Program-made: the position numbers and the translations under genes
The notes under the pieces: generated by a model
Told to the model about the DNA's origin: nothing
The model's database searches: none
What the model saw: only the letters and a program-made list of their open reading frames with translations
NCBI GenBank assembly: GCA_949282205.1
Contig: CASDOS010000034.1
Span: 5,972 to 69,971, forward strand
Direction of reading: 5' to 3'
DNA length: 64,000 nucleotides
Source: an uncultured Alphaproteobacteria bacterium
Lineage (GTDB): Bacteria > Pseudomonadota > Alphaproteobacteria > RF32 > CAG-239
In this document: positions 1-64,000 of the stretch, piece after piece
Layout of the letters: each line of letters begins with the position of its first letter
Position numbering within the stretch: position 1 is the first letter of the stretch

Positions 1-111
1 ATCCGCAATGCAATGAATGTCCGATTTATGTATACTGTCATAGCAAGGATAAAAAACAAATAAATTAGAAAGTTTTTAACTATAACGCCATAAGATTAAT
101 ATAACAAAATT

Positions 112-1632
112 ATGTTAAAGCGAGGCAAAATGACGGCTGAAACAGAAAAAGGATATTTCGCAAAAATATTCGCTAAAGCAATAATGTGGTGTTTAGTAGC
201 ATATGGAATAGGTTTTGCGGTATGGACAATTTTTTTTACAGAAACAGGGAATGGCGATAATGTAGAACATATCCATGCAACATGGTTGATTGCAAACGGT
301 CAAGTACCTTACCGAGATTTTTTCCAACATCATAATCCCTTGCTGTGGTATCTTTTTGCCCCGTTTATGCTATTAATAAAAACACCTATAAACATATTAA
401 ACATACTGGATATAGCGCATGCTGTTGCATTAATTACCGGAATGGGAGCATTTTTTATTGTTTACAAAACAAGTAAGACTTTTTTTGCAACTAAATATGC
501 GTCTGTACTAAGTTTATTAATTTTGTGCCCGCCCTATTATTACATTTATTGTTTCAATTATAATCCGGATACATTTATGGTTTTATTTTTTGCGGTAGGT
601 ATGCATTTTCTTTTCACCTACTGGCGAGATAAAAAGAGTAAAGATTTAGTATTATCTTTTATAAGTTTTTTTATAGCGGTACTGTTCACGCAAAAGATTC
701 TGACTATTTTAGCGCCGTTAGGAGTAATCAGCATTTATGTTTTCTATAAAGAAAAAACGCCGTTAAAGGATATAGGATATGCGCTGATAATTCCGACATT
801 GGGGACGATATGTTTCTTGTCGTATTTATACTATGAAGATACTTTGAATTTGTATTGGCAATCAAATTTTGTATTTAATATAAGAATGCAAGAATATTAC
901 GGAAACAAAAAAATAGATATACTGGATTGCCAAGTTTTTTATACATCAGTTTTTTTTGCATTGGTAAGCATAATGACGCAATGGAAAAAAAGTGATATTT
1001 ACTATAAAACCACAGCTATTTTGTTTATTTTAGAATTATTACAACGGTGTTTTTATTTTTCAATAGCCCCGTATTATATGTTGCCGTTAATGATATTTAC
1101 GGTGTATTTAAACAGTGTTCTGATACAAAAGATGGCAGAAAGAAGCATGGTATTAATATACGCTTTATTAGTACTGTCATTATATTATGCTGGCATTTCT
1201 GAAACACGCTATTTATTATATAGAACCACGGATAGAAGTTTCGCAAGGTATTTAGCAGCAAATGTGACGCCATGTGACTATGTCATAAATGGCTTTTTAG
1301 GCAATCAATCAATATTAAACAAGGATCCACATTATTACTGGTCATTATTGGGACATGTAGATATTGCAGGCGACGAATTAAAAATATATCCCAAACCGAA
1401 TTTAAATGCGCTTGTTTTAAAGTACAAACCCAAATTAGTGAGCGGAGAAATATATTGGAATAATTACTATTTAAATCGAGGGACAAATGTTTATGTTCAA
1501 CAAATTTCACCTCAAATTTTAGATATGTATTATTTGCCAACACCATTTAAGGACGTGTATATTCTAAAATACGAATATCATGGAAAAAATTGTCATTATG
1601 ATAAAGAGAATAGAGATTGGATATATGACTGA
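112..1632 (+). CDS. polytopic membrane protein, paralog A (possible GT-C-fold glycosyltransferase; function unproven)
   Basis: 506-aa ORF with many hydrophobic segments. The N-terminal loop motif NGDNVEHIH..W..NGQVPYRDFFQHHNPLLWYLFAPF is shared with the next ORF. The C-terminal ~130 aa are soluble and carry TPCDYVINGF and NCHY motifs. Confidence 0.7.
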   Translation: MLKRGKMTAETEKGYFAKIFAKAIMWCLVAYGIGFAVWTIFFTETGNGDNVEHIHATWLIANGQVPYRDFFQHHNPLLWYLFAPFMLLIKTPINILNILDIAHAVALITGMGAFFIVYKTSKTFFATKYASVLSLLILCPPYYYIYCFNYNPDTFMVLFFAVGMHFLFTYWRDKKSKDLVLSFISFFIAVLFTQKILTILAPLGVISIYVFYKEKTPLKDIGYALIIPTLGTICFLSYLYYEDTLNLYWQSNFVFNIRMQEYYGNKKIDILDCQVFYTSVFFALVSIMTQWKKSDIYYKTTAILFILELLQRCFYFSIAPYYMLPLMIFTVYLNSVLIQKMAERSMVLIYALLVLSLYYAGISETRYLLYRTTDRSFARYLAANVTPCDYVINGFLGNQSILNKDPHYYWSLLGHVDIAGDELKIYPKPNLNALVLKYKPKLVSGEIYWNNYYLNRGTNVYVQQISPQILDMYYLPTPFKDVYILKYEYHGKNCHYDKENRDWIYD

Positions 1633-3103
1633 AAATAAAATACAAAAGTTGTTGTATATATATATGTTAGCAACGTTTCTGGTGTGCAGCTATATATATT
1701 GCTTCGTCGTCAAAGCGAATGGGGATAACGTTGAACACTTGCATTTTTCGTGGTTAGTTTGGCAAGGATATGTCCCGTACAAAGATTTTTTCCAACACCA
1801 CAATCCGTTAACATGGTATTTATTTGCGCCATTTGTGAATTTGCTGATAGATAATAAGATGATTTTTTCAATATTCAATCAAGTGAGTTATGTTGCTGTT
1901 TGCATAATGGCCTACTATCAATACCAAATAATGATTTATAACCAAAACAGTAGAACGGCAGGATTATTTCTGATAGCCACGATAATTTCATCATATTCAA
2001 TAGTGTGGGCGCTAAATTTCCGACCGGATACATTTGCATATATGAGTTTAGTTGCTGGTTTATTATATTTATTTAAATATATAAAAGATAGACAATTATG
2101 GCAGTTAGTTGTTTCCTTTTTATGCTTTTTTATAGCGTTTATGTTTACGCAAAAAGTTTTAATAAACCTAGTCATACCGGCAATGGGAATAATATATTGG
2201 CTATATAAAAAACAAATAGATTTTAAAGATTTTACTTTATCTTGCACACTACCCATTTTGCTCTTAGTTACGTGGGGTGCGTATTTATACAGTGAAGATA
2301 TACTGGAATTGTATTGGCGTTCAAATTTTCCATATAACACCAGTATACCAGAGATATTTGCAGACAATAGAATAATTTTCCCACCAAAAGAATTTTATGA
2401 ATTTTACATATTTATTCCCACAGGAGGTATGGCATCTATTTATTTTCTGCTAAAAGGTAATGCGATAGAAAAAATTATGAGTTTGATGTTTATTGAAGAG
2501 GGGATAGTACGTCTTTTTTACTTTTCGGCATTTTTGCATTACAGTATATTCTGGTTAATATTGGGGATAATGGTAACGATAATGTTGTTAGATAAATTTT
2601 CTTCCCCAAGAATTATCAAAATAGCATTAGGAACAGTTTTTTTACTTTTTTCGCTATGGTACAATTACGAAAAGACGTATAAAGTTGAAGCACCAAAGCA
2701 GAGTTATATAAATGGGCATGAATTGGCTTTTAATGAATTAACTCCTTGTGATACAGCTATAAATGGGTACTATGCTGTTTATAATTTAAAAGCCAAAGAT
2801 GCCGGATATTATGCTATTCTATTGGGGCAAATAGATGTTTTAGGAGAAAAAAAGGGAATTGCACCAAAAGCCGATTTGAATAATTTAATAAGGTCCAAGA
2901 AGCCTAAATTAATATCTGCTGGAATATATTGGGATACATATTGGGAACAAAGAGGAATAAAAGTTCCGGCCCATCAAATTGATGAGGCGTTAGTAAATAC
3001 CTACTATAATTACACAGGCGTCGGAGATATATTTATACTCAAGCCGGAGTACCAAAGGCAAGGATGTCACTATAATGGCAAGAGATGGGAGTATAAAGAT
3101 TAA
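1625..3103 (+). CDS. polytopic membrane protein, paralog B of the preceding ORF
   Basis: Same length class and same motifs (NGDNVEHLH..W..QGYVPYKDFFQHHNPLTWYLFAPF; TPCDTAINGY; GCHY). The ATG at 1625 (MTENKIQ...) overlaps the upstream stop by 8 nt. The track start at 1580 is probably too far upstream. Confidence 0.7.
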   Translation: MTENKIQKLLYIYMLATFLVCSYIYCFVVKANGDNVEHLHFSWLVWQGYVPYKDFFQHHNPLTWYLFAPFVNLLIDNKMIFSIFNQVSYVAVCIMAYYQYQIMIYNQNSRTAGLFLIATIISSYSIVWALNFRPDTFAYMSLVAGLLYLFKYIKDRQLWQLVVSFLCFFIAFMFTQKVLINLVIPAMGIIYWLYKKQIDFKDFTLSCTLPILLLVTWGAYLYSEDILELYWRSNFPYNTSIPEIFADNRIIFPPKEFYEFYIFIPTGGMASIYFLLKGNAIEKIMSLMFIEEGIVRLFYFSAFLHYSIFWLILGIMVTIMLLDKFSSPRIIKIALGTVFLLFSLWYNYEKTYKVEAPKQSYINGHELAFNELTPCDTAINGYYAVYNLKAKDAGYYAILLGQIDVLGEKKGIAPKADLNNLIRSKKPKLISAGIYWDTYWEQRGIKVPAHQIDEALVNTYYNYTGVGDIFILKPEYQRQGCHYNGKRWEYKD

Positions 3104-4909
3104 ATGTTTGATATAAAAAGAGGATTGGAAGTACTGCGCCAAAATGTAAAAATTGCGCCGGAAGCCCCCGGTGTATATAGAATGCTCAATGAAAAAGATG
3201 AAGTTTTATATGTCGGTAAAGCAAAAAACATCAAAAAAAGAATAGTGGCCTATACCCGAATAGAACAACTGACGACCAGACTACAAAGAATGGTTGCGGA
3301 GGTTGTCCGGATGGAATTTATAATTGTCGAAAACGAAAATAGAGCATTAGTAGTAGAAAATGAATTAATAAAAAAGTTGCATCCGAAATACAATATTTTA
3401 TTAAAAGACGATAAATCGTACCCCCACTTAATGTTAAATTTACAAGAAGAATATCCTGCGCTGAGAAAATTCAGAGGTCATCGAGGCGGAAACTGTCGAT
3501 ATTTTGGTCCATATGCCAGTGCGACGGCGGTCAACGAAGTAATGGATACAATCCAAAAGGTATTTATGCTGAGAAGTTGTCGCGATAATATGTTTTATAA
3601 TAGAGAACGCCCCTGTTTATTATATCAAATAAAAAGGTGCAGTGCGCCGTGCGTAGGTAAGATAAGTAAGGAAGATTATGATAAATTAGTGAAAGATGTG
3701 ATAGCCTTTTTAGAAGGAAAAAGTGCATCAATACAAGAAGAATTATCCGTAAGAATGCAACAAGCAAGTGAAGCGGAAAATTTTGAAGAAGCAATCATAT
3801 TGCGAGAAAAAATAAGGGCGTTAACTGGAATACAAACACACGCCAATTTGGAGTATTCAGGGTTAAAATCAGTAGATATCATAGGAGTAGCATATAAGGA
3901 TGAGTGGTACTGTATAGAAATATTTTTCATCCGAGGCGGTCAGAATTGTGGAAATGCGCCATACTTTATCAAAAGGACAGAAGAAGCGTCTTCGGCAGAA
4001 GTTTTGGAAGCATTTTTAAGTAGTTTTTACACCAATCATATAGCCCCCAAAGAAATATATGTATCTGAAAATTTGGAGAACAAAGAATTCCTAGAAGAAG
4101 CACTAGGCGCAAAGATTAGCAATTTCAGTAAAGGTAACAAATATAAACTTTTGGAAAACGCCAAGAAAAATGCCCTAGCGGCGATTGAACGCCATCAGGC
4201 AGAACACCAAAGTATTCATAAAAATTTAGAAGAAATGCAAAAATATTTTGATTTACCTCAAATACCAACCAGAATAGAAATATACGATAATTCTCATAAC
4301 CAAGGCAGCTATGCAGTCGGAGCAATGGTTGTAGCAACTCCGGAAGGATTTGATAAAAAATCATACAGAACATTTAATATAAAAGACAAATCTATTACAA
4401 ATGATGACTTTGCAATGATGAAAGAAGTTTTGCAACGTCGCTTTGAACGTATGAGTGAAGAAAACCGCCCGGATGTTATATTATTGGATGGGGGACTAGG
4501 ACAATTACACGCAGTTCACGAAAGTTTAGCCGACTACGATTTAAGCGGAATAAGTATTATAGCAATATCTAAAGGAGTTGATAGAAATGCGGGTAAAGAA
4601 TTTTATCATCAAAAAGGAAAAGAAAGTTTTGCTTTACCATATAGGTCGCCGATAGCATTTTATCTGCAAACTCTAAGAGATGAAGCTCATAGATTCGCAA
4701 TTGGAACACACCGGAAAAAACGAGCAAAATCTATGACAAAATCAAGTTTAGATGAAATAGAGGGAATAGGAGCAAAGCGTAAAAAGGATTTATTACATCA
4801 TTTCGGGTCAGTTGATGCAATTAAAGACGCCTCTGTGGAAGACATAAGCAAAGTAACTGGAATCAATAAAAAAACAGCTGAAAACATATATAATTACTTC
4901 CATAAATAA
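3104..4909 (+). CDS. uvrC: excinuclease ABC subunit C
   Basis: 601 aa. N-terminal GIY-YIG motif (GVYRMLNEKDEVLYVGKAKNIKKR), UvrBC-interaction region, and C-terminal helix-hairpin-helix (LDEIEGIGAKRKKDLLHHFGSVDAI). Confidence 0.97.
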   Translation: MFDIKRGLEVLRQNVKIAPEAPGVYRMLNEKDEVLYVGKAKNIKKRIVAYTRIEQLTTRLQRMVAEVVRMEFIIVENENRALVVENELIKKLHPKYNILLKDDKSYPHLMLNLQEEYPALRKFRGHRGGNCRYFGPYASATAVNEVMDTIQKVFMLRSCRDNMFYNRERPCLLYQIKRCSAPCVGKISKEDYDKLVKDVIAFLEGKSASIQEELSVRMQQASEAENFEEAIILREKIRALTGIQTHANLEYSGLKSVDIIGVAYKDEWYCIEIFFIRGGQNCGNAPYFIKRTEEASSAEVLEAFLSSFYTNHIAPKEIYVSENLENKEFLEEALGAKISNFSKGNKYKLLENAKKNALAAIERHQAEHQSIHKNLEEMQKYFDLPQIPTRIEIYDNSHNQGSYAVGAMVVATPEGFDKKSYRTFNIKDKSITNDDFAMMKEVLQRRFERMSEENRPDVILLDGGLGQLHAVHESLADYDLSGISIIAISKGVDRNAGKEFYHQKGKESFALPYRSPIAFYLQTLRDEAHRFAIGTHRKKRAKSMTKSSLDEIEGIGAKRKKDLLHHFGSVDAIKDASVEDISKVTGINKKTAENIYNYFHK

Positions 4910-4966
4910 AAAAAAAGATTATGATACATAAAAAATGGACGTAAATTAAGAGGAAAGGAATGTGTC

Positions 4967-5620
4967 GTGTATAGTCTACCGAATTTGCTGACAATTTCTA
5001 GAATTGTTGTCATACCACTAATTTTCTTATCAGTATATACCAAATGTATGTTCTTTAACTATGTGGCCGGAATACTGTTTATAGCCGCATCAATTACCGA
5101 TTATTACGATGGTAAATTGGCAAGAGATAGAGGAGAAGTGTCGGCATTTGGACGATTATTGGATCCTATTGCTGATAAATTACTGGTTGCCACAGCATTA
5201 GTCGTAATTTTGGCTAAACCCGGAATGATACACGAAATCAGTTATATTCCCGTATTTGTAATTTTATGTCGTGAGCTGTTGGTTTCAGGGCTGCGAGAGT
5301 TTTTACGCGAAGTAAATGTCGGATTGCCCGTAACTCGTCTTGCAAAATGGAAAACCGGTTTTCAAATGACAGCTTTAGCAATGATATTTTTTAAGGGGTG
5401 GTGGATATGGGCAAACATTGGAGAATGTTTATTATGGGTTGCCGGTGTTCTAACTTTTGTTACAGGATATCAATATTTTGAAAAGAGTTTGGAATATATA
5501 AGAAATGAATCAAAAGAAAAAGTATCTAAAACAGAGATAAAGAAAACAGAAACTCATCAAGAAAAGCTCCCCCCAAAAGTTACGAAAACTAAAAAAGCAG
5601 TAGCCAAAGCTAAAAAATAG
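4967..5620 (+). CDS. pgsA: CDP-diacylglycerol--glycerol-3-phosphate 3-phosphatidyltransferase
   Basis: GTG start. CDP-alcohol phosphatidyltransferase motif DYYDGKLAR...GRLLDPIADKL, multiple TM helices, and an unusual Lys-rich C-terminal tail. Confidence 0.88.
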   Translation: MYSLPNLLTISRIVVIPLIFLSVYTKCMFFNYVAGILFIAASITDYYDGKLARDRGEVSAFGRLLDPIADKLLVATALVVILAKPGMIHEISYIPVFVILCRELLVSGLREFLREVNVGLPVTRLAKWKTGFQMTALAMIFFKGWWIWANIGECLLWVAGVLTFVTGYQYFEKSLEYIRNESKEKVSKTEIKKTETHQEKLPPKVTKTKKAVAKAKK

Positions 5621-5628
5621 AGAAAACA

Positions 5629-6318
5629 ATGCAGGAAACGAAAAAACACATACTAGTCGTAGATGACGATACACGACTACGCAGTCTCCTGCAAAGATAT
5701 TTACGCGAGCAAGGCTTTCTGGTATCAGCAGCAAAAGATGCAGTGGAAGCAGAAGATTTTATACAAAATTATTTATTCGATTTGCTGATAGTTGATGTAA
5801 TGATGCCGAAAATAAGTGGTCTTGAATTTCTGCACAAATTAAGACAAAAGGGAAATAGTATTCCTGTTATTATGTTAACGGCAATGGGAGAAACGGCCGA
5901 TAGAATTTGCGGTTTAGAAACCGGAGCGGATGATTATATTCCAAAACCATTTGAACCAAAAGAATTAGTATTACGCATTAACAATATACTAAAAAGAACC
6001 ATAAAAGTTAAAGAGCAGTCTTCAAAATTGATTTTTCATGGATTAAGCTATGATATAGAAAAAAATGAGCTTAGAGATAATAATGGAAAAACAATACATA
6101 TAACACCGGTAGAAAAAACTCTGTTAAATTTATTCGGCAGAAACGTAGGCGAAGTATATACCCGAGAAGAGTTGGCGGAAATATTAGGTGTTATGGAAAA
6201 TCAAAGAACGGTAGATGTACAAATAACCAGATTGCGTAAAAAAATCGAAACAGATACAAAAAATCCTCGCTATTTGCAAACAGTAAGAGGAAAAGGCTAT
6301 ATGTTAATTTCAGACTAA
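5629..6318 (+). CDS. OmpR-family response regulator
   Basis: Receiver domain (ILVVDDD...DLLIVDVMMP...MLTA) followed by a winged-helix output domain (VDVQITRLRKKIE...YLQTVRGKGYML). Confidence 0.92.
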   Translation: MQETKKHILVVDDDTRLRSLLQRYLREQGFLVSAAKDAVEAEDFIQNYLFDLLIVDVMMPKISGLEFLHKLRQKGNSIPVIMLTAMGETADRICGLETGADDYIPKPFEPKELVLRINNILKRTIKVKEQSSKLIFHGLSYDIEKNELRDNNGKTIHITPVEKTLLNLFGRNVGEVYTREELAEILGVMENQRTVDVQITRLRKKIETDTKNPRYLQTVRGKGYMLISD

Positions 6319-6328
6319 GGAGAGCAAA

Positions 6329-7690
6329 ATGCATGTAAAGTTTCCTGATAAGATAGAAAGAGCACTACAATATTTAAAATTAAAAATATTTCCACAAACA
6401 TTATTCTTCAGAACAATGTTATTGATTTTTATACCTTTAATACTAGTGCAGGTTGTTTCTGTGGTTGCTTTTTTCAACGGAAACTGGGAAAAAGTAGGTC
6501 GCAGGCTGTCAGATAATCTATCAAATAATGTTGCGTTTGCCGTAGAAACAATATCTAAAAATGAGTATATGCTACCGGAAATTACGGATTTATATAAACA
6601 GAACTATGGCATAAAGGTAGAATTAATAACCGGAGATGAGCAACTAAAAGTAAAGGCAAATACCCACTATGATAAGGAATATAAAATCGTAACAGGATTT
6701 TTGGAAAAATCTTTACATCGAAAATTCCCCAATTCCATAACAAGTGTATATTTAGCCAATGATAAAGATGACGTGATAATTTTAATAGAAGCACCAGAGG
6801 GGCTATATCGATTTACCACATCAACAAAGAGTATATTTAGTACATCAATATTTGGTTTTGTGGCCTGGATGGTAGGAACATCGTTATTGCTGTTTGTAGT
6901 TGCTACACTATTTTTACGCATACAGGTACGTTCAATTGCAACATTAGCTCAAGTAGCGGAAGATTTTGGTAAAGGTATAAATACGCCGTTCAAACCATAT
7001 GGATCCTCGGAAGTACGAAAAGCCGGTATCGCATTTATTAAAATGAAAGAACGGATACAAAAACAAATTTCAGAAAGAACTCAAATGTTGGCCGGAGTGT
7101 CGCATGATTTACGAACACCGTTGACCAGAATGAGATTACAATTGGCAATGTTGCCGGAAAGTCCAGACAATAAAGAGTTTATCGATGACATCGGAGAGAT
7201 GGAAAAAATGCTGGATGGGTATTTAGCCTTTGTATCGGGAGAGGGTGGTGAAAAAAATACCTTTATTGATATGAACGAATTGATATTAAGCATCATCAAT
7301 AAATTCAGAAATACAAAAGCGATGATACGCTATTCTACAAATGATCAAGTAAGTGCTATTCAAGGACGAGAACAAGCATTGAAACGAGCGATAACCAATA
7401 TCATATCCAATGCATTTACCTATGGAAAAAATATAGCAGTAGCGCTTGAAAGTAACAATAATAAAATGGAAATAACCGTAGACGATGATGGTCCTGGAAT
7501 TCCTGCAGATAAGCGCGAAGATGTATTTAAGGCATTTTACCGTTTAGATGAATCACGGAACAAAGAAACCGGTGGTGTTGGCTTAGGATTGTCCATAGCA
7601 AGGGATATTATTACATCACACGGTGGAAAAATTGAGTTAAGCGACAGTGAATTAGGAGGCTTGAGGGTACTCATTTCCATTCCCTTATAA
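6329..7690 (+). CDS. EnvZ-like sensor histidine kinase
   Basis: Two TM segments flanking a periplasmic loop, H-box AGVSHDLRTPLTRMRL, N-box ITNIISNAFTYG, and G-boxes DDDGPGIP / GGVGLGLSI. It lies 10 nt downstream of the response regulator. Confidence 0.92.
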   Translation: MHVKFPDKIERALQYLKLKIFPQTLFFRTMLLIFIPLILVQVVSVVAFFNGNWEKVGRRLSDNLSNNVAFAVETISKNEYMLPEITDLYKQNYGIKVELITGDEQLKVKANTHYDKEYKIVTGFLEKSLHRKFPNSITSVYLANDKDDVIILIEAPEGLYRFTTSTKSIFSTSIFGFVAWMVGTSLLLFVVATLFLRIQVRSIATLAQVAEDFGKGINTPFKPYGSSEVRKAGIAFIKMKERIQKQISERTQMLAGVSHDLRTPLTRMRLQLAMLPESPDNKEFIDDIGEMEKMLDGYLAFVSGEGGEKNTFIDMNELILSIINKFRNTKAMIRYSTNDQVSAIQGREQALKRAITNIISNAFTYGKNIAVALESNNNKMEITVDDDGPGIPADKREDVFKAFYRLDESRNKETGGVGLGLSIARDIITSHGGKIELSDSELGGLRVLISIPL

Positions 7691-7744
7691 CTCTCACATA
7701 CGAAAATATGTGTTCCGCTGTGGTAACTAAAAAGCACGGAAAAG

Positions 7745-7776
7745 AAAAAGGAGGCTATATACAGTCTCCTTTTTTG
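7745..7776. terminator. bidirectional rho-independent terminator between convergent genes
   Basis: The arms aaaaaggaggc and gtctccttttt pair (one G:U wobble) around the loop tatataca. The stem has an A-run on one side and a T-run on the other. Confidence 0.55.
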
Positions 7777-7787
7777 AAAATAAGTTT

Positions 7788-8398
7788 TTATAAAAGAGCG
7801 GGAACAAAATTATAACCGACGCTATGGAAAACAGGCTCAGGCAATCCTAAATCATGAAATATATCAAAGGCAATATTTTGCCATAAAGATAAATTCGTAA
7901 TATTTTTAGGATTCGCATCTGCAGACAGAATTAGATTATCATTATCCAAATCAACAATACCGGTTGAAACATGTATTCCCGAAGAAATTTGATATTTCTT
8001 TGCAATTTTCTGCCAAGCACAACCAATCTCATACATATTTCCACCAACAGAAACCGTAAATCCAACGGAAGGCAAACCATAATCCCTAATAGGAACATTC
8101 AAAGTAACCTGACGCAAAGCAGTTCTAAGATACTCTGCTGTACCGAGAACATCTGAAATGCTACCGGATAACTGTAAAGCACCGACAGGTTCTCCCCCCC
8201 CAAAGGACAACCATGATCGTAAGGATAAACAGCAACCCCGCGGTAAACACAAGTATTTAATTCCCTTAAGGATAGTAAATCTTTGACAATTTTAGCAGCC
8301 AAGGAGGGCGTAAATTCTGAAACATTATGATAACCGGGTTGTACGCCACAAAATATAAACTTAGAGGTAATCATAGATCTAACAAAATAACAGAACAT
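7788..8398 (-). pseudogene. conserved-looking hypothetical protein split by a -1 frameshift at a G8 homopolymer (C8 on the plus strand at 8194-8201)
   Basis: ORFs 8099..8398 and 7788..8252 overlap in different frames. Inserting one G in the tract joins them into ...YPYDHGCPLGGGEPVGALQLSGS..., a single ~200-aa product. The family was not recognised. Confidence 0.6.
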
Positions 8399-8418
8399 TA
8401 ATAGATAGCAACAAATAT

Positions 8419-8442
8419 AAAAAGCGAGAAACCTCGCTTTTT
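8419..8442 (-). terminator. rho-independent terminator after trxA
   Basis: Perfect 6-bp stem agcgag/ctcgct with a 4-nt loop, flanked by A-run and T-run, about 25 nt downstream of the trxA stop. Confidence 0.6.
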
Positions 8443-8467
8443 ACAAAAAAGAATCAAGATAGAAATT

Positions 8468-8782
8468 CTACATATGAGAATTGAGCCAATCTTCAATAGT
8501 TGCCTGAGAATTGAAACCGACTTTTGAATCGATTTTCTCACCATCTTTGAATAAGAAAAGAGTCGGAATGCTTCTAATTTCAAAGCTAGCAGCAGTAGCC
8601 GGCGCCTCATCAACATTCATTTTACAAATTTTTACTTTATTACCCATTTCCTTAGAAACTTCTTCCAAAACAGGTCCCAACTGACGACAAGGTCCACACC
8701 ATTCGGCCCAAAAATCCACCAAAACCAATCCCTTAGATTGTAAAACTTCTTGTTCAAATTGGCTATCATTAATAGATATCAT
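8468..8782 (-). CDS. trxA: thioredoxin
   Basis: 104 aa with the canonical WAEWCGPCRQL active site and thioredoxin-fold length. Confidence 0.96.
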   Translation of the reverse strand: MISINDSQFEQEVLQSKGLVLVDFWAEWCGPCRQLGPVLEEVSKEMGNKVKICKMNVDEAPATAASFEIRSIPTLFLFKDGEKIDSKVGFNSQATIEDWLNSHM

Positions 8783-8874
8783 CGTTATCCCTTTCGCAAT
8801 AAATATTCACTAATATTAATATAGTTTATATCATTAAAATATTAAAGATTTATCTACATAATAATCCTAAAGTT

Positions 8875-11800
8875 TTATAGTTTCATCATATTACAAGTAT
8901 TAGTCCACAACAAGTAAGTTTCAACTGTTTTATCAGGATAGATATGTTGTATTAACTCCTTATAAGCACGAAGCTGAGAAAAGTAGACATCAGGAACATC
9001 GTTTAAAGATTTAGCAGCCGGACGATTCGTTTTATAATCAACAACAATGACCTTGTCTGGCAAAACCAGAAGTCTATCGATTTTAGCAGAAATAATTTTC
9101 CCGTTAATTTCGCCGATAATAGGAACTTCCGCTTGAGAATTTGCTGAAAAAAGTTCCGGAAAATGATTACATAAACTCAAGACTTCAGTAACAATTTGTC
9201 GATGTTCGGATTCGGAAAAATCGGATAGTTGTTTTCTGAGAAATTCAAAAGCAGCCTGTTCCCGTTGATTTTCTTTAAGCGCGCCAATATACTGCAACAA
9301 TTTATGAATAACTGTACCGCGTCTATAAAAGTTCCCCTGTTCAACCAAAGGCGACGCTACAATTTCTTCCTCATCTAAAATATCTTTAGAAGGGGTATAT
9401 GGTTTAGCGAGAGGATTTTCAACGGGAGCCGAAGACAGAATATCGGAATAATCAATAAAAGTCGGCTCTTCGTGTCTTATTTTTTCTTTTGCATCAACAA
9501 TATTCTGCTGAGGAACAGTATAGACGATACGCTTATCGTCACTTGATAATATCACATTAGATTTAAGGTTATTCGCCAAAAGTTTATACCAAGATTGTTC
9601 ATCAGCACCTTTTGTTTTAGTAAAACCGGCAATATAGAGTCTATCTTCCGCCCGAGTAAGTGCCACATATAATAGCCGACGATATTCATCAAAATCCGCA
9701 TCTAAATTTGCATTTTTTATTGAGTTGCAATTATTATCATAAGAACCGGCAGACAAAGGAAAATAGAACAAGTCATCTTTATCCCATAAAAATTGACTTT
9801 TTCTGGCTTTATTTTTTATTTTTGTTGTATCGGCTAAAATAACAATAGGCGCCTGCAAACCTTTAGAACCGTGAACAGTCATAATTTTAACGGTATCACT
9901 TTCTCCTTGTTCCATTTCTTTTTGAATAATAACTTCATCTTGCACTATCCACGAGATAAAAGCTTCAAGAGAAGGTGTATGAGTTTGTTCAAAGACGATA
10001 GCTAGATTTAAGAATTCATCTAAAACATCCTCTACTTCATTTCCCATTCGAGCGATAAAGTTAGAACGCCCTTTGAGTTGCACCAAAACTGTATTAAATA
10101 GTTCAAAAGGACGAACAAAACCGACTAAATTTAACAAAGATTTAAGTTGTTCAGCAATTGAATCATAATCAGAACATTTTAAAAGATTTTTGAATAAAGA
10201 GCCATCTCTGTTGAAGCACAATTTAAATAAATCATCATCATTGAGATTAAAAATAGGAGATTTAAGCACTTCGGCAAGTGATAAATCATCAGTTGGGAGC
10301 AAAAGAAATTTACCGAGAGAGATTAAATCTTGTACAGCAATCTGTTCTAAAAGTTTAAGTTTATCGACGCCGGCCACATTAACGCCGATATCTTTGCAAG
10401 CTCGTACGAATTCCTCAACAAAACTTTTACGTTGTTGAACAAGAAACATAAAATCGCCATATTGAATAGGCCGATTCTTTGATTCTAAAATTTCTTTATT
10501 TTCGACCATTTGTTTAATATTCAGAGCAATTTGTCGAGCAAGAATATTAGAAACGGAAGAATTTTGTTCGCGACTAATCGGAATAAACCAATTATATTTA
10601 TCTTTTGATGTATTTTCTTCCTGTTGCAGAAGTGGAAAGATTTCGACTTTACCGCCGTCGCCTAAGCGAAAAGGTTGGTGATTAATATGTTCGCCATCAG
10701 GAATAACGCCTTTTTTAGCATCATCGACTTCAAAGAGTAAGTTAACACAATCCATGATAGCCTTTGTAGAACGAAATGAAACATCAAGATGTACTTTTTT
10801 GAAATCATGGATTCGTTCATTAAAATAATGATACATTTTATCAAATTCGTTAGGGTCAGCTCCCTGAAAACTGTAAATGGATTGTTTTCTGTCTCCAACA
10901 ACAAACACCGTACGCGGCAAAGCATTTTGATAAGAACCTAATCCAGCAAAAAATTCCTGTGTCAAAGCGCGGACGATAGCCCATTGCGAAGGAGATGTAT
11001 CTTGCGCCTCATCAATTAAAATATGGTCGATACCGCCATCGAGTTTAAACAATACCCAATCGGCAACAGATTTATCCTCTAATAAACGTCGTGTAATAAC
11101 AATCAAATCTTCATAATCAAGAGCCGCGTAAAGATCTTTATACTCTCGATAGCGAGAAATAATGCATTGAGCGATATAAAGCACTGCGGCAGTTGATTTT
11201 AAAACATTTAAAGCGGCAATGCGTTGTTCGGCGACAAGAATTTTATCCGCTTCATTTGTCATAAAAGGTATAATTTCCGGAAATTTATTGGCAATAGCTT
11301 TTGTTGCCAAAGAATCTCGGACTTCTCCATCATTATTTAAGAAGATTTTTTTATATTTTTCATATAGGGAAGAAGAAAATTCTGTTGTAGCAATTTCCTC
11401 AAAAACTTGAGCACGTTTCAAATCTGTTTTGCTACCCTGATTAAAAGCATCAATAGCAAATTTTAACTTATCTTTATCAATAGAAGATAATACAGCGTAT
11501 TGAATATCCTCAATATTGAGAGAAATTTTGACATCAAGTTTCTCTTCCAATAATTGAATAATGCGAGAAATATCGTTATCAAACTTCTGTAGCAGATTAT
11601 CAATTTTGCTTCGATTCTCTGTAATTAAATTCATTATTTCTGGAAATTTATATTCACTTGTATTTTGCGTTAAATAAGTAATAGCCTGAGCCAAAGGCGC
11701 AGATGCGTCAATATCGGCTTGTCTTAGAAGTTCCACCTTTAGATTTTGCAAGATTTCTTTAGAACGTCTATCATCCATAACCTCAAAGTAAGGGGAAATA

Positions 11801-12249
11801 CCGGCTTCTAAAGGAAAACGCTTAAGAATATCCTGACAAAAGCTGTGTATAGTTTGAATCTTCATTCCTCCCGGAGTATCCAATAATGTCGCAAACAATG
11901 TTCTCGCAAAAATGAGCAAGTGCTTTTTATCTGTTGAGGAGTAGTCATTATTAAGAAGTTTATCTAATTCTTTAGATAAATCCGCATCACTTTCAACAGC
12001 CCAAATACTAAGTCTTTTAGCAATACGTTCGTTCATTTCAACAGCGGCTGCTTTTGTATAGGTCAAGCAAAGAATTTTAGCCGGATTAACATTTGAAAGT
12101 AACAAGCGTAAAACTCTATCGGACAACACTTTTGTTTTTCCGGTACCGGCAGAAGCCTCCACCCAAACGGAGTTAAGAGGATTCGACGCAGAAGATTGCT
12201 GGCGAGTGGCTAATTGTGACAAATTATCTCTTTCAATATCAGTCTTCAT
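8875..12249 (-). CDS. addA: double-strand break repair helicase-nuclease AddA
   Basis: UvrD-type helicase motifs (EASAGTGKTKVL, ILIDEAQDTSP, VGDRKQSIYSFQGA, TVHGSKGLQAP, YVALTRAEDRLY) plus a C-terminal PD-(D/E)xK nuclease (IDRLLVLPDKVIVVDYKTN). The start is taken at MKTDIERD (12249), which overlaps the addB stop by 11 nt. Confidence 0.92.
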   Translation of the reverse strand: MKTDIERDNLSQLATRQQSSASNPLNSVWVEASAGTGKTKVLSDRVLRLLLSNVNPAKILCLTYTKAAAVEMNERIAKRLSIWAVESDADLSKELDKLLNNDYSSTDKKHLLIFARTLFATLLDTPGGMKIQTIHSFCQDILKRFPLEAGISPYFEVMDDRRSKEILQNLKVELLRQADIDASAPLAQAITYLTQNTSEYKFPEIMNLITENRSKIDNLLQKFDNDISRIIQLLEEKLDVKISLNIEDIQYAVLSSIDKDKLKFAIDAFNQGSKTDLKRAQVFEEIATTEFSSSLYEKYKKIFLNNDGEVRDSLATKAIANKFPEIIPFMTNEADKILVAEQRIAALNVLKSTAAVLYIAQCIISRYREYKDLYAALDYEDLIVITRRLLEDKSVADWVLFKLDGGIDHILIDEAQDTSPSQWAIVRALTQEFFAGLGSYQNALPRTVFVVGDRKQSIYSFQGADPNEFDKMYHYFNERIHDFKKVHLDVSFRSTKAIMDCVNLLFEVDDAKKGVIPDGEHINHQPFRLGDGGKVEIFPLLQQEENTSKDKYNWFIPISREQNSSVSNILARQIALNIKQMVENKEILESKNRPIQYGDFMFLVQQRKSFVEEFVRACKDIGVNVAGVDKLKLLEQIAVQDLISLGKFLLLPTDDLSLAEVLKSPIFNLNDDDLFKLCFNRDGSLFKNLLKCSDYDSIAEQLKSLLNLVGFVRPFELFNTVLVQLKGRSNFIARMGNEVEDVLDEFLNLAIVFEQTHTPSLEAFISWIVQDEVIIQKEMEQGESDTVKIMTVHGSKGLQAPIVILADTTKIKNKARKSQFLWDKDDLFYFPLSAGSYDNNCNSIKNANLDADFDEYRRLLYVALTRAEDRLYIAGFTKTKGADEQSWYKLLANNLKSNVILSSDDKRIVYTVPQQNIVDAKEKIRHEEPTFIDYSDILSSAPVENPLAKPYTPSKDILDEEEIVASPLVEQGNFYRRGTVIHKLLQYIGALKENQREQAAFEFLRKQLSDFSESEHRQIVTEVLSLCNHFPELFSANSQAEVPIIGEINGKIISAKIDRLLVLPDKVIVVDYKTNRPAAKSLNDVPDVYFSQLRAYKELIQHIYPDKTVETYLLWTNTCNMMKL

Positions 12250-15148
12250 TGCTTTCTCCCTCTTCTTGAACCGACCACTCTCTGATACGAGCCAGATGTT
12301 CATAATCGCTATTTTTCGGAATAAACTTTGGAATAGGGCGAGAATGATAAGGAGTAGTTTCAAAATCAAAAGTTTCAATTAATTTTAAAAGGTACTCTTC
12401 TGTTTTTTGCAAAATATCATCATTTTGCGGTGTAATTTCCAAGACAGAACTCCCTAATTGCCAATAAATCATTTTTTTGACGTTCATATTGTCAATGGTT
12501 TCAAAATGTCCTTTAGAAGCGATAAGCCCCTCCAGAGGGAGTTGTAATGCATGTCCGCTCTTTACTTCGTTAGAAGAAGGGATTTTACCGGTTTTATAAT
12601 CAAGAATATTCAAATAACCGTCTTGTAATTCGTCAATACGGTCGGCTTTTGCCGTAAAGGTAAAAGGACCATTGGGAAGATTATAGGTAATTTCCCCTTT
12701 AATTTCATTATGAACAAGTTTAACCGAATGACGATAATCCGTTTCCTGCTGGACAATCCATTCAGCAGTTTTCAAAAATTTGGGCCACCAAAATGCCTCT
12801 AAGTCTGGAGAAATATCAAAATCAGCAAAATATTTTCTACCTAAAGCGATTAAAATTTCCAAAGGATTTTCCGGGAGTTCAGAAGGATATGTGTTATTAA
12901 ATTCCTCAATAATGGCATGAATAAGTGTACCATAATCTCGTTGGTCTTTCTCTTGATCCAAATCATCAAGCGGATAAAGTTTCAAGATATATTTCGCAAA
13001 AACGGAATAAGGATCTTGAACAAGCAAATCAACGCCGCTTGCGGATAAGCGCCGTGGGCGTGCAGAAAGCGGAGGACAAGGAGCCGGAGCTTTTATCGGG
13101 GTATAAGATGTCGGTTTATCTAATCGATCCGCAAATAAAGAGAAGCCGTCATCGGTAATTTTTAAAATATCCGATTGCATAGCTTTCAGCACAGTTTCAA
13201 ATCGAAGCAACCAACGAGATTTTTTCATCGGTACGCCATCAACCCGCTCAGCTCTGGTAATAACAACTTGCGGTGCAGCTAAAAAGCCACATAAATCAGC
13301 CCCCAAAATACCAATGGCTTTCTCGGGCAAACTAAAGCCGAAATCTTTTTTCATCGGGCGCGACATCCACATATCTGCCTGTGCCGGTTTAGGCCAAATA
13401 CCTTCATTAACCTCACCGAGAATAACGGTATCAAAATGATGTAATCTTGCTTCAATCGGCCCAAGAATACTCAAACGAGGATGTGTGCCATATCTGGCTC
13501 TGACACTTTCAAGCCCCATTAATTCGCATAATAGGGGTAAATAATCTTGTCCATTAATATTCCCCAATGTTTCGGAGGAAGATAATAATTGAGTGAAAAA
13601 TTTGGCAGCAGTTTTACCGGCATCACCTTTCCACAAAGTTGAATTTCCGGAAGAAGTATCCGAAGCAGCGCAAACTTCAGCCAAAGAAATATGTTTTATC
13701 AAAATTTCTTTAAAGGAAACCGAAGGATACGCCAAATATGAGGAAAAGTCGGCAAGTATTGATTTAATTTTATTAATAAAATCCATAATTTCATCAGAAA
13801 GACTTTGTATCTTAGACTGACGCAAAGCAGTTTCATATGTATAAATCATATTTCTAAATACAGCCGCATTAGAACCGACAAGCATAAAAGGATGTTTTAA
13901 TAAAGTAATAAAAGCAATATCCGATTCGCTGTTAGCGGCAGCTTCAGCCAATAAACGGAAAAAAATACCGATAGAGGTTAAGGAAAGAGGTAATCCTGCA
14001 GAGTCGTCAATTTTGATTTCAAACCTCTCTAACTCAGAAGCCACCCGACGAGCCAAATTTCGGTCATAAGTAATAAGAGCGGCTGTTTTTTCAGGAGTAT
14101 TAAGAACTTCACGCATTTTAAGAGCGATAGCCAAGGCTTCATCACGTTGTGAATGACAATTGATAACGGAAATATTTTTAATGGCATTATCCAAATCAAA
14201 GGTTCCGTAGATTTGGCGCCATTTATCAGAAACAGATGCTGGGCGCATAATTTCAGAAATAAGTTGTTCACGTTCAATCAGAGAAGGTGCAACAACATCA
14301 ACAACATCTGTTAAGGATATTTCCAACAATTCAAGAAGAGTTTTAATTTCAAACAGAGGATGAGTTTCGTCCACGGCGTTCCAATATGATTGATTGGCAA
14401 AACGATCAATACCGGAGAAATAAATTTCACCATTAGGTAAATTCATAATACTTTTTAAAAGAGCAATAATTGCCGGAAAACTAGCCGTTACACCGGCAAC
14501 AACAATATTTTGGGATACGGGATTTGTATTCCAAATTTGCGCTTGTTTGAATAATAGAGAATTTTTCATAGAACAAGCATCAACAGCATTTCTTTCTTTT
14601 AAAATCATAGGCCAAAATTCGGTAATGATTTTAAGTAATTTAAGAGTTTCCTGCCAATGTGTTGCATATTTTTCAGGCACTAAATCTTGTAATTTATCAA
14701 AAGACAATCCTTGATTAATGGCTGTATCAATTAATTTAGCCAAATCGACTGCCAGATTAAGAGCTTGAGCTAAGGAAATTTGTTTCAGTCCGAAATCAGA
14801 AGGTTTCGACATAATTAAGCGAGTGAAGAGAAACAACCGTTCATCGCGACTAATTGTCTGACATTCCGCGTTAAACATTTCATCAAGATTAAATCCGCTA
14901 AAAAACACTTCATCATCATCCATATCGGCAATAGGCAACATCTGAGGCAAGATGACCGGAGCTTTGCCGTGGATTCGCACAAAAGCGTTAGTCAAATCGA
15001 TACACGCCCGTCGATTGGGAAGTAAAAAGAGCACATTAGCCAGTTGTAAATAATCACCTTTGTATTTATCAATATAAATTCGGGCCAAAGTATCCCAAAA
15101 AGAGCGACTCAGCGGAATATTAAAAAGATGAGAAGAAGTGTTCATCAT
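12239..15148 (-). CDS. addB: double-strand break repair protein AddB (alphaproteobacterial type)
   Basis: 969 aa, immediately upstream of addA and overlapping it. C-terminal RecB-like nuclease motif (ADRIDELQDGYLNILDYKTGK). There is no intact Walker A at the N-terminus, as is usual for alphaproteobacterial AddB. Confidence 0.88.
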   Translation of the reverse strand: MMNTSSHLFNIPLSRSFWDTLARIYIDKYKGDYLQLANVLFLLPNRRACIDLTNAFVRIHGKAPVILPQMLPIADMDDDEVFFSGFNLDEMFNAECQTISRDERLFLFTRLIMSKPSDFGLKQISLAQALNLAVDLAKLIDTAINQGLSFDKLQDLVPEKYATHWQETLKLLKIITEFWPMILKERNAVDACSMKNSLLFKQAQIWNTNPVSQNIVVAGVTASFPAIIALLKSIMNLPNGEIYFSGIDRFANQSYWNAVDETHPLFEIKTLLELLEISLTDVVDVVAPSLIEREQLISEIMRPASVSDKWRQIYGTFDLDNAIKNISVINCHSQRDEALAIALKMREVLNTPEKTAALITYDRNLARRVASELERFEIKIDDSAGLPLSLTSIGIFFRLLAEAAANSESDIAFITLLKHPFMLVGSNAAVFRNMIYTYETALRQSKIQSLSDEIMDFINKIKSILADFSSYLAYPSVSFKEILIKHISLAEVCAASDTSSGNSTLWKGDAGKTAAKFFTQLLSSSETLGNINGQDYLPLLCELMGLESVRARYGTHPRLSILGPIEARLHHFDTVILGEVNEGIWPKPAQADMWMSRPMKKDFGFSLPEKAIGILGADLCGFLAAPQVVITRAERVDGVPMKKSRWLLRFETVLKAMQSDILKITDDGFSLFADRLDKPTSYTPIKAPAPCPPLSARPRRLSASGVDLLVQDPYSVFAKYILKLYPLDDLDQEKDQRDYGTLIHAIIEEFNNTYPSELPENPLEILIALGRKYFADFDISPDLEAFWWPKFLKTAEWIVQQETDYRHSVKLVHNEIKGEITYNLPNGPFTFTAKADRIDELQDGYLNILDYKTGKIPSSNEVKSGHALQLPLEGLIASKGHFETIDNMNVKKMIYWQLGSSVLEITPQNDDILQKTEEYLLKLIETFDFETTPYHSRPIPKFIPKNSDYEHLARIREWSVQEEGESNED

Positions 15149-15750
15149 TAATTTTCATGTTCTCCGATTAAATAAGCGACAAATTTCTGCAAAGCTCGTC
15201 CGCGGTGAGAGATTTTATTTTTTTCTTCACTGGTAAATTCGGCAAAAGAACGAGAAAAACCCGTCGGAATAAAAATCGGATCATATCCAAAGCCGGCAGA
15301 ACCGGTTTTGGATAGAGCGATATTTCCATCAACTCTGCCTTCAAAGGATTTGTAGGAACCGTCCGGTTGAGCAAAAACAATAACACAAGAAAAATGAGCA
15401 GCTCTATTTTTAGAATTTGTTTCATCCAATTCTTTTAATAACTTATCCATTCCAAGGTTAAAGTCACGATTCGGAGCGTAACGTGCCGTATACACCCCGG
15501 GTTTTCCGCCGATTGCATCTACACACAAACCGGAATCATCTGCAAAACAGGGAATATTCTGAGCTCTAGCTGCGGCAAGAGCTTTGATATAAGCATTTTC
15601 TTCAAAAGTTTTTCCGGTTTCTTCAACATCAGGTAGATTTAAATCCCGAGCAGATAAAACATTAACCCCGTAAGGAGCTAAAAGCTCACGAATTTCTGCA
15701 ATTTTCCCCTGATTATGACTGGCAAAAATAATTTCTTTATATTTCAACAT
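15148..15750 (-). CDS. rdgB: dITP/XTP pyrophosphatase (RdgB/HAM1 family)
   Basis: 200 aa with FASHNQGKIAEI, ETGKTFEENA, FADDSGLCVDALGG-like and GFGYDPIF motifs. Confidence 0.93.
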   Translation of the reverse strand: MLKYKEIIFASHNQGKIAEIRELLAPYGVNVLSARDLNLPDVEETGKTFEENAYIKALAAARAQNIPCFADDSGLCVDAIGGKPGVYTARYAPNRDFNLGMDKLLKELDETNSKNRAAHFSCVIVFAQPDGSYKSFEGRVDGNIALSKTGSAGFGYDPIFIPTGFSRSFAEFTSEEKNKISHRGRALQKFVAYLIGEHEN

Positions 15751-16456
15751 TTTTTAATGCCTCTTTTTGTTTTTGAATTAATAACGCAACACCTTTTTGA
15801 GCAAGATTCATCAAATGAGTATAATCGTCTTGAGTAAAGGGTTCACCCTCAGCTGTTCCTTGGATTTCGACAATTCTGCCGCTTTCCGTTAAAACAAAAT
15901 TTGCATCAACTTGAGCAGAAGAATCTTCGACATACTCTAAATCCAACAAAAACTCACCATGACAAATCCCCACCGAAATTGCAGCAACAAATTCTCTAAT
16001 AGGATTATGAGAAATTTTACCTTCTTTAACCATTTTTGCAAGAGCAATATAAAGAGCAACGAAACTGCCTGTAATAGAAGCTGTTCTGGTTCCGCCATCC
16101 GCTTGAATAACATCACAGTCAATCAAAATAGAAAAACCTCTCAAAACAGATAAATCAACGATAGAGCGCAAAGAACGTCCGATAAGACGTTGAATTTCAT
16201 GAGTGCGTCCGCCAACACCATGAGTTTCACGCGATACCCGAGTCGAAGTAGCTCTGGGCAAAAGGGCATACTCGGCAGTAATCCATCCTTTTTCTTCATT
16301 TTTAAGCCATAAAGGAACCTTATCATCAACAGAGGCCGTACAAATAACATGTGTATTACCGCATTTAATAAGACAAGAGCCCTCGGCATAAGGATTAAAA
16401 TTAGATATAATTTCAACAGTTCTGAGTTCATCAGAAAAACGATTCAATGTTCTCAT
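15737..16456 (-). CDS. rph: ribonuclease PH
   Basis: 239 aa with GSCLIKCGNTHV, the phosphate-binding GGRTHEIQRLIGR, and DCDVIQADGGTRTASITG. Confidence 0.96.
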   Translation of the reverse strand: MRTLNRFSDELRTVEIISNFNPYAEGSCLIKCGNTHVICTASVDDKVPLWLKNEEKGWITAEYALLPRATSTRVSRETHGVGGRTHEIQRLIGRSLRSIVDLSVLRGFSILIDCDVIQADGGTRTASITGSFVALYIALAKMVKEGKISHNPIREFVAAISVGICHGEFLLDLEYVEDSSAQVDANFVLTESGRIVEIQGTAEGEPFTQDDYTHLMNLAQKGVALLIQKQKEALKNVEI

Positions 16457-17010
16457 GAAATATCCCCATTGTCAGATTGATTATTTAAATAATTTTCAAT
16501 AGCTGTCAAAACCCGTCCGACGGTACAATCGACTGCTTCATTTTTTGTTTCAACCATAATATCAGCCTCAGAATAGTAAGGATATTCTTCATCAATATAG
16601 GTTTGCAATTTACTTTTAATTTTAGAGTCGCTACATTGTAAAAAAGGACGTCTTTTGCGTCCGGCAGTTCGACTGTATAAAACATCAATATCAGCTTTAA
16701 GCCAAATCGTTAAGGCATTTTTTTTAGCAAGTAATCTGGTTTGATTAGCTACAAAGGCCCCCCCGCCGGATGCTAAAACACAAGGAGCTCCGGACAAAAG
16801 TCGTTTCATTATTCTTTCTTCACCGGCTCTATATTCTTCAACCCCAAAACATTTAAAAACATCAATAACAGAAAGTCCCGCCGCTTTTTCAATTTCTTGA
16901 TCGCCATCAACAAACGGAAGTCCAAGTTTTTTGGCGAGTCTTTTCCCGACGCTTGTTTTTCCGCTACCGATAAGTCCTACCAGCAATATAATTTTATTAA
17001 TCGTTGTCAT
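16453..17010 (-). CDS. aroK: shikimate kinase
   Basis: P-loop GLIGSGKTSVGKRLAKKLGLPFVDGD and ASGGGAF. The start is taken at MTTINKI (17010) rather than the track start at 17040. Confidence 0.88.
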   Translation of the reverse strand: MTTINKIILLVGLIGSGKTSVGKRLAKKLGLPFVDGDQEIEKAAGLSVIDVFKCFGVEEYRAGEERIMKRLLSGAPCVLASGGGAFVANQTRLLAKKNALTIWLKADIDVLYSRTAGRKRRPFLQCSDSKIKSKLQTYIDEEYPYYSEADIMVETKNEAVDCTVGRVLTAIENYLNNQSDNGDIS

Positions 17011-17131
17011 ATTGGTCTTCGTAAAAAAAATATTATTCACACTTTACAATCAAGGATATATTGATAATAATAATAATCAACATCTATTTAACGAAATTGG
17101 AAAAGCTGAAATTTATGAAGGGAGAGAAAGA

Positions 17132-17272
17132 ATGAGAAACAAAAATAATAAGTATATATTATATTTAGTTTTAGGAATAATTGTATTGGGTATAGCATAT
17201 ACAGCATGCAAAGATATAACCCCCGAACAACAACGTATAGAAACGAAAGTAGAAATAAAGCTTAGCAAATGA
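17132..17272 (+). CDS. small membrane/lipoprotein-like protein (46 aa)
   Basis: ATG preceded by GGAGAG. The N-terminus MRNKNNKYILYLVLGIIVLGIAYTAC is hydrophobic and ends in Cys. Its stop overlaps the xerD start (ATGA). The longer track ORF from 16931 runs antisense into aroK and is rejected. Confidence 0.4.
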   Translation: MRNKNNKYILYLVLGIIVLGIAYTACKDITPEQQRIETKVEIKLSK

Positions 17273-18177
17273 GAGACTATATAAACGAATTTTTAGATGC
17301 AAAATCTGTAGAAAAGGGTGCCGCACTTAATACACTAAAAGCATACAGAAATGATGTAAGACAATTTTTGACCTCTATTCCGCAACAAGATATTAAAAGA
17401 ATAACCACAGAAGATATAGAACAATATCTAAAAGAATTAAAAGCAACCGGAAATACGGCAAAAACTTTATCCCGTAAAATATCATGCATAAGGGAGTTTT
17501 TTAAGTTTTTGCAAAGTGAGAATATAATAAAAGAAAGTCCGGCCAACAAGTTGAGCACTCCTAAAATTGGTAAAAGTTTACCATATTTTCTTACCGCAAA
17601 AGAAATAAAAAAGATTTGTACCGTGGCAAAATCGCAAAAAAGCTTTTCTTTTGTGAAGATGCATGTAATGGTAAAGCTGATGTACTCAGCAGGCTTAAGA
17701 GTTTCTGAGTTGGTATCTCTTCCTGAGAATGCGATTAATTATGATATGCGACAAATATTAATATGCGGCAAAGGAAGTAAAGAAAGAATAGTGCCGATAA
17801 CCAAAGAAGTGATAGAAGATATATTAGAGTACTTGAATGTCCGGAACAAAACTGGGAGAACTCAAAAGAGAGGTTGGTTATTTCCTTCAGAAAAATCACT
17901 ATCTGGCCATGTGACACGAAACGGATTCTTTAAAAGTCTAAAAAAATTAGCGGCGATGGCGGGCATTTCGCCGGAAAAGGTGCATCCGCACATTTTAAGA
18001 CATTCTTTTGCGACAAGGTTAGTAAATAATAATGCGGATTTACGTTCCATACAGAAAATGTTAGGTCATGAGAATATTGCAACAACGGAAATATATACTC
18101 ACATTACAACAGAAAGACTAATAGATGAAGTAAAGAAACGTCATCCGCTGACGCAACAACAGGAAGAAAACGAATAA
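17269..18177 (+). CDS. xerD: site-specific tyrosine recombinase XerD
   Basis: 302 aa with an N-terminal SAM-like domain and the catalytic signature GLRVSEL...HILRHSFATRLV...LGHENIATTEIYTH. Confidence 0.9.
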   Translation: MRDYINEFLDAKSVEKGAALNTLKAYRNDVRQFLTSIPQQDIKRITTEDIEQYLKELKATGNTAKTLSRKISCIREFFKFLQSENIIKESPANKLSTPKIGKSLPYFLTAKEIKKICTVAKSQKSFSFVKMHVMVKLMYSAGLRVSELVSLPENAINYDMRQILICGKGSKERIVPITKEVIEDILEYLNVRNKTGRTQKRGWLFPSEKSLSGHVTRNGFFKSLKKLAAMAGISPEKVHPHILRHSFATRLVNNNADLRSIQKMLGHENIATTEIYTHITTERLIDEVKKRHPLTQQQEENE

Positions 18178-18182
18178 AAGAT

Positions 18183-18710
18183 ATGAAAAAAATCCAAATA
18201 CACATTTCCGAAGAACCGCATTGTAAAGATTTAGAAAGTCTTGGTAGTATTTTTATGCCATTAGTAAGAGATATTATGTCTGCAGAAGATTTCGTGGAAG
18301 CAGATATTTTGTTGAATTGGAGAGAAATTGTAGGAGAAGATATAGCGGCCTATGCATATCCGATAAAAGTAAAATATAATCATAAAGAAAATATCAGAAC
18401 GCTATATATGGAGGTGCCGGTAGGAGGTTTTGCGCTGGAAATTCAACATAAAGAAGATTATTTGTTGGAAAAGTTAAATGCGTACTTTGGTTACAAGGCT
18501 GTCCATAAAATAAATATCAGCCAAAATATTAGGATAAGACCACAAATAAAGTCAACAAAAGGAACAAAAGAAAGAGTAAAATTAAGTGATACGGAAAAAA
18601 AGTATATAGAAAGTGTTGCTGATGGAATAAAAGACGATAAATTAAAGGAAATTTTAACAAAATTAGGTGAAAGTGTAGTATTATCAAATCGGGAGAGAAC
18701 AAAATGCTGA
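18183..18710 (+). CDS. DUF721 (DciA-like) protein
   Basis: 175 aa. The core W.EIVGEDIAAYAYPIKVKYN...LYMEV..GGFALEIQHKEDYLLEKLNAYFG matches the DUF721 pattern as I remember it. Confidence 0.6.
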   Translation: MKKIQIHISEEPHCKDLESLGSIFMPLVRDIMSAEDFVEADILLNWREIVGEDIAAYAYPIKVKYNHKENIRTLYMEVPVGGFALEIQHKEDYLLEKLNAYFGYKAVHKINISQNIRIRPQIKSTKGTKERVKLSDTEKKYIESVADGIKDDKLKEILTKLGESVVLSNRERTKC

Positions 18711-19417
18711 AAATAATTAAGCGAATAAGTCGAGCATTAGCCTTAGTAATTGTTTATATTATGTGTGCATACAGTTATTTGAGTGCAAAAGGATTTATTA
18801 TTAAAGACGGAATTCCTGTATTAAACAATACGGCACAAGCTGATACTGAATTTTCAGAAAAAGTAAGCGGAGATGTTCTTCTAAGTCCGTCACAAATGCG
18901 TGTAGAGGGAAAAGATAATGCCCCATTAACCATATATGCTTTTTCATCAATGGCGTGTTCACATTGCAGCGATTTTCATAATTACATATTGCCTAAAATA
19001 AGAAGAGATTTTATAGAAACGGGAAAACTTAAATACATATACGTTCATTTTCCGATAGATGCCGTATCAATGAGGGCAGCAAAGTTATCATACTGTCTAC
19101 CTCCTGAAAAATATGAAGGATTTATTTCCGCACTATATAAAAAGAAAGATTGGTTCTATTCAGGTAAGAAAGAAATTTTAAATAAGTATGCAAAAGAATT
19201 TGGAATGAGCGATGATGATATAAAAAAATGCGATGATGATAAAAAGCTAACCAGTGATATATTGATGACGTTTAATAATGCACTGAGGACATTTAACATA
19301 GAGGGGACGCCATCATTTATAATACAAGGCAAAGACGGAGAAGAATTGATAAAAGGATCCCGCAGTTATGATGATTTAAGAGATTATCTAAATAAGCGCC
19401 TATCGGGAGAAAAATAG
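18704..19417 (+). CDS. DsbA-family thiol:disulfide oxidoreductase
   Basis: N-terminal TM/signal anchor, CxxC active site (SMACSHCSDF), and a C-terminal GTPSFIIQG motif typical of DsbA-like thioredoxin folds. Confidence 0.8.
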   Translation: MLKIIKRISRALALVIVYIMCAYSYLSAKGFIIKDGIPVLNNTAQADTEFSEKVSGDVLLSPSQMRVEGKDNAPLTIYAFSSMACSHCSDFHNYILPKIRRDFIETGKLKYIYVHFPIDAVSMRAAKLSYCLPPEKYEGFISALYKKKDWFYSGKKEILNKYAKEFGMSDDDIKKCDDDKKLTSDILMTFNNALRTFNIEGTPSFIIQGKDGEELIKGSRSYDDLRDYLNKRLSGEK

Positions 19418-19726
19418 ATGCAAGTTCCCGAAGACATAAAAGCATTAGATGAAAAAATAGCTAAAGCAAAGTTATTAAAACAGCAAGAAGAGCCCCAGAC
19501 TAAACATTCGGATTTTTCCCATTTAACAATTGGGCTGCGATTAGGTGTGGAACTGGCGTCAGGAACGATTGTCGGAGCGGCAATCGGTTATACTTTAGAC
19601 GAAGTATTTGACTTTAAGTATATAATGCTGTTAATATTCACTATATTCGGAGGATGTGCCGGTATGTTAAATGCATATCGCTACATAAAAAGTATAAATA
19701 CAAAAGAGGAAAAAGAGGGAGAATAA
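19418..19726 (+). CDS. atpI: ATP synthase protein I (AtpI/AtpZ-like)
   Basis: 102 aa with two TM helices (LRLGVELASGTIVGAAIGYTLD / IMLLIFTIFGGCAGMLNAYRYI), directly upstream of atpB. Confidence 0.75.
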   Translation: MQVPEDIKALDEKIAKAKLLKQQEEPQTKHSDFSHLTIGLRLGVELASGTIVGAAIGYTLDEVFDFKYIMLLIFTIFGGCAGMLNAYRYIKSINTKEEKEGE

Positions 19727-19740
19727 TCGTGTCCGGGCCA

Positions 19741-20451
19741 ATGGAACAATTTGAAATCAAGAAACTAATACCGATAGAGATAGGCGGATATGATATTAGT
19801 TTCACTAATTCCTCGTTATGTATGGTTCTAGCAGCAACCTTAGTAGTTTCTATTTTCGCATTATGTCTGCGCAAAAGAACATTAGTTCCCGGAGTATATC
19901 AAAATATTCCAGAAAGTATTTACGAATTTATTTATAAAATAGTTTTGGATAATGTAGGGAAAGAAGGTGTAAAATATTTTTCTTTCATATTTACATTATC
20001 TCTTTTTATAGCATCAGGAAATATACTAGGCCTATTCCCATATAGTTTTACATTTACATCACATTTAGCAGCCGTAGGGGCATTATCAATATTTGCTTTA
20101 TTATTCAACATGATTGTTGGGATAAGAAAGAAAAAATGGGGATACTTAAGAACTTTTATGCCACGAGGGATACCATGGCCGCTAGCGCCGCTGATAATAC
20201 CGATAGAAACGATATCGTTATTATCAAAACCCTTTAGTCTAACGGTAAGATTAGTTGCAAATATGACGGTAGGACATATTATGTTAAAAATAATAGCCGG
20301 TTTTGTTGCAGCACTAGGTGTATGTGGTGTAGTTCCACTATTTTTTGATGGATGTATTATAGCGTTTGAGCTATTTATCGCAGTATTGCAGGCTTATATA
20401 TATACAATTTTATCTTGTATTTATTTGAGTGACGCGCTTCATTATCATTAA
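19741..20451 (+). CDS. atpB: F0F1 ATP synthase subunit a
   Basis: MEQFEIKKLIP N-terminus and the conserved Arg helix (FSLTVRLVANMTVGH). The start could also be GTG 19729. The track start at 19654 overlaps atpI and is rejected. Confidence 0.92.
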   Translation: MEQFEIKKLIPIEIGGYDISFTNSSLCMVLAATLVVSIFALCLRKRTLVPGVYQNIPESIYEFIYKIVLDNVGKEGVKYFSFIFTLSLFIASGNILGLFPYSFTFTSHLAAVGALSIFALLFNMIVGIRKKKWGYLRTFMPRGIPWPLAPLIIPIETISLLSKPFSLTVRLVANMTVGHIMLKIIAGFVAALGVCGVVPLFFDGCIIAFELFIAVLQAYIYTILSCIYLSDALHYH

Positions 20452-20473
20452 TTAATTTAGGAAAGGAAAAGAG

Positions 20474-20710
20474 ATGGAAAATATAATAGCATCAGATGCC
20501 GCAATGTATTTTGGGGCAGCATTGTGTACCATACCGATGGCCGCATCAGCCTGGGGGGTAGCAAAATTATGGATAACCATGATTGAAACAGTAGGACGTA
20601 ATCCTCAGGTAAAGAAAGATGTAGACACATACGGTTGGGCAGGATTCGCAGCCATTGAAGCGATTGCATTGTACTGCTTAGTAGTCGCATTAATAATGTT
20701 AAATAAATAA
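20474..20710 (+). CDS. atpE: F0F1 ATP synthase subunit c
   Basis: 78-aa hairpin protein with the RNPQ loop and the ion-binding Glu in FAAIEAIALYCLVVAL. In helix 1 the Gly motif reads AASAWGVA. Confidence 0.9.
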   Translation: MENIIASDAAMYFGAALCTIPMAASAWGVAKLWITMIETVGRNPQVKKDVDTYGWAGFAAIEAIALYCLVVALIMLNK

Positions 20711-20721
20711 AGGTAATAAAG

Positions 20722-21201
20722 ATGCCGCAGTTAGAGATATCGTCTTATATAACCCAGATATTTTGGGTAATAACAACATTTATCATATTTTGGATGATAA
20801 TGGATTATGTACTAATACCGAAAATATCCGAAACGATAGAGGCGAGAAAACGCAAATATGATGATTTCATAATGAAAGCCGAGGAAATAAATAAAAAAGC
20901 CTTAGCAACACTAGAGCGTTATGAAACCACTTTAGCTGCGGCAAAATTAAAAGCCTCAGAACAGATTAAGTCAAATGAAGACGCTCTTAAAATAATGATA
21001 GAAGAGCGTGAAGATGAAATAAACCAACAATTAAAAACCAAAATAGCGGAACATGAAGAAAAGTTGATAGCGGACAAAGCTGCAACACTATCAAAAATTG
21101 AAGAGTTATCAGAAATAGCCGCAGCAACAATAATTAAACAGTTAGATATTAAGACAATAACAGAAATAGATATTCAACAAGTTGCCAAACAGAAAGAGTA
21201 A
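20722..21201 (+). CDS. atpF2: F0F1 ATP synthase subunit b'
   Basis: 159 aa with one N-terminal TM followed by a long charged helix. It is the first of two b-type genes, which is the usual alphaproteobacterial arrangement. Confidence 0.85.
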   Translation: MPQLEISSYITQIFWVITTFIIFWMIMDYVLIPKISETIEARKRKYDDFIMKAEEINKKALATLERYETTLAAAKLKASEQIKSNEDALKIMIEEREDEINQQLKTKIAEHEEKLIADKAATLSKIEELSEIAAATIIKQLDIKTITEIDIQQVAKQKE

Positions 21202-21205
21202 GGTT

Positions 21206-21763
21206 ATGTCCCCCAGTATAAATCAGGAAGTATTAGCAACAATAAATATGCAAGAAATTCATACGGAAGTATTTTACCTAAGTGGAGAATTTTGGGTTGC
21301 CGTAGCATTTATTTTAGTAATGGCTGTTTTGCTAAAGCCTCTTATGAAAGCTGGAAAAAATCTCATAACCAAAAGGATTATAAGAATAAAAAGAGAACTT
21401 CAGGAAGCTGAAAATTTAAAACTTGAAGCTCAAAAATTATATGCGGAATATGAGCGAAAATTTTTAAATACGGACAAAGAAGTATCGGATATTATCAAAG
21501 AACAAGAAAATGCCATTGAGGAAACTAGAGAAAGAAAGATAAGAGAATTAAATTTATATTTGCAAAGAAAATCAAACGAAGTCGACAACAGAATAGAACA
21601 AGAGTTCGAGCAAGTTGGACAAGAAATAAATAATATGATTAGTAGCAGAACAGAAGAAATATTAATCTCCGTAATTAGCTCAAAATTAACCAAATCGGAT
21701 TATAATCACTTAATAGAAAGATCAATCACGCAAATAAAAAACGGTCTCTCAGCAAACAAATAA
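21206..21763 (+). CDS. atpF: F0F1 ATP synthase subunit b
   Basis: One N-terminal TM (FWVAVAFILVMAVLL) followed by a long charged helix. ATG 21206 lies just after the b' stop. Confidence 0.85.
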   Translation: MSPSINQEVLATINMQEIHTEVFYLSGEFWVAVAFILVMAVLLKPLMKAGKNLITKRIIRIKRELQEAENLKLEAQKLYAEYERKFLNTDKEVSDIIKEQENAIEETRERKIRELNLYLQRKSNEVDNRIEQEFEQVGQEINNMISSRTEEILISVISSKLTKSDYNHLIERSITQIKNGLSANK

Positions 21764-21779
21764 TACCTCGGAGATTTAA

Positions 21780-22727
21780 ATGGAGCTGTTACAATATAGT
21801 TTTTCTGATTTATATATAAATTCCAACAAAGATTTTTATATCTCGGATGAAAAATATGCAAATAGTTTAAAAAGAGTCGAACCAAGTGATAAAGAAGAAT
21901 TTTGTGAGCAACTTTTTTTAATAATGCATCAAACCAGCTCTTATTCAATGAATTACAAAGGAACATTTTTCCGCGTAGAAAATGTGCTGAGTGTAAATGG
22001 TGAGCTATATTGTTTAAGGCGAATGCCACTGACGATACCGAGCATACACAATTTAGGGTTTGATCATCGCTTTGTGCAATATATGCTTTCATTGTCAGCA
22101 CAAAGTGGGTTAATAATGTGGGGCGGAGCGACTGGATCAGGAAAGACAACATCAATATCAAGTTTATTAGCCGAATATTTAAATCTGGAAGGAGGATTTG
22201 CATATACGATTGAAGATCCTGCGGAAATGCCATTAGAAGGAGAATATCAATCTTTCAATGGTTCAATAGGTTTCTGCAAACAGACCGAAGTACAAAATGA
22301 TAACTGGAGGGATCCGTTAAAATCAGCACTTCGTTCAAAACCACGATATATATTGATTGGAGAGATTCGAACACCAGATGCCGCATGCGAGTGCTTACGA
22401 GCATCAATATCAGGCCACTTGGTTTTAACCACAATTCACGCCAGTTCAATAACAGATGCACTGAGTTCATTAGTGAAATATGCTAGTTTCAGTATGAGTG
22501 AAAGTTCCGCATTTGATATACTATCCAGAGGAATACTTTCAGTAGTTAAGCAAGATTTAGTCGGTACAGAAATACATAGAAAGCCAAAAATAGAAACATT
22601 ATTTGCTAATCCGGATTTAAATAAAGGTTGCTCAGTACGCTCCATTATTCGTAGCGGAAAACTAAATTTAGCAACATCAATAGAAATGCAAGCAGCAAGA
22701 ATGGCGCAATCACTTTCCATATTTTAA
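21780..22727 (+). CDS. PilT/DotB-like hexameric secretion ATPase
   Basis: 315 aa with Walker A GGATGSGKTT, Asp box TIEDPAE, Walker B YILIGEIR and His box GHLVLTTIHA. It has no N1 extension and no tetracysteine motif, which points to a PilT/DotB-type rather than a PilB/GspE-type enzyme. Confidence 0.85.
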   Translation: MELLQYSFSDLYINSNKDFYISDEKYANSLKRVEPSDKEEFCEQLFLIMHQTSSYSMNYKGTFFRVENVLSVNGELYCLRRMPLTIPSIHNLGFDHRFVQYMLSLSAQSGLIMWGGATGSGKTTSISSLLAEYLNLEGGFAYTIEDPAEMPLEGEYQSFNGSIGFCKQTEVQNDNWRDPLKSALRSKPRYILIGEIRTPDAACECLRASISGHLVLTTIHASSITDALSSLVKYASFSMSESSAFDILSRGILSVVKQDLVGTEIHRKPKIETLFANPDLNKGCSVRSIIRSGKLNLATSIEMQAARMAQSLSIF

Positions 22728-22752
22728 AAAGAAAAACGAAATATATTGACAG

Positions 22753-23421
22753 CTATTTTAACGACCAAATAAGAATATTATTACGTTGAGAACAAAAATT
22801 TTTGCTGGAGTATTTTTCAACCGGAAGACGATTTTCCCCTCCCCATGTATAAACAAAATCTCCATTAGCATTGTGAATAGTAATTTTATCTAAGACCAAC
22901 AATTGAGATTTAGTAAGTTGAGCTTCTGCATAGGACAAACATTGCGCTTTATTAAGATTAGGCATAACAATATCAAAAGTAACAGAGCGAGGAGAAACAG
23001 GAGCAGCCTCATAACCTTCACCTAAAAGAATATAAATATCATTTTTAAGTAAAATATTTTCATCTTTTACATATTGCAACGGAACAACGTTATCCTTTAA
23101 CAATGTATCAGTAGAAAGTTTCCAATAATCAGGCTTATCAGCATAATAACCCCTGGTATGTTCAGCAATTTGAAAAATAGCATCTATATTATATGAGAGA
23201 GCACGACGAGATGAAGCACAAGAATAAGCAAGAACAGTAATCAACAAAAAGGGAACAGAAAGTTTAATAATCACATTTTTGTTCTGAACAATAAAATCTA
23301 AGCCACAAAGAAAACAGTCACGCAAATCGGAAGAATGTACGTTTAAAAGCATTTCTTTATATGAAGTAAGTAAACTCCGCAATTTAAGATAAAAGGGTGA
23401 AAATTTTTCGAGCATACCCAT
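22753..23421 (-). CDS. hypothetical protein in the pilS (pilin) position of the type IVb pilus cluster
   Basis: 222 aa, translationally coupled to pilR (1-nt overlap). It has one hydrophobic helix (IIKLSVPFLLITVLAYS) after a ~45-aa leader and two C-terminal Cys residues. There is no canonical G/xxxxE prepilin site. Confidence 0.45.
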   Translation of the reverse strand: MGMLEKFSPFYLKLRSLLTSYKEMLLNVHSSDLRDCFLCGLDFIVQNKNVIIKLSVPFLLITVLAYSCASSRRALSYNIDAIFQIAEHTRGYYADKPDYWKLSTDTLLKDNVVPLQYVKDENILLKNDIYILLGEGYEAAPVSPRSVTFDIVMPNLNKAQCLSYAEAQLTKSQLLVLDKITIHNANGDFVYTWGGENRLPVEKYSSKNFCSQRNNILIWSLK

Positions 23422-24542
23422 TACCCCATCGCACTAGTAATCTGATCTTGCATTTCAAATACGCCGAACACAGCCCATGCGATAATACCGGAAATAGCAA
23501 ACATTGCAAACATGTTCAAAATAGAAGCTTTTTGTTCAACAGCTTCAGCAGACTCATCAAGCCAATCGTTAGCAAGCCGGTCGAGAGCTTCTTCAAAGTT
23601 ATCAAGTTCAGCGTAAATACGCAAATCAGCAACAATATCTTTATCAGGAAAATTCAATTTCGTTTTAGAAAGCGCCTCACCCAAGTTATCACCATTTTTA
23701 ATAAAATCCATAGCTCTATCGATACGCTCTTGTAAATATCTATTAGAATCTTTTCTCAAGGAGGTCAAAGCGACGGAAATAGGTACACCACCTTTTATCA
23801 AAGCGGACAAAGAAAGCAACCAAGTAATACCCATAAACATTTTATACAATGACCACGGCGGACAGTCATCAATAGCTTTTCTTGTAGGACCTGTCCAAAT
23901 ACCGATTGTAGCATAAATAAGCAAAAATAATGCTGGAAAAAAAGCAAAAGCAAGCAACCAGTTTTTCTGAATCCACAACGAAACAGCCACTAAGTCTTTT
24001 GCGGTACCAGACCAACGAGCATTAGGTGCAGCGTCCATCATAGGAGGCACCATATATGCACCAATAGCATAAATAACCAAAACAGACATTAAAAGCAAGA
24101 AAGACGGATAAGCAATAGCACCGATAATTGGTTTCAACATTTTATCAGTACCTTCTGCTACACGAATTAAGTTCATTAAAGCACTTTCCAAGTCAGACAT
24201 ATCACCAACAGAAAGCATCAGTCTTTCACGGCTGGGAGCCCAGCCTTTCAATGCATCAGAAAAAGCATAACCATTTTGCAGGGATTTTCCCCAAGAGGCA
24301 ATGGCAATAGCCATAGGCTCGCTCGGGTGTTTACCGTTATCTGTAATACTATCGTACATAATATCTAAAGCGTTCATCAACGAAAAACGGTTTCTTAGCA
24401 ATGAAGCTAATTTTTTATAAACCTTAAGGCGAGCCTTACCAGCCATTCCAATACGAAATTGGGCAAAAGAAACTTCCAATGAGCCTAAAGACTTCATTGC
24501 TTTATTAAAGGCACCGGTATTCGTCTCTTCTTTTTTGGCCAT
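23421..24542 (-). CDS. pilR: type IVb pilus platform protein (GspF/PilC family; R64 PilR-like)
   Basis: Two GspF-type repeats, each followed by TM helices. The start is taken at MAKKEE (24542), preceded by GGAGG. Confidence 0.85.
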   Translation of the reverse strand: MAKKEETNTGAFNKAMKSLGSLEVSFAQFRIGMAGKARLKVYKKLASLLRNRFSLMNALDIMYDSITDNGKHPSEPMAIAIASWGKSLQNGYAFSDALKGWAPSRERLMLSVGDMSDLESALMNLIRVAEGTDKMLKPIIGAIAYPSFLLLMSVLVIYAIGAYMVPPMMDAAPNARWSGTAKDLVAVSLWIQKNWLLAFAFFPALFLLIYATIGIWTGPTRKAIDDCPPWSLYKMFMGITWLLSLSALIKGGVPISVALTSLRKDSNRYLQERIDRAMDFIKNGDNLGEALSKTKLNFPDKDIVADLRIYAELDNFEEALDRLANDWLDESAEAVEQKASILNMFAMFAISGIIAWAVFGVFEMQDQITSAMG

Positions 24543-24557
24543 ACTAACCTCCAAGCA

Positions 24558-26222
24558 CTAGTATACAGGACGTTGGTCAATCAAACCGCACCAACGCTCA
24601 ACTTCGTCCATATCAATTTGCCCTTTAATCATACGCTCAATAGCAGCATCTTTTAACGGACGTCCATTTAATTCACTAACCCAATAGTCAATAGCTTTTG
24701 CTGTTTCGTTATCAATCATTAGACGCAAAAAGCGAGAATCAGGTAAAATAATTTCATCAACAGCCATTCTTCCCTTAAAACCTTTATATCCGCATGCTTT
24801 ACACCCCGGGCCGCTGACATAAACATTTTCAATGCCGTAATCACCCAACGCATTACGCAAACGATCAAATTCAGGGGAACCTTCCTTCGTTTTAATAGAC
24901 TGTCTGCAATTAGGGCATAATTTTCTAAACAGACGTTGAGAAACAAGTCCTTTAACTAATTCAGGGTCATTAAGCAAATAAGGTTGAATACCCATATCCC
25001 GCAAACGAGTAACAATAGCCGGCGCCGAGTTTGCGTGTAAAGTCGTCCAAACACCGTGACCGGACAAAGCACCTTTAAATGTCAATTCAGCAGTAGACAG
25101 CGAACGCGTTTCACCAACAAGAATAACATCAGGGTCAGAACGGAGTGCAGCTGACAATGCTTTAGTAAATTGTTCATTTTTTTCTTCTTCTGTATTAGCG
25201 TTAGTAACAGGCATTTGTCGAGCGCCGGGAATAGGATACTCCGGAGGGTCTTCCACGGTCAATAAGTTAATTTGATAATTTTTTTCTTGCAGTAATTTAA
25301 TCATATTACGTTGTAACGTTGTAGATTTACCCGAACCTGTAGGACCAGCAACAACGTTCAATCCAACGGCCATACTTCTCATTTTATAAAAAAGATCTTC
25401 TTCATATTTACCCAAGCCCAAAGAGCGCAAATCAGAGCTACCTTCTGGATTATCATCAGCATACAAAAGACGCATAACCAGATATTGGGAACCAAATGCG
25501 ATAGGGTTAAACTGAAGACGAATAGCCAAAACATTATGAGGAAGCATCAATTTACCTTTAGAACCACGCAAAGGCGTAGAGCCTAATTTCTGAGCCCCTT
25601 GAAATTCATTCTGAGAATAGTTCGAGTCTGAAATATCAGCGGACGCAAAAACTGAACGAACAAATGCTTCTCCCCATTCTCCGCCATATTCATTTTGTTT
25701 AACCATAATACCATTTTCGCGAAACAGTACGGTAGAAGACGAACCAACAATAATATGGACGTCGGAAACTTTTTTCTGCGAAGCACGTTGAATAATATTA
25801 ATAAAGTCGATTTGCATCTGCATATCTTCAGCTTCTTCGGCAGATACATCAACTGTACCGGCACCACGTTCGGCATAAGCATAAATAGCAGATATTTCAT
25901 TAAGTGTAACATAACGAGGTGCTTTAATAGGAATTTTTCTTCTTTTAACATTTGCCTCAAAGTTATAAACAGCGCCGTCAAATCTATTATCTTTAGAAAC
26001 GAGATACGTTCCATCTGAAAACAGAGCCAACAAGCGTCTTGTTTCATTAGAGATAGCAAAATCCGAGCCATTAACAGTCAACAACTTATTACCATTGGCA
26101 AAAAGCTGATCAAACAAATTGACTTTTTTAGGCTGTTCGCCACCAGCATCTTCATCTTCAAAATTAGAAGACGGATTAGCCTGTCCGTTAACTGTACTAT
26201 CTTTTTTTAACTCTTCAGCCAT
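24558..26222 (-). CDS. pilQ: type IVb pilus assembly ATPase (GspE/PilB family; R64 PilQ-like)
   Basis: Walker A GPTGSGKSTT, Asp box VEDPPEYP, Walker B ILVGETR, His box GHGVWTTLHANSA, and the tetracysteine CPNC...CKAC. Confidence 0.92.
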   Translation of the reverse strand: MAEELKKDSTVNGQANPSSNFEDEDAGGEQPKKVNLFDQLFANGNKLLTVNGSDFAISNETRRLLALFSDGTYLVSKDNRFDGAVYNFEANVKRRKIPIKAPRYVTLNEISAIYAYAERGAGTVDVSAEEAEDMQMQIDFINIIQRASQKKVSDVHIIVGSSSTVLFRENGIMVKQNEYGGEWGEAFVRSVFASADISDSNYSQNEFQGAQKLGSTPLRGSKGKLMLPHNVLAIRLQFNPIAFGSQYLVMRLLYADDNPEGSSDLRSLGLGKYEEDLFYKMRSMAVGLNVVAGPTGSGKSTTLQRNMIKLLQEKNYQINLLTVEDPPEYPIPGARQMPVTNANTEEEKNEQFTKALSAALRSDPDVILVGETRSLSTAELTFKGALSGHGVWTTLHANSAPAIVTRLRDMGIQPYLLNDPELVKGLVSQRLFRKLCPNCRQSIKTKEGSPEFDRLRNALGDYGIENVYVSGPGCKACGYKGFKGRMAVDEIILPDSRFLRLMIDNETAKAIDYWVSELNGRPLKDAAIERMIKGQIDMDEVERWCGLIDQRPVY

Positions 26223-26260
26223 ACTTTACACCCGTAAACAGCAATTAAAATAGAAATGAA

Positions 26261-27781
26261 TTATTTTTTCTTCTTCTCATCAAGAAGTCCAAGAGTAGGA
26301 ACGTAGCCATCAATAGATCTTCCTACATAAAGATAATCGTCACTACCATCCCTACTAAATTTAGCATAATCAGATCCAATTTCACTAAGAATGTGTCCGC
26401 TAGGCAAAGGAGAACCAACTTTCAAAGATAAAGGTTGTCCATTTATATCAATAACATCGACAGACATATTTCCGGCTCTTCCGGTAATACCCAAGATAGC
26501 ATATTGAGCACTCAATTTTTCAGGAACAACTTCTTCTTCAACTTCTTCAGCACTATCAATTTGTGCGGTAGCTATTTCATTCGTAGCGGATACTGCGGCA
26601 GCTGAAGCATTTTTACTCTTCAACTCTTCTATAGATTGAGAAGTCAAATACATATTATTTTTAGCATTTTTTATAATTTGAGCATCTGCCTCAACTCTTT
26701 TACGAAGTTGCTCATTTCTAGCCTTTAAGTTTTTGACAATTCTCTCAAAATTAGCACGAGCAGCTTCAGCCACTTGTATATTTTTAGCAGAGGCATCTAA
26801 GACTTTATTAATACGTTCTTTAAATAACTCAATAAGTTCTTTTTTCTCAATTTCGAGTGCGGAGATTTGCGCATAAAGATTTTCTTTTTCCTTCAACCAC
26901 TCTTGTTGATTAACAAGCATTTGGTTCATATAGGCATTAAGAAGTTTTCTTTGTTTTAGCACTTCAAAAATTTTCTCTTTATCTAGAAGTTCCTGCTTTT
27001 CCTGTAAAACCTGAGCCTCTATTTTCTTTTTACGTTCCAAATCTTGCAATTTCTGTTCTTCTTTCAATCTAGCCTGATCATCAATATTTTTTTGCCGAAT
27101 AGCTTTTTGAGCTTCTATTTCATTACGAATTTTTTCCCGACGCAATTCCAAAGTAAGCAAAGTTGTACTTTTTTCGATTTCAGACATTTGAGAAAACAAA
27201 TCACTATCCATCTGTGATAAAATACTATTTCCGAGAGCCTCGACAGGATTCGCTTTATATTGAATATCTTTAGGCAAATCTGCATCATTAATAGCTGAAG
27301 CAGTCGTAGTTGAAGAAGGCGCGTTAGTATTAGGCTGTTGAGATGCAGAGGAATTTAGATTTTTCATTTTTAAATCAAAATTAAAATCATCACCGGCTGA
27401 AGATTGAGGAAGTGGTGCTTTTTGTGCAGGATTCTGAACTTGTTGAGAATTAGAAGAAGGAAGTCCCACAGAATTATTTCCTTGAGCAACATTTGGAACA
27501 GAGGCATTAGAAAGCACTTGTCCTGTAGCATTCACATTTGCAGAGTTCTGCGCAGGAGCAACAGGAGCTACAGTTGGTGCGACAGCCTTAGCCTGAGATG
27601 GAGAAACTAAAGCATTAGCGTTTTGACTAACATTTGCAGCATTAGCAGGTTGAGAAGCAACATTTAGAGATAAGTTAGCTGCATTTGCTGAAGCATCAGC
27701 CACACTAACAGCATAAGCATTAGCAACATTAACAACAAACGCAGATATAATTAATCCATAAAATTTATTTCTACTGAACAT
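26261..27781 (-). CDS. pilP: PilP-like pilus biogenesis protein with a large coiled-coil insertion
   Basis: Signal peptide (MFSRNKFYGLIISAFVVNVANAYA), an A/N/Q/S-rich low-complexity region, about 250 aa of heptad-like charged sequence, and a C-terminal PilP-like beta domain (YAILGITGRAGNMSVDVIDINGQPLSLKVGSPLPSGHILSEI). It sits between pilO and pilQ. Confidence 0.6.
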   Translation of the reverse strand: MFSRNKFYGLIISAFVVNVANAYAVSVADASANAANLSLNVASQPANAANVSQNANALVSPSQAKAVAPTVAPVAPAQNSANVNATGQVLSNASVPNVAQGNNSVGLPSSNSQQVQNPAQKAPLPQSSAGDDFNFDLKMKNLNSSASQQPNTNAPSSTTTASAINDADLPKDIQYKANPVEALGNSILSQMDSDLFSQMSEIEKSTTLLTLELRREKIRNEIEAQKAIRQKNIDDQARLKEEQKLQDLERKKKIEAQVLQEKQELLDKEKIFEVLKQRKLLNAYMNQMLVNQQEWLKEKENLYAQISALEIEKKELIELFKERINKVLDASAKNIQVAEAARANFERIVKNLKARNEQLRKRVEADAQIIKNAKNNMYLTSQSIEELKSKNASAAAVSATNEIATAQIDSAEEVEEEVVPEKLSAQYAILGITGRAGNMSVDVIDINGQPLSLKVGSPLPSGHILSEIGSDYAKFSRDGSDDYLYVGRSIDGYVPTLGLLDEKKKK

Positions 27782-29048
27782 AAATTGTCCCCTCATAATT
27801 CCATACGCCACCATTATAACGTATATTATTAATCTTAAGTCCTGAAAATTTTGTTAACATTGGTTTCCAAATTTCAGGATCGTATCTTGAATTGATTTTA
27901 AAATTCAACGCCTCATAAACTTTATTTCCCGCTTTGACTTTACCATTAGACAAAGAGATAGACATATTAAGTGTCTGAAATAAATCATTAATCATATTTC
28001 GTAATTCAGACATTGTTTTAGTAGGAATAGAATTAACCTTTTTAACAGACTGAAACGGTATAGAAACAGTAACAGATATTCCCCGGTCATCAACAGTTTT
28101 ATTAGTAAAAGACATCCCCGAATAAGTCAAAGCCATTTCAATCCAAGACAAACGTCCGAACTCTCTTCTCCAAGAAGTAACAACCCCTGATGCAGAACAA
28201 GTTATACCGCCATTTTTCCAGCCAGGAGTAGTGATTGCCGCCAAAGATTGCATTGTCGTCCTACAATTATCAAGTAGCCAATTAGTTTCGACCATAGATT
28301 CCCACGGAGCGGGAACTATTTTTTCAACCTCTTTAACAACTTTCTTTTTAGCTCTACGAGTAACAACTTTATTTTCCTGCGTTTTAGTAGCAAAAAAAGT
28401 ATTAGCTATAAACATAACCATCCAAGCGCCGGCAGCAATAGAGAGAACCACAACGATAGCTAACTCAGCCCCACGAAGAGCATTAATTTTCTCTAATTGA
28501 ACATCAAGTCCCTGAGCAAAGATTTCCGAAATATCTTTTTGTTCAGTATCGTCAATCCCCCATTCTTGCGGAGCAATTTTTCTAGACCAATCCGGAACAG
28601 ACAGCATAGACATAAATTGTTCTCTAGCATCTTCTTCTCTAACAAAGAGAACATCACCATCAGATAAAATAACATCATTTCTGACACAAAGATACCAATA
28701 ACCCGCATCAACTTTAAAAACAGCCAACAACGAAGACGCATCACTCATTGCCGTTACAGCAGTAACCGCAGCGACATTCATACCTTTTTTAAAGCCCTGA
28801 GAAGAAACAGCCAGACCAAGCTGAGGAGATTTACCATGTTTTACACAAAATAAATCAGCTCCGACCAGAACGTTTTCAGCAGCTTCTTTCGCATCTAAAA
28901 ATGGGGCATCGACATTCTGCAAACTTTCCCAAAAGATACTTGCAGCATATTGCACCCCATCAACAGTAAAGCTAGAGGCCCATTCTTTACTGTTTTCGCG
29001 GGAAGGCTCATCTAAAACCTCTAAATCTTTGTCATCTTCTTCAGCCAC
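27771..29048 (-). CDS. pilO: PilO-like pilin accessory protein (R64/PAPI-1 PilO2 type)
   Basis: 425 aa, the R64 PilO size class. It has an N-terminal cytoplasmic domain, a single central TM (LAIVVVLSIAAGAWMVMFIANTFF) and a C-terminal periplasmic domain. It sits between the secretin and pilP. Confidence 0.6.
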   Translation of the reverse strand: MAEEDDKDLEVLDEPSRENSKEWASSFTVDGVQYAASIFWESLQNVDAPFLDAKEAAENVLVGADLFCVKHGKSPQLGLAVSSQGFKKGMNVAAVTAVTAMSDASSLLAVFKVDAGYWYLCVRNDVILSDGDVLFVREEDAREQFMSMLSVPDWSRKIAPQEWGIDDTEQKDISEIFAQGLDVQLEKINALRGAELAIVVVLSIAAGAWMVMFIANTFFATKTQENKVVTRRAKKKVVKEVEKIVPAPWESMVETNWLLDNCRTTMQSLAAITTPGWKNGGITCSASGVVTSWRREFGRLSWIEMALTYSGMSFTNKTVDDRGISVTVSIPFQSVKKVNSIPTKTMSELRNMINDLFQTLNMSISLSNGKVKAGNKVYEALNFKINSRYDPEIWKPMLTKFSGLKINNIRYNGGVWNYEGTIYVQ

Positions 29049-29057
29049 TGTCTACTC

Positions 29058-30662
29058 CTAAAACTTCATACGAGATTCCGGCATCAAAGGTGATTCTAAC
29101 ACAACAGGAGTTAATAAAATAACAACAATACTACGCGTTTTTTCAACTTTTTGATGCCCACCGAGAACATTATTATTAACAGCCCCTAACCCAGCCTTAT
29201 CACTTGATGTTTCGACACGTTCATAACCGGAAAGAACCAAAGTTTCGCCAGATTTTAAAGCAACTTCTTGTGAAAAACCTCTCTCTTCAATAATTGGATT
29301 TTGAATATAACCGGATTCTTCAGAACTATCCAAGTTAACATTTTCCAAATCCAATAAATCAGATAAGTTAAGACTGAAGAGCATCATTAGACGACCATGA
29401 TCCATAATTCTCGGCAAGACATCCAAAGTAAAGCCTGTTTCAATTTCTTCAGTTTCAACGGTAACATCATAACTGGCTTCCCCACCGACTGTTCCGTTAT
29501 TTGTTTTAGTATATTCAGAAATATAGTTTTGCGTTTTAACAACTTGGATAGGAGCAGGTTTATTATTCATTGTTGTAACAGTACCACTGGTAACCAAAGT
29601 TGTAACCCCCTGTGTGGAAAGCGCCTGAATAGCAGCATTAACGGTGACATCGCCACTTAAAATTTTCATAGACATACCGCTATTACCATCAACTAACCCT
29701 GTTGGGCCAAAGTTATTATTACCTAATGTAATATTTCCGCCGGAAGCTGTTCTATCTTTAAATGCTGCATTCAAATCAAAGCCAAAACCACGAGATTCAT
29801 CAACTTCAACCTGAAGAACTTTAACACTAATAGCCACTTGTCTAGACAATCTGATATTTTGCTCATTAACAAATTTTGAAACTTTTTTAATTTCTGTTGG
29901 AGTAGCCGTAATAGTTAAGGTTCCATTCATAGGATCAGTAACCAAGCTAGAACCAGTACCTAACATTGACTTAACGGCCGTAACGATATTAGCCCATAAA
30001 TCAATACTAGATATACCACTTGTAATACTTCCGCCACCGGAAGAACTACTGACGCTGGAAGTCATAGACGGTTTAGTCGGCAGGGTATACAAAGTAAATG
30101 TTTTTGTTGTATACTTATATATATAAATTTCTCCATTTTCATATTTCCACCATACGCCGAAATGAGAGCATACTTCATCTAACAAGCCGCTTAGAGAGCC
30201 TTTATACGAAACGAGCATACGAGAAGTATCCGACCATTTTGAACCGACTTTAGAAATAGTCGGGACATTTTTATCGGCAGCAGCCTTAGCAGCAGCCTCT
30301 AACTGGGGAGCAAAACGGACTTTAATTGATGTAATCTGACCAACCATATTACCAATTTCGTAAAGAGTAATCGGTCTATTACTAACTAAAATAACCCCGT
30401 CGGAAGTTTCAAGATAGTGAGGCAAAGGTTTATCACCTTCATATTCTATTTCACTTGTATCGCCAAGCCAGATATCATCTTTAATTCTTATAACATCTGT
30501 ATCAGCAACAGTCTGAGGCGCTTTAGCATCTTCTTTATGTTTAATTGTAGCGTCGACATCTCTCTCCAAAGCAGCATCATAGTCTGTTGGTAATGAACAA
30601 GAAGCAACACCCAAAAGTAAAACAGCAGCAAATCCGAGTAAATATTTTTTATTAGTATGCAT
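29058..30662 (-). CDS. pilN: type IVb pilus secretin lipoprotein (R64 PilN family)
   Basis: Lipobox LLGVASC. The C-terminal secretin domain reads TLVTSGTVTTMNNKPAPIQV...ETGFTLDVLPRI...ALKSGETLVLSGY...VVILLTPVVL. Confidence 0.9.
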   Translation of the reverse strand: MHTNKKYLLGFAAVLLLGVASCSLPTDYDAALERDVDATIKHKEDAKAPQTVADTDVIRIKDDIWLGDTSEIEYEGDKPLPHYLETSDGVILVSNRPITLYEIGNMVGQITSIKVRFAPQLEAAAKAAADKNVPTISKVGSKWSDTSRMLVSYKGSLSGLLDEVCSHFGVWWKYENGEIYIYKYTTKTFTLYTLPTKPSMTSSVSSSSGGGSITSGISSIDLWANIVTAVKSMLGTGSSLVTDPMNGTLTITATPTEIKKVSKFVNEQNIRLSRQVAISVKVLQVEVDESRGFGFDLNAAFKDRTASGGNITLGNNNFGPTGLVDGNSGMSMKILSGDVTVNAAIQALSTQGVTTLVTSGTVTTMNNKPAPIQVVKTQNYISEYTKTNNGTVGGEASYDVTVETEEIETGFTLDVLPRIMDHGRLMMLFSLNLSDLLDLENVNLDSSEESGYIQNPIIEERGFSQEVALKSGETLVLSGYERVETSSDKAGLGAVNNNVLGGHQKVEKTRSIVVILLTPVVLESPLMPESRMKF

Positions 30663-31716
30663 TCTCATTCTCCATTGTTTCAACAACTATAACACGATTC
30701 CCTTTGTAATATGTAGCAATAGGTGCAGGTCTTGCTCTTGCAAAAGCTCTAATTAAGGCTGAGCTTACATCAGCAAATTTACCTTTAAACATAACCCCCG
30801 CATTTAAGATATAATTTCTATTAGTATTCCACAAGAGTTTCCACCCGGACATTGCACTCCATTTCGTTAACAATTCGCGCAGATTTTCGCCTTCTTCGGC
30901 TTCCCAAGTTAGTATTGTATCGTCCCCAACTTGTATTTCGTTAATATCAACATCTGTAACTAATTGTTTATCTTTTCCAACTTCGGTAAACTCAATATTT
31001 TCATCATCAACATAATCAGCAATATCAAAAGATTCCTCAGTAAATTCGGATGTAATAACATCATCATCAATTATTTCATCACAATTTTCTTCACATACAA
31101 TTTCGTAAGAGGAACCATCTTCAGTAACACTTTTTTTAATTTGTCTTATTTCTTTAATTTCAGGTAACTTAACATTATCGGCGTGTCCGATTTTATTCTG
31201 TTGTTGCTTAGGAGAGGCTATAGGCGATACTAAAGGTTTCTGCTCATCCAAACTATAATTATTAGGTGCTTTATAAGCATCTTGAGGTGTTTCTATTTCC
31301 AACTTAGCAGTTTCGCTAAATACCCCATCATCAACAATATATTTAGGGTTTCTGTTTTTTCTGACAGTATCACTAACAGTTACAGTCTGAGTGACAATAT
31401 CATTTTCTATATCAGGTTGAATGGTGGCTGTAAGGTTATTACCGGCTGCTGACTGCGTATATAAATGATCTCTTTTGGTTCTTTCACCATAAGCTCTATA
31501 ATCCGCTTCAGTTTTAGTATAATTCACCAAAGCCGTATCATTGCAACTAATACCGTTAACGCCGCAACGGCTATTCGGATTAACCGTGGCATCAATAACA
31601 GGGGTATCCTTTTCGGGAGTAAAGGTGCTAGTTTGATTTTTATCAGAAAAACCGCTACATGCAGAAACACTGCATACACATAATACACAAAACGGTAATA
31701 AAAAACTTTTTTTCAT
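30652..31716 (-). CDS. pilL: PilL/TcpQ-family pilus lipoprotein
   Basis: Lipobox SVSAC after MKKSFLLPF. The C-terminal TcpQ/PilL domain reads WEAEEGENLRELLTKWSAMSGWKLLWNTNRNYILNAGVMFKGKFADVSSALIRAF...ATYYKGNRVIVV. Confidence 0.85.
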   Translation of the reverse strand: MKKSFLLPFCVLCVCSVSACSGFSDKNQTSTFTPEKDTPVIDATVNPNSRCGVNGISCNDTALVNYTKTEADYRAYGERTKRDHLYTQSAAGNNLTATIQPDIENDIVTQTVTVSDTVRKNRNPKYIVDDGVFSETAKLEIETPQDAYKAPNNYSLDEQKPLVSPIASPKQQQNKIGHADNVKLPEIKEIRQIKKSVTEDGSSYEIVCEENCDEIIDDDVITSEFTEESFDIADYVDDENIEFTEVGKDKQLVTDVDINEIQVGDDTILTWEAEEGENLRELLTKWSAMSGWKLLWNTNRNYILNAGVMFKGKFADVSSALIRAFARARPAPIATYYKGNRVIVVETMENENAY

Positions 31717-31823
31717 ATTTTGACCCATTTTTAAATCCAACCTAACTCTACAATAAATATTAAAAAATAATTAATCAAGCATAACACTTTATTTATAAAA
31801 CGTTTTGTTGATTAAATTTTTAG

Positions 31824-33281
31824 CTACTCCTGTATTTTTATTGTCCTAATAATAAAGGTATTTGGTTCTGTTAAAGAGAATACCGTATCAACCTTTTTGA
31901 AATCAACGCCGTTATTTGCAAAAATAGTATAAAGAAGATTTAAGCGTTTTCTTTGCAACTCAATGGAGGCTGTTGCATCCAAACGAATTTGAAGATAATA
32001 GCGTTTTTCTTTTGCTTTTTCGGAAAAGGCTTTAAGCCAGCGAAGTGTTTGTCCGGATATCTCGGCTCTGTCGGGCTGAAATGAAAGTTTGAGCTCTGAC
32101 GGAATTATTTTATTTTGAGCTTGTTCTTTCTGAGTTTCTTGAATTGTTTCATAAAAACTGACAAGAGCGTCATTTGACGACAAAGTAGCGGTGTTTGATT
32201 GTTCTCCTTGACTACTGTATGAAGGCTTGATCTTACTCTTTGGCTGTGCTGGTGTTGAAACTTCTTTTTTACTATCGGAAGGTGAAAACCAAGAGGAAAT
32301 GTTACTAAGGATACTCTTACTCTCTTTTGGAGTTGTAGACGTAGGTTTGGTATCTGGTATTTTCTTTGAAATGATTTTTAAAGATGAATTATCTTCTTGA
32401 GGAACGGCTAGGGGTTCTGGTGAAGACTTTTTCTTGCTTGTTTGAGATTTTTCTTTCTTTATTGTAGTGGTTTGAGGCTTGTTGGCAATAAAGGTTGGCG
32501 TTAAATTCTCATCATTTAATATTTCATCTGGGATAGGGAAAATGATGCTTTGTTTAATCCGCTCAGCTACTTTGTAAGATAAATCTTCCGTGTTGTTGGC
32601 TAATTGCTCTGGAGTGTCGTCAAAAAGAGAGTTTGTGTTATCGGAAGCGTACTGCTCCAATAACTTTTTGTTTTTTATGTGCTTACTTCCCTGAGCAACA
32701 ACCCAAGGTGAATCAAACGAATTGTCAATATTATCTACAGAGGTATCCGTTGGTAAAAGCGCAATTTGATTGTCTGTGTCACCGCTATAAGAAACTTCGG
32801 CATCATAAGAATAATTTTGCTGTTTTTCAAAATCTATAGGGATTGAGTTGTCAATATTAACACTAAGAATTTCATCATCTTCAGGACCGTCAATTTCTTG
32901 CGGAGAATAGATAATATCTGAATTCTCAGAGCTAATCTCGTTTTTTGTAGAAGGTAATTCGGCTAATTTTATTTCAGAGGATTGTGATGAAGATGACATG
33001 TTATCTTGCGATGGATGAATATCAAGCAAAGAATTTTTCTGAATTTCTGCAAAAGAAATATTTTTGAAAGCTGTATTATCGCTTTTAAAAAGTTCTATTT
33101 GAATACTGGAATGACTTGGGTAAACATGTGATATATGTGCAGAAGAGGCTAACAAATGACTGGTTAATGATACACCAACCAGAGATAATCCAAAGCCAAA
33201 AATAAAATTTTTAAATTCCCACATAAAGCACTTTCCGGACATAAATACTAAAATCAAAAGTATTAACCATATTTTAAACAT
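31824..33281 (-). CDS. membrane-anchored Ser/Thr/Pro-rich hypothetical protein, first gene of the minus-strand pilus operon
   Basis: 485 aa with N-terminal hydrophobic segment(s), a long low-complexity S/T/P/K region, and a structured C-terminal ~110 aa (LSFQPDRAEISGQTLRWLKAFSEKAKEKRYYLQIRLDATAS...). Confidence 0.6.
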   Translation of the reverse strand: MFKIWLILLILVFMSGKCFMWEFKNFIFGFGLSLVGVSLTSHLLASSAHISHVYPSHSSIQIELFKSDNTAFKNISFAEIQKNSLLDIHPSQDNMSSSSQSSEIKLAELPSTKNEISSENSDIIYSPQEIDGPEDDEILSVNIDNSIPIDFEKQQNYSYDAEVSYSGDTDNQIALLPTDTSVDNIDNSFDSPWVVAQGSKHIKNKKLLEQYASDNTNSLFDDTPEQLANNTEDLSYKVAERIKQSIIFPIPDEILNDENLTPTFIANKPQTTTIKKEKSQTSKKKSSPEPLAVPQEDNSSLKIISKKIPDTKPTSTTPKESKSILSNISSWFSPSDSKKEVSTPAQPKSKIKPSYSSQGEQSNTATLSSNDALVSFYETIQETQKEQAQNKIIPSELKLSFQPDRAEISGQTLRWLKAFSEKAKEKRYYLQIRLDATASIELQRKRLNLLYTIFANNGVDFKKVDTVFSLTEPNTFIIRTIKIQE

Positions 33282-33373
33282 TAAATAAAAACATTAGCAA
33301 GTATATTTGCAAACTAATAACAACAAAATCACTTCCGTTTTATAAGAAAAAATGAAAAATAAGAGGATGAGTA

Positions 33374-33392
33374 GTGTGAAGTTTTTGTTACA
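33374..33392 (+). promoter_or_regulatory. conserved 19-mer GTGTGAAGTTTTTGTTACA, copy 1, 138 nt upstream of the virB2-1 ATG
   Basis: Exact repeat of 34048-34066. It is followed by ~50 nt of partly conserved leader that includes a G6AG4 tract at 33429-33439. Confidence 0.5.
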
Positions 33393-33511
33393 AGGGTAAA
33401 AAATGAATTAAATCAATATGATATTCAAGGGGGGAGGGGCGTCAAAAGACTTGAAATTTTTTTAAATTTGCTGTAAAGTAAATAATGTATAATGAATTTA
33501 GGAGAACTGAT

Positions 33512-33862
33512 ATGAAAAACTTAAAAAAGATGTTTACACTCTGCTCATTAGCGCTAGTGTTTACAGTATTGCTTGCAGATGCGTCATTTGCAGAAGATAG
33601 CGTTATGCAAACAGGTATGAATAAAGCATTACAATTATTTGTACACATTAAAACAATTATTTTCGTAGTTGGTGCATTTGGTTTAATTGGTATTGCATTC
33701 CAAGCTATTTTCGGAAAAGTAAAATGGACATGGTTTGCTGGCTTAGCAGTTGGTTTGGCAATTTTGGCCGCTGCCGGTGCTATCGTTAACTACGCAACTG
33801 GTGGTAACATTACTTCTGGTCAAACAGGTGATACATTTGTTAACTCTGGTACTGGTGTATAA
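33512..33862 (+). CDS. virB2: VirB2/TrbC-family pilin, paralog 1
   Basis: RBS AGGAGA, signal peptide ending ADASFA, and two hydrophobic helices separated by a short basic loop (FGKVKW). Confidence 0.8.
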   Translation: MKNLKKMFTLCSLALVFTVLLADASFAEDSVMQTGMNKALQLFVHIKTIIFVVGAFGLIGIAFQAIFGKVKWTWFAGLAVGLAILAAAGAIVNYATGGNITSGQTGDTFVNSGTGV

Positions 33863-33884
33863 TAACCAACAATCAAATAAAAAA

Positions 33885-33910
33885 AGGAGTGTTTCGACAC
33901 TCCTTTTTTT
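33885..33910 (+). terminator. strong rho-independent terminator after virB2 paralog 1
   Basis: Perfect 8-bp stem aggagtgt/acactcct with loop ttcg, followed by T7. Confidence 0.85.
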
Positions 33911-34047
33911 ATGTTCGTCTTATAAAAGAGCCCAATATATCTGAGGGATATTTACATAAAATATCAGGAGTATTGGCAAATAAAAAATATCAAAAGAAGT
34001 GGGTATAATATAAACAAAAAGAACATACTCTGCAAAAACGGTATAAT

Positions 34048-34066
34048 GTGTGAAGTTTTTGTTACA
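34048..34066 (+). promoter_or_regulatory. conserved 19-mer GTGTGAAGTTTTTGTTACA, copy 2, 132 nt upstream of the virB2-2 ATG
   Basis: Exact repeat of 33374-33392. TATAAT lies immediately 5' of it (34042-34047), and an extended -10 TGATATAAT lies at 34145-34153. Confidence 0.5.
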
Positions 34067-34179
34067 GGTAAATAAAATGCATAAAAACAATGGGATAACG
34101 TAAGGGGTGAAGCGTATTTTTTTCTAGCTATTTGTTTGAATTTGTGATATAATAAAAACAATTATAGGGGAGATTGAAA

Positions 34180-34500
34180 ATGCAAAGAGATAAGAAAACT
34201 TTCTACGCATTGATGATACTAATTTTACTAACGCCTTCAGGAGCATATGCTGGAGCGTTTGATGGTTTAATATCGTCAGGGCAAGAGATTTTTTCGGGGT
34301 TGCGCGAAATTATTTATCCTGCTTCAGCTGTTGGTATAATTGCGGTTTGTATTGGTGGTTTTTTTGGAAACATTAACTGGAAATGGCTAACTGCAATTAT
34401 ATTGGGTTTGGTGGTAATCAGTTTGTGTGCAGGTTTCGTAGCTATGTTTGCACCGGATGGAGCATCATCAATAGCTTCCGACATAGCTTTGGGAACATAG
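34180..34500 (+). CDS. virB2: VirB2/TrbC-family pilin, paralog 2
   Basis: Signal peptide ending GAYA, two hydrophobic helices and the loop motif FGNINWKW. Confidence 0.75.
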   Translation: MQRDKKTFYALMILILLTPSGAYAGAFDGLISSGQEIFSGLREIIYPASAVGIIAVCIGGFFGNINWKWLTAIILGLVVISLCAGFVAMFAPDGASSIASDIALGT

Positions 34501-34511
34501 GAGAGAATGAG

Positions 34512-34868
34512 ATGACAAAAAAAAGTATATTTCTCTGTATTGTAAGTGTTTTAGTAGTTCTATTAGTGAGTAGTGATGCAATGGCTGCTGGTGTTTTTGC
34601 CTCATTACGAACAAAAACAATATCATTTGCATCACAGCTGCGAGTTTTCGCTTATGCGATATCTTGTTTTGGTATTGTAATGTTTACGTTTTTGGCAATA
34701 AGTGGAAAGATAAATTTTAAGCATTTAGGATATATTTTTATCAGTCTGTTTATGCTTTCTGCAACAGGAGCAATTATTGACTATTTCACGGGAAGCCATG
34801 CACAATTAAAATCAGAATTTAATGATACATATATGAATACGGTATCACATAGTAGTCTGGGAAGTTAG
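34512..34868 (+). CDS. virB2: VirB2/TrbC-family pilin, paralog 3
   Basis: MTKKSIF start 11 nt after paralog 2. Signal peptide ending DAMA, two hydrophobic helices and the loop SGKINFKH. Confidence 0.75.
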   Translation: MTKKSIFLCIVSVLVVLLVSSDAMAAGVFASLRTKTISFASQLRVFAYAISCFGIVMFTFLAISGKINFKHLGYIFISLFMLSATGAIIDYFTGSHAQLKSEFNDTYMNTVSHSSLGS

Positions 34869-34944
34869 AAAAAATAATTACAAATTTAATAATTTTTAAG
34901 ATTTTCGGGCTTAATATGGAATATAGAAAAAGAGGGGTTAAGCC

Positions 34945-35235
34945 ATGAAGGATATAATATTAAAAGCAGTAGCAAATCCGCCCAAATTATTTTGGGGACC
35001 TGTATTGCCGACAGCGTTGAACGCAGGCTTACAAATACCTTTTATGTTTATGGCAATAGGAATGGCGGATGTGAACCCTCTGGTATTTATTATAAGTATT
35101 GTTACAGGGCATTTAATAGTTGTTGCATTAGGAGCCAAAGATCCGCATCTGTCAGGAATGATACAAGCCTTTGGGCAGACTAATATAGTGCCGCAAAATT
35201 TATACAAAGTGAAAGGGCACAAATTTGAACCTTAA
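34945..35235 (+). CDS. virB3: type IV secretion protein VirB3
   Basis: 96 aa with two TM helices and a KDPHLS motif, directly upstream of virB4 and overlapping it. Confidence 0.8.
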   Translation: MKDIILKAVANPPKLFWGPVLPTALNAGLQIPFMFMAIGMADVNPLVFIISIVTGHLIVVALGAKDPHLSGMIQAFGQTNIVPQNLYKVKGHKFEP

Positions 35236-37678
35236 TTTTGACTTTTATACTTTATTTATGGCGGGTCTGCAAAGTGCGGACGCGATTGTTGCGACTTTAG
35301 GAATTATATCTGCCGCCGCAATAGCAATTTCGTTGGTATCCAAAATAGGCACATGGGTTTTGCCGCAACCAAGTGAATCAAGAGTTGCGGATTTTTTACC
35401 ATTTGATAGTTTATTATCAGATGGTTCAACATTAAGATGCAGCAATGGCACCTATGTGCGAGTATTTAAGGTTGAGGGAGTGGATTTAACATCCGCGCGC
35501 GATGAAACGGTTTTATCCATGTTTGAAGCCAGAAAATCATGGCTTGATAACATGGCGGATTTACAAGTAACATGTCGCGTTATAACAATACGCGACCGCG
35601 TTCCGATGGAAAAAAACAAGGCGGATTTTGGGAACAAATGGCTAAAAATAGTAGATGACACATGGCGAGAGAATTTAAGTCGTGTATACAAGAATGACCA
35701 TTACATTATTTTATCAATAGAAGACAGAAAAGATGCGGTTAAAGATTTGAATTATGCATCACAATCCGTAATGGCGAATTTAAATGATTATGGGATAAAA
35801 GTTTTATATGAGGACGATGAGAGTTCGGCAGAAATGAGTCCGGTATATCCGTTTGTAAGAATTTTAAATCCGATAAGTAAGCCGATGCCCAAAGTAAGAG
35901 GCGCACAAGGTTTTCAACTAAAGGAAATGCTTAGTTCTGACGGTGTCCACTTTACAGGAGAGGAAGGGATAATAAAGTTTTTTTCTGGAGGGAAAGAAAA
36001 ATTTGCATTAACCATGGGAATACGCAATTCTGGTGATTACATGGATGAAGGAATGATATCATCGCTATTGGCAATAGATTGCGAGTTGACGGTTTTACAT
36101 CACATACATCCATTATTTAAGCCCAAAGCCAGAATGATATTAATTCAACAACAGAAAATGGCGGAAGTAACAAGTTTCTCCTCGGATGTGGTCGAACAAT
36201 ATAGTGAAGCACTGGCCGCAATAGAGGATAGTGATGCAGATCACCAGTCATTAGTAGAATATTCAATGAGTTTTATATTAAAGGGAGATTCGATAAAAGA
36301 GATAGAATTCGGAGAAAGTGAAGTTCAAAGAATATGCCGTTTATTTAGTGTGACGCCTGTGCGAGAAAATTGGATAGCGCAAGCGACATTTTTCAATCAA
36401 TTTCCGGGATATGATACATGTGGCAGAACATATTTTTACCTATCAAGAATAGTTTCATTGGCAGTATCATTTGAGCAACTATCGACAGGTTTACCGCGAA
36501 GTGACTGGGGCGAAGGAGCGATTACGGTATTTAGGACAATGAGTGGCTCACCATACAGATTCCAATTTCACATATCTGCAGCAGAATCAGCGGTGGCGCA
36601 CTGTTGCATCGTAGGACCAACCGGACAAGGTAAAACAACATTATTAACATTTTTAGCCGGTCAAGCGATGCGTCACGGCGATTTAAAAGTATACTTTTTC
36701 GACAGACACCGTGGTGCAGAAATATTCACCCACATGGTTCAAGGTGCATACGTTGGTTTTAGCGGAGATAGAAAGAATGTATCTTTAAATCCGTTTGATT
36801 CTCGAGATACAATGAGTAACAGAGCCTTTTTAAGAAATTGGCTAAAAGCGATAACCATGGCAAATGATGCGCTATCAGAAAGAGAAGCTGCACGAGCAGT
36901 GACGACAGCTTTTGATTATTTACGTCCTGAAGAGCGAGTGCTAAAGAATTTATATAAAAGTTGTTTTTCACCGACAGGTACGATGCGTCGAGAATTATAT
37001 AGGTGGGTCAATCCGGATCAATACGGAAATATATTCAATGCGGAACATGATAGCTTAGATTTAAGTGCGAACAGATTTGTTGCATTTGATTTTACGGAAA
37101 TTTTCGATGATGATGTGTTGGCAGCTGCATCAATTAGTTATATCATGCACAGAATACAATCAGAAAGTACCGAAACAGGTACGCCGGCCTTAATTATGAT
37201 AGATGAAACAGCGCCAATGTTAAAGCATGAAATGTTTAGAGATAATTTTATCAAAGGGTTGCAAGAAGGGCGTAAAAAGCGCCAAGCCTATTTATGCGCT
37301 TTTCAACAACCAAATATTGTGGATTCACTAGGTGTAGGCGATGCTGTAAGAGGGCAATGCAAGACGATGATATTTTTCAGAAACACCCAAGCGACACTGG
37401 AATCTTATGCAAAATGGAATTTAACGGATAGTGAATATGATTTTATAAGCGGCAAATCATATAGAGATTGTCCCTATGCAATATTATTAAAGCGTCCCGA
37501 TGCGGGAGAAAACGGCGAAGGCGAGTCAGTAATTTTGGATGTAAACCTAAGTGGATTAGGGCCATATCTAAAATTGTATAACTCGGGCATCAAAAATGTA
37601 TTGTTAGTAGAGAGTTTAGTAAAAGAGTTTGGTGAGGATGGATTCGTCACAAAATATCTCAATGGAGTTGGTACATAA
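35225..37678 (+). CDS. virB4: type IV secretion ATPase VirB4
   Basis: 817 aa with Walker A GPTGQGKTT and Walker B-like ALIMIDETAPM. The start is uncertain: TTG 35225 or ATG 35258. Confidence 0.92.
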   Translation: MNLNFDFYTLFMAGLQSADAIVATLGIISAAAIAISLVSKIGTWVLPQPSESRVADFLPFDSLLSDGSTLRCSNGTYVRVFKVEGVDLTSARDETVLSMFEARKSWLDNMADLQVTCRVITIRDRVPMEKNKADFGNKWLKIVDDTWRENLSRVYKNDHYIILSIEDRKDAVKDLNYASQSVMANLNDYGIKVLYEDDESSAEMSPVYPFVRILNPISKPMPKVRGAQGFQLKEMLSSDGVHFTGEEGIIKFFSGGKEKFALTMGIRNSGDYMDEGMISSLLAIDCELTVLHHIHPLFKPKARMILIQQQKMAEVTSFSSDVVEQYSEALAAIEDSDADHQSLVEYSMSFILKGDSIKEIEFGESEVQRICRLFSVTPVRENWIAQATFFNQFPGYDTCGRTYFYLSRIVSLAVSFEQLSTGLPRSDWGEGAITVFRTMSGSPYRFQFHISAAESAVAHCCIVGPTGQGKTTLLTFLAGQAMRHGDLKVYFFDRHRGAEIFTHMVQGAYVGFSGDRKNVSLNPFDSRDTMSNRAFLRNWLKAITMANDALSEREAARAVTTAFDYLRPEERVLKNLYKSCFSPTGTMRRELYRWVNPDQYGNIFNAEHDSLDLSANRFVAFDFTEIFDDDVLAAASISYIMHRIQSESTETGTPALIMIDETAPMLKHEMFRDNFIKGLQEGRKKRQAYLCAFQQPNIVDSLGVGDAVRGQCKTMIFFRNTQATLESYAKWNLTDSEYDFISGKSYRDCPYAILLKRPDAGENGEGESVILDVNLSGLGPYLKLYNSGIKNVLLVESLVKEFGEDGFVTKYLNGVGT

Positions 37679-37683
37679 TTTTG

Positions 37684-37712
37684 TTGACAAAAAAAAGAAA
37701 ATGTGTTACAAT
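37684..37712 (+). promoter_or_regulatory. near-consensus sigma70-type promoter (TTGACA-N17-TACAAT) upstream of the VirB5-like array
   Basis: TTGACA at 37684-37689, a 17-nt spacer, and TACAAT at 37707-37712, all within the 67-nt virB4/next-gene gap. Confidence 0.45.
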
Positions 37713-37745
37713 TTTAACGTTGAAATTATTTAAGCGGGGGGAATT

Positions 37746-38897
37746 ATGGTTAGAACAAAAGTTTTGGGTTTGATTATATTAAGTTGTGCCATAATGACAT
37801 GTAAACCCGCAAAAGCGTTTTGGCCTGTAATGGATTTTAGCGAAGTTCCGGTAATTATATCTAAAGTAACGACAGCACTTGATGCATTGGCAGAAAATAA
37901 AGAGCAATTAATGAAGATGAATGGCGCATTAGAAGCTATGGGAAAAAGTATAGATAATATTGCGCAATTTGGTCAAGATTTAAGGGGGCTTACAAAAGAT
38001 ATACAAGATGTCGCCAATAATACTGTTGATGGGGTGAATGAAAATTTGGGAACAGACATTGAAATTCCCGAAAGTGTAAATAACGGATTTACAGTAACAA
38101 ATGAGGCTTTGGGAGATGGATTAGGAGATATAGTTAATCAAACTCAAGATACGTTAAAATTCGGAGAAGATATAATAGATGAGAGCGCATCGGGAATTGA
38201 TACCGCCCAAAAAGGAGCAAATCAGGCCAACGAAGGACTGAAGAAGTTAGAAGAAAAGAATGAAGAAGAAAAAGCCAAGAGGGAAGAAAAACAAAGTCAG
38301 ACGGAAGAACCCGTAGAAGAGGAGGAAGAAGAGGAGGAAATTGCAGAGGATACAAACGACATCATGAAAGAAGAAATTATGGTAAACATTGATGCGTTTG
38401 AAAGTGAAAGTAAACAATTAATAGCACAAATGAACGATGTTTTAGATACGGCAATTAATACGCTGAATAAGTCAGCACAAAATACCCAAAAATTATTAGA
38501 TAATTTGGGAAAAACCGTAAGAGCAACAGAACAACTGGAAGAAAGCGATAAAGAAGCATTGCTCCAGAGAATAGAAAAATTAAAAACACAACATCGAAAT
38601 ATATCGGATAAAACAATAGCTATTGTTGAAAATGCAAAAGAAACTTATAACCAAGAGTATGAGGATAAACTCATAGATGGATTAGTAAATTATAGAAATA
38701 CGGTTGAGATGTATCTCAGAGGAGATATAAGTAAGGAGATTGTAATAAAAAAAGGCGAGGAACTGAAATTAGCCGTTAAGCAAATTGATACAACCATAGA
38801 TAAAGAAACATTAGAAATGCAAAATCAAGAAACAGAAAATATAAAAAAAGAAATAAAAGCAATAGCAGCAGAAATAGGCACAAAGAAAAAAAGGTAG
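37746..38897 (+). CDS. secreted acidic coiled-coil protein with VirB5/TrbJ-like N-terminus (array member 1)
   Basis: Signal peptide ...KPAKA, then FWPVMDFSEVPVIISKV. The protein is highly charged and helical and includes an E8 run. Confidence 0.6.
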   Translation: MVRTKVLGLIILSCAIMTCKPAKAFWPVMDFSEVPVIISKVTTALDALAENKEQLMKMNGALEAMGKSIDNIAQFGQDLRGLTKDIQDVANNTVDGVNENLGTDIEIPESVNNGFTVTNEALGDGLGDIVNQTQDTLKFGEDIIDESASGIDTAQKGANQANEGLKKLEEKNEEEKAKREEKQSQTEEPVEEEEEEEEIAEDTNDIMKEEIMVNIDAFESESKQLIAQMNDVLDTAINTLNKSAQNTQKLLDNLGKTVRATEQLEESDKEALLQRIEKLKTQHRNISDKTIAIVENAKETYNQEYEDKLIDGLVNYRNTVEMYLRGDISKEIVIKKGEELKLAVKQIDTTIDKETLEMQNQETENIKKEIKAIAAEIGTKKKR

Positions 38898-38969
38898 TTT
38901 ATTAACGCATTATCAATAAGTTTAGGATAATTAGTAAATAATGATATAGATTATTAGGGAGGGCGCGAT

Positions 38970-41153
38970 ATGATAACACGGATAATATCCAAAGCAGTAA
39001 AAGGGACAATGATAATAAGTCTTTGTCTGATTTTAAGTGTGCGCTCGGCAAAAGCCTTTGTTTGGCCTGTAATAGACTTAACGGAAATAGTTTCTTTTGT
39101 AAACAGTATTACGACGGGGCTAAACCAAGTAACAAATGCAAAGAGTCAATTAGATAATATAACGAACGTTGTAAAAACGATAGGAGATCAAGTTTCCTCC
39201 GTAAGAAAATATATGGCAGATTTAAAAGGCACAATAAAGAACATCAAGGACAATGTTGAAAGAATAACGACAAATATTAAAGATACGACAAATAATCTTG
39301 ATGACATAGCCTCAGACGTTAATAAGACTTTAGATGATGATTTAAATAAAGAGGAAGAGAATGCTGCAAATACAACAGAAGCGATAGAGGATCAGGTAGA
39401 TTCGGGAGCAACCGAGGAAGAAGTACAAGAAACATTAGATGAAGCAAAAGAAGAATCAGCAGCAAACAAAGAAGAAACAGATAAAGTGCTAGACAAAGCG
39501 GAAGAAACAATAAACGATTCTATGGAAAAAGCACAGACTGCTTTAGATATGTTAATGGATACAATAAATAAAAACGGTGATTTGAATGAAACCGATAAAA
39601 CAAGATTGAATGAAGAGGCAAATAGTATCAAAGAGGATATAGAAGACTTAAAAGAAACCGCCTCAAATGCAATAAGTAGTGTGAAAGAAGAATTTGATGC
39701 GCTTTATAGTGAAGAGATTTCAGCCGCATTTGATACATATAGTCAAGCAATAAGTGATTACTATGCTGGAAAAATAGATAGAGAAGGTCTAAGCAAAGCA
39801 GGCGAAACTTTCAAAACTGATATGTCGGGGTTAGAAGTAGGTATAGATACCAACATAATAGACAATATAGTAAAAAGCGCACAAGACATAGCAGGTAAAA
39901 TAGATGCATTTGAAGAAGATTTAATGAATAGCATAAGCAATTCAAAAGGATATTCAGATGGCAGTGAAGAAGCAAATTGCGAAAGACTAATAACAAGAAA
40001 ATATGCATTTAACTATGTTTCGGATTATGAGCATCAATTATTAAAAGGAGTATACGCCGATGATGCCGATAAAAGTTTTTTGCTATCAAAAGAATTGGCC
40101 TGTGACAATTTAGATGTTTCTAAAATAGAAGAAGATCCGAGTGATTTTAGAGAATGCGTAGTAAAGGCAAAAGCGGAAGTAGAATTATATCCGGATATAT
40201 ATGAAGAATCCCTCTACAAGGACTATCAAAAAGATGGTATATATAAGCATTTGCGTGAAGATTACAGTATAGCAAACATAGTAAGTGTCAGCAAAGCAAA
40301 ACAATTTTCAGCGACATGGGGTTCATTAGAACCGGACAATGATACCAATAAAGGAACATTGTATGTTTTAAGAAAGACATTAAAGGATGTAGATAATACC
40401 CGCGCCGGATATCAATTAATGGGAATGACGGATATAGAATCCCCTAAATTATGGAGTGAAATACGGAGAGTAGATGCTTTGAAACGCGCTAAAGGGGTAA
40501 TTCAAGATTTCGAAACAGGAATAACATTATATCTAGATGGTAGAGATGAAGATTTTGTAGAAGCAACAAATAAAAATTGGGGAACGATGCAAGCTGACGA
40601 CAGAGATAATGATGAGAGTGAAGCGGTAATAGACAAAGCTATTTTTTCGAATGTAATAATGTATAAATGTGGCTTAAGAGCAAAAGACATTTCGGTATCA
40701 GAAAAGAAAAAAGCAGATATGTCAGCGATAGCGGAAAAAGAAAAAAACATAGCAGATTGCTTATATAAATATGCATTAGAAGCCAGTAGAGGCTCAGAGA
40801 TAGAAAAGAAGGTCGGACGTGAAAATCAAAGAAAAGCCTATAATGACTCTGCATTTAACAATTTAACATTAGCGACAATAAATAATTACAAATCGAGTTT
40901 AGATTATGTAGATCCTGAGAAGTTACCAGATCCAAGCAAAGACAAGAACATAGTAAGTTTGCAAGACGGCTTAAAAGAAAGTACGACAACAAAAGATGAC
41001 TACTCTATTGGCGCGCAAATTAATTATTATACAACGCAGCAAATATTAAGTGTTGTTGATGCTGATGCACAAAATCAGCAAACAGAGATTTTAAAAGATA
41101 TAGAAACATTTAACTATAACTACTTTGGTCAACAAGAGGAAGGAGAAGTATAA
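38970..41153 (+). CDS. secreted acidic coiled-coil protein with VirB5/TrbJ-like N-terminus (array member 2)
   Basis: Signal peptide ...RSAKA, then FVWPVIDLTEIVSFVNSI, clearly paralogous to member 1. 727 aa with no internal TM. Confidence 0.6.
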   Translation: MITRIISKAVKGTMIISLCLILSVRSAKAFVWPVIDLTEIVSFVNSITTGLNQVTNAKSQLDNITNVVKTIGDQVSSVRKYMADLKGTIKNIKDNVERITTNIKDTTNNLDDIASDVNKTLDDDLNKEEENAANTTEAIEDQVDSGATEEEVQETLDEAKEESAANKEETDKVLDKAEETINDSMEKAQTALDMLMDTINKNGDLNETDKTRLNEEANSIKEDIEDLKETASNAISSVKEEFDALYSEEISAAFDTYSQAISDYYAGKIDREGLSKAGETFKTDMSGLEVGIDTNIIDNIVKSAQDIAGKIDAFEEDLMNSISNSKGYSDGSEEANCERLITRKYAFNYVSDYEHQLLKGVYADDADKSFLLSKELACDNLDVSKIEEDPSDFRECVVKAKAEVELYPDIYEESLYKDYQKDGIYKHLREDYSIANIVSVSKAKQFSATWGSLEPDNDTNKGTLYVLRKTLKDVDNTRAGYQLMGMTDIESPKLWSEIRRVDALKRAKGVIQDFETGITLYLDGRDEDFVEATNKNWGTMQADDRDNDESEAVIDKAIFSNVIMYKCGLRAKDISVSEKKKADMSAIAEKEKNIADCLYKYALEASRGSEIEKKVGRENQRKAYNDSAFNNLTLATINNYKSSLDYVDPEKLPDPSKDKNIVSLQDGLKESTTTKDDYSIGAQINYYTTQQILSVVDADAQNQQTEILKDIETFNYNYFGQQEEGEV

Positions 41154-41851
41154 TGAAAAAGAAGGTATGGGTAATTCTCTTTCTCTCAATGTTTGTATAT
41201 ACACGAGAAGCGTATGCAATATTTGATATTATGGCAACAGTTCAATCCATTCTGGAGCGTTACAAAGATGTCGAAAACAAGGTTCAGGAATATCAGAAAA
41301 AACTAAGAGATGTTGAAAAAAGAGCAAGGCAAGGGTTTGATTTAGCAAGCAATTGTTATAAAAATCCGACCAAATGTGATGCCAAAGCGATAGAGGCATT
41401 TAGCAAAGATTCTGAAAGCTACGTTAAAAGTTTAAAAGAAATAAAAGTAATGCCCGGCGCAGAAGAATTAAAAGAAGGCGATTTAAAGAAAAAGAGTGAC
41501 AGCAGCTTAGCGCAAACAGTAGAGAACGCGTACATATATAAGAGAGGTCAAGGACAAGATATAGAAAAGACAGCAGAAAATCGTCGATATTTAAATGCGA
41601 TAGTCGCGGATGATACGGCATTATTATTTGCAAAAGGGGTATCTGCGCGTCAAAGTATTTTAGTAGAAGATGGTTCACTTTATCAGTCAGAATTTAAGAA
41701 TGAGAATATGGATGAAATATTGAATGCGCAAAATATAGTAGCGATAGCTACGGAACAAAGATTAAATAGGATACTGGAAATGCGAGCATACATGACGAGT
41801 GCAGGATCGACAGCCGAATTAACACAACAAACCAGAGAAGCGGATGAATAG
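41153..41851 (+). CDS. VirB5/TrbJ-like protein (array member 3, canonical VirB5 size)
   Basis: 232 aa. Signal peptide ...REAYA, then IFDIMATVQSILERY, an all-helical charged body, and a TAATG overlap with member 2. Confidence 0.55.
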   Translation: MKKKVWVILFLSMFVYTREAYAIFDIMATVQSILERYKDVENKVQEYQKKLRDVEKRARQGFDLASNCYKNPTKCDAKAIEAFSKDSESYVKSLKEIKVMPGAEELKEGDLKKKSDSSLAQTVENAYIYKRGQGQDIEKTAENRRYLNAIVADDTALLFAKGVSARQSILVEDGSLYQSEFKNENMDEILNAQNIVAIATEQRLNRILEMRAYMTSAGSTAELTQQTREADE

Positions 41852-43208
41852 GAGAAGAACAATGAAGAAAGCGATATTAATCATCTGCATGACATTAGGT
41901 ATATATATAAGTAGCATACATCCAGCGCAAGCGTTAATAATAGATGCGTCGGCATTAGCAGCTAAGATTAGTGAATGGGTAGGCCGAATAGCTGATGCAA
42001 CAACAAAGATTTCCCAACAAGTATCACAAGTCAAGCAAATGAGTTCACAAGGATTTAACAAAGAAGAATTATACAATATAGCCGAAGAATACGCAACGGA
42101 ATATGGTAAAAACTTACTTCAAACTAAAATGAAAAAGGTTGTAGAAGGAACTAAAAAGAAGAATAAAGACAAGTTGGAAACAGATAAAGAAGCCTATGTA
42201 ACATCCAAAAATTTATACTACGATGAAAAGATAGCGATAATGGATGAAAGTATAAAAGAAACAGAAACGACCAAGACGCAAAAACAAAGTGAATTGATGT
42301 TAAAGAAAGCCGAGGTAAATCAGAAAAAAGACTATTATGAAAGTGTAAGAGGTCAGTTATCAATAGAAGCGCAAGCATATGATGAGTATATAAAAGCCGA
42401 GATGGAATATCAGGAATTAGAAACGGCATGCAAGGAATTAGATGAATTATTGCTGTCATTGGAAGCGCAGAAGAGTAAATTAGAAGAAGAAAAGGCGAAA
42501 GTAGGTACATCGGACGATCCGGAATATGTTTTATACGAAAAACGACTGGAAGAGATGGAACAAGAGATTGAAGAAGCCGATGGAGAAGGTGGAGCGGAAG
42601 ACATAGTAAATAAATCAGGCGGCAATGATGCTGAATGGGATGATGAAAACATTGTAAACAGTTTTTCGCCAACGGAAAAGGATTATACGGACTTTATAAA
42701 AAGATATTTTTACAATCCCGAAGATTTGTCAGCAAGCGGAAGCAATGCGCGAGTTGAAAATCAAACTAAAATAGATGCGGCAACACGAGAGCGTCGTTTC
42801 TTACTAGTAAACAGTGCTGCGCATTTATTACAAGTTTCCGCATCGTTAAGACGAGAAATTCCTGTTCGCAGTGAAATAATAGATGAGATGTTTCAAAATA
42901 CGCCTAAAGCGCCCGGAGAATTAGAAGCGATATCTTCATATTCGGCAACAAGAATAGAAAGTATGAAAGCTCTATTAATGTACGCAAAATTACAAAGTGC
43001 GAGATTACAATATATGGCAGCAAAGCAATTGCTAAAAACCAATGTTTCAAAAGTTCCGAACGGAGAATATTTGAAATTTGATTTAGAAAAATACATTCTG
43101 ACAAAAGAAGATGTTGATAATGCGATAGAAGAAGCAAATAAAACCAGTAAAAATATAGATGATACATTTAAAGTAAATGTGGGAGACTACCAATGGTTAA
43201 AGTATTAA
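41844..43208 (+). CDS. secreted coiled-coil protein with VirB5/TrbJ-like N-terminus (array member 4)
   Basis: Signal peptide ...HPAQA, then LIIDASALAAKISEWV. 454 aa, charged and helical. It overlaps member 3 by 8 nt. Confidence 0.55.
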   Translation: MNRRRTMKKAILIICMTLGIYISSIHPAQALIIDASALAAKISEWVGRIADATTKISQQVSQVKQMSSQGFNKEELYNIAEEYATEYGKNLLQTKMKKVVEGTKKKNKDKLETDKEAYVTSKNLYYDEKIAIMDESIKETETTKTQKQSELMLKKAEVNQKKDYYESVRGQLSIEAQAYDEYIKAEMEYQELETACKELDELLLSLEAQKSKLEEEKAKVGTSDDPEYVLYEKRLEEMEQEIEEADGEGGAEDIVNKSGGNDAEWDDENIVNSFSPTEKDYTDFIKRYFYNPEDLSASGSNARVENQTKIDAATRERRFLLVNSAAHLLQVSASLRREIPVRSEIIDEMFQNTPKAPGELEAISSYSATRIESMKALLMYAKLQSARLQYMAAKQLLKTNVSKVPNGEYLKFDLEKYILTKEDVDNAIEEANKTSKNIDDTFKVNVGDYQWLKY

Positions 43209-46200
43209 GAATGCTACAAAATCTGATCTTAGGTGTACTTATCTTAGGTTCAGGAATTCAAGAGGCCAAAGCATTTTTCTTATTGCCACCGATGCCATGG
43301 GATATAGAAGTGGATGTACCGGCCAATGCCAATAAGATAGTGTCCAATGCAAAAACACTATATCGTCAAGCTCAAACCATAAAGTCTGAATTAAACAGTC
43401 AGAAATTGGAAATTCTGAAAAAAGGACAAGCCTTTTTAAATACAAAATTTAAAAAACAAGAAGAAGGTGGAAAAAACAAAGCCCCGGGGAGAGGGGAGCT
43501 TCGCAATAGTAGTCTGCTGAAAATAACGGAACACGGATTGAATGAAGAGGAAAACTTCAACGCATTTCATACATTATTTTTGGTATATCCGCCCAAGAGT
43601 TCATATCCTGACAACTATCCGGCAGCCAAAGTTGCTTATATGCGTAAAGCTGATGAGTACAAGCAAGATGTGATTATGGAAACATACTTAACCGGTCGAG
43701 TAACAGAAAATTACCTAGCCTTAGTAGAAAAAACAATTGAGCGCTTAGATCACTGCCAAAAAGGCTTATACACCGAGGCGGAGATGGCTGAACATTGTGT
43801 GTTTTTCGGTTTACAAATGGCCTATGTGGAGCCGAAGAAAGAAAACCTAGACAATGAAGGAAGTCCGGAAGAGAGTACAAATCCCGGACAATATGGAGAA
43901 GTTCTGAATGCTTACATTGTAACAACCGTTTACGATAGGCTAATGCGTATCGTAGAGGATTTAACAGGTACGGAGGCTCAATTCATATCAGCGATACAAA
44001 TTGATAGTGTAGATCCGCTAGAGCCGGAGGAACAGAGTTCTGCGGAGGAATATATTGAAAAAGGATATAAGTTTGCATATAACGAGAGCAAGACATACGC
44101 TTTAGCGACAGGACAGATGTTGGGCGGAAATTATATTCGTAGTCAAGAGTGTGCAAACGGTGGAAAAAATTGTCCTGACGAGAACGAAGATGTAGCCGAG
44201 ATTAAAAATACGGATGACACGGCGATATTAGGTAAATTACTACCGATTGATGAGCAATTAAGAAATGCAATGAATTTGCACAATTTAAAATCAAAATTAG
44301 ACGAATATAAGACTCAATACAGAAAATACCTTAAATCAAAAGAAATACATGAAAGAATGATGAAGGTACTAAAGAAGAGTGAGGAAAGTGTAGTTAGTTT
44401 CTTAGATAGATACAGTGGCGGCAAGGGAGAAACGATTTGGTATAACGGAAATAAGCCGGCAAAAGTAAACGAGCACGAAAATCGCGGAGGTCTATCGAAA
44501 GAAGTAATTTTAGAATACCAAGAAGACACGACAGACAAGTTAATAGGTACGGATACTGGTGAGTGTGACGGATTTTATGAATCATGTCCGGATGGATATG
44601 AATTAGATAGTGGCAATCCATGCGTATATACAGATAATAATGGAAACAGCGTAACGAGCGCAACAATGTTTGCTTGTGTATTAAAAACCGTAACATCAGA
44701 CACCGATCCGGAGGGAGATCCGAAAGTTTCTTTTGAACCAAAATTAGAAGAAAACTACAGTATAGCGGGAGCGAACAATCAACGCGACTACAATGATACG
44801 GACTACTTTGAAGAAGGTAACCAAGCAGAAATCGTAGAAGTAGATAATCGTGTCAAAGCCGAGAAGAATTGGCGTATCGGCTATGATAAAATTATGAAAT
44901 TAACGGAAGATGGCACATTGAAATTTGAGCCGTGGAATGACCAGAAAAACCTACAAACAGAATATTTGCGCAACAAATATCGCAATATGAGAATGATAGT
45001 CAAAACAGCGGATCAAGGTCTATTATCGCAACGAGTAGCCAAAGTATTAGCTAATGAGAGCAAAAATATCGGCCCGATAGAAGAAGTATTACCAGCGGTA
45101 TCTGTCTGCAAATTAACGACAGACGCAACGGAAGATGCATTTAATCAAGACTGCTCAGACTATAGTGGTTCGTGCTCACAAGGAGGAGACACCGCATCGT
45201 GCTCTGGTACTAAGGTCCAACAATGCTATACATATGATTCGGAAGGAAATATAAGTTACTATTATGTGACATTATGGTGTAAAGTAGATGGTGATAACAA
45301 CACCGGAAAGATTAATGGTTACAAAGAAGTCGGATGCAGCAAGAGTACTGTCGGTATAAGTTACAGTCAGACGATTAAGAGTTTATCGGGAGGCTGCGAT
45401 TTCACAAAAGCCGGAAGTGATTATCACGCCGTCGAGGATACAAGTGAAACATGCCCGAGCAAATGGGATTTAACCACAAAATTCTTAGTACGCAGATACA
45501 TACCGGGTGTAACGGCAAGTTGGATAAATGGTGGCAGTTATGAATCCCAATGTCAGATGGATTTAGGAACAGAAACATTGGATAAAGAAAACACGCACTT
45601 ATATACAAATACCAACACAGCCGGAAGGGTTGTTGCCTCAGATCATTTCCAAGAGCTTATAGAAATGCGTAAAGAGCTTGAGAAAAAATTAAAAGCGATG
45701 GTTGATGAATATGAGAAGAGCATGCAAAGTCTAAAAGCAACGCTACGCGCAACAATTGCAAGCAGAAGTGAGTATGGTCAAAAACTAAGTGACAAGACGG
45801 ATGAAAAGAATGAGCTTGTGCAACAGCGCCAACGTTCATTAAAACGAGCAACGGCAATTATAGCGCAAATAGAAGAACTAAATACACGCGTCGAAGAATT
45901 GCAAGCACGTCTGGATGAAAGAAAGCCAACTCCCAAAAGTTTACAAAAGGAGATTGAATCACTAACAATTGGTGCCGGTGAAGATATGGATAAATTTGAA
46001 AATCCGACCTTAGCGCAGCGGATAGGACAGATTCCAGCCTTAAAAGAAGAGTTAGCTTTTATCTGTTACAAAGCACCGACAAACGACGATGATTATAAGG
46101 TATGCAAAGAATATAGTGGTACAGCTAATAAAGAAGAACCGTATGATGAAAATACGCGAGAAGAAGATAAATTCGAAAACGTAGCCGATTTACATACAAA

Positions 46201-48628
46201 AATTACTGCTAAAAACACGGAAATTGACAGTATATCCTCAATGATGCAAGTTCTTCAAGACAGGATAGATTCGTTAAATGAGCAAATAGAACAAAAGGCT
46301 CTCGCATTTGCGGATAATTATGTAAAAACATCAGAAGAAGGACAAAGAGCCCTTGAAGCTGCCAACCGAATATTTGAGAATAAATTGGAAATTAAAGAAG
46401 ATGGAGTTTCTGAACCGGACAGAATGGTCAGCAATAGCAGGGAATGGTGCAAAGGATATGGTCCTTTGGGAGTTATATGTCGAGATGGATACAGCCATGA
46501 ATATAAATATGACAATCTGAGTTGGACAATAGCCCGAGTAATGTATGGCAATGGCTCGGAGAATAGCGAAAGTGCCGTTGCCGGAGAATTACCGGAATTA
46601 GTCAAAAAAGGTATTGAAGACAGATGGTTTGCTGATGGTTCATGGTTAAGCTACGCGGCAAATAAACTGAGTAACGAAGGAAAAGTAGTCAGAAAATTTG
46701 TTGTAGAAGGAGGCTGCTTGGCACCATATGGTGTAGCAGATGGGCTATATACACCAACAACGCTGGCAAAAGCCATAAAAGAGAAATCCGTAGAAGAAGC
46801 GGTTGCTGATTTATCCATCGGAAGTGAAGCCTACATCAACAAAGCAGACAAGATCATTAAAGATGAAATAGACGCTGCGGTAGAAGAGATTACGGATGTG
46901 ATGGAATTATGGGGCGTAACCGGAGAAGAAGGCACAGAAGCCAATCCAGCCATTTTTGAGCATAGCAATTATGCTGACGATGGAGCGACAGAAGGGACGC
47001 AATCAGTAACGAAAACACACTATGAGTTGTTGGAGGACTTAAAGAAAGCCGAAAATCAAAGCATACTGGATGCAGCCAGCATTGAGTTAAAAGAAATCTT
47101 TGGTATGCCGGATTCTATTACGACGGACGTTGATTACTTTGCAGCTTTACCAGCAAGAGGATACTTTGCAGGCAAAGATACCTATGTACAATTTGGTCGT
47201 GATAATGAAAAATTTGTCTTTGACGAGAACGATGGTCGAGACTATCGAGCTCCGAGAAAACCATTAATGAACCTTGCGCCGATAAGAGAAGTATTTTACT
47301 TTAGCGCTCTTGATTATGATGACGTACCGCAAAAAGACGGAAAACCATCATTATCGGCATTAGTTGATGTAAAATACAAAAATGTAGACATAGCGAGTGC
47401 GAAAGAAGTAGAATATCTGCCGGAAGCATGGAGATATTTATTGGCGACACCAAATTTAAGAAAGGGACCGGAAAAATATCAACATACATTTGTTGAGCGT
47501 GACTATGGTTTGGATAAGTTGAAGAAATATCTAAACAATGAAAACATAGATGGAGCCAAAGAATGGCATTACCGCGCTATTATCGGAAGAGGCGGAGTAT
47601 ATCCGTGTAACTTAGGCGGCCGCGTCATAGATGTCGGAGGAGGCGATGGTGTTGGAGATATCCAATTTAAGCAAAGAAGCAATTTACCTTTCGATATATT
47701 GAAAGCGGAGGAGTGTCAGGAAGTTGAATCTTACAAAGGAGGCGTTCGGCAGTTATTGGCCGACCATGATACCAAAGATGACAGCAAGTCAAAAGCGCTT
47801 CAAGGAAGCCTGGGAGGTACAACAGAGCCGATGTACTTGAAGTATAGTGAATTAGGTCAATTCTTGAACGGAGACTTACAGTATCGTCCGATATTAAAGA
47901 ACATTTACGATTATTTACTAAGTGAAGATAATCAAGAAAATAACATAGAACGTCAACGTGCGGAAACAGCAGTGTTCAAACGTAATGTTATAGGTTCGTT
48001 TTTAGAGTCGGTAAATGCCGAGCATACGGCACTGAAGTCGCTGGAAAAGAATGAACAAGAAGCAAAAGATTCTCTGAAAAACTTGTGTATGCAACTTCAT
48101 AATTTCGATACAAGTGTCAATGGCGAGAGTTGTGAAGACAAAGAAGACAGCGAATGCATGGAAAGTATTGCGGAAGATTGTGCTGAATTCATAATGAAGA
48201 ACGGAGGTCTTGCAAAAGATTCGTTTGATGATAAATATGATGTGGACTGTGCACAATCGGGCTCAGGATCATATTATGAAACAATATTCTGCAAACTGAA
48301 TGATTTGAAGGATGAAGCAGTAAAGAAAGCAGAAGAAGGATACAGTGATGGAGAAAATGAATATGAGGGCTACAACGAAGTAAAAGGTATGGAAGGAAGC
48401 GAAAAGATAGAAGAACGTAAGAAGTTGATTGAGAACTATCTTGAAATCTTTAAGAAAACGGATGCCGATGAATTATCGTATGTACAGCCTGATGCGACAC
48501 CGGAAGAAGTAGCGGATGCCGTAGAAGAGGCCAAAGCAAACCGGGAAGCATCTCTTGATGCAACAGAAGAAGGTCTGACATCAATGGATAACCAAAGCCA
48601 AGCCGTACCATACGCGCCTGTATATTAA
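43193..48628 (+). CDS. giant (1811 aa) secreted protein with VirB5-like N-terminus, Cys-rich modules and coiled coils (array member 5)
   Basis: RBS GGGAGA. Signal peptide ...QEAKA, then FFLLPPMPWDIEVDV. Cys-rich clusters lie around nt 44550-45480, with a long coiled coil around 45650-46300. There is no TM apart from the signal peptide. Confidence 0.7.
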   Translation: MVKVLRMLQNLILGVLILGSGIQEAKAFFLLPPMPWDIEVDVPANANKIVSNAKTLYRQAQTIKSELNSQKLEILKKGQAFLNTKFKKQEEGGKNKAPGRGELRNSSLLKITEHGLNEEENFNAFHTLFLVYPPKSSYPDNYPAAKVAYMRKADEYKQDVIMETYLTGRVTENYLALVEKTIERLDHCQKGLYTEAEMAEHCVFFGLQMAYVEPKKENLDNEGSPEESTNPGQYGEVLNAYIVTTVYDRLMRIVEDLTGTEAQFISAIQIDSVDPLEPEEQSSAEEYIEKGYKFAYNESKTYALATGQMLGGNYIRSQECANGGKNCPDENEDVAEIKNTDDTAILGKLLPIDEQLRNAMNLHNLKSKLDEYKTQYRKYLKSKEIHERMMKVLKKSEESVVSFLDRYSGGKGETIWYNGNKPAKVNEHENRGGLSKEVILEYQEDTTDKLIGTDTGECDGFYESCPDGYELDSGNPCVYTDNNGNSVTSATMFACVLKTVTSDTDPEGDPKVSFEPKLEENYSIAGANNQRDYNDTDYFEEGNQAEIVEVDNRVKAEKNWRIGYDKIMKLTEDGTLKFEPWNDQKNLQTEYLRNKYRNMRMIVKTADQGLLSQRVAKVLANESKNIGPIEEVLPAVSVCKLTTDATEDAFNQDCSDYSGSCSQGGDTASCSGTKVQQCYTYDSEGNISYYYVTLWCKVDGDNNTGKINGYKEVGCSKSTVGISYSQTIKSLSGGCDFTKAGSDYHAVEDTSETCPSKWDLTTKFLVRRYIPGVTASWINGGSYESQCQMDLGTETLDKENTHLYTNTNTAGRVVASDHFQELIEMRKELEKKLKAMVDEYEKSMQSLKATLRATIASRSEYGQKLSDKTDEKNELVQQRQRSLKRATAIIAQIEELNTRVEELQARLDERKPTPKSLQKEIESLTIGAGEDMDKFENPTLAQRIGQIPALKEELAFICYKAPTNDDDYKVCKEYSGTANKEEPYDENTREEDKFENVADLHTKITAKNTEIDSISSMMQVLQDRIDSLNEQIEQKALAFADNYVKTSEEGQRALEAANRIFENKLEIKEDGVSEPDRMVSNSREWCKGYGPLGVICRDGYSHEYKYDNLSWTIARVMYGNGSENSESAVAGELPELVKKGIEDRWFADGSWLSYAANKLSNEGKVVRKFVVEGGCLAPYGVADGLYTPTTLAKAIKEKSVEEAVADLSIGSEAYINKADKIIKDEIDAAVEEITDVMELWGVTGEEGTEANPAIFEHSNYADDGATEGTQSVTKTHYELLEDLKKAENQSILDAASIELKEIFGMPDSITTDVDYFAALPARGYFAGKDTYVQFGRDNEKFVFDENDGRDYRAPRKPLMNLAPIREVFYFSALDYDDVPQKDGKPSLSALVDVKYKNVDIASAKEVEYLPEAWRYLLATPNLRKGPEKYQHTFVERDYGLDKLKKYLNNENIDGAKEWHYRAIIGRGGVYPCNLGGRVIDVGGGDGVGDIQFKQRSNLPFDILKAEECQEVESYKGGVRQLLADHDTKDDSKSKALQGSLGGTTEPMYLKYSELGQFLNGDLQYRPILKNIYDYLLSEDNQENNIERQRAETAVFKRNVIGSFLESVNAEHTALKSLEKNEQEAKDSLKNLCMQLHNFDTSVNGESCEDKEDSECMESIAEDCAEFIMKNGGLAKDSFDDKYDVDCAQSGSGSYYETIFCKLNDLKDEAVKKAEEGYSDGENEYEGYNEVKGMEGSEKIEERKKLIENYLEIFKKTDADELSYVQPDATPEEVADAVEEAKANREASLDATEEGLTSMDNQSQAVPYAPVY

Positions 48629-48646
48629 GAGGAACAATAGCAAAGA

Positions 48647-49405
48647 ATGGTCAATTTAATAAATCAAAAAATATTGCGTTTAACCGATAAAGCTCGGACG
48701 AAAGACGCGCCAGCTTTTATAACAGAAGATGTCATAGAAGTAAAAAGAGCAAAATTGATTTATTACAAATGGATAAGCAGGCTAATGGCCATATTAGCGA
48801 CAATATCTTTGCTATATGGGGTATGCACGACGCTTTCAATTTTAAAGTTAGCTCCTGAAATCGTAATAGATCCACAGTTATTTGTAGAATTATCAGATTC
48901 TCAATCAATGGTAAAACGCGAAAGAGTCGATCGCTGGATGGAATCTCGAGAAAAGATAATGATTAATTTTATGAAACAATATGTAGAGCTTCGCAACACA
49001 TACATAAAAGATGAAAAAGAAATGAACAATCGCTGGTTATGGGGTGGTTTAGTTTCATATTTATCAACATATCCTGTTTATAAGGAGTTTGAGAAAGTTT
49101 TTCCGAAATTAAAAGAAGAGATGGTAGAGAAAGAAAGTAGCCGCTCGGTAGAAATACTTTCGGTAGAGAGAACCGGAGGGGAGAACAGTAATACATGGAA
49201 GATAGAATTTAAGACATATGATTTTACCTTCAAGCAAAATAGGCTAAGCCGTCGAGCCAGTATTACCCCAACAATAGAAGAAAAATATTGGACAGCGAAC
49301 ATTCGCGGCTATGTAGATCCCAACAGGAGAACGGCATATCGTCGTCTATTAAATCCATTAGGATTTGTAATATACAGTTATTTTCAAAGTGAAATAGAGA
49401 TTTAA
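48647..49405 (+). CDS. virB8: type IV secretion protein VirB8, paralog 1
   Basis: 252 aa with a cytoplasmic N-terminus, a single TM (LMAILATISLLYGVCTTLSIL), then an NTF2-like region beginning NFMKQYVELRNTY. Confidence 0.8.
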   Translation: MVNLINQKILRLTDKARTKDAPAFITEDVIEVKRAKLIYYKWISRLMAILATISLLYGVCTTLSILKLAPEIVIDPQLFVELSDSQSMVKRERVDRWMESREKIMINFMKQYVELRNTYIKDEKEMNNRWLWGGLVSYLSTYPVYKEFEKVFPKLKEEMVEKESSRSVEILSVERTGGENSNTWKIEFKTYDFTFKQNRLSRRASITPTIEEKYWTANIRGYVDPNRRTAYRRLLNPLGFVIYSYFQSEIEI

Positions 49406-49547
49406 AAAAATTTTAAGTATTAAGATGCTACAATTTGCATAAACGATTTAGCCTGTTGATAAGTCGAGGCAATTTATTTTCTCGTTAGACTTTTAAAAAT
49501 AAAAGTTTTAGAAATAAATAAACAGGAAATTATTTAGAGGAGTAATC

Positions 49548-49736
49548 ATGTATAAAGCATTAGTTATAGGTTTTGGCATATTAATATTAGCTGCTTGTAA
49601 TTTAGTGGGAAGTTATTATGAGCCGGAACCCGTAGGTATAGGTAAAGATGTCTACGAATTAAAATTATCACCGTGTGCATGCATAGAAGTTGAATTACCC
49701 AAGACATTACCTGATTGGTTTAAGGCAATGAGTTAA
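49548..49736 (+). CDS. VirB7-like small lipoprotein
   Basis: 62 aa with RBS GAGGAG and lipobox ILAAC. It sits between two virB8 genes, upstream of virB9. Confidence 0.6.
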   Translation: MYKALVIGFGILILAACNLVGSYYEPEPVGIGKDVYELKLSPCACIEVELPKTLPDWFKAMS

Positions 49737-49756
49737 ATAAGTTAGGGTGAGATGCG

Positions 49757-50515
49757 ATGGTTGAGCAGATATCCTCAGAAAACACTAAAAAACTTTTATT
49801 GGAAGGGCAAGGAGCAGAAAAGCCCCATCCCAGGGTAGTACGCCCACAAAAAAGAGGTAATGCGGATATTATAGTAGAAAATGCAACAGAAAAAAGGTAT
49901 TTGTGGACAGCTCGAGCGTTTGCTATAATTTTTGCAGTAAGTTTATGTTGCAATTTAATTTTAACGTATGTGGTAATTGCAATTATGCCATTGTATCGGA
50001 TAGAACCGTATTTATTTAGTTTTGCAGAAAAAAAAGACCAAATATATACAATACATCCTGTGAAAAATATTTATGAGTACAAATATTTAACAGAGATTTT
50101 TGTGCGGGAATATGTATTGTTGCGAAACACATTTGTAAACAATATTGAAGAGATGGAGCAGCGTTGGGGGGCAGGTGGAACGTTACAAGAAATGTCCTCC
50201 CCGGGAGTATATAATCAGTTTCGAGAAAATTTTGCAGATAAAGCAATTGATTTAATAAGAAACCACAATATAACCAGAAACATAAAGATATCCTCAGTAA
50301 CGGAAGTAGGCGGGAAGAATGGAGAGATGTGGTGGCAAGTAGAATTCAGGGTAGAAGATATGATGCCGGAATATGAAACACCACGATTAAGTGTGTGGTT
50401 GGCGTCAATAAAAATACAATATAGAGCCAAAAGGGTAACTTTTGGAGAGAGATTAAAAAATCCTTTAGGGTTTACGGTACTCGATTATAAACAGGTTGAG
50501 CGAAAAACAAATTAA
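49757..50515 (+). CDS. virB8: type IV secretion protein VirB8, paralog 2
   Basis: 252 aa with the same architecture as paralog 1 (TM AFAIIFAVSLCCNLILTYVVIAI; FVREYVLLRNTF). Confidence 0.8.
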   Translation: MVEQISSENTKKLLLEGQGAEKPHPRVVRPQKRGNADIIVENATEKRYLWTARAFAIIFAVSLCCNLILTYVVIAIMPLYRIEPYLFSFAEKKDQIYTIHPVKNIYEYKYLTEIFVREYVLLRNTFVNNIEEMEQRWGAGGTLQEMSSPGVYNQFRENFADKAIDLIRNHNITRNIKISSVTEVGGKNGEMWWQVEFRVEDMMPEYETPRLSVWLASIKIQYRAKRVTFGERLKNPLGFTVLDYKQVERKTN

Positions 50516-50532
50516 ATAGGTGTAGGAATTTG

Positions 50533-52518
50533 ATGATGAAAGTAGCAAAGATTTTATCTATAGTAATAATATCAATAGGAATAATAGTTCCCACCGTATA
50601 CGCGCAGGTAACAAAAGATAATTTGGATCAAAATGCTGACCAGAGCCAAGGGAATTACGCGGCAACCAATTTAAATTATTTAGGCGGAGGCGGATCATTA
50701 GGTATGATGCAGAGTGCATGGAAAGATCCGTTGCAACACATGGGAGAAGGACAAACGCGTCCAGGCTATACAAAGTACTATTGGACACCTGAATTAGTTT
50801 TACCTGTAAGAGTAAGAGAAGGTATGTACACATTAATAAATTTTCCGAATTGGGAAGTTATAGAGAATGTGTATATCGGCGATGGACAATCATTCAATGC
50901 GGAAATACAAGGTCCGTCAAGTTTAATGGTATATCCGGATTCTTCACAATTTGTTGGAGTAGATACCAATATGATTGTTTTTGGTCGGTCTGGGAATAAA
51001 TACGTTTTTTATGTACAAAGTGAAACTGTCAATACCGATAGGATAACCAATGCGATAATAGATATAGAGGTTGTTAAAAGACGTCAAAATGCAACAGGTT
51101 CTGCCGTAATAGGAAGTAACAATGGTGGAGGACATATAAATGCGAACGCGTATGGGCAAAATGGTAGCAGCGCGGATGCAACTTTTACAAGGGATTTGCA
51201 AAAAGAGGACTGGATTGAAAAAATTCCGGTAGATCCAACAAAGTTTCGATTTGATATAGAAGTATATGTTCCTAATCCAGATGATATAGTAATAGCACCG
51301 GAGCGTGTATGGCGCGACAATATTTTCACTTATATAGATTTAGGGGACAAGGCCTTAACAGCAAATCAAAGACCGATAGTAACACTAATTGTAGAGAGGT
51401 CGGAAACCCCGGTAGGTTTTAGAACGGCGGGACCGAATAATCGCCTGATAATAGTGGAAGGTATGGGCGATATGGTTCTTCGCAGTGGTAAGAGAATAGT
51501 CTGCTTAAAATTAAGACGTTCAGATTCGGATGGCTTAGAAAATACAGTTTATGCTAAAACGAATGAATGGGATTTGCAGGCTAAGAATTATCAAAGAGCA
51601 ACAGAAGGAAAAGAAAGTAATACAGAATCATATGAGAATGTATACACAGGTGATGTTCAAAAAGAAAATAATCAAAAGAAATCATTCTTTGGAATCAGCT
51701 CGTTCTTTGGTGGCTCACAAAATACGGATAGTTCAACAACAGATACCAATGGCCTAAGCTACGAAGATATGATAAGCGGTAAAAAGAAAGCGTCCGGTCA
51801 ACAATCCGAGAAAGCCTCAAATGTGGAAAACACAACACCGCAAGATAAGATTAAGCCGCAAACAAATATAGAAAGCAAAACCGAAGAAACAGCTTTGTTA
51901 AATTCAATACCTAAGGCAAAAACATATGTTGCATCTCCAACTCCGCAAGAAAGTGGAATAGAATTAACAGGGCAGTATGATACAAAAGCAGATGGAGCCG
52001 AATTAGTGACGCCACAATATGAGAATAAGGCGGATATATCAGTAAGTTACCAGAAAGATGTTCAGCAAAATACAACAATTCCGGAAAGTGTTAAGCAAAA
52101 TGCTTCAACTCAAGTCGGCGTCTCAAGCAACAATTCAAGTCCTGTCCTGATTACGCCTAAAGATGAAAGTCTAGAAAAACAAAATTCATTAGTTAATGCT
52201 GAAACAGAGGCATTACTCAAAGAGTTTAGAGATGGAAGAGCCTTTTCCAATGCTGATGAGAGCAACATTTCCATAGAATTGGGAACGGATAAAGATGTAA
52301 ACAATTTGGAAAAATTATGGAATGACATATCCAAAAATTACTCAGCGACGTTAGGTAAATATCAGCCATTTTATTCAGTAGACACACCAGCAGACGGACA
52401 GGGAAAAGAAGTGTTTCATCTTCGTGTAGGTCCTGTAAAATCATTAGATGAAGGCGATAATATATGCAGCCAATTAGGTCGTAACGGAATATTTTGCAGT
52501 GTGGTCAGAATACAATGA
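50533..52518 (+). CDS. virB9: VirB9/TrbG-family outer-membrane core protein fused to a C-terminal SPOR domain
   Basis: Signal peptide ...VYAQV. The VirB9-like core runs from about 50700 to 51540 (YTKYYWTPELVLPVRVREGMYTLINFP...MIVFGRSGNKYVFYV...RIVCLKLRR). A ~240-aa Q/S/T/N/E-rich linker follows, and the last ~85 aa are SPOR-like (FHLRVGPVKSLDEGDNICSQLGRNGIFCSVVR). Confidence 0.8.
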   Translation: MMKVAKILSIVIISIGIIVPTVYAQVTKDNLDQNADQSQGNYAATNLNYLGGGGSLGMMQSAWKDPLQHMGEGQTRPGYTKYYWTPELVLPVRVREGMYTLINFPNWEVIENVYIGDGQSFNAEIQGPSSLMVYPDSSQFVGVDTNMIVFGRSGNKYVFYVQSETVNTDRITNAIIDIEVVKRRQNATGSAVIGSNNGGGHINANAYGQNGSSADATFTRDLQKEDWIEKIPVDPTKFRFDIEVYVPNPDDIVIAPERVWRDNIFTYIDLGDKALTANQRPIVTLIVERSETPVGFRTAGPNNRLIIVEGMGDMVLRSGKRIVCLKLRRSDSDGLENTVYAKTNEWDLQAKNYQRATEGKESNTESYENVYTGDVQKENNQKKSFFGISSFFGGSQNTDSSTTDTNGLSYEDMISGKKKASGQQSEKASNVENTTPQDKIKPQTNIESKTEETALLNSIPKAKTYVASPTPQESGIELTGQYDTKADGAELVTPQYENKADISVSYQKDVQQNTTIPESVKQNASTQVGVSSNNSSPVLITPKDESLEKQNSLVNAETEALLKEFRDGRAFSNADESNISIELGTDKDVNNLEKLWNDISKNYSATLGKYQPFYSVDTPADGQGKEVFHLRVGPVKSLDEGDNICSQLGRNGIFCSVVRIQ

Positions 52519-55500
52519 ACGAGAATACGCGATTTGAAGAATATGAAAGAAAGACACGAAAGATAATTTTCACCATAGGAATTATCGCATTCTGTTTTTT
52601 CTTGTTTGGATTATTGATATTATCATCAGATACAGAAGTCTATAATCCGGAAGAAGCAACTCCGGACTTTGTCGAGAACCAAAATATATTGCCAGAAATA
52701 ACAGCGGATACCGGACCGATATTTATTGATACGGAAGCAACAACAGGGGATACAAAAAATAAGCCGATAAAAGTCACGCCAGCACAAATTAACATGAACA
52801 AATTTATTCTAGGAGTTGATGTTCAAAATCAAAGCGTTTTAACAATAGGAACGGATGGCAGTGAGAGCATACATATAGAAAGAGTAGAGTTAGTAGAAGA
52901 AACCGAAGATGGATTTGAATTTAGAGATAAATGCAGAAACCGAGATTTACGAGGAGATGAAACATGCAATATTTTAATAAGTTGGGCACCCCATTTACCG
53001 GGTAATGTTCAAAACAATTTTAAGATAATATGGTATGAAACACGTTTAGATAAATCGAGTGCCAAATCAGAAGAAGTAAGTATTAAGGGCAGTGCGGTGT
53101 ATCCTGAAGATAATCAACAGAATTGTGCTGCGGGAGGAGGGTGCACAATAAGTGAAGATGGAGGCATAGGTGCGCACCGCTTAGCAATAGGTCCAAACGG
53201 GGAGATAATAGGTTATATAGATGAAGCCGGAAATGTCCATGACAAAGATGGTAATATAATCGGTCGTGTAAATGAAGATGGGTTAATAATCGATTCAGAC
53301 GGAAACATAATAGGTGTTGCTCAGAATATGAAATTAGCCTATGACAAAGATGGGAATATTATAGGTTATGTCAAGACAGATGGAACAGTAGTCGATTTAC
53401 AAGGGGAGGTAATAGGGAAAGCTCTTCCGGATGGAACAATAGTCAACAGTAAAGGCGAGATAATAGGGAAAGCGGTTGAAGCAGGTTTTGTATATGATAA
53501 AAACGGAAAAATAATAGGCCGCGTTTTACCAGATGGAACAGTTGTCGATATAAATGATCCCAAAAAGATTATAGGGCGTTTGAATGAAAATGGAGAAGTC
53601 GTTGATGAAAATGGCAATATTATAGGGAAAGTAACATCTGCCGGCAATATTGTTGTAGATGAGAATGGAAATGTTCTAGGCGTTGTAATGCCGGATAACA
53701 GTGTTGTAGACCAAGATGGAAATATTGTAGGTTATGTGGATGAAAATGGCAATGTTTACAAATTAGCAAAAGAAAAGATAGGAACAAATGGAGATAGTAG
53801 AAAAATTGTTTATGATAAGAATGGTAAAGCAATAGGCTACATAGATGAAAATGGCAAAGTAGTTAAGTTTGCACAAGACAAAGATAAACCGGAAATAATA
53901 GGAAAGGTAGGCGTAAGTCGCAGATTAGCATACGATAAAGACGGTAATGTTATCGGTTATGTAGATAAAGATGGAACTGTAAAAGATTTTAAGGGAAATA
54001 TAATCGGGAAGATAGATAAGGACGGTAATATAGTAGATAAGAATGGTAATATTATAGGTAAAGCAGGAGCTTATGCGAAATTAGCGCTAGATAAAGACGG
54101 TAAAGTAATAGGGTATGTGGACGAACAAGGAAGAGTGTTTGACCATAATGGCAAACATATCGGAAATGTAGATAAAAATGGTAATATCATCGGAATAAAA
54201 AAAGCCGAAACCAATGGAGATAAAAAAAGAATAGCTTTAGGTTTGGATGGTAAGCCGATAGGGTATATTGACGATGATGGTAATGTAATAGACTTTGAGG
54301 GTAATATTATCGGCAAGGTAAATGAAAAAGGAGAAATAATCGGCAAGAATGGGAAAAAAATTGGTACTGCCGGCGGATATGGTACGGTAGCCTATGATAA
54401 GAATGGAAAGATTATAGGTTTTGTGGACGATAAAGGGCGAGTAATCGGGAAGGATGGAAAACTCCTGGGATATGTAGATGAAAAAGGACAAATTATAGGT
54501 ACGACGGGAAAAATAATAGGGCGAGCCGGAACAACAAGAGAAGTAGCCTATGATAAAAATGGGAAATTCATAGGTTACGTCGACACGGATGGAACCGTAA
54601 AAGGATGCGGCGGAGTAGTTATCGGTAAGAAAGACGCCTCAGGAAATGTAATTGATAAAGAAGGAAAAGTGATAGGAAAGGTTAAAGGTGTAAAAGAGTT
54701 AGCCTTTAATTCACAAGGAGTATTTATCGGATATATTGATGAAAAAAAGCGGGTAATAGACTGCGATGGAAAGATAATAGGTGTTGTTGATAAAAAAGGA
54801 AACATCATCGCATCAAGTGGAGAAAAACTGGGAACAGCCGGTAATTATAAAAGATTAGCATATGACAAAAACGGGAAAGTAATCGGATATGTAACACCCG
54901 ATGGGACGGTAAAAGATTTCAAAGGTAACTTAATAGGTCGAATGACTGAAGACGGAACAATTCTTGATAAAAAAGGAAGAGTTATCGGAAAAGCCGGAGA
55001 ATATAGGCAAGTGGCCACAGACAAAGACGGCAATATAATAGGCTATGTAGATGAAAATGGCCGCGTGGTAGATGAAAACGGAAAACTAATAGGTTTCATA
55101 GATAAAGACGGTAATGTGATTAAAGCCGGTACAACCGTAATCGGTAAAACATGTATTAGAAAAAAGGTTGTAAAAAACAAGACCGGAAACATCATCGGTT
55201 ATTTAGATAAAAACAATATTGTAAAAAATTTCAGTAATAAGGTTATTGGGACGAATAAAAATGGAGATATCGTTGATAACAAAGAATTATTGATAGGAAC
55301 GGTCGGGGAAATAATGAATATAGCACAAAAAGGCAATGGTGAAATTGTTGGCTATTTAGATGCTAGAAACTACGTTCGAGGAGATGAAAATAAAGTTATA
55401 GGTATTGTTGATATAAAGGGAAATGTCCTTGGAGCAAAAGAAAATATAGTAGGGATCCTTGATGCAGATAAAAAAACGGTTAAGGATAAAGGGAATAATG

Positions 55501-58500
55501 AAATAGGCTATGTGAAAGAGAATAACTTTGTGTTCGATAAAGGGAATAAATTAATAGGTTATGTAACAGAAGACAAAGAGGTAAAAGCCGTTGGAGAGGT
55601 AATATGTACAGCATGTAAGAGTGTAAAGTTGGCATATGACAAGGAAGGTAATATTATTGGTTATGTTGACGAGAATGGCAACGTGATAGATGAAAACGGC
55701 AACATTATTGGTAGAGTAGATGAACAAGGTAATGTTATAGATAAAGATGGTAAAATAATAGGGAAAGTTGGCGAAGCCAGAAACTTAGCCTATGACAAAG
55801 ATGGAAAAGTCATTGGCTATGTAGACAAAGATGGATCAGTCAAAGATTTTAAAGGCAATGTAATCGGATATGTTGATGAAAATGGTAACATTCTGAAAAA
55901 CACCAATGAAATCATCGGTAGTGTTGGAAAAAAAGGTAAATTAGCGTATGATAAGAACGGTAAAGTTATCGGTTATGTTGACAAAGATGGTAATGTCTAT
56001 GACTTCAAAGGAAATTTGATAGGTAAAGCAACAAAAGATGGCAAAATAATAGATCAATACGGACGAGAGATAGGAAGAGTCGGCGAAATAAAAAATCTCG
56101 CTGTGGATAAAGATGGTAAAGTTATCGGATATGTTGGCGAAGATGGAAAAGTCTACGGAGAAAATGGAGAACTCATAGGGTTTATGGATGAAGACGGCAA
56201 CATCATAGGCGTAACAGGCGAAGTTATCGGAAAAGCAGATACAAATCGTCGACTAGCGTATGACAATGACGGCAATGTAATAGGCTACATAGACGAAGAT
56301 GGTACGGTACGAGATTTCAATGGCAATTTGATAGGCTATTTAGGAGAAGATGGAAGCATTAATGACATAAACGGGAATATTATAGGTAAAGCCGGTGATT
56401 ATGCGAAAGTCGTACTAGATAAAGATGGCAATGTAATAGGTTATGTAGATGAAAAAGGCAGAGTAATAGGAAACGATGGGAAAGTCATAGGATTCGTTGC
56501 AGAAGATGGGACTGTTTATGAAAGTAGCGGAGAAGTTATAGGTAGATTAGCGGAAAAGGGCGAAGGTAATTTAAAAGTGATATCCCGAAAAGCCGTATTA
56601 GATAAAGATGGAAATATAATCGGATACATTGACGAAAACGGGATTGCAAGAGATTTAGATGGGAATATATTGGGAACCGTACAAGAAGACGGAAGTATAA
56701 AAGACAGCAAAGGAAACATTATCGGTCATGTAGGCGGAAATGTAGAATTTACGGTGGATGAAAGTGGGAAGATAATAGGTCAAGTAGGAGATTACTCAAA
56801 TCTAGCAATAGATGAAAATGGTAATGTAATAGGATATATAGGGAGTGATGGAAAAGTATACAATGCCAACGGTATAGTCATCGGATATATTGATGAAAAT
56901 GGCAATGTTATAAGCACCCATGGCGTAAGAATAGGAACAGTTATAAAAAAAGACATGGTAGCCATTTCCCCGGCAGGATATAGCTTAGGTATAATTAACA
57001 ACAAGGGAGAGGTAATCAATAACAAAGCCGAAGTTATAGGGAAAGTATTGCCTAATTCGCTGATAAAATCCACAGAAGGAGATAAGATAATAGGAAAAAC
57101 AGTCATGGGAGGCATGGCCATAGGCTGGGGGTGTCAACATCTGGGGATGGTAGAGAAAGATGCAAAAGTAAGAAAAGATGGAAAAGAAACCGATTATCGA
57201 ATGCTTTTTGACAGAAGTATTGTAGATAAAGACGGGCAATATGCCGGCGACATAGCCAAAACAGGAACAGTTAGAGATGAGAAATGCAATGTTATAGGTA
57301 AAGCTGGATACGATGGATTTGTGCGTAATGAAGAAGGCGGATACGTTGGTTGTGTAAATCCGGACGGAGGTGTTTTGAATCAAGACGGACAATTGATAGG
57401 AAAAGTTTTTGAACCCGGATATGCATTATATTACAGCGGAGAGATGATGGGAAGCATGAATCAAGACGGAAAGATTATGGTAGGTTCACAAGCAATTGGG
57501 TGCACAAACTTTGATGGCGAAGTATTAAATAAAGATGGTTTTATCATCGGTCAAATTATGGATAAAACACAAGCATTCGGAGTAGAAGGAGATTTCATAA
57601 ATAATCTATCTGTCTTTAAGTATGATAATACGCAAGTAATACCAAACACAAAAATATTATTTAATAAATATCTGGTAAATCCGAAATTAGAAATAAAAGG
57701 TGTTTTGCTACCTGAGAAGAATATTGTAGTGGATTCAAATGGAGAAATGATAGGACACCTATTTGCAGATGGATATGTGTATAATCAAAAAGGAATAGCA
57801 ATAGATAAAATTGCGTATGAAGGAAATTCTTTTTACTCCAATAAACCTGGGAAAATAATGCAAAAAGGAAACGTGGTTGATTTTAATGGCAACTACATAG
57901 GATTTGTGAATGATTCCGGAAAAGTAATAGATGCACTGGGAACAGAATTAGGGTACATAGATGGAAAAGGACGAATGTTTGATAAGCAAGGAGAATATAA
58001 AGGAGGAATAGTCAAGACCGGTGTAGGAATAGGATATGATGGTTCGTACTTAGGCTATGTAAGTAAGAGTGGGAAAGTAATAGATATAGATGGCAATATA
58101 AGCGGAAACGTTGGTTCTGAAGGTCACATATTAGATAAAAATAAACAAATAATAGGGGAAGTTATTCAAGAGGATTTTATAATTGATATACAGGGAAAAG
58201 TCAGAGGATATTTGAATGCCTTGGGTGATATTATAGATAATGAGGATAACATAGTGACAACCATACTACCCGGAGGAACATCAAATAAAAATTATAACGT
58301 ATTAAAAAGAGGCGTAATACTAAATTATTCAGGAAGAGTAATAGGTCAAGTTGTAGCGGATGGAAGTGTAATATCCAACGATAATGTAAAAATTGGTCAT
58401 ATATTAAATTCTGGTCAAGCCGTTAATGACAAAGGAATACTAATAGGAGAAGTTGTCGAAGATGACATAGTGATTAATGAAAATGACCAAGTTGTAGGTT

Positions 58501-58796
58501 TTATAAATGCGGAAGGCAAGGTATTAGATAAGGAGAAATCCACAATAGGAAAAATCATATCATCAAATTTAGTTGTAGATAACAATGGAAAAATATTGGG
58601 ACATAGTTATAAAATAGGTGCTAATATACTAGGCAATGACGGAAAATTTTTGGGCAGATTATCACCAAACGGAACGATATATAGTCTGACAAATGGAAAA
58701 ATCGGATATTTAAAGAGTAATGGATCATATGTAAATATTCGAAACAAGGTTTCCGGATATGTATTAGATGAAGTGGCGCAAAACCGGAGGAACTAA
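52515..58796 (+). CDS. giant membrane-anchored repeat protein (about 2090 aa) of unknown function within the T4SS operon
   Basis: ATG 52515 overlaps the virB9 stop (ATGA). It has a short basic N-terminus, one TM (IIFTIGIIAFCFFLFGLLILS) and a ~150-aa beta-rich domain with two Cys residues. From about 53180 onward it is an uninterrupted run of DxDGxxIG-type repeats to the C-terminus. Confidence 0.85.
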   Translation: MNENTRFEEYERKTRKIIFTIGIIAFCFFLFGLLILSSDTEVYNPEEATPDFVENQNILPEITADTGPIFIDTEATTGDTKNKPIKVTPAQINMNKFILGVDVQNQSVLTIGTDGSESIHIERVELVEETEDGFEFRDKCRNRDLRGDETCNILISWAPHLPGNVQNNFKIIWYETRLDKSSAKSEEVSIKGSAVYPEDNQQNCAAGGGCTISEDGGIGAHRLAIGPNGEIIGYIDEAGNVHDKDGNIIGRVNEDGLIIDSDGNIIGVAQNMKLAYDKDGNIIGYVKTDGTVVDLQGEVIGKALPDGTIVNSKGEIIGKAVEAGFVYDKNGKIIGRVLPDGTVVDINDPKKIIGRLNENGEVVDENGNIIGKVTSAGNIVVDENGNVLGVVMPDNSVVDQDGNIVGYVDENGNVYKLAKEKIGTNGDSRKIVYDKNGKAIGYIDENGKVVKFAQDKDKPEIIGKVGVSRRLAYDKDGNVIGYVDKDGTVKDFKGNIIGKIDKDGNIVDKNGNIIGKAGAYAKLALDKDGKVIGYVDEQGRVFDHNGKHIGNVDKNGNIIGIKKAETNGDKKRIALGLDGKPIGYIDDDGNVIDFEGNIIGKVNEKGEIIGKNGKKIGTAGGYGTVAYDKNGKIIGFVDDKGRVIGKDGKLLGYVDEKGQIIGTTGKIIGRAGTTREVAYDKNGKFIGYVDTDGTVKGCGGVVIGKKDASGNVIDKEGKVIGKVKGVKELAFNSQGVFIGYIDEKKRVIDCDGKIIGVVDKKGNIIASSGEKLGTAGNYKRLAYDKNGKVIGYVTPDGTVKDFKGNLIGRMTEDGTILDKKGRVIGKAGEYRQVATDKDGNIIGYVDENGRVVDENGKLIGFIDKDGNVIKAGTTVIGKTCIRKKVVKNKTGNIIGYLDKNNIVKNFSNKVIGTNKNGDIVDNKELLIGTVGEIMNIAQKGNGEIVGYLDARNYVRGDENKVIGIVDIKGNVLGAKENIVGILDADKKTVKDKGNNEIGYVKENNFVFDKGNKLIGYVTEDKEVKAVGEVICTACKSVKLAYDKEGNIIGYVDENGNVIDENGNIIGRVDEQGNVIDKDGKIIGKVGEARNLAYDKDGKVIGYVDKDGSVKDFKGNVIGYVDENGNILKNTNEIIGSVGKKGKLAYDKNGKVIGYVDKDGNVYDFKGNLIGKATKDGKIIDQYGREIGRVGEIKNLAVDKDGKVIGYVGEDGKVYGENGELIGFMDEDGNIIGVTGEVIGKADTNRRLAYDNDGNVIGYIDEDGTVRDFNGNLIGYLGEDGSINDINGNIIGKAGDYAKVVLDKDGNVIGYVDEKGRVIGNDGKVIGFVAEDGTVYESSGEVIGRLAEKGEGNLKVISRKAVLDKDGNIIGYIDENGIARDLDGNILGTVQEDGSIKDSKGNIIGHVGGNVEFTVDESGKIIGQVGDYSNLAIDENGNVIGYIGSDGKVYNANGIVIGYIDENGNVISTHGVRIGTVIKKDMVAISPAGYSLGIINNKGEVINNKAEVIGKVLPNSLIKSTEGDKIIGKTVMGGMAIGWGCQHLGMVEKDAKVRKDGKETDYRMLFDRSIVDKDGQYAGDIAKTGTVRDEKCNVIGKAGYDGFVRNEEGGYVGCVNPDGGVLNQDGQLIGKVFEPGYALYYSGEMMGSMNQDGKIMVGSQAIGCTNFDGEVLNKDGFIIGQIMDKTQAFGVEGDFINNLSVFKYDNTQVIPNTKILFNKYLVNPKLEIKGVLLPEKNIVVDSNGEMIGHLFADGYVYNQKGIAIDKIAYEGNSFYSNKPGKIMQKGNVVDFNGNYIGFVNDSGKVIDALGTELGYIDGKGRMFDKQGEYKGGIVKTGVGIGYDGSYLGYVSKSGKVIDIDGNISGNVGSEGHILDKNKQIIGEVIQEDFIIDIQGKVRGYLNALGDIIDNEDNIVTTILPGGTSNKNYNVLKRGVILNYSGRVIGQVVADGSVISNDNVKIGHILNSGQAVNDKGILIGEVVEDDIVINENDQVVGFINAEGKVLDKEKSTIGKIISSNLVVDNNGKILGHSYKIGANILGNDGKFLGRLSPNGTIYSLTNGKIGYLKSNGSYVNIRNKVSGYVLDEVAQNRRN
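53180..58790 (+). repeat. in-frame coding tandem repeat array (unit about 10-17 aa, super-repeat about 50 aa)
   Basis: The block LAYDKDGNVIGYVDKDGTVKDFKGNIIGKIDKDGNIVDKNGNIIGKAG recurs. More than a dozen anchors of the form [LV][AV][YLVT]D[KNE][DN]G[NK][VI]IGY[VI][DG] are visible by eye, and the repeats become more degenerate after about 57000. Confidence 0.9.
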
Positions 58797-61700
58797 GTTG
58801 CATAGAAACATAATAAGATTAAGCAAAATATTAAAGCTGACGTTTTTATGTGTAGTTATTGGCTTGAAAGCAATGGCAGCAGATATCAGTGCGCTTAATT
58901 TTAATGGCGACTTGATTGGAAAAGTAATTCCCGACGGAGCGATAATAAACAGCAATAATGAAGTAGTAGGATATATAACGGCAGATGGCTTTGCATATGA
59001 CAATGAGAATAATTTAATAGGAGGAGTTGTACCGCAAGGAATAGCCATATCATATAATAACAGCATATTAGGAAAAATTAATAATGATGGTTCGGTAACA
59101 TCTATAAATGATAATTTAATCGGTAAAGTACTCCCCAATGGGTTAGTTGTAAATGACAATTACGATATTTTAGGAGCCTCAATATCACCGAATTTAGTAT
59201 ATAATGATTTAGGGGAAGTAGTAGGAAGAGTATCCGGAGATGGTAAATTTTACAATTTGTCAGGAGAAAATACTGGGTTTGTTACGGCAAGTGGATATGT
59301 TTATTCAAATTCAGGAAATGAGAATAAAATCAATTTAATAGGCAAATTAATCACATCAAAAATAGTAATATCCACAACGGGAAAATATCTTGGAAGTATT
59401 GCGCCCGACGGAAAGGTTATGGATTTAAAAAAGAATATTATAGGAAATATTCATGCCAATGGTTTCGTTTATAATAAGGAAGGACAAGCGATTGGTCATG
59501 TAGTTGATAATGGGTATGCCTTTAATAATAACGGTCAATATATAGGAGTAGTCAGCTATAATGGGGAGGTTGTAAACAAAGGTACGGTAGTAGCACATTC
59601 GGTTAATGGAAATAGAGTAATAAATAAAGAAGGGAAGACAATAGGTTTTACCGTAAGTATGTTAGCAACAGCTAATACGTTAGAAGGCGAATATCTGGGG
59701 CGGATTACAGCAGAAGGGAAGATATTAAATAAAAGAAACATAGTAGGAACAATAGGCGCATCAGGAAAAGTCATAGATGAAAAAGGTGAAGTCATTGGAA
59801 TTATAAATTCAGAAGGTCCTATTTTTGATTATTTAGGAAATTTGCGCGCCAATGCATCCATAGGTGGAAAAGTAGTATCATTAGAAGGGGTGGATTTAGG
59901 GAAGATTTTTCAAGGAGAAGCGATTGACAATAATGGTAAAGTAATAGGTCGGACGCTAGAAAATAACTTATGTTTTAACAACAATAACGAATTTTTAGGA
60001 ATAAGCGGAATAAATACGACATTAAGAGCAAACGGTCAAACGTATAAAATTTCACCATACGGCTATATTTTTGACGAGAATGGAGAAATAAACGGTATAA
60101 ATATTAAGCAAGGCGGCATATATACAGAAGACGGAACAACATTATCTTTTACATCAAATGATGGCAAAACAGAAAATGTATCATTAAACGAGATAGCAAA
60201 ATTTACAGGGAATGGAATTTTTCTGGATAAAAATAATAAACTACTGGGAAAAATGATAGCAAGCAAGTTTATTACGAATTTTGCGGGAGAAATGGAAGGA
60301 GTAGTGAACTCAGGAAATTTGGTTGTAAATTCCCAAAATAAAATATTTGCAAAGATTTTGCCTGATGACAATGTTGTAGGTATATCGGAGCGTTTTTCAC
60401 AAAATCACGGAAGATCCAATAATGCCCCCATAAGCATAAGTATAAATGGTGATTACTTGGGTTCCAATAGTTTAACAGGGCAAGTAATAAACGGATCAGA
60501 GATAATAGGCAAGGTAAGCTCCAGTGGGTATGTAATAGACAATATGGGAGCATTATATGGAAAATCAATAAAAATGGGCACCATTATCACGCCAGAGTGT
60601 AAAGCAGTAGGTGTTGTATCAAGTAATGGCGAAGCGAGAACCTCAAAAGATGCATATTTAGGTATGATATTGGCAAATAAACAAGTATTGAATGAAACAG
60701 AGGAAGTTATAGGATATATTACTGAGCCACAAGCAATAAACGGAAAAGGCGGAGAAATAATAGGTGTAAGCAATACAACCGGAAGTGTATTAAACTACAA
60801 CAACCAGAATTTAGGATGCGTTGATAAAAACGGAAAAGTTAGGAACTCTCAACAAGAAATAATCGGCCAGATAATTCCATATATGTCAATAATGGGATTT
60901 GATAATAAGATTATAGGTTATACAAATTTTCACGGAAGTGTAATAGATAATTCCGGAATACAAATTGCAACAATAGAACTGGATGGAAGCATTTTATCCA
61001 AAGAAGGAAAAAACATAGGAGTACCGTTTCAATATACGGTAGCATTTGATGCCAATAATATATACTTAGGTCGAGTAAATCCTGATGGAAATGTTGTATC
61101 AGACACAGGAGAGAATCTAGGTACGGTACTACATACCGGAGAAGTAAAGACCAAAAACGGAGATGATGGGTACGCATTATATGATTTGTACATATATGAT
61201 AATGAAGGTCAAACGATTGGATATATTGCTAAAAATGGTCGTATATACAGTATAATGGGAGAATTAAAAGGCTCCATATATCATGGATTTGTCCTTGATA
61301 AAAAACAGAATTTAATAGGTCGAGGTCTAAGAGATTACGAAATAAGGGATAAGAACAATCAAATACTTGGACATTTAAATTTAGATGGTAGTGTTGTAAA
61401 TATTAAAAATATAGAAATCGGCAAGATAGATAGAGAAGGAAAAGTAATTTCTCCATCAGGAGAAATAATCGGTCAGGCCGGAAAACTACAATATTATCAT
61501 CGTCCATCAGAACCCCAAGATGAAGAAATAAATGAAGAAACAACAAATAGTGCATCGGCAGTAGAAGACACTGAAAGCCAAGAAAAAGAAGAAAGTCAAG
61601 AAAATAAACCATTAGAAGATTCGGATGAAAATAGTCCGATTAAACCTGAGGAAAATATTGAAGAAACTTTAACACCAGAAGAACAGGCAGCTCAAGAAAC

Positions 61701-63138
61701 AAAAGAGAATTATCAAGTTATAGGCATAGCTGTAACCCCAGGAGGGCGTTACATAGGGGACGTATATAGCAATAATAAAGTAATTGATGAATCAGGCATG
61801 GAAGTTGGAAGCACCAATGAAAATGGTGATATATTTGACAATGAAGGAAATAAGGTCGGAAACTTCGAAAAGCGGAGAGGAAATAATGAAAGACATGGAA
61901 ATACAAATTGGTATGAACAGATAGCTAAAGGAGCAACAATAAATCCATACAGTAGCGGCAATGAAATAACAAATGTAGGACCTGGTGGTGGCATTGGACC
62001 TGGAGGTCGATATAATCCAAGAAGAGCAGCTATATTATCACAGCTACAAGACGAGAGGCGGAGAACGTTAGTTGCAGCTAAAATAGAGCCAGGATATGAT
62101 GCGGCATCATATACGGGGTGGCAAGACGATTGGGGATTAAAAAGGTCAATATCAACATTAAGAGTCAATATGGATAATATGATAACCGGAGATAAACCAA
62201 TACCGGCCGTATTAGCTCGTTCATTAATATCATTGGGTTCCGCACCTGTAACGGCGATTGTTGAAAGAAATATATATGGCGATACAGGTCGTAATGTAAT
62301 AATTCCTGCAGGAAGTCGTATAATAGGAGGATTACAAACAACAGAAACAGAAGCGAGATTTGATAATACAAGTGGAGGTGTGAAATTAGAAATATCGTGG
62401 GAGAGAATTATACGTCCGGATGGAATAGCCTTTTTATTATCACCAGGAAAGACACAAACGGGGGACGCACAAGGTCGGGGCGGTGGCGCACTAGGATATG
62501 TTGATGAACAACTGGTTAAAAAATATACATTACCGATTGTAGGAACGATGGTCACATCAGCAATAACATATATGATGGCAGCGGACGAAGATAGTACGGG
62601 TGAAGTAGAAAACTCGAAACAGCAAGCTGCATCAGATGCAAGACAAGAGTTTATGGATAAGATGGATCAAATTCTACAAGAAATCATCGACAGTAAATCA
62701 CAAATTGAACCAGTGACATATGTACCGGCCGGAACGAGAGTAATCATTTATCCGATGCAAGATTTATGGTTAAGAAGCACAAAAGATATACAAAGAGGAA
62801 TGACAACAGCAATACCGGGAGGCGGTGAAGGCGGGCTGGTTAATGATACATTCTATGATGGGCAAGGCGGTGGAACATATACATCGACAGTCGAAGGGAA
62901 TAATTCCAAAGGCAGTCAAAAGGTTATTTTGGGAAATCAAGCACAAACAAGTAATTCAAATAACACAAGTAATAACGGAGGAACGCCATTACTTGACGGA
63001 GGAGCAAACAATCAGCAACAGCCACAACAACGAAAAGATGTAGGCGCAATACCACCACCTGCAGCAGATGGCTCAGTAGTAGATGTTCCTGAAAGCGATG
63101 AAGATGAGGATTTTGACAATATGGATTTGTCATTTTAG
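58768..63138 (+). CDS. virB10: VirB10/TrbI-family protein with a ~1000-aa N-terminal repeat extension
   Basis: Basic N-terminus plus TM (LKLTFLCVVIGLKAMA), with a possible alternative TTG start at 58798. Degenerate Gx[VI]xxxxGxx[IL]G repeats run from about 58900 to 61480, followed by an acidic P/E-rich linker (61500-61710). The TrbI/VirB10 core is at about 62130-62800 (IPAVLARSLIS...IPAGSRIIGG...ISWERIIRPDG...GALGYVDEQL). The tail is N/Q/G-rich and acidic. Confidence 0.88.
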   Translation: MKWRKTGGTKLHRNIIRLSKILKLTFLCVVIGLKAMAADISALNFNGDLIGKVIPDGAIINSNNEVVGYITADGFAYDNENNLIGGVVPQGIAISYNNSILGKINNDGSVTSINDNLIGKVLPNGLVVNDNYDILGASISPNLVYNDLGEVVGRVSGDGKFYNLSGENTGFVTASGYVYSNSGNENKINLIGKLITSKIVISTTGKYLGSIAPDGKVMDLKKNIIGNIHANGFVYNKEGQAIGHVVDNGYAFNNNGQYIGVVSYNGEVVNKGTVVAHSVNGNRVINKEGKTIGFTVSMLATANTLEGEYLGRITAEGKILNKRNIVGTIGASGKVIDEKGEVIGIINSEGPIFDYLGNLRANASIGGKVVSLEGVDLGKIFQGEAIDNNGKVIGRTLENNLCFNNNNEFLGISGINTTLRANGQTYKISPYGYIFDENGEINGINIKQGGIYTEDGTTLSFTSNDGKTENVSLNEIAKFTGNGIFLDKNNKLLGKMIASKFITNFAGEMEGVVNSGNLVVNSQNKIFAKILPDDNVVGISERFSQNHGRSNNAPISISINGDYLGSNSLTGQVINGSEIIGKVSSSGYVIDNMGALYGKSIKMGTIITPECKAVGVVSSNGEARTSKDAYLGMILANKQVLNETEEVIGYITEPQAINGKGGEIIGVSNTTGSVLNYNNQNLGCVDKNGKVRNSQQEIIGQIIPYMSIMGFDNKIIGYTNFHGSVIDNSGIQIATIELDGSILSKEGKNIGVPFQYTVAFDANNIYLGRVNPDGNVVSDTGENLGTVLHTGEVKTKNGDDGYALYDLYIYDNEGQTIGYIAKNGRIYSIMGELKGSIYHGFVLDKKQNLIGRGLRDYEIRDKNNQILGHLNLDGSVVNIKNIEIGKIDREGKVISPSGEIIGQAGKLQYYHRPSEPQDEEINEETTNSASAVEDTESQEKEESQENKPLEDSDENSPIKPEENIEETLTPEEQAAQETKENYQVIGIAVTPGGRYIGDVYSNNKVIDESGMEVGSTNENGDIFDNEGNKVGNFEKRRGNNERHGNTNWYEQIAKGATINPYSSGNEITNVGPGGGIGPGGRYNPRRAAILSQLQDERRRTLVAAKIEPGYDAASYTGWQDDWGLKRSISTLRVNMDNMITGDKPIPAVLARSLISLGSAPVTAIVERNIYGDTGRNVIIPAGSRIIGGLQTTETEARFDNTSGGVKLEISWERIIRPDGIAFLLSPGKTQTGDAQGRGGGALGYVDEQLVKKYTLPIVGTMVTSAITYMMAADEDSTGEVENSKQQAASDARQEFMDKMDQILQEIIDSKSQIEPVTYVPAGTRVIIYPMQDLWLRSTKDIQRGMTTAIPGGGEGGLVNDTFYDGQGGGTYTSTVEGNNSKGSQKVILGNQAQTSNSNNTSNNGGTPLLDGGANNQQQPQQRKDVGAIPPPAADGSVVDVPESDEDEDFDNMDLSF
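58900..61480 (+). repeat. in-frame degenerate repeat array inside virB10, same family as 53180-58790
   Basis: Examples are GDLIGKVIPDGAIINSNNEVVGYITADGFAYDNENNLIGGVVPQG and GKVIDEKGEVIGIINSEG. Additional copies lie at about 61720-61860. Confidence 0.8.
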
Positions 63139-63157
63139 GGCAAATACAGATATAGTA

Positions 63158-63186
63158 TTGACGAAATATAGAATATTTGCTAAAAT
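63158..63186 (+). promoter_or_regulatory. candidate sigma70-type promoter (TTGACG-N17-TAAAAT) upstream of virB11
   Basis: TTGACG at 63158-63163, a 17-nt spacer and TAAAAT at 63181-63186. The RBS AGGGAG precedes ATG 63215. Confidence 0.35.
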
Positions 63187-63214
63187 AAACGCTACTGAAA
63201 AAGGGAGTGTATAA

Positions 63215-64000: not shown

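Follow-up and report, generated by a model that had tools for sequence, protein, structure and literature searches.

A giant beta-flower repeat protein encoded between virB9 and virB10 is a candidate N-terminal half of a two-gene VirB10 in uncultured Alphaproteobacteria

Why does a type IV secretion system (T4SS) operon carry, between virB9 and virB10, a gene for a membrane-anchored repeat protein of about 2,100 aa? The question is raised by the window analyzed here, a stretch of 64,000 nucleotides from an uncultured alphaproteobacterium; all features described below lie on its forward strand. Upstream of the gene are two virB8 paralogues (48647-49405 and 49757-50515; Pfam VirB8, E 4.6e-12 and 1.1e-17, respectively), between them a gene for a 62-aa lipoprotein (49548-49736; lipobox LAAC) that is conserved in another locus, L001, and then a virB9 homologue encoding 662 aa (50530..52518; Pfam CagX, E 2.3e-14; NCBIfam VirB9). 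The gene itself occupies 52515..58796, with its stop codon at 58794-58796. Its ATG (52515-52517) overlaps the virB9 stop codon TGA (52516-52518), which confirms the ATGA coupling at 52515-52518 proposed in a sequence-only reading of this DNA. The mechanically delimited open reading frame (52494..58796) is intact, but its length of 2100 aa is obtained only if counted from a TTG, whereas the protein starting at the ATG has 2093 aa.

Downstream, a virB10 gene (58798..63138) is followed by a gene for a virB11-like ATPase (63215..64000; Walker A GGTGTGKTT in the translation) that runs past the window end, and the syntenic virB11 gene in loci L001 and L003 matches Pfam T2SSE. The order virB9, repeat protein gene, TrbI-encoding virB10, virB11 is the same in the window and in L001, where the repeat protein has 1373 aa and the VirB10 1407 aa. 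About 50 genomes have an orthologue of the 2093-aa protein in this position, and in the loci examined the gene and its virB10 partner are translationally coupled everywhere. These observations support the proposal that the protein is a conserved T4SS operon component.

The N terminus has the predicted bitopic topology of a VirB10, with a short cytoplasmic tail (aa 1-16, MNENTRFEEYERKTRK), one transmembrane (TM) helix (about aa 17-37; tail and helix together, 52515..52625), and the remainder in the periplasm. A Kyte-Doolittle scan found one strong hydrophobic segment (window aa 13-42, core ~17-37, peak score 2.91), as expected from the single N-terminal TM described earlier. The basic tail and the acidic C-terminal flank of the helix fit the N-in topology on which that description depended, with the repeat array on the periplasmic side of the inner membrane. 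After the helix comes a beta domain (about aa 85-195; 52767..53099) with a conserved Cys pair, C140/C151; a second pair, C204...C210, lies after the domain. An AF2 model of this N-domain (m75cf8104e654) has a mean pLDDT of 81.7; averaged in blocks of 10 residues, pLDDT is 85-96 across model residues 21-140. In alignment A1 the residues C80, C91, W97, P99, W113, and C144 are invariant. Foldseek matched the model with probability 1.00 to PDB entries 6fvi (CEP192 ASH), 2e6j (HYDIN; target-normalized TM 0.72), 1m1s (MSP), and 4lk4 (VesB Ig), the top matches being the ASH/PapD-like domains of CEP192 and HYDIN. A Pfam scan directly on the domain gave no match; a profile of it matches 8728 proteins in which copies occur in tandem, and two examples from this search contain ASH, Cep192_D4, and HYDIN_VesB Ig domains (Pfam, E 1e-36 to 1e-72). 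The model thus points to an Ig-type beta-sandwich of the PapD/MSP kind, in agreement with the earlier guess of an Ig/PapD-like domain.

About 1850 aa of the protein consist of beta-hairpin repeats, in which three hairpins of 17-18 aa make up a super-repeat of 52 aa. We counted 63 strict [DNEQ]xxGxx[ILVMF]G motifs with a modal spacing of 17-18 aa (151 loose matches), as well as 22 matches to the super-repeat-boundary pattern, most of which begin with LAYDK and lie 52 aa (156 nt) apart; the super-repeats of about 50 aa seen earlier are therefore real. The repeats had also been described as continuous, and hairpins do run throughout, but not uniformly: the regular array (about aa 236-1480; 53220..56954) consists of 52-aa blocks at ~aa 274-884 and 1039-1480 with a degenerate block in between, and a distinct C-terminal region follows at aa 1540-2093. 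The repeat family itself is already catalogued. The profile search suggested at that time matched Pfam PF21785 (Bflower_2) at E 8.9e-144 over 23 stretches, far above chance, and the scores exceed the Pfam gathering cutoffs for Bflower_2 (470.4 bits versus 38), PF21784 (Bflower; 288.4 versus 25), and PF12396 (DUF3659; 215.1 versus 24.8). Judged by these profiles, the repeats belong to the beta-flower families Bflower_2, Bflower, and DUF3659 of clan CL0395. Like the beta-flower proteins (PF21784, PF21785, and PF21786), they are short antiparallel hairpins with [DNEQ]xxG tips, and an AF2 model of an array slice (m48477e84245d; mean pLDDT 82.1, pTM 0.57) consists entirely of short hairpins with strands of 3-5 residues. 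Described members of the family are ~100 aa long, form single 4-, 5-, or 6-fold barrels, and are in some cases lipoproteins; neither a function nor a T4SS link is known for them (Durairaj et al. 2023, PMC10584680). Because the family has no known function, the match does not assign the repeat to a characterized role outside T4SSs, an outcome that would have overturned the earlier interpretation. Unlike the described members, the 2093-aa protein strings more than 100 hairpins in one chain with a three-hairpin super-period, and this period of 52 aa does not fit 5-fold units.

The C-terminal module (aa 1540-2093, 554 aa; 57132..58793) begins with four cysteines (C1540, C1591, C1613, and C1663) and continues as degenerate hairpins up to the end of the protein. 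Its length is nearly invariant: in the window's clade (20 genomes) it spans 554-555 aa from the first Cys to the C terminus, and in the sister clade (29 genomes) 565-569 aa. The regular array is the only length-variable zone, with 426-2398 aa among orthologues. In five sister species the protein, at 83-96% identity, keeps 2092-2093 aa, and further relatives differ by indels of 52, 52, and 213 aa. The array had been proposed as a spacer, among other roles; the fixed-length version of this proposal is weakened by the variation between species. A more than fivefold spread is hard to square with a rigid bridge whose span is fixed, so the array would have to be flexible, folded back, or decorative. 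The view of an old, selected array fared better: dN/dS is 0.03-0.05 across the N terminus, the regular array, and the C terminus, the copies are 60-76% identical at the nucleotide level, as their noted divergence implied, and Tandem Repeats Finder recognized no array in the DNA.

The partner gene encodes, from a TTG at 58798 with GGAGGA upstream, a VirB10 of 1446 aa (Pfam TrbI, E 3.8e-28; also NCBIfam ComB10/VirB10) that carries the same beta-flower repeats (Bflower_2, E 1.9e-52). A Sec-type signal peptide (about aa 1-27; ...LKAMA/AD) stands at its N terminus. It is followed by about 1030 aa of degenerate hairpins, among which two cysteines (C601/C674) lie 73 residues apart, and by a TrbI barrel at about nt 62182-62772. 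All 20 partner VirB10s inspected share a basic n-region, a hydrophobic stretch of ~12-15 residues, AxA, and then the mature end AEITA[VI]DFNG. In the 2093-aa protein, TrbI (PF03743) gave no match at E up to 1.

The division of VirB10 features between two genes becomes intelligible by comparison with single-chain relatives. Among the best 120 matches to the 2093-aa protein, 94 contain TrbI (PF03743) and are mostly 2000-2600 aa long, while 26 are repeat-only proteins of 1155-1581 aa. The tail and TM layout, with an E[EQ]Y.[KR]K-like motif, forms the N terminus of 88 of the 94, which have a long TM; the remainder include six split VirB10s of the signal-peptide type. The first 235 aa of our protein align from residue 1 with the N termini of the TrbI-containing giants (E 1.5e-17 to 1e-4), and its four cysteines align one-for-one with C518/569/591/642 of one fused VirB10, P0073. 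The sequence-only reading had seen an inserted component without VirB relatives; instead, the N-terminal 235 aa and the 4-Cys module are homologous to the front of TrbI-containing VirB10s. The protein shares homology with VirB10s outside the TrbI domain and is encoded between virB9 and virB11. The Cys pair of the partner aligns with the fused pair 1449/1522, at a similar distance from TrbI. Fused giants such as P0073, P0027, and P0047, labeled “DUF3659 domain-containing protein” or “hypothetical protein” in databases, share with the 2093-aa protein a homologous tail, the TM, the ASH domain, a CxxC, the 4-Cys module, the beta-flower hairpins, and the slot after virB9. They run on into the TrbI barrel, whereas our protein stops earlier and the barrel is encoded by a second gene, whose product has a signal peptide of its own; our protein also has a greatly expanded regular 52-aa array. 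Single-chain VirB10s of related uncultured gut and rumen Alphaproteobacteria have 2170-2600 aa and combine TM, ASH domain, beta-flower array, and TrbI. At the P0073 locus (L003), the order is virB8, a small ORF, virB8, virB9, the gene for a 2354-aa VirB10, and virB11, with no additional gene.

A search for the repeat protein beside virB9 and virB10 in other genomes, recommended earlier, was productive: among 64 GTDB species genomes carrying the N-domain, 45 show the split layout. None of the 64 has the N-domain and TrbI within one ORF, and TrbI was not matched in 19 of these loci, most of which end too early or hold a very long orthologue. In a TrbI tree (neighbor joining, midpoint rooted, without support values), 17 split VirB10s are monophyletic and sister to the fused P0027 group. 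The N-domain closest to that of our protein belongs to this group as well. Because both lines of evidence lead to the same group, the two halves probably share one origin, with the split state derived. Repeated modules on the fused proteins block a one-to-one mapping of module order, and partial tandem duplication followed by complementary losses may be an alternative to a plain split. We found no published description of a two-gene VirB10 in the searchable literature, nor was one found of single-chain giant beta-flower VirB10s. The homology described here assigns the uncharacterized beta-flower repeat to a T4SS.

On balance, we favor, with moderate confidence, the interpretation that the window's lineage makes its VirB10 from two genes and that the 2093-aa protein is the N-terminal half, anchored in the inner membrane. 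The ancestral VirB10 would have been of the single-chain form made by the gut and rumen relatives, which has a short cytoplasmic tail, a TM, an ASH/PapD-like domain, ~1700 aa of hairpins in place of the proline-rich linker, and a TrbI outer-membrane barrel. In the split form of the window's clade, (i) the first gene retains the tail, TM, ASH domain, variable hairpin array, and invariant 554-aa module, and (ii) the second encodes the TrbI barrel, preceded by a cleavable Sec signal peptide, a mature N terminus that is conserved, and ~1030 aa of hairpins. The array presumably occupies the periplasm, given that in the single-chain form one of its ends is held in the inner membrane and the other in the outer membrane. 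The 554-aa module may dock non-covalently on the exported VirB10, within its hairpins, or on VirB9, and such docking would restore an envelope-spanning bridge between the inner-membrane ATPase platform and the outer-membrane core complex, like that of canonical VirB10. Many copies of the array could then surround the channel as a large cage or cylinder in the periplasm, much like the CagY and DotG repeat regions.

Alternatively, the front half of a VirB10 may have become an independent accessory scaffold like DotF, without end-to-end pairing with VirB10, whose array binds peptidoglycan, lipid, or periplasmic T4SS parts and tunes or stabilizes the machine. Such a role would leave array length free to differ among species, and it has a precedent in Dot/Icm, in which bitopic DotF accompanies the VirB10 homologue DotG (PMC6761968); moreover, the C terminus of VirB9 has a borderline SPOR-like, potentially peptidoglycan-binding match (E 5e-4; 20.7 bits, just below the 21-bit cutoff). 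However, no beta-flower protein has been shown to bind peptidoglycan or lipid, and the invariant C-terminal module, together with the length-constant hairpins and conserved mature N terminus of the partner, indicates a specific docking pair; both genes are also translationally coupled. We therefore consider this reading rather unlikely, albeit one to be taken seriously. Long repeat adhesins combine a constant anchor, a variable-number repeat extender, and a constant distal module, a layout like that of our protein, and the bacteria that carry it inhabit animal guts. On this pattern, the C terminus, freed of the TrbI barrel, would cross the outer membrane, and the array would extend the 554-aa module outside as a stalk or adhesin; parts of CagY have indeed been reported on the bacterial surface (cited in PMC6761968). 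This seems improbable, since the N terminus is a signal anchor without a cleavage site, no route is known by which an inner-membrane-anchored chain threads a T4SS, the homologous array of the fused relatives is confined between two membranes, and the low dN/dS, with diversifying change unseen, is unlike that of host-exposed CagY or DotG (PMC5954226; PMC6761968).

The repeat had been said to recall RHS/YD repeats only loosely, and this likeness proved superficial. A polymorphic toxin or shell protein of the RHS/YD type, located in the operon only by chance, would account for matches to Pfam RHS_repeat (E 5e-16, one stretch) and NCBIfam YD_repeat_2x (E 5e-26, sum 90 bits) and for Rhs shells as the best-ranked Foldseek PDB matches of the array. 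Yet the TM-scores of these structural matches do not exceed 0.14 and their rmsd values lie above 20 Å, which limits the likeness to local hairpins, and the array slice has no counterpart in the PDB by this search. No single YD stretch scores above threshold, Bflower_2 reaches 470 bits against 59 for RHS_repeat, and homology to VirB10 N termini explains the operon position, all of which makes this origin very improbable. In particular, an Rhs shell that has a core domain and is closed around a C-terminal toxin was rejected on the same TM-scores and because the Pfam and NCBIfam scan of the protein found no Rhs core or toxin family at cutoff; no other family in these databases reaches cutoff with a coherent match. 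Finally, long repeat ORFs are a classic source of artefacts in metagenome assemblies, and collapsed or expanded repeats, a decaying pseudogene, or a frameshifted virB10 had to be considered. The ORF is free of internal stops and encodes 2092-2093 aa in five species genomes that were assembled independently, the divergence of the repeats and the low dN/dS speak against artefact and decay, and the signal peptide of the downstream gene, conserved in 20 genomes, shows that the split is not a sequencing frameshift. Hence, the artefact that the earlier reading had named as its possible undoing can practically be dismissed.

With the canonical VirB10/TrbI proteins of Agrobacterium, pKM101, and R388, the 2093-aa protein shares a cytoplasmic N-tail, a single TM, a periplasmic chain, and a gene located between virB9 and virB11. 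The canonical proteins are far shorter single chains whose linker is rich in proline; our protein differs in that it lacks the TrbI domain, has only 0.6% proline in its array, and possesses an extra ASH domain. In the Legionella Dot/Icm T4BSS, DotG/IcmE has a TrbI C terminus after a variable repeat region and is proposed to build the periplasmic channel cylinder; its pairing with DotF, a separate bitopic protein of the inner membrane, is a functional analogue of the two-gene arrangement described here (PMC6761968). The DotG repeats are pentapeptides, however, DotG retains its own membrane anchor, and DotF does not derive from the DotG N terminus. In the Cag T4SS of Helicobacter pylori, the VirB10 orthologue is CagY, with roughly 1900 aa. 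It resembles our protein as a VirB10-family giant enlarged by internal repeats ahead of a TrbI-like domain (PMC5954226), but it is one chain, and its repeats are unrelated in sequence. CagY repeats recombine rapidly in frame under immune pressure, thereby tuning secretion (PMC5954226), whereas the array of the 2093-aa protein is positionally conserved under strong purifying selection.

The gene between virB9 and virB10 (window positions 52515 to 58796, forward strand) encodes a repeat protein of 2093 amino acids (224 kDa, pI 5.2); the open reading frame (ORF) found by the ORF finder spans 52494..58796 (+) and gives 2100 amino acids if read from a TTG. The start codon (ATG at 52515) overlaps the stop codon (TGA at 52516-52518) of the upstream gene, which encodes a VirB9 homolog (Pfam CagX, E value of 2.3e-14). 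Downstream, at 58798 to 63138 (+), lies a gene with a TrbI/VirB10 domain (E value of 3.8e-28), a VirB11-like ATPase gene begins at 63215, and two VirB8 genes and a VirB4 gene are located further 5' of virB9. The repeat protein is composed of a single strong hydrophobic segment near the N terminus, a nonrepetitive region with conserved Cys residues, and hairpin repeats that continue up to the C terminus. It contains 63 strict [DNEQ]xxGxx[ILVMF]G motifs, mostly spaced by 17-18 residues, and 22 matches to the super-repeat-boundary pattern, mostly exactly 52 residues (156 nt) apart. The DNA identity between repeat copies is only 60-76%, and Tandem Repeats Finder reported no array in the DNA of this gene. 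Thus, the ORF, the motif counts, and the divergence of the copies confirm what the sequence-only reading had described: a membrane-anchored repeat protein encoded between virB9 and virB10, joined to its upstream neighbor by an ATGA overlap and made of repeats that have diverged at the DNA level.

The repeats match the Pfam families Bflower_2 (E value of 8.9e-144, 23 stretches), Bflower (5e-87), and DUF3659 (8e-65). The Bflower families were made for the “beta-flower” fold, which came to light in AlphaFold models in 2023, is marked by short hairpins whose tips read [DNEQ]xxG, and has neither a PDB counterpart nor a known function (PMC10584680). An AlphaFold2 model of residues 1039-1350, for which paralogous and orthologous repeat windows were aligned, is confident and consists of short hairpins only (mean pLDDT of 82.1, pTM of 0.57). 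A Foldseek search of this model against the PDB gave no global match, and a sequence search of the full protein against the PDB gave no match. Rhs shells rank best in the Foldseek search, and Pfam reports one weak RHS_repeat stretch; yet the likeness to Rhs shells, as to fascin and flagellar hook proteins, is one of local hairpins with TM scores of 0.14 or less. An RHS-type protein is therefore highly improbable, and we reject RHS/YD membership. The resemblance of the DKDG turns to Ca2+-binding EF-hand loops is incomplete, the motif having no Gly at loop position 6.

The model of the N-terminal domain (residues ~85-195) has a mean pLDDT of 81.7, and in the core of the domain blocks of 10 residues average 85-96. 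Its best PDB neighbors are the ASH/PapD-like domains of CEP192 and HYDIN, MSP domains, the VesB Ig domain, and pilus chaperones. The domain profile matches 8728 proteins of a representative library, many of them with up to 36 tandem copies, and two example proteins score as ASH, Cep192_D4, and HYDIN_VesB Ig domains. The structural neighbors and the profile matches support the earlier guess that the beta-rich domain is Ig/PapD-like.

Among the best 120 matches in a large protein collection, relatives of the repeat protein form 26 repeat-only clusters (1155-1581 amino acids) and 94 clusters that also carry TrbI (most 2000-2600 amino acids). Residues 1-235 align from residue 1 with the N termini of both groups, with E values of 1e-31 to 1e-49 for the repeat-only proteins and 1e-17 to 1e-4 for the TrbI-containing giants, and Cys, Trp, and Pro columns are invariant in an N-terminal alignment of 35 sequences. 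P0073, a fused protein of 2354 amino acids with N-terminal domain, array, and TrbI in one chain, is encoded directly between virB9 and virB11 without an extra gene. The repeat-only homolog P0004 (1373 amino acids) is encoded between virB9 and a gene for a 1407-amino-acid VirB10, exactly the arrangement of the window.

Scanning one genome per GTDB species with the N-terminal domain of close, split-type relatives yielded 64 loci, all from uncultured Alphaproteobacteria of human, mouse, horse, deer, yak, goat, and cattle guts, although a few of the records bear misbinned names. The organism of the window probably belongs to the order RF32, to which records such as “Acetobacter sp. 46_36” are assigned. 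In 45 of the 64 loci, the ORF with the N-terminal domain stops and a separate TrbI-containing ORF comes next, usually with overlapping reading frames. The remaining 19 have no TrbI match, and most of them end too soon or contain a very long ortholog. None of the 64 loci has the N-terminal domain and TrbI in a single ORF, a count from which the frequency of the fused type cannot be read, since a query built from split-type sequences biases the survey to the split clade. An exact-sequence look-up of the repeat protein in the contig collection returned no record, and in the literature searched on the protein, the repeat family, and these organisms we found no published description of this protein or of beta-flower VirB10s.

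By alignment, the repeat protein proves homologous to the front half of the giant VirB10 of its lineage, and we are highly confident that it is a detached N-terminal half of VirB10. A four-Cys module common to the repeat protein and its orthologs (C1540, 1591, 1613, and 1663) aligns Cys for Cys with C518/569/591/642 of fused P0073 and C516/567/589/640 of P0061. The partner VirB10 in turn has a Cys pair, C601/C674 (73 residues apart), which aligns with 1449/1522 of P0073; both pairs lie ~530-560 residues before TrbI. In a neighbor-joining tree of the TrbI domain (104 sequences, 271 columns, midpoint root, without support values or outgroup), 17 split VirB10s are monophyletic and nested, and their sister is the fused P0027 group, which also bears the N-terminal domain closest to that of the repeat protein. 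Since the two halves lead to one and the same set of fused relatives, and canonical VirB10 comes as a single chain, one fission in the ancestor of the split clade would be the simplest explanation. The same pattern would arise if a partial duplication had been followed by losses in complementary parts: when the repeat protein and VirB10 were mapped by segments onto six fused proteins, the repeats cross-matched everywhere, and only the N-terminal domain and the TrbI end are unambiguously collinear between split and fused proteins. Since repeat modules and Cys markers are duplicated inside the fused proteins, no unique break point was mapped. The interpretation in the sequence-only reading, which knew of no canonical component with this architecture, is supported in part: its Ig/PapD-like domain stands, and the protein is now best read as a relative of VirB10. 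As the protein is without the defining TrbI domain, it should be annotated as a VirB10 N-terminal-module homolog and not as VirB10 itself.

The VirB10 gene of the window most plausibly starts at the TTG at 58798, which is preceded by GGAGGA, and the first residues of its product (MHRNIIRLSKILKLTFLCVVIGLKAMA/AD) look like a Sec signal peptide. Reading the sequences by eye, we found a basic n-region, a hydrophobic stretch of ~12-15 residues, and an AxA site in 20 of 20 inspected partner orthologs, in which the mature end after the AxA site, AEITA[VI]DFNG..IGQVI, is highly conserved. In contrast, 88 of the 94 TrbI-containing matches start with a transmembrane helix of at least 20 residues after a tail like that of the repeat protein; the remainder include the six split VirB10s of the signal-peptide type. 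The inner-membrane anchor thus appears to have stayed with the repeat protein, while the barrel half would be exported as a soluble precursor. Partner ORFs are nearly constant in length (~1390-1460 codons from stop to stop where complete). The partner hairpin region (window 58798-61900, VirB10 residues 28-1030) is more degenerate than that of the repeat protein, with 10 strict motifs only, and is nearly length invariant across species; it opens with the strongly conserved mature N terminus, a candidate docking site for the repeat protein.

Both sequence and length of the repeat protein are kept in five sister species. The ortholog at locus L005 (2093 amino acids) is 96.3% identical to it in amino acid sequence, with a whole-protein dN/dS of 0.038, and those at L006, L008, L009, and L010 (2092-2093 amino acids) are 83-87% identical, with values of 0.026-0.053. 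Regional dN/dS (N terminus, regular array of 52-residue super-repeats, and C terminus) is 0.027-0.054 against L005 and 0.017-0.075 against the other four, the array ratio being absent for L006 and L008, where dS is saturated. More distant relatives differ by insertions of 52, 52, and 213 residues. The low dN/dS and the kept lengths indicate that the repeats are positionally orthologous and individually conserved rather than homogenized or rapidly shuffled. This rules out an assembly artifact, a concern with any gene made of repeats, and leaves an artifact or pseudogene with a negligible probability. The gene is a conserved, selected, and translationally coupled member of a chromosomal virB-type operon.

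Among 49 complete orthologs with a recognizable four-Cys module, the N-terminal part is constant, with a CxxC near residue 200 in nearly all, and the distance from the four-Cys module to the C terminus is 554-555 residues in the clade of the window and 565-569 in its sister clade. The regular array is the sole zone of length variation (426-2398 residues). The longest orthologs are those of L020 (positions 9791-19252, 3151 amino acids) and L046 (9767-17971, 2734 amino acids), and their excess lies wholly in the regular array (2398 and 1970 amino acids).

In the fused relatives, one end of the array is anchored in the inner membrane and the other end joins the barrel in the outer membrane, which makes the array periplasmic; that of the repeat protein begins from the same anchor. 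Its invariant C-terminal module would dock on the exported VirB10, through the constant hairpin region or the conserved N terminus, or on VirB9. Docking would rebuild the envelope-spanning link that couples the inner-membrane ATPases to the outer-membrane channel, as in canonical VirB10. Many copies may surround the channel with a periplasmic cage of very large size: a canonical outer-membrane complex has 14 VirB10, and 14 copies of 224 kDa would total ~3 MDa. In that case, the length-variable regular array would serve as filler, either flexible or folded back, rather than as a rigid ruler. We regard the docking itself as plausible, if slightly short of probable, and the overall account, a detached N-terminal half that docks in this manner, as somewhat favored.

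Other roles can be considered. A stalk reaching the cell surface could draw its length from the variable array, and is improbable given the double tether of the array in the fused relatives. It is also rather unlikely that the array is a new secretion-machine material, in which polymers of more than 100 hairpins, in dozens of copies and from two complementary chains, make a periplasm-spanning sheath or, in the split form, an extensible stalk bringing the 554-residue module through the outer membrane; the natural split would then show that the energy-sensing bridge of VirB10 need not be one covalent chain. An accessory scaffold in the manner of DotF has a modest chance: in the DotG/DotF pair, too, a separate bitopic protein exists beside a repeat-bearing TrbI protein, but the DotG repeats are pentapeptides and DotF is not derived from DotG (PMC6761968).

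The carriers, abundant and uncultured, live in the guts of humans and ruminants, and their type IV secretion systems (T4SSs) are not known to have been studied. Among T4SS subunits, only VirB10 is known to reach across both membranes, and it is proposed to relay conformational signals, driven by ATP at the inner membrane, to the gate in the outer membrane. A VirB10 apparently cut in two across a clade of gut and rumen Alphaproteobacteria, with both halves under strong selection, would be surprising for T4SS specialists and is a natural test of covalent continuity. For the beta-flower family, the VirB10 setting provides the first concrete cellular context and a testable role. CagY is likewise a VirB10 ortholog enlarged by repeats, which recombine quickly under immune pressure (PMC5954226), and the TrbI end of DotG follows variable repeats thought to form the channel cylinder (PMC6761968). 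The present system shares with both the theme of a repeat-expanded VirB10 linker and differs by its beta-flower repeat fold, by an ASH domain that the others do not share, and by being divided between two genes. It is a third, independent linker of this kind and the first that we found to be built of beta-flower hairpins.

Several further features of the window were recorded. The virB operon is chromosomal and in locus L001 adjoins a yidC-rnpA-rpmH cluster. No VirB6/TrbL-like polytopic protein, VirD4 coupling protein, or relaxase was recognized within the whole window. Between virB4 and virB8 there are an ORF of 1811 amino acids (43193-48628, +) and four ORFs of 383, 727, 232, and 454 amino acids (37746-43208); none of the five matches a Pfam or NCBIfam family above cutoff, and each has at most one N-terminal hydrophobic segment. 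The VirB9 homolog is unusually long (662 amino acids), and its C-terminal residues 588-660 (52291-52509) give a borderline match to a SPOR-like, peptidoglycan-binding domain (E value of 5e-4; 20.7 bits against a 21-bit cutoff), which, if real, would provide a link between the outer-membrane complex and the cell wall. A candidate VirB7-like outer-membrane lipoprotein is encoded by a 62-amino-acid ORF between the two virB8 genes (49548-49736, +), which carries a lipoprotein signal (…ILILAAC/N) and the conserved motif SYYEPEPVG…KLSPCAC; the small gene between the virB8 copies is also present in L001, and ORFs of 58-63 amino acids were called there in L001 and L003. A type IVb-pilus-like cluster (22753-33281, -) lies directly upstream of the T4SS on the opposite strand, and includes genes for a secretin of the PilN family (29058-30686) and an ATPase of the GspE/PilB type (24558-26222). 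AddA and AddB (8875-15148, -; TIGR02784 and TIGR02786, each above its cutoff) are of the alphaproteobacterial type, which assigns the window to the Alphaproteobacteria; as listed, the two ORFs overlap by ~140 nt, so that the AddA start is probably further downstream.

What the first reader, a model, noticed from the sequence alone, without database searches (positions are those of the whole stretch)
58768..63138. VirB10 with ~1000-aa N-terminal extension of the same repeat family (DotG/IcmE-like layout in a VirB-type system)
Seen in sequence: a TrbI/VirB10 barrel domain is clear at about 62130-62800. It is preceded by a TM anchor, about 860 aa of degenerate Gx[VI]xxxxGxx[IL]G repeats, and an acidic P/E-rich linker. 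This is where ordinary VirB10 has only a short Pro-rich region. Established knowledge: canonical VirB10 is about 380-480 aa. Legionella DotG/IcmE is a VirB10 homolog with a long repeat-containing N-terminal region, but of a different repeat type. Inference: the upstream 2100-aa gene looks like a paralog of the VirB10 N-terminal module without the barrel, so the two may co-assemble. The C-terminal N/Q-rich, strongly acidic tail (DVPESDEDEDFDNMDLSF) is also atypical.
Basis: partly seen in the sequence, partly recalled or inferred. Interest (0 to 1): 0.8.

Follow-up and report, generated by a model that had tools for sequence, protein, structure and literature searches.

The report
Giant VirB10 split into two genes
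In this uncultured gut alphaproteobacterium, the type IV secretion protein that normally links the inner and outer membranes as one chain (VirB10) carries a huge array of 17-residue beta-hairpin repeats and is encoded as two adjacent genes, one with the inner-membrane anchor and one Sec-exported with the outer-membrane barrel, so it offers a natural test of whether that link must be a single chain.

Summary
ORF 58768-63138 encodes a 1456-aa protein with a TrbI/VirB10 barrel (aa 1126-1340). Ahead of the barrel lie about 51 degenerate 17-aa beta-hairpin repeats (Pfam beta-flower families) and an acidic disordered linker. One detail is wrong. The N-terminus is a cleavable-type Sec signal peptide (AxA site in 119/119 homologues), not a membrane anchor.

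The upstream 2093-aa gene (X) is more than a repeat paralogue. It carries the true VirB10 N-terminus: a cytoplasmic motif, a 21-aa TM helix and a PapD-like domain, followed by about 110 hairpins. X is collinear with the N-terminal part of single-gene giant VirB10s (1500-2600 aa) in related uncultured Alphaproteobacteria, and those operons have no X.

The window therefore holds a split giant VirB10. All 22 split-type loci with upstream sequence have X, and 3 of 3 unsplit loci lack it. The split forms one clade on a barrel tree (197/200 bootstraps).

The operon is chromosomal and follows the order of the Rickettsia rvh islet C. I infer that the two halves re-associate in the periplasm as rigid hairpin rods, forming a collar or strut like the one proposed for DotG and CagY. 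I found no publication on this. It is a new variant of a known kind.

The parts
52515..58796 (+). Gene X, the N-terminal half of the split VirB10 (2093 aa from ATG 52515; the ORF lister's TTG 52494 is probably too early). Layout: cytoplasmic motif aa 1-16, TM helix about aa 17-38, disordered aa 46-81, PapD/ASH-like beta-sandwich aa 85-195, about 110 beta-hairpins from aa 222 to the end.
   Evidence: The ATG overlaps the virB9 stop as ATGA. Hydropathy reaches KD19 2.9. AF2 gives helix 6-37 and a sandwich at 85-195. Foldseek matches ASH/PapD/MSP domains with TMt 0.6-0.73. Pfam Bflower_2 scores E 1e-143. The N-terminus is collinear with unsplit giant VirB10s. It is conserved at 63-96% identity across 17 species-level loci.
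58786..58800 (+). Junction between the two genes. A GGAGG Shine-Dalgarno sequence lies inside the last codons of X (..N R R N *). The X stop is at 58794-58796 and the likely VirB10' start is TTG 58798.
   Evidence: Sequence. The same AAC-CGG-AGG-AA / stop / start layout occurs in the distant split loci L024-L028.
58768..58878 (+). Signal peptide of VirB10' (aa 1-37 from ATG 58768, or 27 aa from TTG 58798). The predicted cleavage site is AMA|ADIS.
   Evidence: AxA statistics and the break in conservation at the cleavage site. Maximum KD19 is 1.9, against 2.5-3.5 in true TM-type relatives.
58879..61482 (+). Beta-hairpin array of VirB10' (aa 38-905, about 51 units of 17 aa).
   Evidence: Pfam Bflower_2, Bflower and DUF3659. 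Period 17 aa. AF2 of aa 38-480 gives pLDDT 93, pTM 0.91 and 50 short strands. No global structural match in the PDB or BFVD, TM <= 0.13.
61483..61722 (+). Acidic, fast-evolving linker (aa 906-985).
   Evidence: E 26%, net charge -19. Only 14-78% identity among orthologues, the least conserved segment.
61723..62142 (+). Three further hairpins (aa 986-1045), then a conserved Gly/Arg-rich pre-barrel segment (aa 1046-1125, NVGPGGGIGPGGRYNP...YTGWQDDW).
   Evidence: Units listed. Near-invariant columns in alignment A1.
62143..62787 (+). TrbI/VirB10 beta-barrel (aa 1126-1340), including the stretch that aligns to the helix-rich segment of ComB10.
   Evidence: Pfam PF03743 E 3.8e-28. NCBIfam ComB10 and VirB10 domain models match, but below their equivalog cut-offs. 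PDB 2bhv E 4e-17, also 7o3j and 6gyb. 69-99% identity among orthologues.
62788..63138 (+). Low-complexity C-terminal tail (aa 1341-1456) ending in ...DNMDLSF, plus the stop codon.
   Evidence: The last residue is F in 236 and Y in 16 of 265 giant VirB10s, and the median tail length is 119 aa. Poorly conserved otherwise.
50530..52518 (+). VirB9/CagX homologue with a long low-complexity extension and a C-terminal SPOR domain.
   Evidence: Pfam CagX E 2e-14 and SPOR E 5e-4.
48647..50515 (+). VirB8 (48647-49405), a VirB7-like lipoprotein ORF (49548-49736, lipobox LILAAC) and a second VirB8 (49757-50515).
   Evidence: Pfam VirB8 E 5e-12 and 1e-17. ORF translation. The same order is seen in L022-L027 and in Rickettsia islet C (PMC2653234).
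63217..64000 (+). VirB11 ATPase, N-terminal part (the gene runs off the window).
   Evidence: Sequence. The full orthologue in L001 matches TIGR02788 VirB11 at E 5e-47.
33485..37678 (+). Start of the same operon: two VirB2/TrbC pilin genes (33485-33862 and 34383-34868), a VirB3-like ORF with two TM segments (34945-35235) and VirB4 (35225-37678).
   Evidence: Pfam and NCBIfam. Hydropathy.

Best explanation
The window encodes a giant VirB10 of a chromosomal VirB-type secretion system, laid out like the Rickettsia rvh system and divided between two translationally coupled genes.

Gene X supplies what a normal VirB10 has at its N-terminus: a short conserved cytoplasmic motif, one inner-membrane helix and a PapD-like domain. 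About 110 beta-hairpins follow these.

The downstream gene (VirB10') is exported by Sec and loses its signal peptide. It supplies about 51 hairpins, a disordered acidic linker, three more hairpins, the outer-membrane TrbI barrel, and a disordered tail ending in Phe.

Shown:
- The domain content of both proteins.
- The homology of each half to the matching part of single-gene giant VirB10s.
- The strict co-occurrence of signal-peptide-type VirB10 with gene X.
- A single origin of the split.
- Strong purifying selection on both hairpin arrays.

Inferred:
- The two halves bind each other in the periplasm through their rigid hairpin rods. This restores the inner-to-outer-membrane connection that canonical VirB10 makes as one chain.
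- Multiplied by the ring symmetry of the core complex, the rods would build a large periplasmic collar or strut, comparable to the collar proposed for the repeat regions of DotG and CagY.
- Cytoplasmic ATPase signals would then reach the outer-membrane gate through a non-covalent joint.
For: Identity of the downstream half:
- TrbI barrel.
- Signal peptide: -3 is A/V/T/S in 117/119, -1 is A/S in 119/119, and the hydrophobic run has a median of 13 aa.

Identity of X:
- TM helix with KD19 2.9.
- AF2 helix 6-37 plus a beta-sandwich, which Foldseek matches to PapD/ASH/MSP domains.
- X aa 1-235 aligns to aa 1-228 of unsplit giants at E 3e-17.
- X 1-1679 aligns to P0151 1-1760 (E 3e-146), and VirB10' 50-1431 aligns to P0151 787-2155 (E 4e-108).

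Co-occurrence:
- X lies between virB9 and virB10 in all 22 split-type loci with upstream sequence.
- X is absent in 3 of 3 TM-type loci.

Evolutionary series:
- Relatives of 500-630 aa have the same cytoplasmic motif, TM helix, PapD-like domain, Pro-rich region and barrel, but no hairpins.
- On an NJ tree of the barrel, the split type forms a clade in 197/200 bootstraps, and giants separate from canonical-size proteins in 200/200.

Coupling between the genes:
- A conserved Shine-Dalgarno sequence sits in the last codons of X, and the start codon follows 2-8 nt after it.

Conserved junction ends:
- The last 40 or so residues of X are nearly invariant.
- 7 of the 54 invariant columns of aa 38-480 of VirB10' fall in the first 20 mature residues.
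- The end of X is basic (net +4) and the start of VirB10' is acidic.

Rigid fold:
- AF2 gives pLDDT 93 and pTM 0.91 over 443 aa, all short hairpins.
- The arrays are conserved position by position, at 50-92% identity for VirB10' and 63-96% for X.

Collar analogy:
- 10.1101/2023.03.22.533729.
Against: - No direct evidence that X and VirB10' bind each other. No multimer prediction could be run.
- The 3D shape of the hairpin array could not be inspected, so its length and whether it fits the periplasm are unknown.
- The total array length varies widely between lineages (X plus VirB10' is 2570-3990 aa). It is not a fixed ruler.
- Part of the conservation at the C-terminus of X (NRRN) is explained by the embedded ribosome-binding site rather than by a protein contact.
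- Signal-peptide cleavage is predicted, not measured.
- No VirD4, no polytopic VirB6 and no substrate were found in the window, so what the machine secretes is unknown.
Confidence: 0.62

Rival explanations
1. The N-terminal hydrophobic segment of VirB10' is an uncleaved signal anchor. VirB10' would then be a complete, inner-membrane-anchored VirB10 on its own, and X would be an accessory paralogue sitting beside it.
For: The presequence has a positively charged n-region and a hydrophobic core. In a few homologues the uncharged run reaches 22 residues. Cleavage was not measured.
Against: The AxA motif is essentially universal, with -1 Ala/Ser in 119/119. The hydrophobic run has a median of only 13 aa, and the presequence is not conserved while the residue after the site starts a strongly conserved block. 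Hydropathy is 1.5-2.2, against 2.5-3.5 for the TM helices of the unsplit relatives. The conserved cytoplasmic motif of the family is found on X, not on VirB10'.
Confidence: 0.12
2. The hairpin arrays are surface-exposed or host-contact modules, used as an adhesin or as a variable antigen in the way proposed for the CagY repeat region, rather than periplasmic scaffolding.
For: CagY, another giant VirB10, has been reported to be surface-exposed, with repeats that recombine to tune function (PMC2194252 and PMC5954226). X varies in length between species (1990-2516 aa). The hairpins resemble Rhs/YD and teneurin repeats locally.
Against: DNA repeats are only 60-76% identical, with no long identical copies to drive recombination. 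The arrays are conserved position by position, and X is more conserved than most of VirB10', which does not fit diversifying selection. Both arrays lie N-terminal to the barrel or attached to an inner-membrane anchor, which places them in the periplasm unless they are exported by an unknown route.
Confidence: 0.1
3. X has taken on a new function and no longer works with VirB10'. For example, it could be an inner-membrane-anchored envelope or peptidoglycan-associated fibre, with VirB10' acting without any inner-membrane connection.
For: [quoted passage not shown] The neighbouring VirB9 carries a SPOR peptidoglycan-binding domain. Junction motifs of the split clade are absent from unsplit proteins, which shows that the ends evolved after the split.
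Against: Synteny and translational coupling between virB9 and virB10' are strict in every split-type locus examined. X keeps the family's cytoplasmic motif. X is never found in the operons of unsplit relatives.
Confidence: 0.12

Closest known systems
Canonical VirB10/TrbI (A. tumefaciens VirB10, pKM101 TraF, R388 TrwE, Xanthomonas VirB10, H. pylori ComB10)
   Same: C-terminal TrbI barrel. Position between virB9 and virB11. Across X and VirB10' together the order is the same: cytoplasmic tail, one TM helix, periplasmic spacer, barrel.
   Different: Canonical proteins are about 380-480 aa in one chain with a Pro-rich spacer. PDB chains are 395-406 aa and R. typhi VirB10 is 481 aa (PMC2653234). 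Here the spacer is about 160 beta-hairpins plus a PapD-like domain, about 3550 aa in total. The protein is in two chains, the barrel half has a signal peptide, and there is a tail of about 115 aa ending in Phe.
Single-gene giant VirB10 of uncultured Alphaproteobacteria
   Same: Same cytoplasmic motif, TM helix, PapD-like domain, hairpin family, barrel and aromatic-ended tail. Same virB8-small ORF-virB8-virB9-virB10-virB11 order, although P0190's 11-kb contig shows one virB8 and ends within virB10.
   Different: One polypeptide of 1500-2600 aa, with no X gene and no signal peptide. Sister clade on the barrel tree.
H. pylori CagY
   Same: VirB10 homologue enlarged several-fold by repeat regions ahead of the barrel (PMC5954226). 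Its repeat region is proposed to form a periplasmic collar (10.1101/2023.03.22.533729).
   Different: No sequence match to any CagY chain in the PDB search. CagY repeats are near-identical at the DNA level and recombine, whereas these are 60-76% identical. CagY is a single gene.
Legionella/Coxiella DotG (IcmE)
   Same: TrbI-type C-terminus with a long repeat-containing middle region (1000 to more than 1500 aa; PMC6761968). Proposed to build the collar.
   Different: DotG repeats have a 10-aa motif ([KR]xAG[FY]...). The DotG middle region is highly variable between Legionella species. DotG belongs to a type IVB system and is a single gene. Here the unit is a 17-aa hairpin, the arrays are conserved, and the context is VirB-type.
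Rickettsiales vir homologue (rvh) system
   Same: Islet C order virB8a-virB7-virB8b-virB9b-virB10-virB11 (PMC2653234) matches 48647-64000. VirB8 is duplicated, the system is chromosomal, and the barrel is closest to ComB10.
   Different: RvhB10 is of normal size. virD4 does not follow virB11 here; in L001 engB, yidC and rnpA follow it. No polytopic VirB6 paralogues follow virB4. Gene X is inserted.
Beta-flower fold families PF21784/PF21785 (Durairaj et al. 2023, PMC10584680)
   Same: Scores far above the gathering cut-off. Hairpin-tip [DNEQ]xxG motif.
   Different: The described beta-flowers are small closed barrels of 8-12 strands (about 96 aa). Here 50-110 hairpins run without breaks and are predicted as one rigid body. 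No link to secretion systems was reported.

Membership tests
VirB10/TrbI (PF03743) | C-terminal TrbI beta-barrel domain | tested here: met
   Pfam 99.1 bits against a cut-off of 35, aa 1139-1335. PDB ComB10 2bhv E 4e-17, also TrwE and Xanthomonas VirB10. The NCBIfam ComB10 and VirB10 models match, but below their equivalog cut-offs (113.9 against 300; 85.8 against 220).
VirB10/TrbI (PF03743) | Helix-loop-helix antenna inserted in the barrel | tested here: inconclusive
   The alignment to ComB10 runs through aa 1246-1300 (hydrophobic stretch YTLPIVGTMVTSAITYMMA, acidic loop, amphipathic stretch). No structure of this part was predicted.
VirB10/TrbI (PF03743) | N-terminal cytoplasmic tail and a single inner-membrane helix on the same polypeptide as the barrel | tested here: not met
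   VirB10' has a signal peptide with an AxA site. The tail and the TM helix are on X.
VirB10/TrbI (PF03743) | Pro-rich periplasmic spacer | tested here: not met
   The spacer is a hairpin array plus an acidic linker with 8% Pro. Canonical-size relatives such as P0185 do have Pro-rich spacers.
VirB10/TrbI (PF03743) | Encoded between virB9 and virB11 in a VirB-type operon | tested here: met
Beta-flower (PF21784/PF21785, clan CL0395) | Sequence match above the gathering score, with the hairpin-tip [DNEQ]xxG motif | tested here: met
   Bflower_2 scores 176 bits for VirB10' and 470 bits for X, against a cut-off of 38. 17-mer consensus G-x-[VAI]-[IVL]-[DN]-x-[ND]-G-x-[IV]-[IL]-G. Motif as defined in PMC10584680.
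Beta-flower (PF21784/PF21785, clan CL0395) | Closed shallow barrel of 8, 10 or 12 strands with 4-, 5- or 6-fold symmetry | not testable with these tools
   AF2 gives 50 consecutive short strands with pTM 0.91, but coordinates could not be inspected. Foldseek found no global match.
CagY-type VirB10 | Near-identical direct DNA repeats that allow in-frame recombination | tested here: not met
   TRF finds one trivial array. Direct-repeat families are 60-76% identical, with periods of 51 and 156 nt.
CagY-type VirB10 | Sequence similarity to CagY repeat regions | tested here: not met
   phmmer against all PDB chains returns only ComB10, TrwE and Xanthomonas VirB10, all through the barrel. X has no PDB hit.
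DotG/IcmE | 10-aa / pentapeptide-like repeats and a type IVB (Dot/Icm) gene context | tested here: not met
   The repeat period is 17 aa. The neighbours are VirB2, B3-like, B4, B7-like, B8, B9 and B11. DotG motif.
rvh-type T4SS (Rickettsiales) | virB8-virB7-virB8-virB9-virB10-virB11 order with duplicated VirB8 | tested here: met
   Islet C as given in PMC2653234. X is an insertion in that order.
rvh-type T4SS (Rickettsiales) | virD4 after virB11, and several large polytopic VirB6 paralogues after virB4 | tested here: not met
   In L001, engB, yidC and rnpA follow virB11. The five ORFs after virB4 each have only an N-terminal hydrophobic segment. The rest of the genome was not available.

The most novel reading that the evidence does not exclude
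This would be the first natural type IV secretion system in which the envelope-spanning, energy-sensing VirB10 is split into an inner-membrane half and a Sec-exported outer-membrane half. The halves would be held together only by non-covalent contacts between two very long rigid beta-hairpin rods. These rods would form a new kind of periplasmic collar, and the joint could act as a connection that assembles or releases on demand.
Probability: 0.4. Interest if true: 0.8.

Novelty: new variant of a known kind. Interest (0 to 1): 0.72.

Why it matters
- VirB10 is the only core T4SS subunit thought to reach from the inner to the outer membrane. It is thought to pass ATP-dependent conformational signals to the outer-membrane gate (established knowledge, from work on A. 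tumefaciens VirB10). A lineage in which the chain is naturally cut, with each half conserved and co-inherited, allows a direct test of whether covalent continuity is needed.
- It also gives a third, independent case, after CagY and DotG, of a VirB10 expanded by repeats. Unlike those two, the repeats here are predicted with high confidence, which could help explain what periplasmic collars are for.
- It ties the recently named beta-flower repeat family, which has no known function, to a defined molecular machine.
- The carriers are common but uncultured Alphaproteobacteria of human and ruminant guts. Their conserved chromosomal T4SS probably matters for how they live.

Tried and rejected
- Fusion or frameshift artefact: rejected. 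22 independent assemblies keep the stop codon, ribosome-binding site, start codon and signal peptide.
- Programmed frameshift joining X to VirB10': considered, because VirB10' is in the +1 frame across a 29-nt overlap if ATG 58768 is the start. It is unlikely. A GGAGG lies 7 nt before TTG 58798, distant relatives have no overlap, and the presequence looks like a normal signal peptide.
- CagY-like recombination: rejected.
- Plasmid or conjugative origin: no support. The flanks are housekeeping genes, and plasmid records match only the barrel.
- Fixed combined length of X plus VirB10' (a molecular ruler): not supported. Sums range from 2570 to 3990 aa.
- An internal site in unsplit proteins matching the junction motifs: none found. 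Fission cannot therefore be told apart from tandem duplication with reciprocal loss.
- My first label of the 1811-aa ORF (43193-48628) as VirB6-like was wrong. It has no polytopic membrane region.
- The homologue search with X aa 1-235 returned only short fragments. Cluster look-up gave no names. Foldseek against the viral library was uninformative.
- Literature searches found nothing on this architecture: beta-flower, DUF3659, RF32 with T4SS, VirB10 with gene fission, and gut MAG T4SS.
- The first attempt at a tree timed out.

Full report
**What is there.** ORF 58768-63138 (+) encodes 1456 aa.
- Pfam places a TrbI/VirB10 domain at aa 1139-1335 (E 3.8e-28, 99 bits against a cut-off of 35).
- It assigns the N-terminal 900 residues to the beta-flower repeat families: Bflower_2 E 2e-52, plus Bflower and DUF3659.
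- The barrel also matches solved structures: ComB10 (2bhv, E 4e-17), R388 TrwE and Xanthomonas VirB10.
- The repeats have a period of 17 aa, with autocorrelation 0.17 against a mean of 0.079. The consensus is G-x-[VAI]-[IVL]-[DN]-x-[ND]-G-x-[IV]-[IL]-G-x-[VI]-x-x-[DN].
- After about 51 units comes an acidic linker (aa 906-985, E 26%, net charge -19).
- Three more hairpins and a conserved Gly/Arg-rich segment follow, then the barrel and a 116-aa low-complexity tail.

**The N-terminus is a signal peptide, not an anchor.**
- In 119 homologues the presequence varies in length (7-48 aa, median 27) and in sequence.
- Its longest uncharged run has a median of 13 residues.
- Position -3 is A/V/T/S in 117 of 119, and -1 is Ala in 116 and Ser in 3.
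- The residue after the site begins a strongly conserved block, [AQ][DE]I[ST]A[IL][DN]FNGDL.GKVIPDG.
- Hydropathy is 1.5-2.2 in this type, against 2.5-3.5 for real TM helices in relatives.
- The likely start codon is TTG 58798. It lies 7 nt after a GGAGG that sits inside the last codons of the upstream gene, and 1 nt after that gene's stop. Distant relatives share this layout with ATG, TTG or GTG starts.

**The upstream gene is the missing N-terminal half.** Gene X probably starts at ATG 52515, which overlaps the virB9 stop as ATGA, and encodes 2093 aa.
- It begins with a short conserved cytoplasmic motif (ENTRFEEYE[RK]KTR) and a 21-residue TM helix with KD19 2.9.
- AF2 predicts a helix at aa 6-37, a disordered stretch and a beta-sandwich at aa 85-195, with hairpins from aa 222.
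- Foldseek matches the sandwich to ASH/PapD/MSP domains with TMt up to 0.73.
- The remainder is about 110 hairpins of the same family, with a 52-aa super-period (Bflower_2 E 1e-143; period).
- The repeat regions of the two proteins align at E 1e-68 over about 1000 aa.

**Comparison with single-gene relatives.**
- An exhaustive search with the barrel found 73 cluster representatives at E < 1e-30. Nearly all full-length ones are 1400-2400 aa, and proteins of 400-630 aa appear only further down the ranking.
- The long relatives fall into two types. One has a signal peptide like the window protein. The other has a real TM helix near residue 20 and is 1500-2600 aa long.
- X aa 1-235 aligns collinearly with aa 1-228 of the TM type (E 3e-17).
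- Against the unsplit P0151 (2201 aa), X 1-1679 aligns to 1-1760 (E 3e-146), and VirB10' 50-1431 aligns to 787-2155 (E 4e-108).
- In the loci of three TM-type proteins, virB9 is followed directly by virB10, with no X.
- In every signal-peptide-type locus with upstream sequence, an X gene lies between virB9 and virB10. This covers 17 species-level gut genomes and 5 more distant contigs. X always has the same N-terminal motif and ends in ...SGY[AV]L.EVA.NRRN.
- Relatives of 500-630 aa (e.g. P0185) have the same cytoplasmic motif, TM helix and PapD-like domain. A Pro-rich spacer and the barrel follow, with no hairpins.
- An NJ tree of the barrel (70 sequences, 244 columns) separates giants from canonical-size proteins in 200/200 bootstraps. 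It recovers the signal-peptide type as one clade in 197/200.

The most economical history is this. A VirB10 with a PapD-like domain gained a hairpin array once. In one descendant lineage the gene was then divided, either by fission or by tandem duplication with reciprocal loss. These two routes could not be told apart.

**Context.**
- The window is chromosomal. It contains uvrC, addAB, RNase PH and an ATP synthase gene.
- The operon runs as follows: two VirB2 genes, a VirB3-like ORF, VirB4, five large ORFs without family matches, VirB8, a VirB7-like lipoprotein, VirB8, VirB9 with a SPOR domain, X, VirB10' and VirB11.
- In the closest relative (L001), engB, yidC, rnpA, gpsA, recF and dnaN follow VirB11. 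The locus is therefore close to the usual origin-region genes, and no virD4 is adjacent.
- The B8-B7-B8-B9-B10-B11 order equals Rickettsia rvh islet C (PMC2653234).
- The carriers are uncultured Alphaproteobacteria from human and ruminant guts, with GC of 31-44% across the 21 genome-collection loci L001-L021.
- Databases call the proteins only 'TrbI/VirB10 family', 'DUF3659 domain-containing' or hypothetical.
- Sequenced plasmids match the barrel only.

**Properties of the arrays.**
- AF2 on aa 38-480 with 68 sequences gives pLDDT 93 and pTM 0.91, with 50 short strands and no linkers. This points to one rigid body rather than loosely linked domains.
- Foldseek finds only local likeness to Rhs/YD and teneurin hairpins, with TM <= 0.13, and nothing useful among viral models.
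- Among orthologues the arrays are conserved position by position: X 63-96% and the VirB10' array 50-92%. The barrel is 69-99%, the linker 14-78% and the tail 27-89%.
- At the DNA level the repeats are 60-76% identical, with periods of 51 and 156 nt. CagY-style recombination is therefore not expected.

**How it probably works.**
- Shown: the two genes together contain every part of a VirB10, they are co-inherited, and they are translationally coupled.
- Inferred: after export the two halves bind through their hairpin rods.
- Support for binding comes from the near-invariant end of X and the conserved start of mature VirB10', and from a weak charge complementarity. The last five residues of X are also constrained by the ribosome-binding site they encode.
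- The assembled rods, multiplied by the ring symmetry, would form a large periplasmic structure. The nearest published idea is the collar attributed to the repeat regions of DotG and CagY. That preprint notes that conjugative VirB10s lack such a region (10.1101/2023.03.22.533729).
- Still unknown: whether the joint passes on ATPase-driven signals, what the tail ending in Phe or Tyr (252/265) binds, and what the system secretes.

**Novelty.** Full-text searches found no description of a beta-flower-containing or split VirB10. It is a new variant of a known kind of protein. The split, the signal peptide and the size of the arrays are features a T4SS specialist would not expect.

Noticed in passing
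window 62788-63138, and homologues: Giant VirB10s of both the split and unsplit types carry a disordered tail after the barrel (median 119 aa). The sequence of the tail is not conserved, but its last residue is Phe in 236 and Tyr in 16 of 265 proteins, usually as LF, MF or DF. Its function is unknown. It could be a docking peptide for another subunit.
   Followed up: partly
window 50530-52518: VirB9 is 662 aa, more than twice the size of R. typhi VirB9a (247 aa). It has a long S/T/N/Q/E-rich low-complexity region and a C-terminal SPOR (peptidoglycan-binding) domain. A SPOR hit, marked faint, also appears on the VirB9 of one unsplit relative (L023).
   Followed up: partly
window 37746-48628: Five consecutive ORFs (383, 727, 232, 454 and 1811 aa) lie between virB4 and virB8 and have no family match. 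Each has at most an N-terminal hydrophobic segment, and the 232-aa ORF has none, so no polytopic VirB6 is present in the operon. The 727-aa ORF gives weak coiled-coil-type hits (SMC and others). In the distant locus L024 a TrbL/VirB6-like gene lies on the opposite strand downstream.
   Followed up: partly
window 21780-33281: A type IVb pilus-like cluster lies directly upstream of the T4SS operon, on the opposite strand. It includes a secretin (29058-30686), a TcpQ-like protein (30652-31740), a PilO-like protein (27771-29048), a T2SSE ATPase (24558-26222) and T2SSF (23421-24554). A further T2SSE-family ATPase is on the + strand (21780-22727).
   Followed up: no
window 49548-49736: An unannotated 62-aa ORF with a lipobox (LILAAC) lies between the two virB8 genes. 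It is a likely VirB7, and ORFs of similar size sit at the same place in the other loci with called genes (L022-L027).
   Followed up: partly
window 58786-58796; L024-L028 junctions: The last codons of X (AAC CGG AGG AAC TAA, giving N R R N stop) contain the GGAGG ribosome-binding site for the next gene. The invariant NRRN C-terminus is therefore constrained at both the protein and the RNA level.
   Followed up: yes
window 33485-33862 and 34383-34868: There are two diverged VirB2/TrbC pilin paralogues (125 and 161 aa) at the head of the operon, followed by a 96-aa VirB3-like ORF with two TM segments and no family hit.
   Followed up: no
L022 (contig of the unsplit relative P0151): The unsplit giant VirB10 locus has 53% GC and is flanked by flagellar genes (FlaF, FliJ, FlgH, a T3SS-type ATPase). 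The architecture is therefore not limited to low-GC gut lineages.
   Followed up: no
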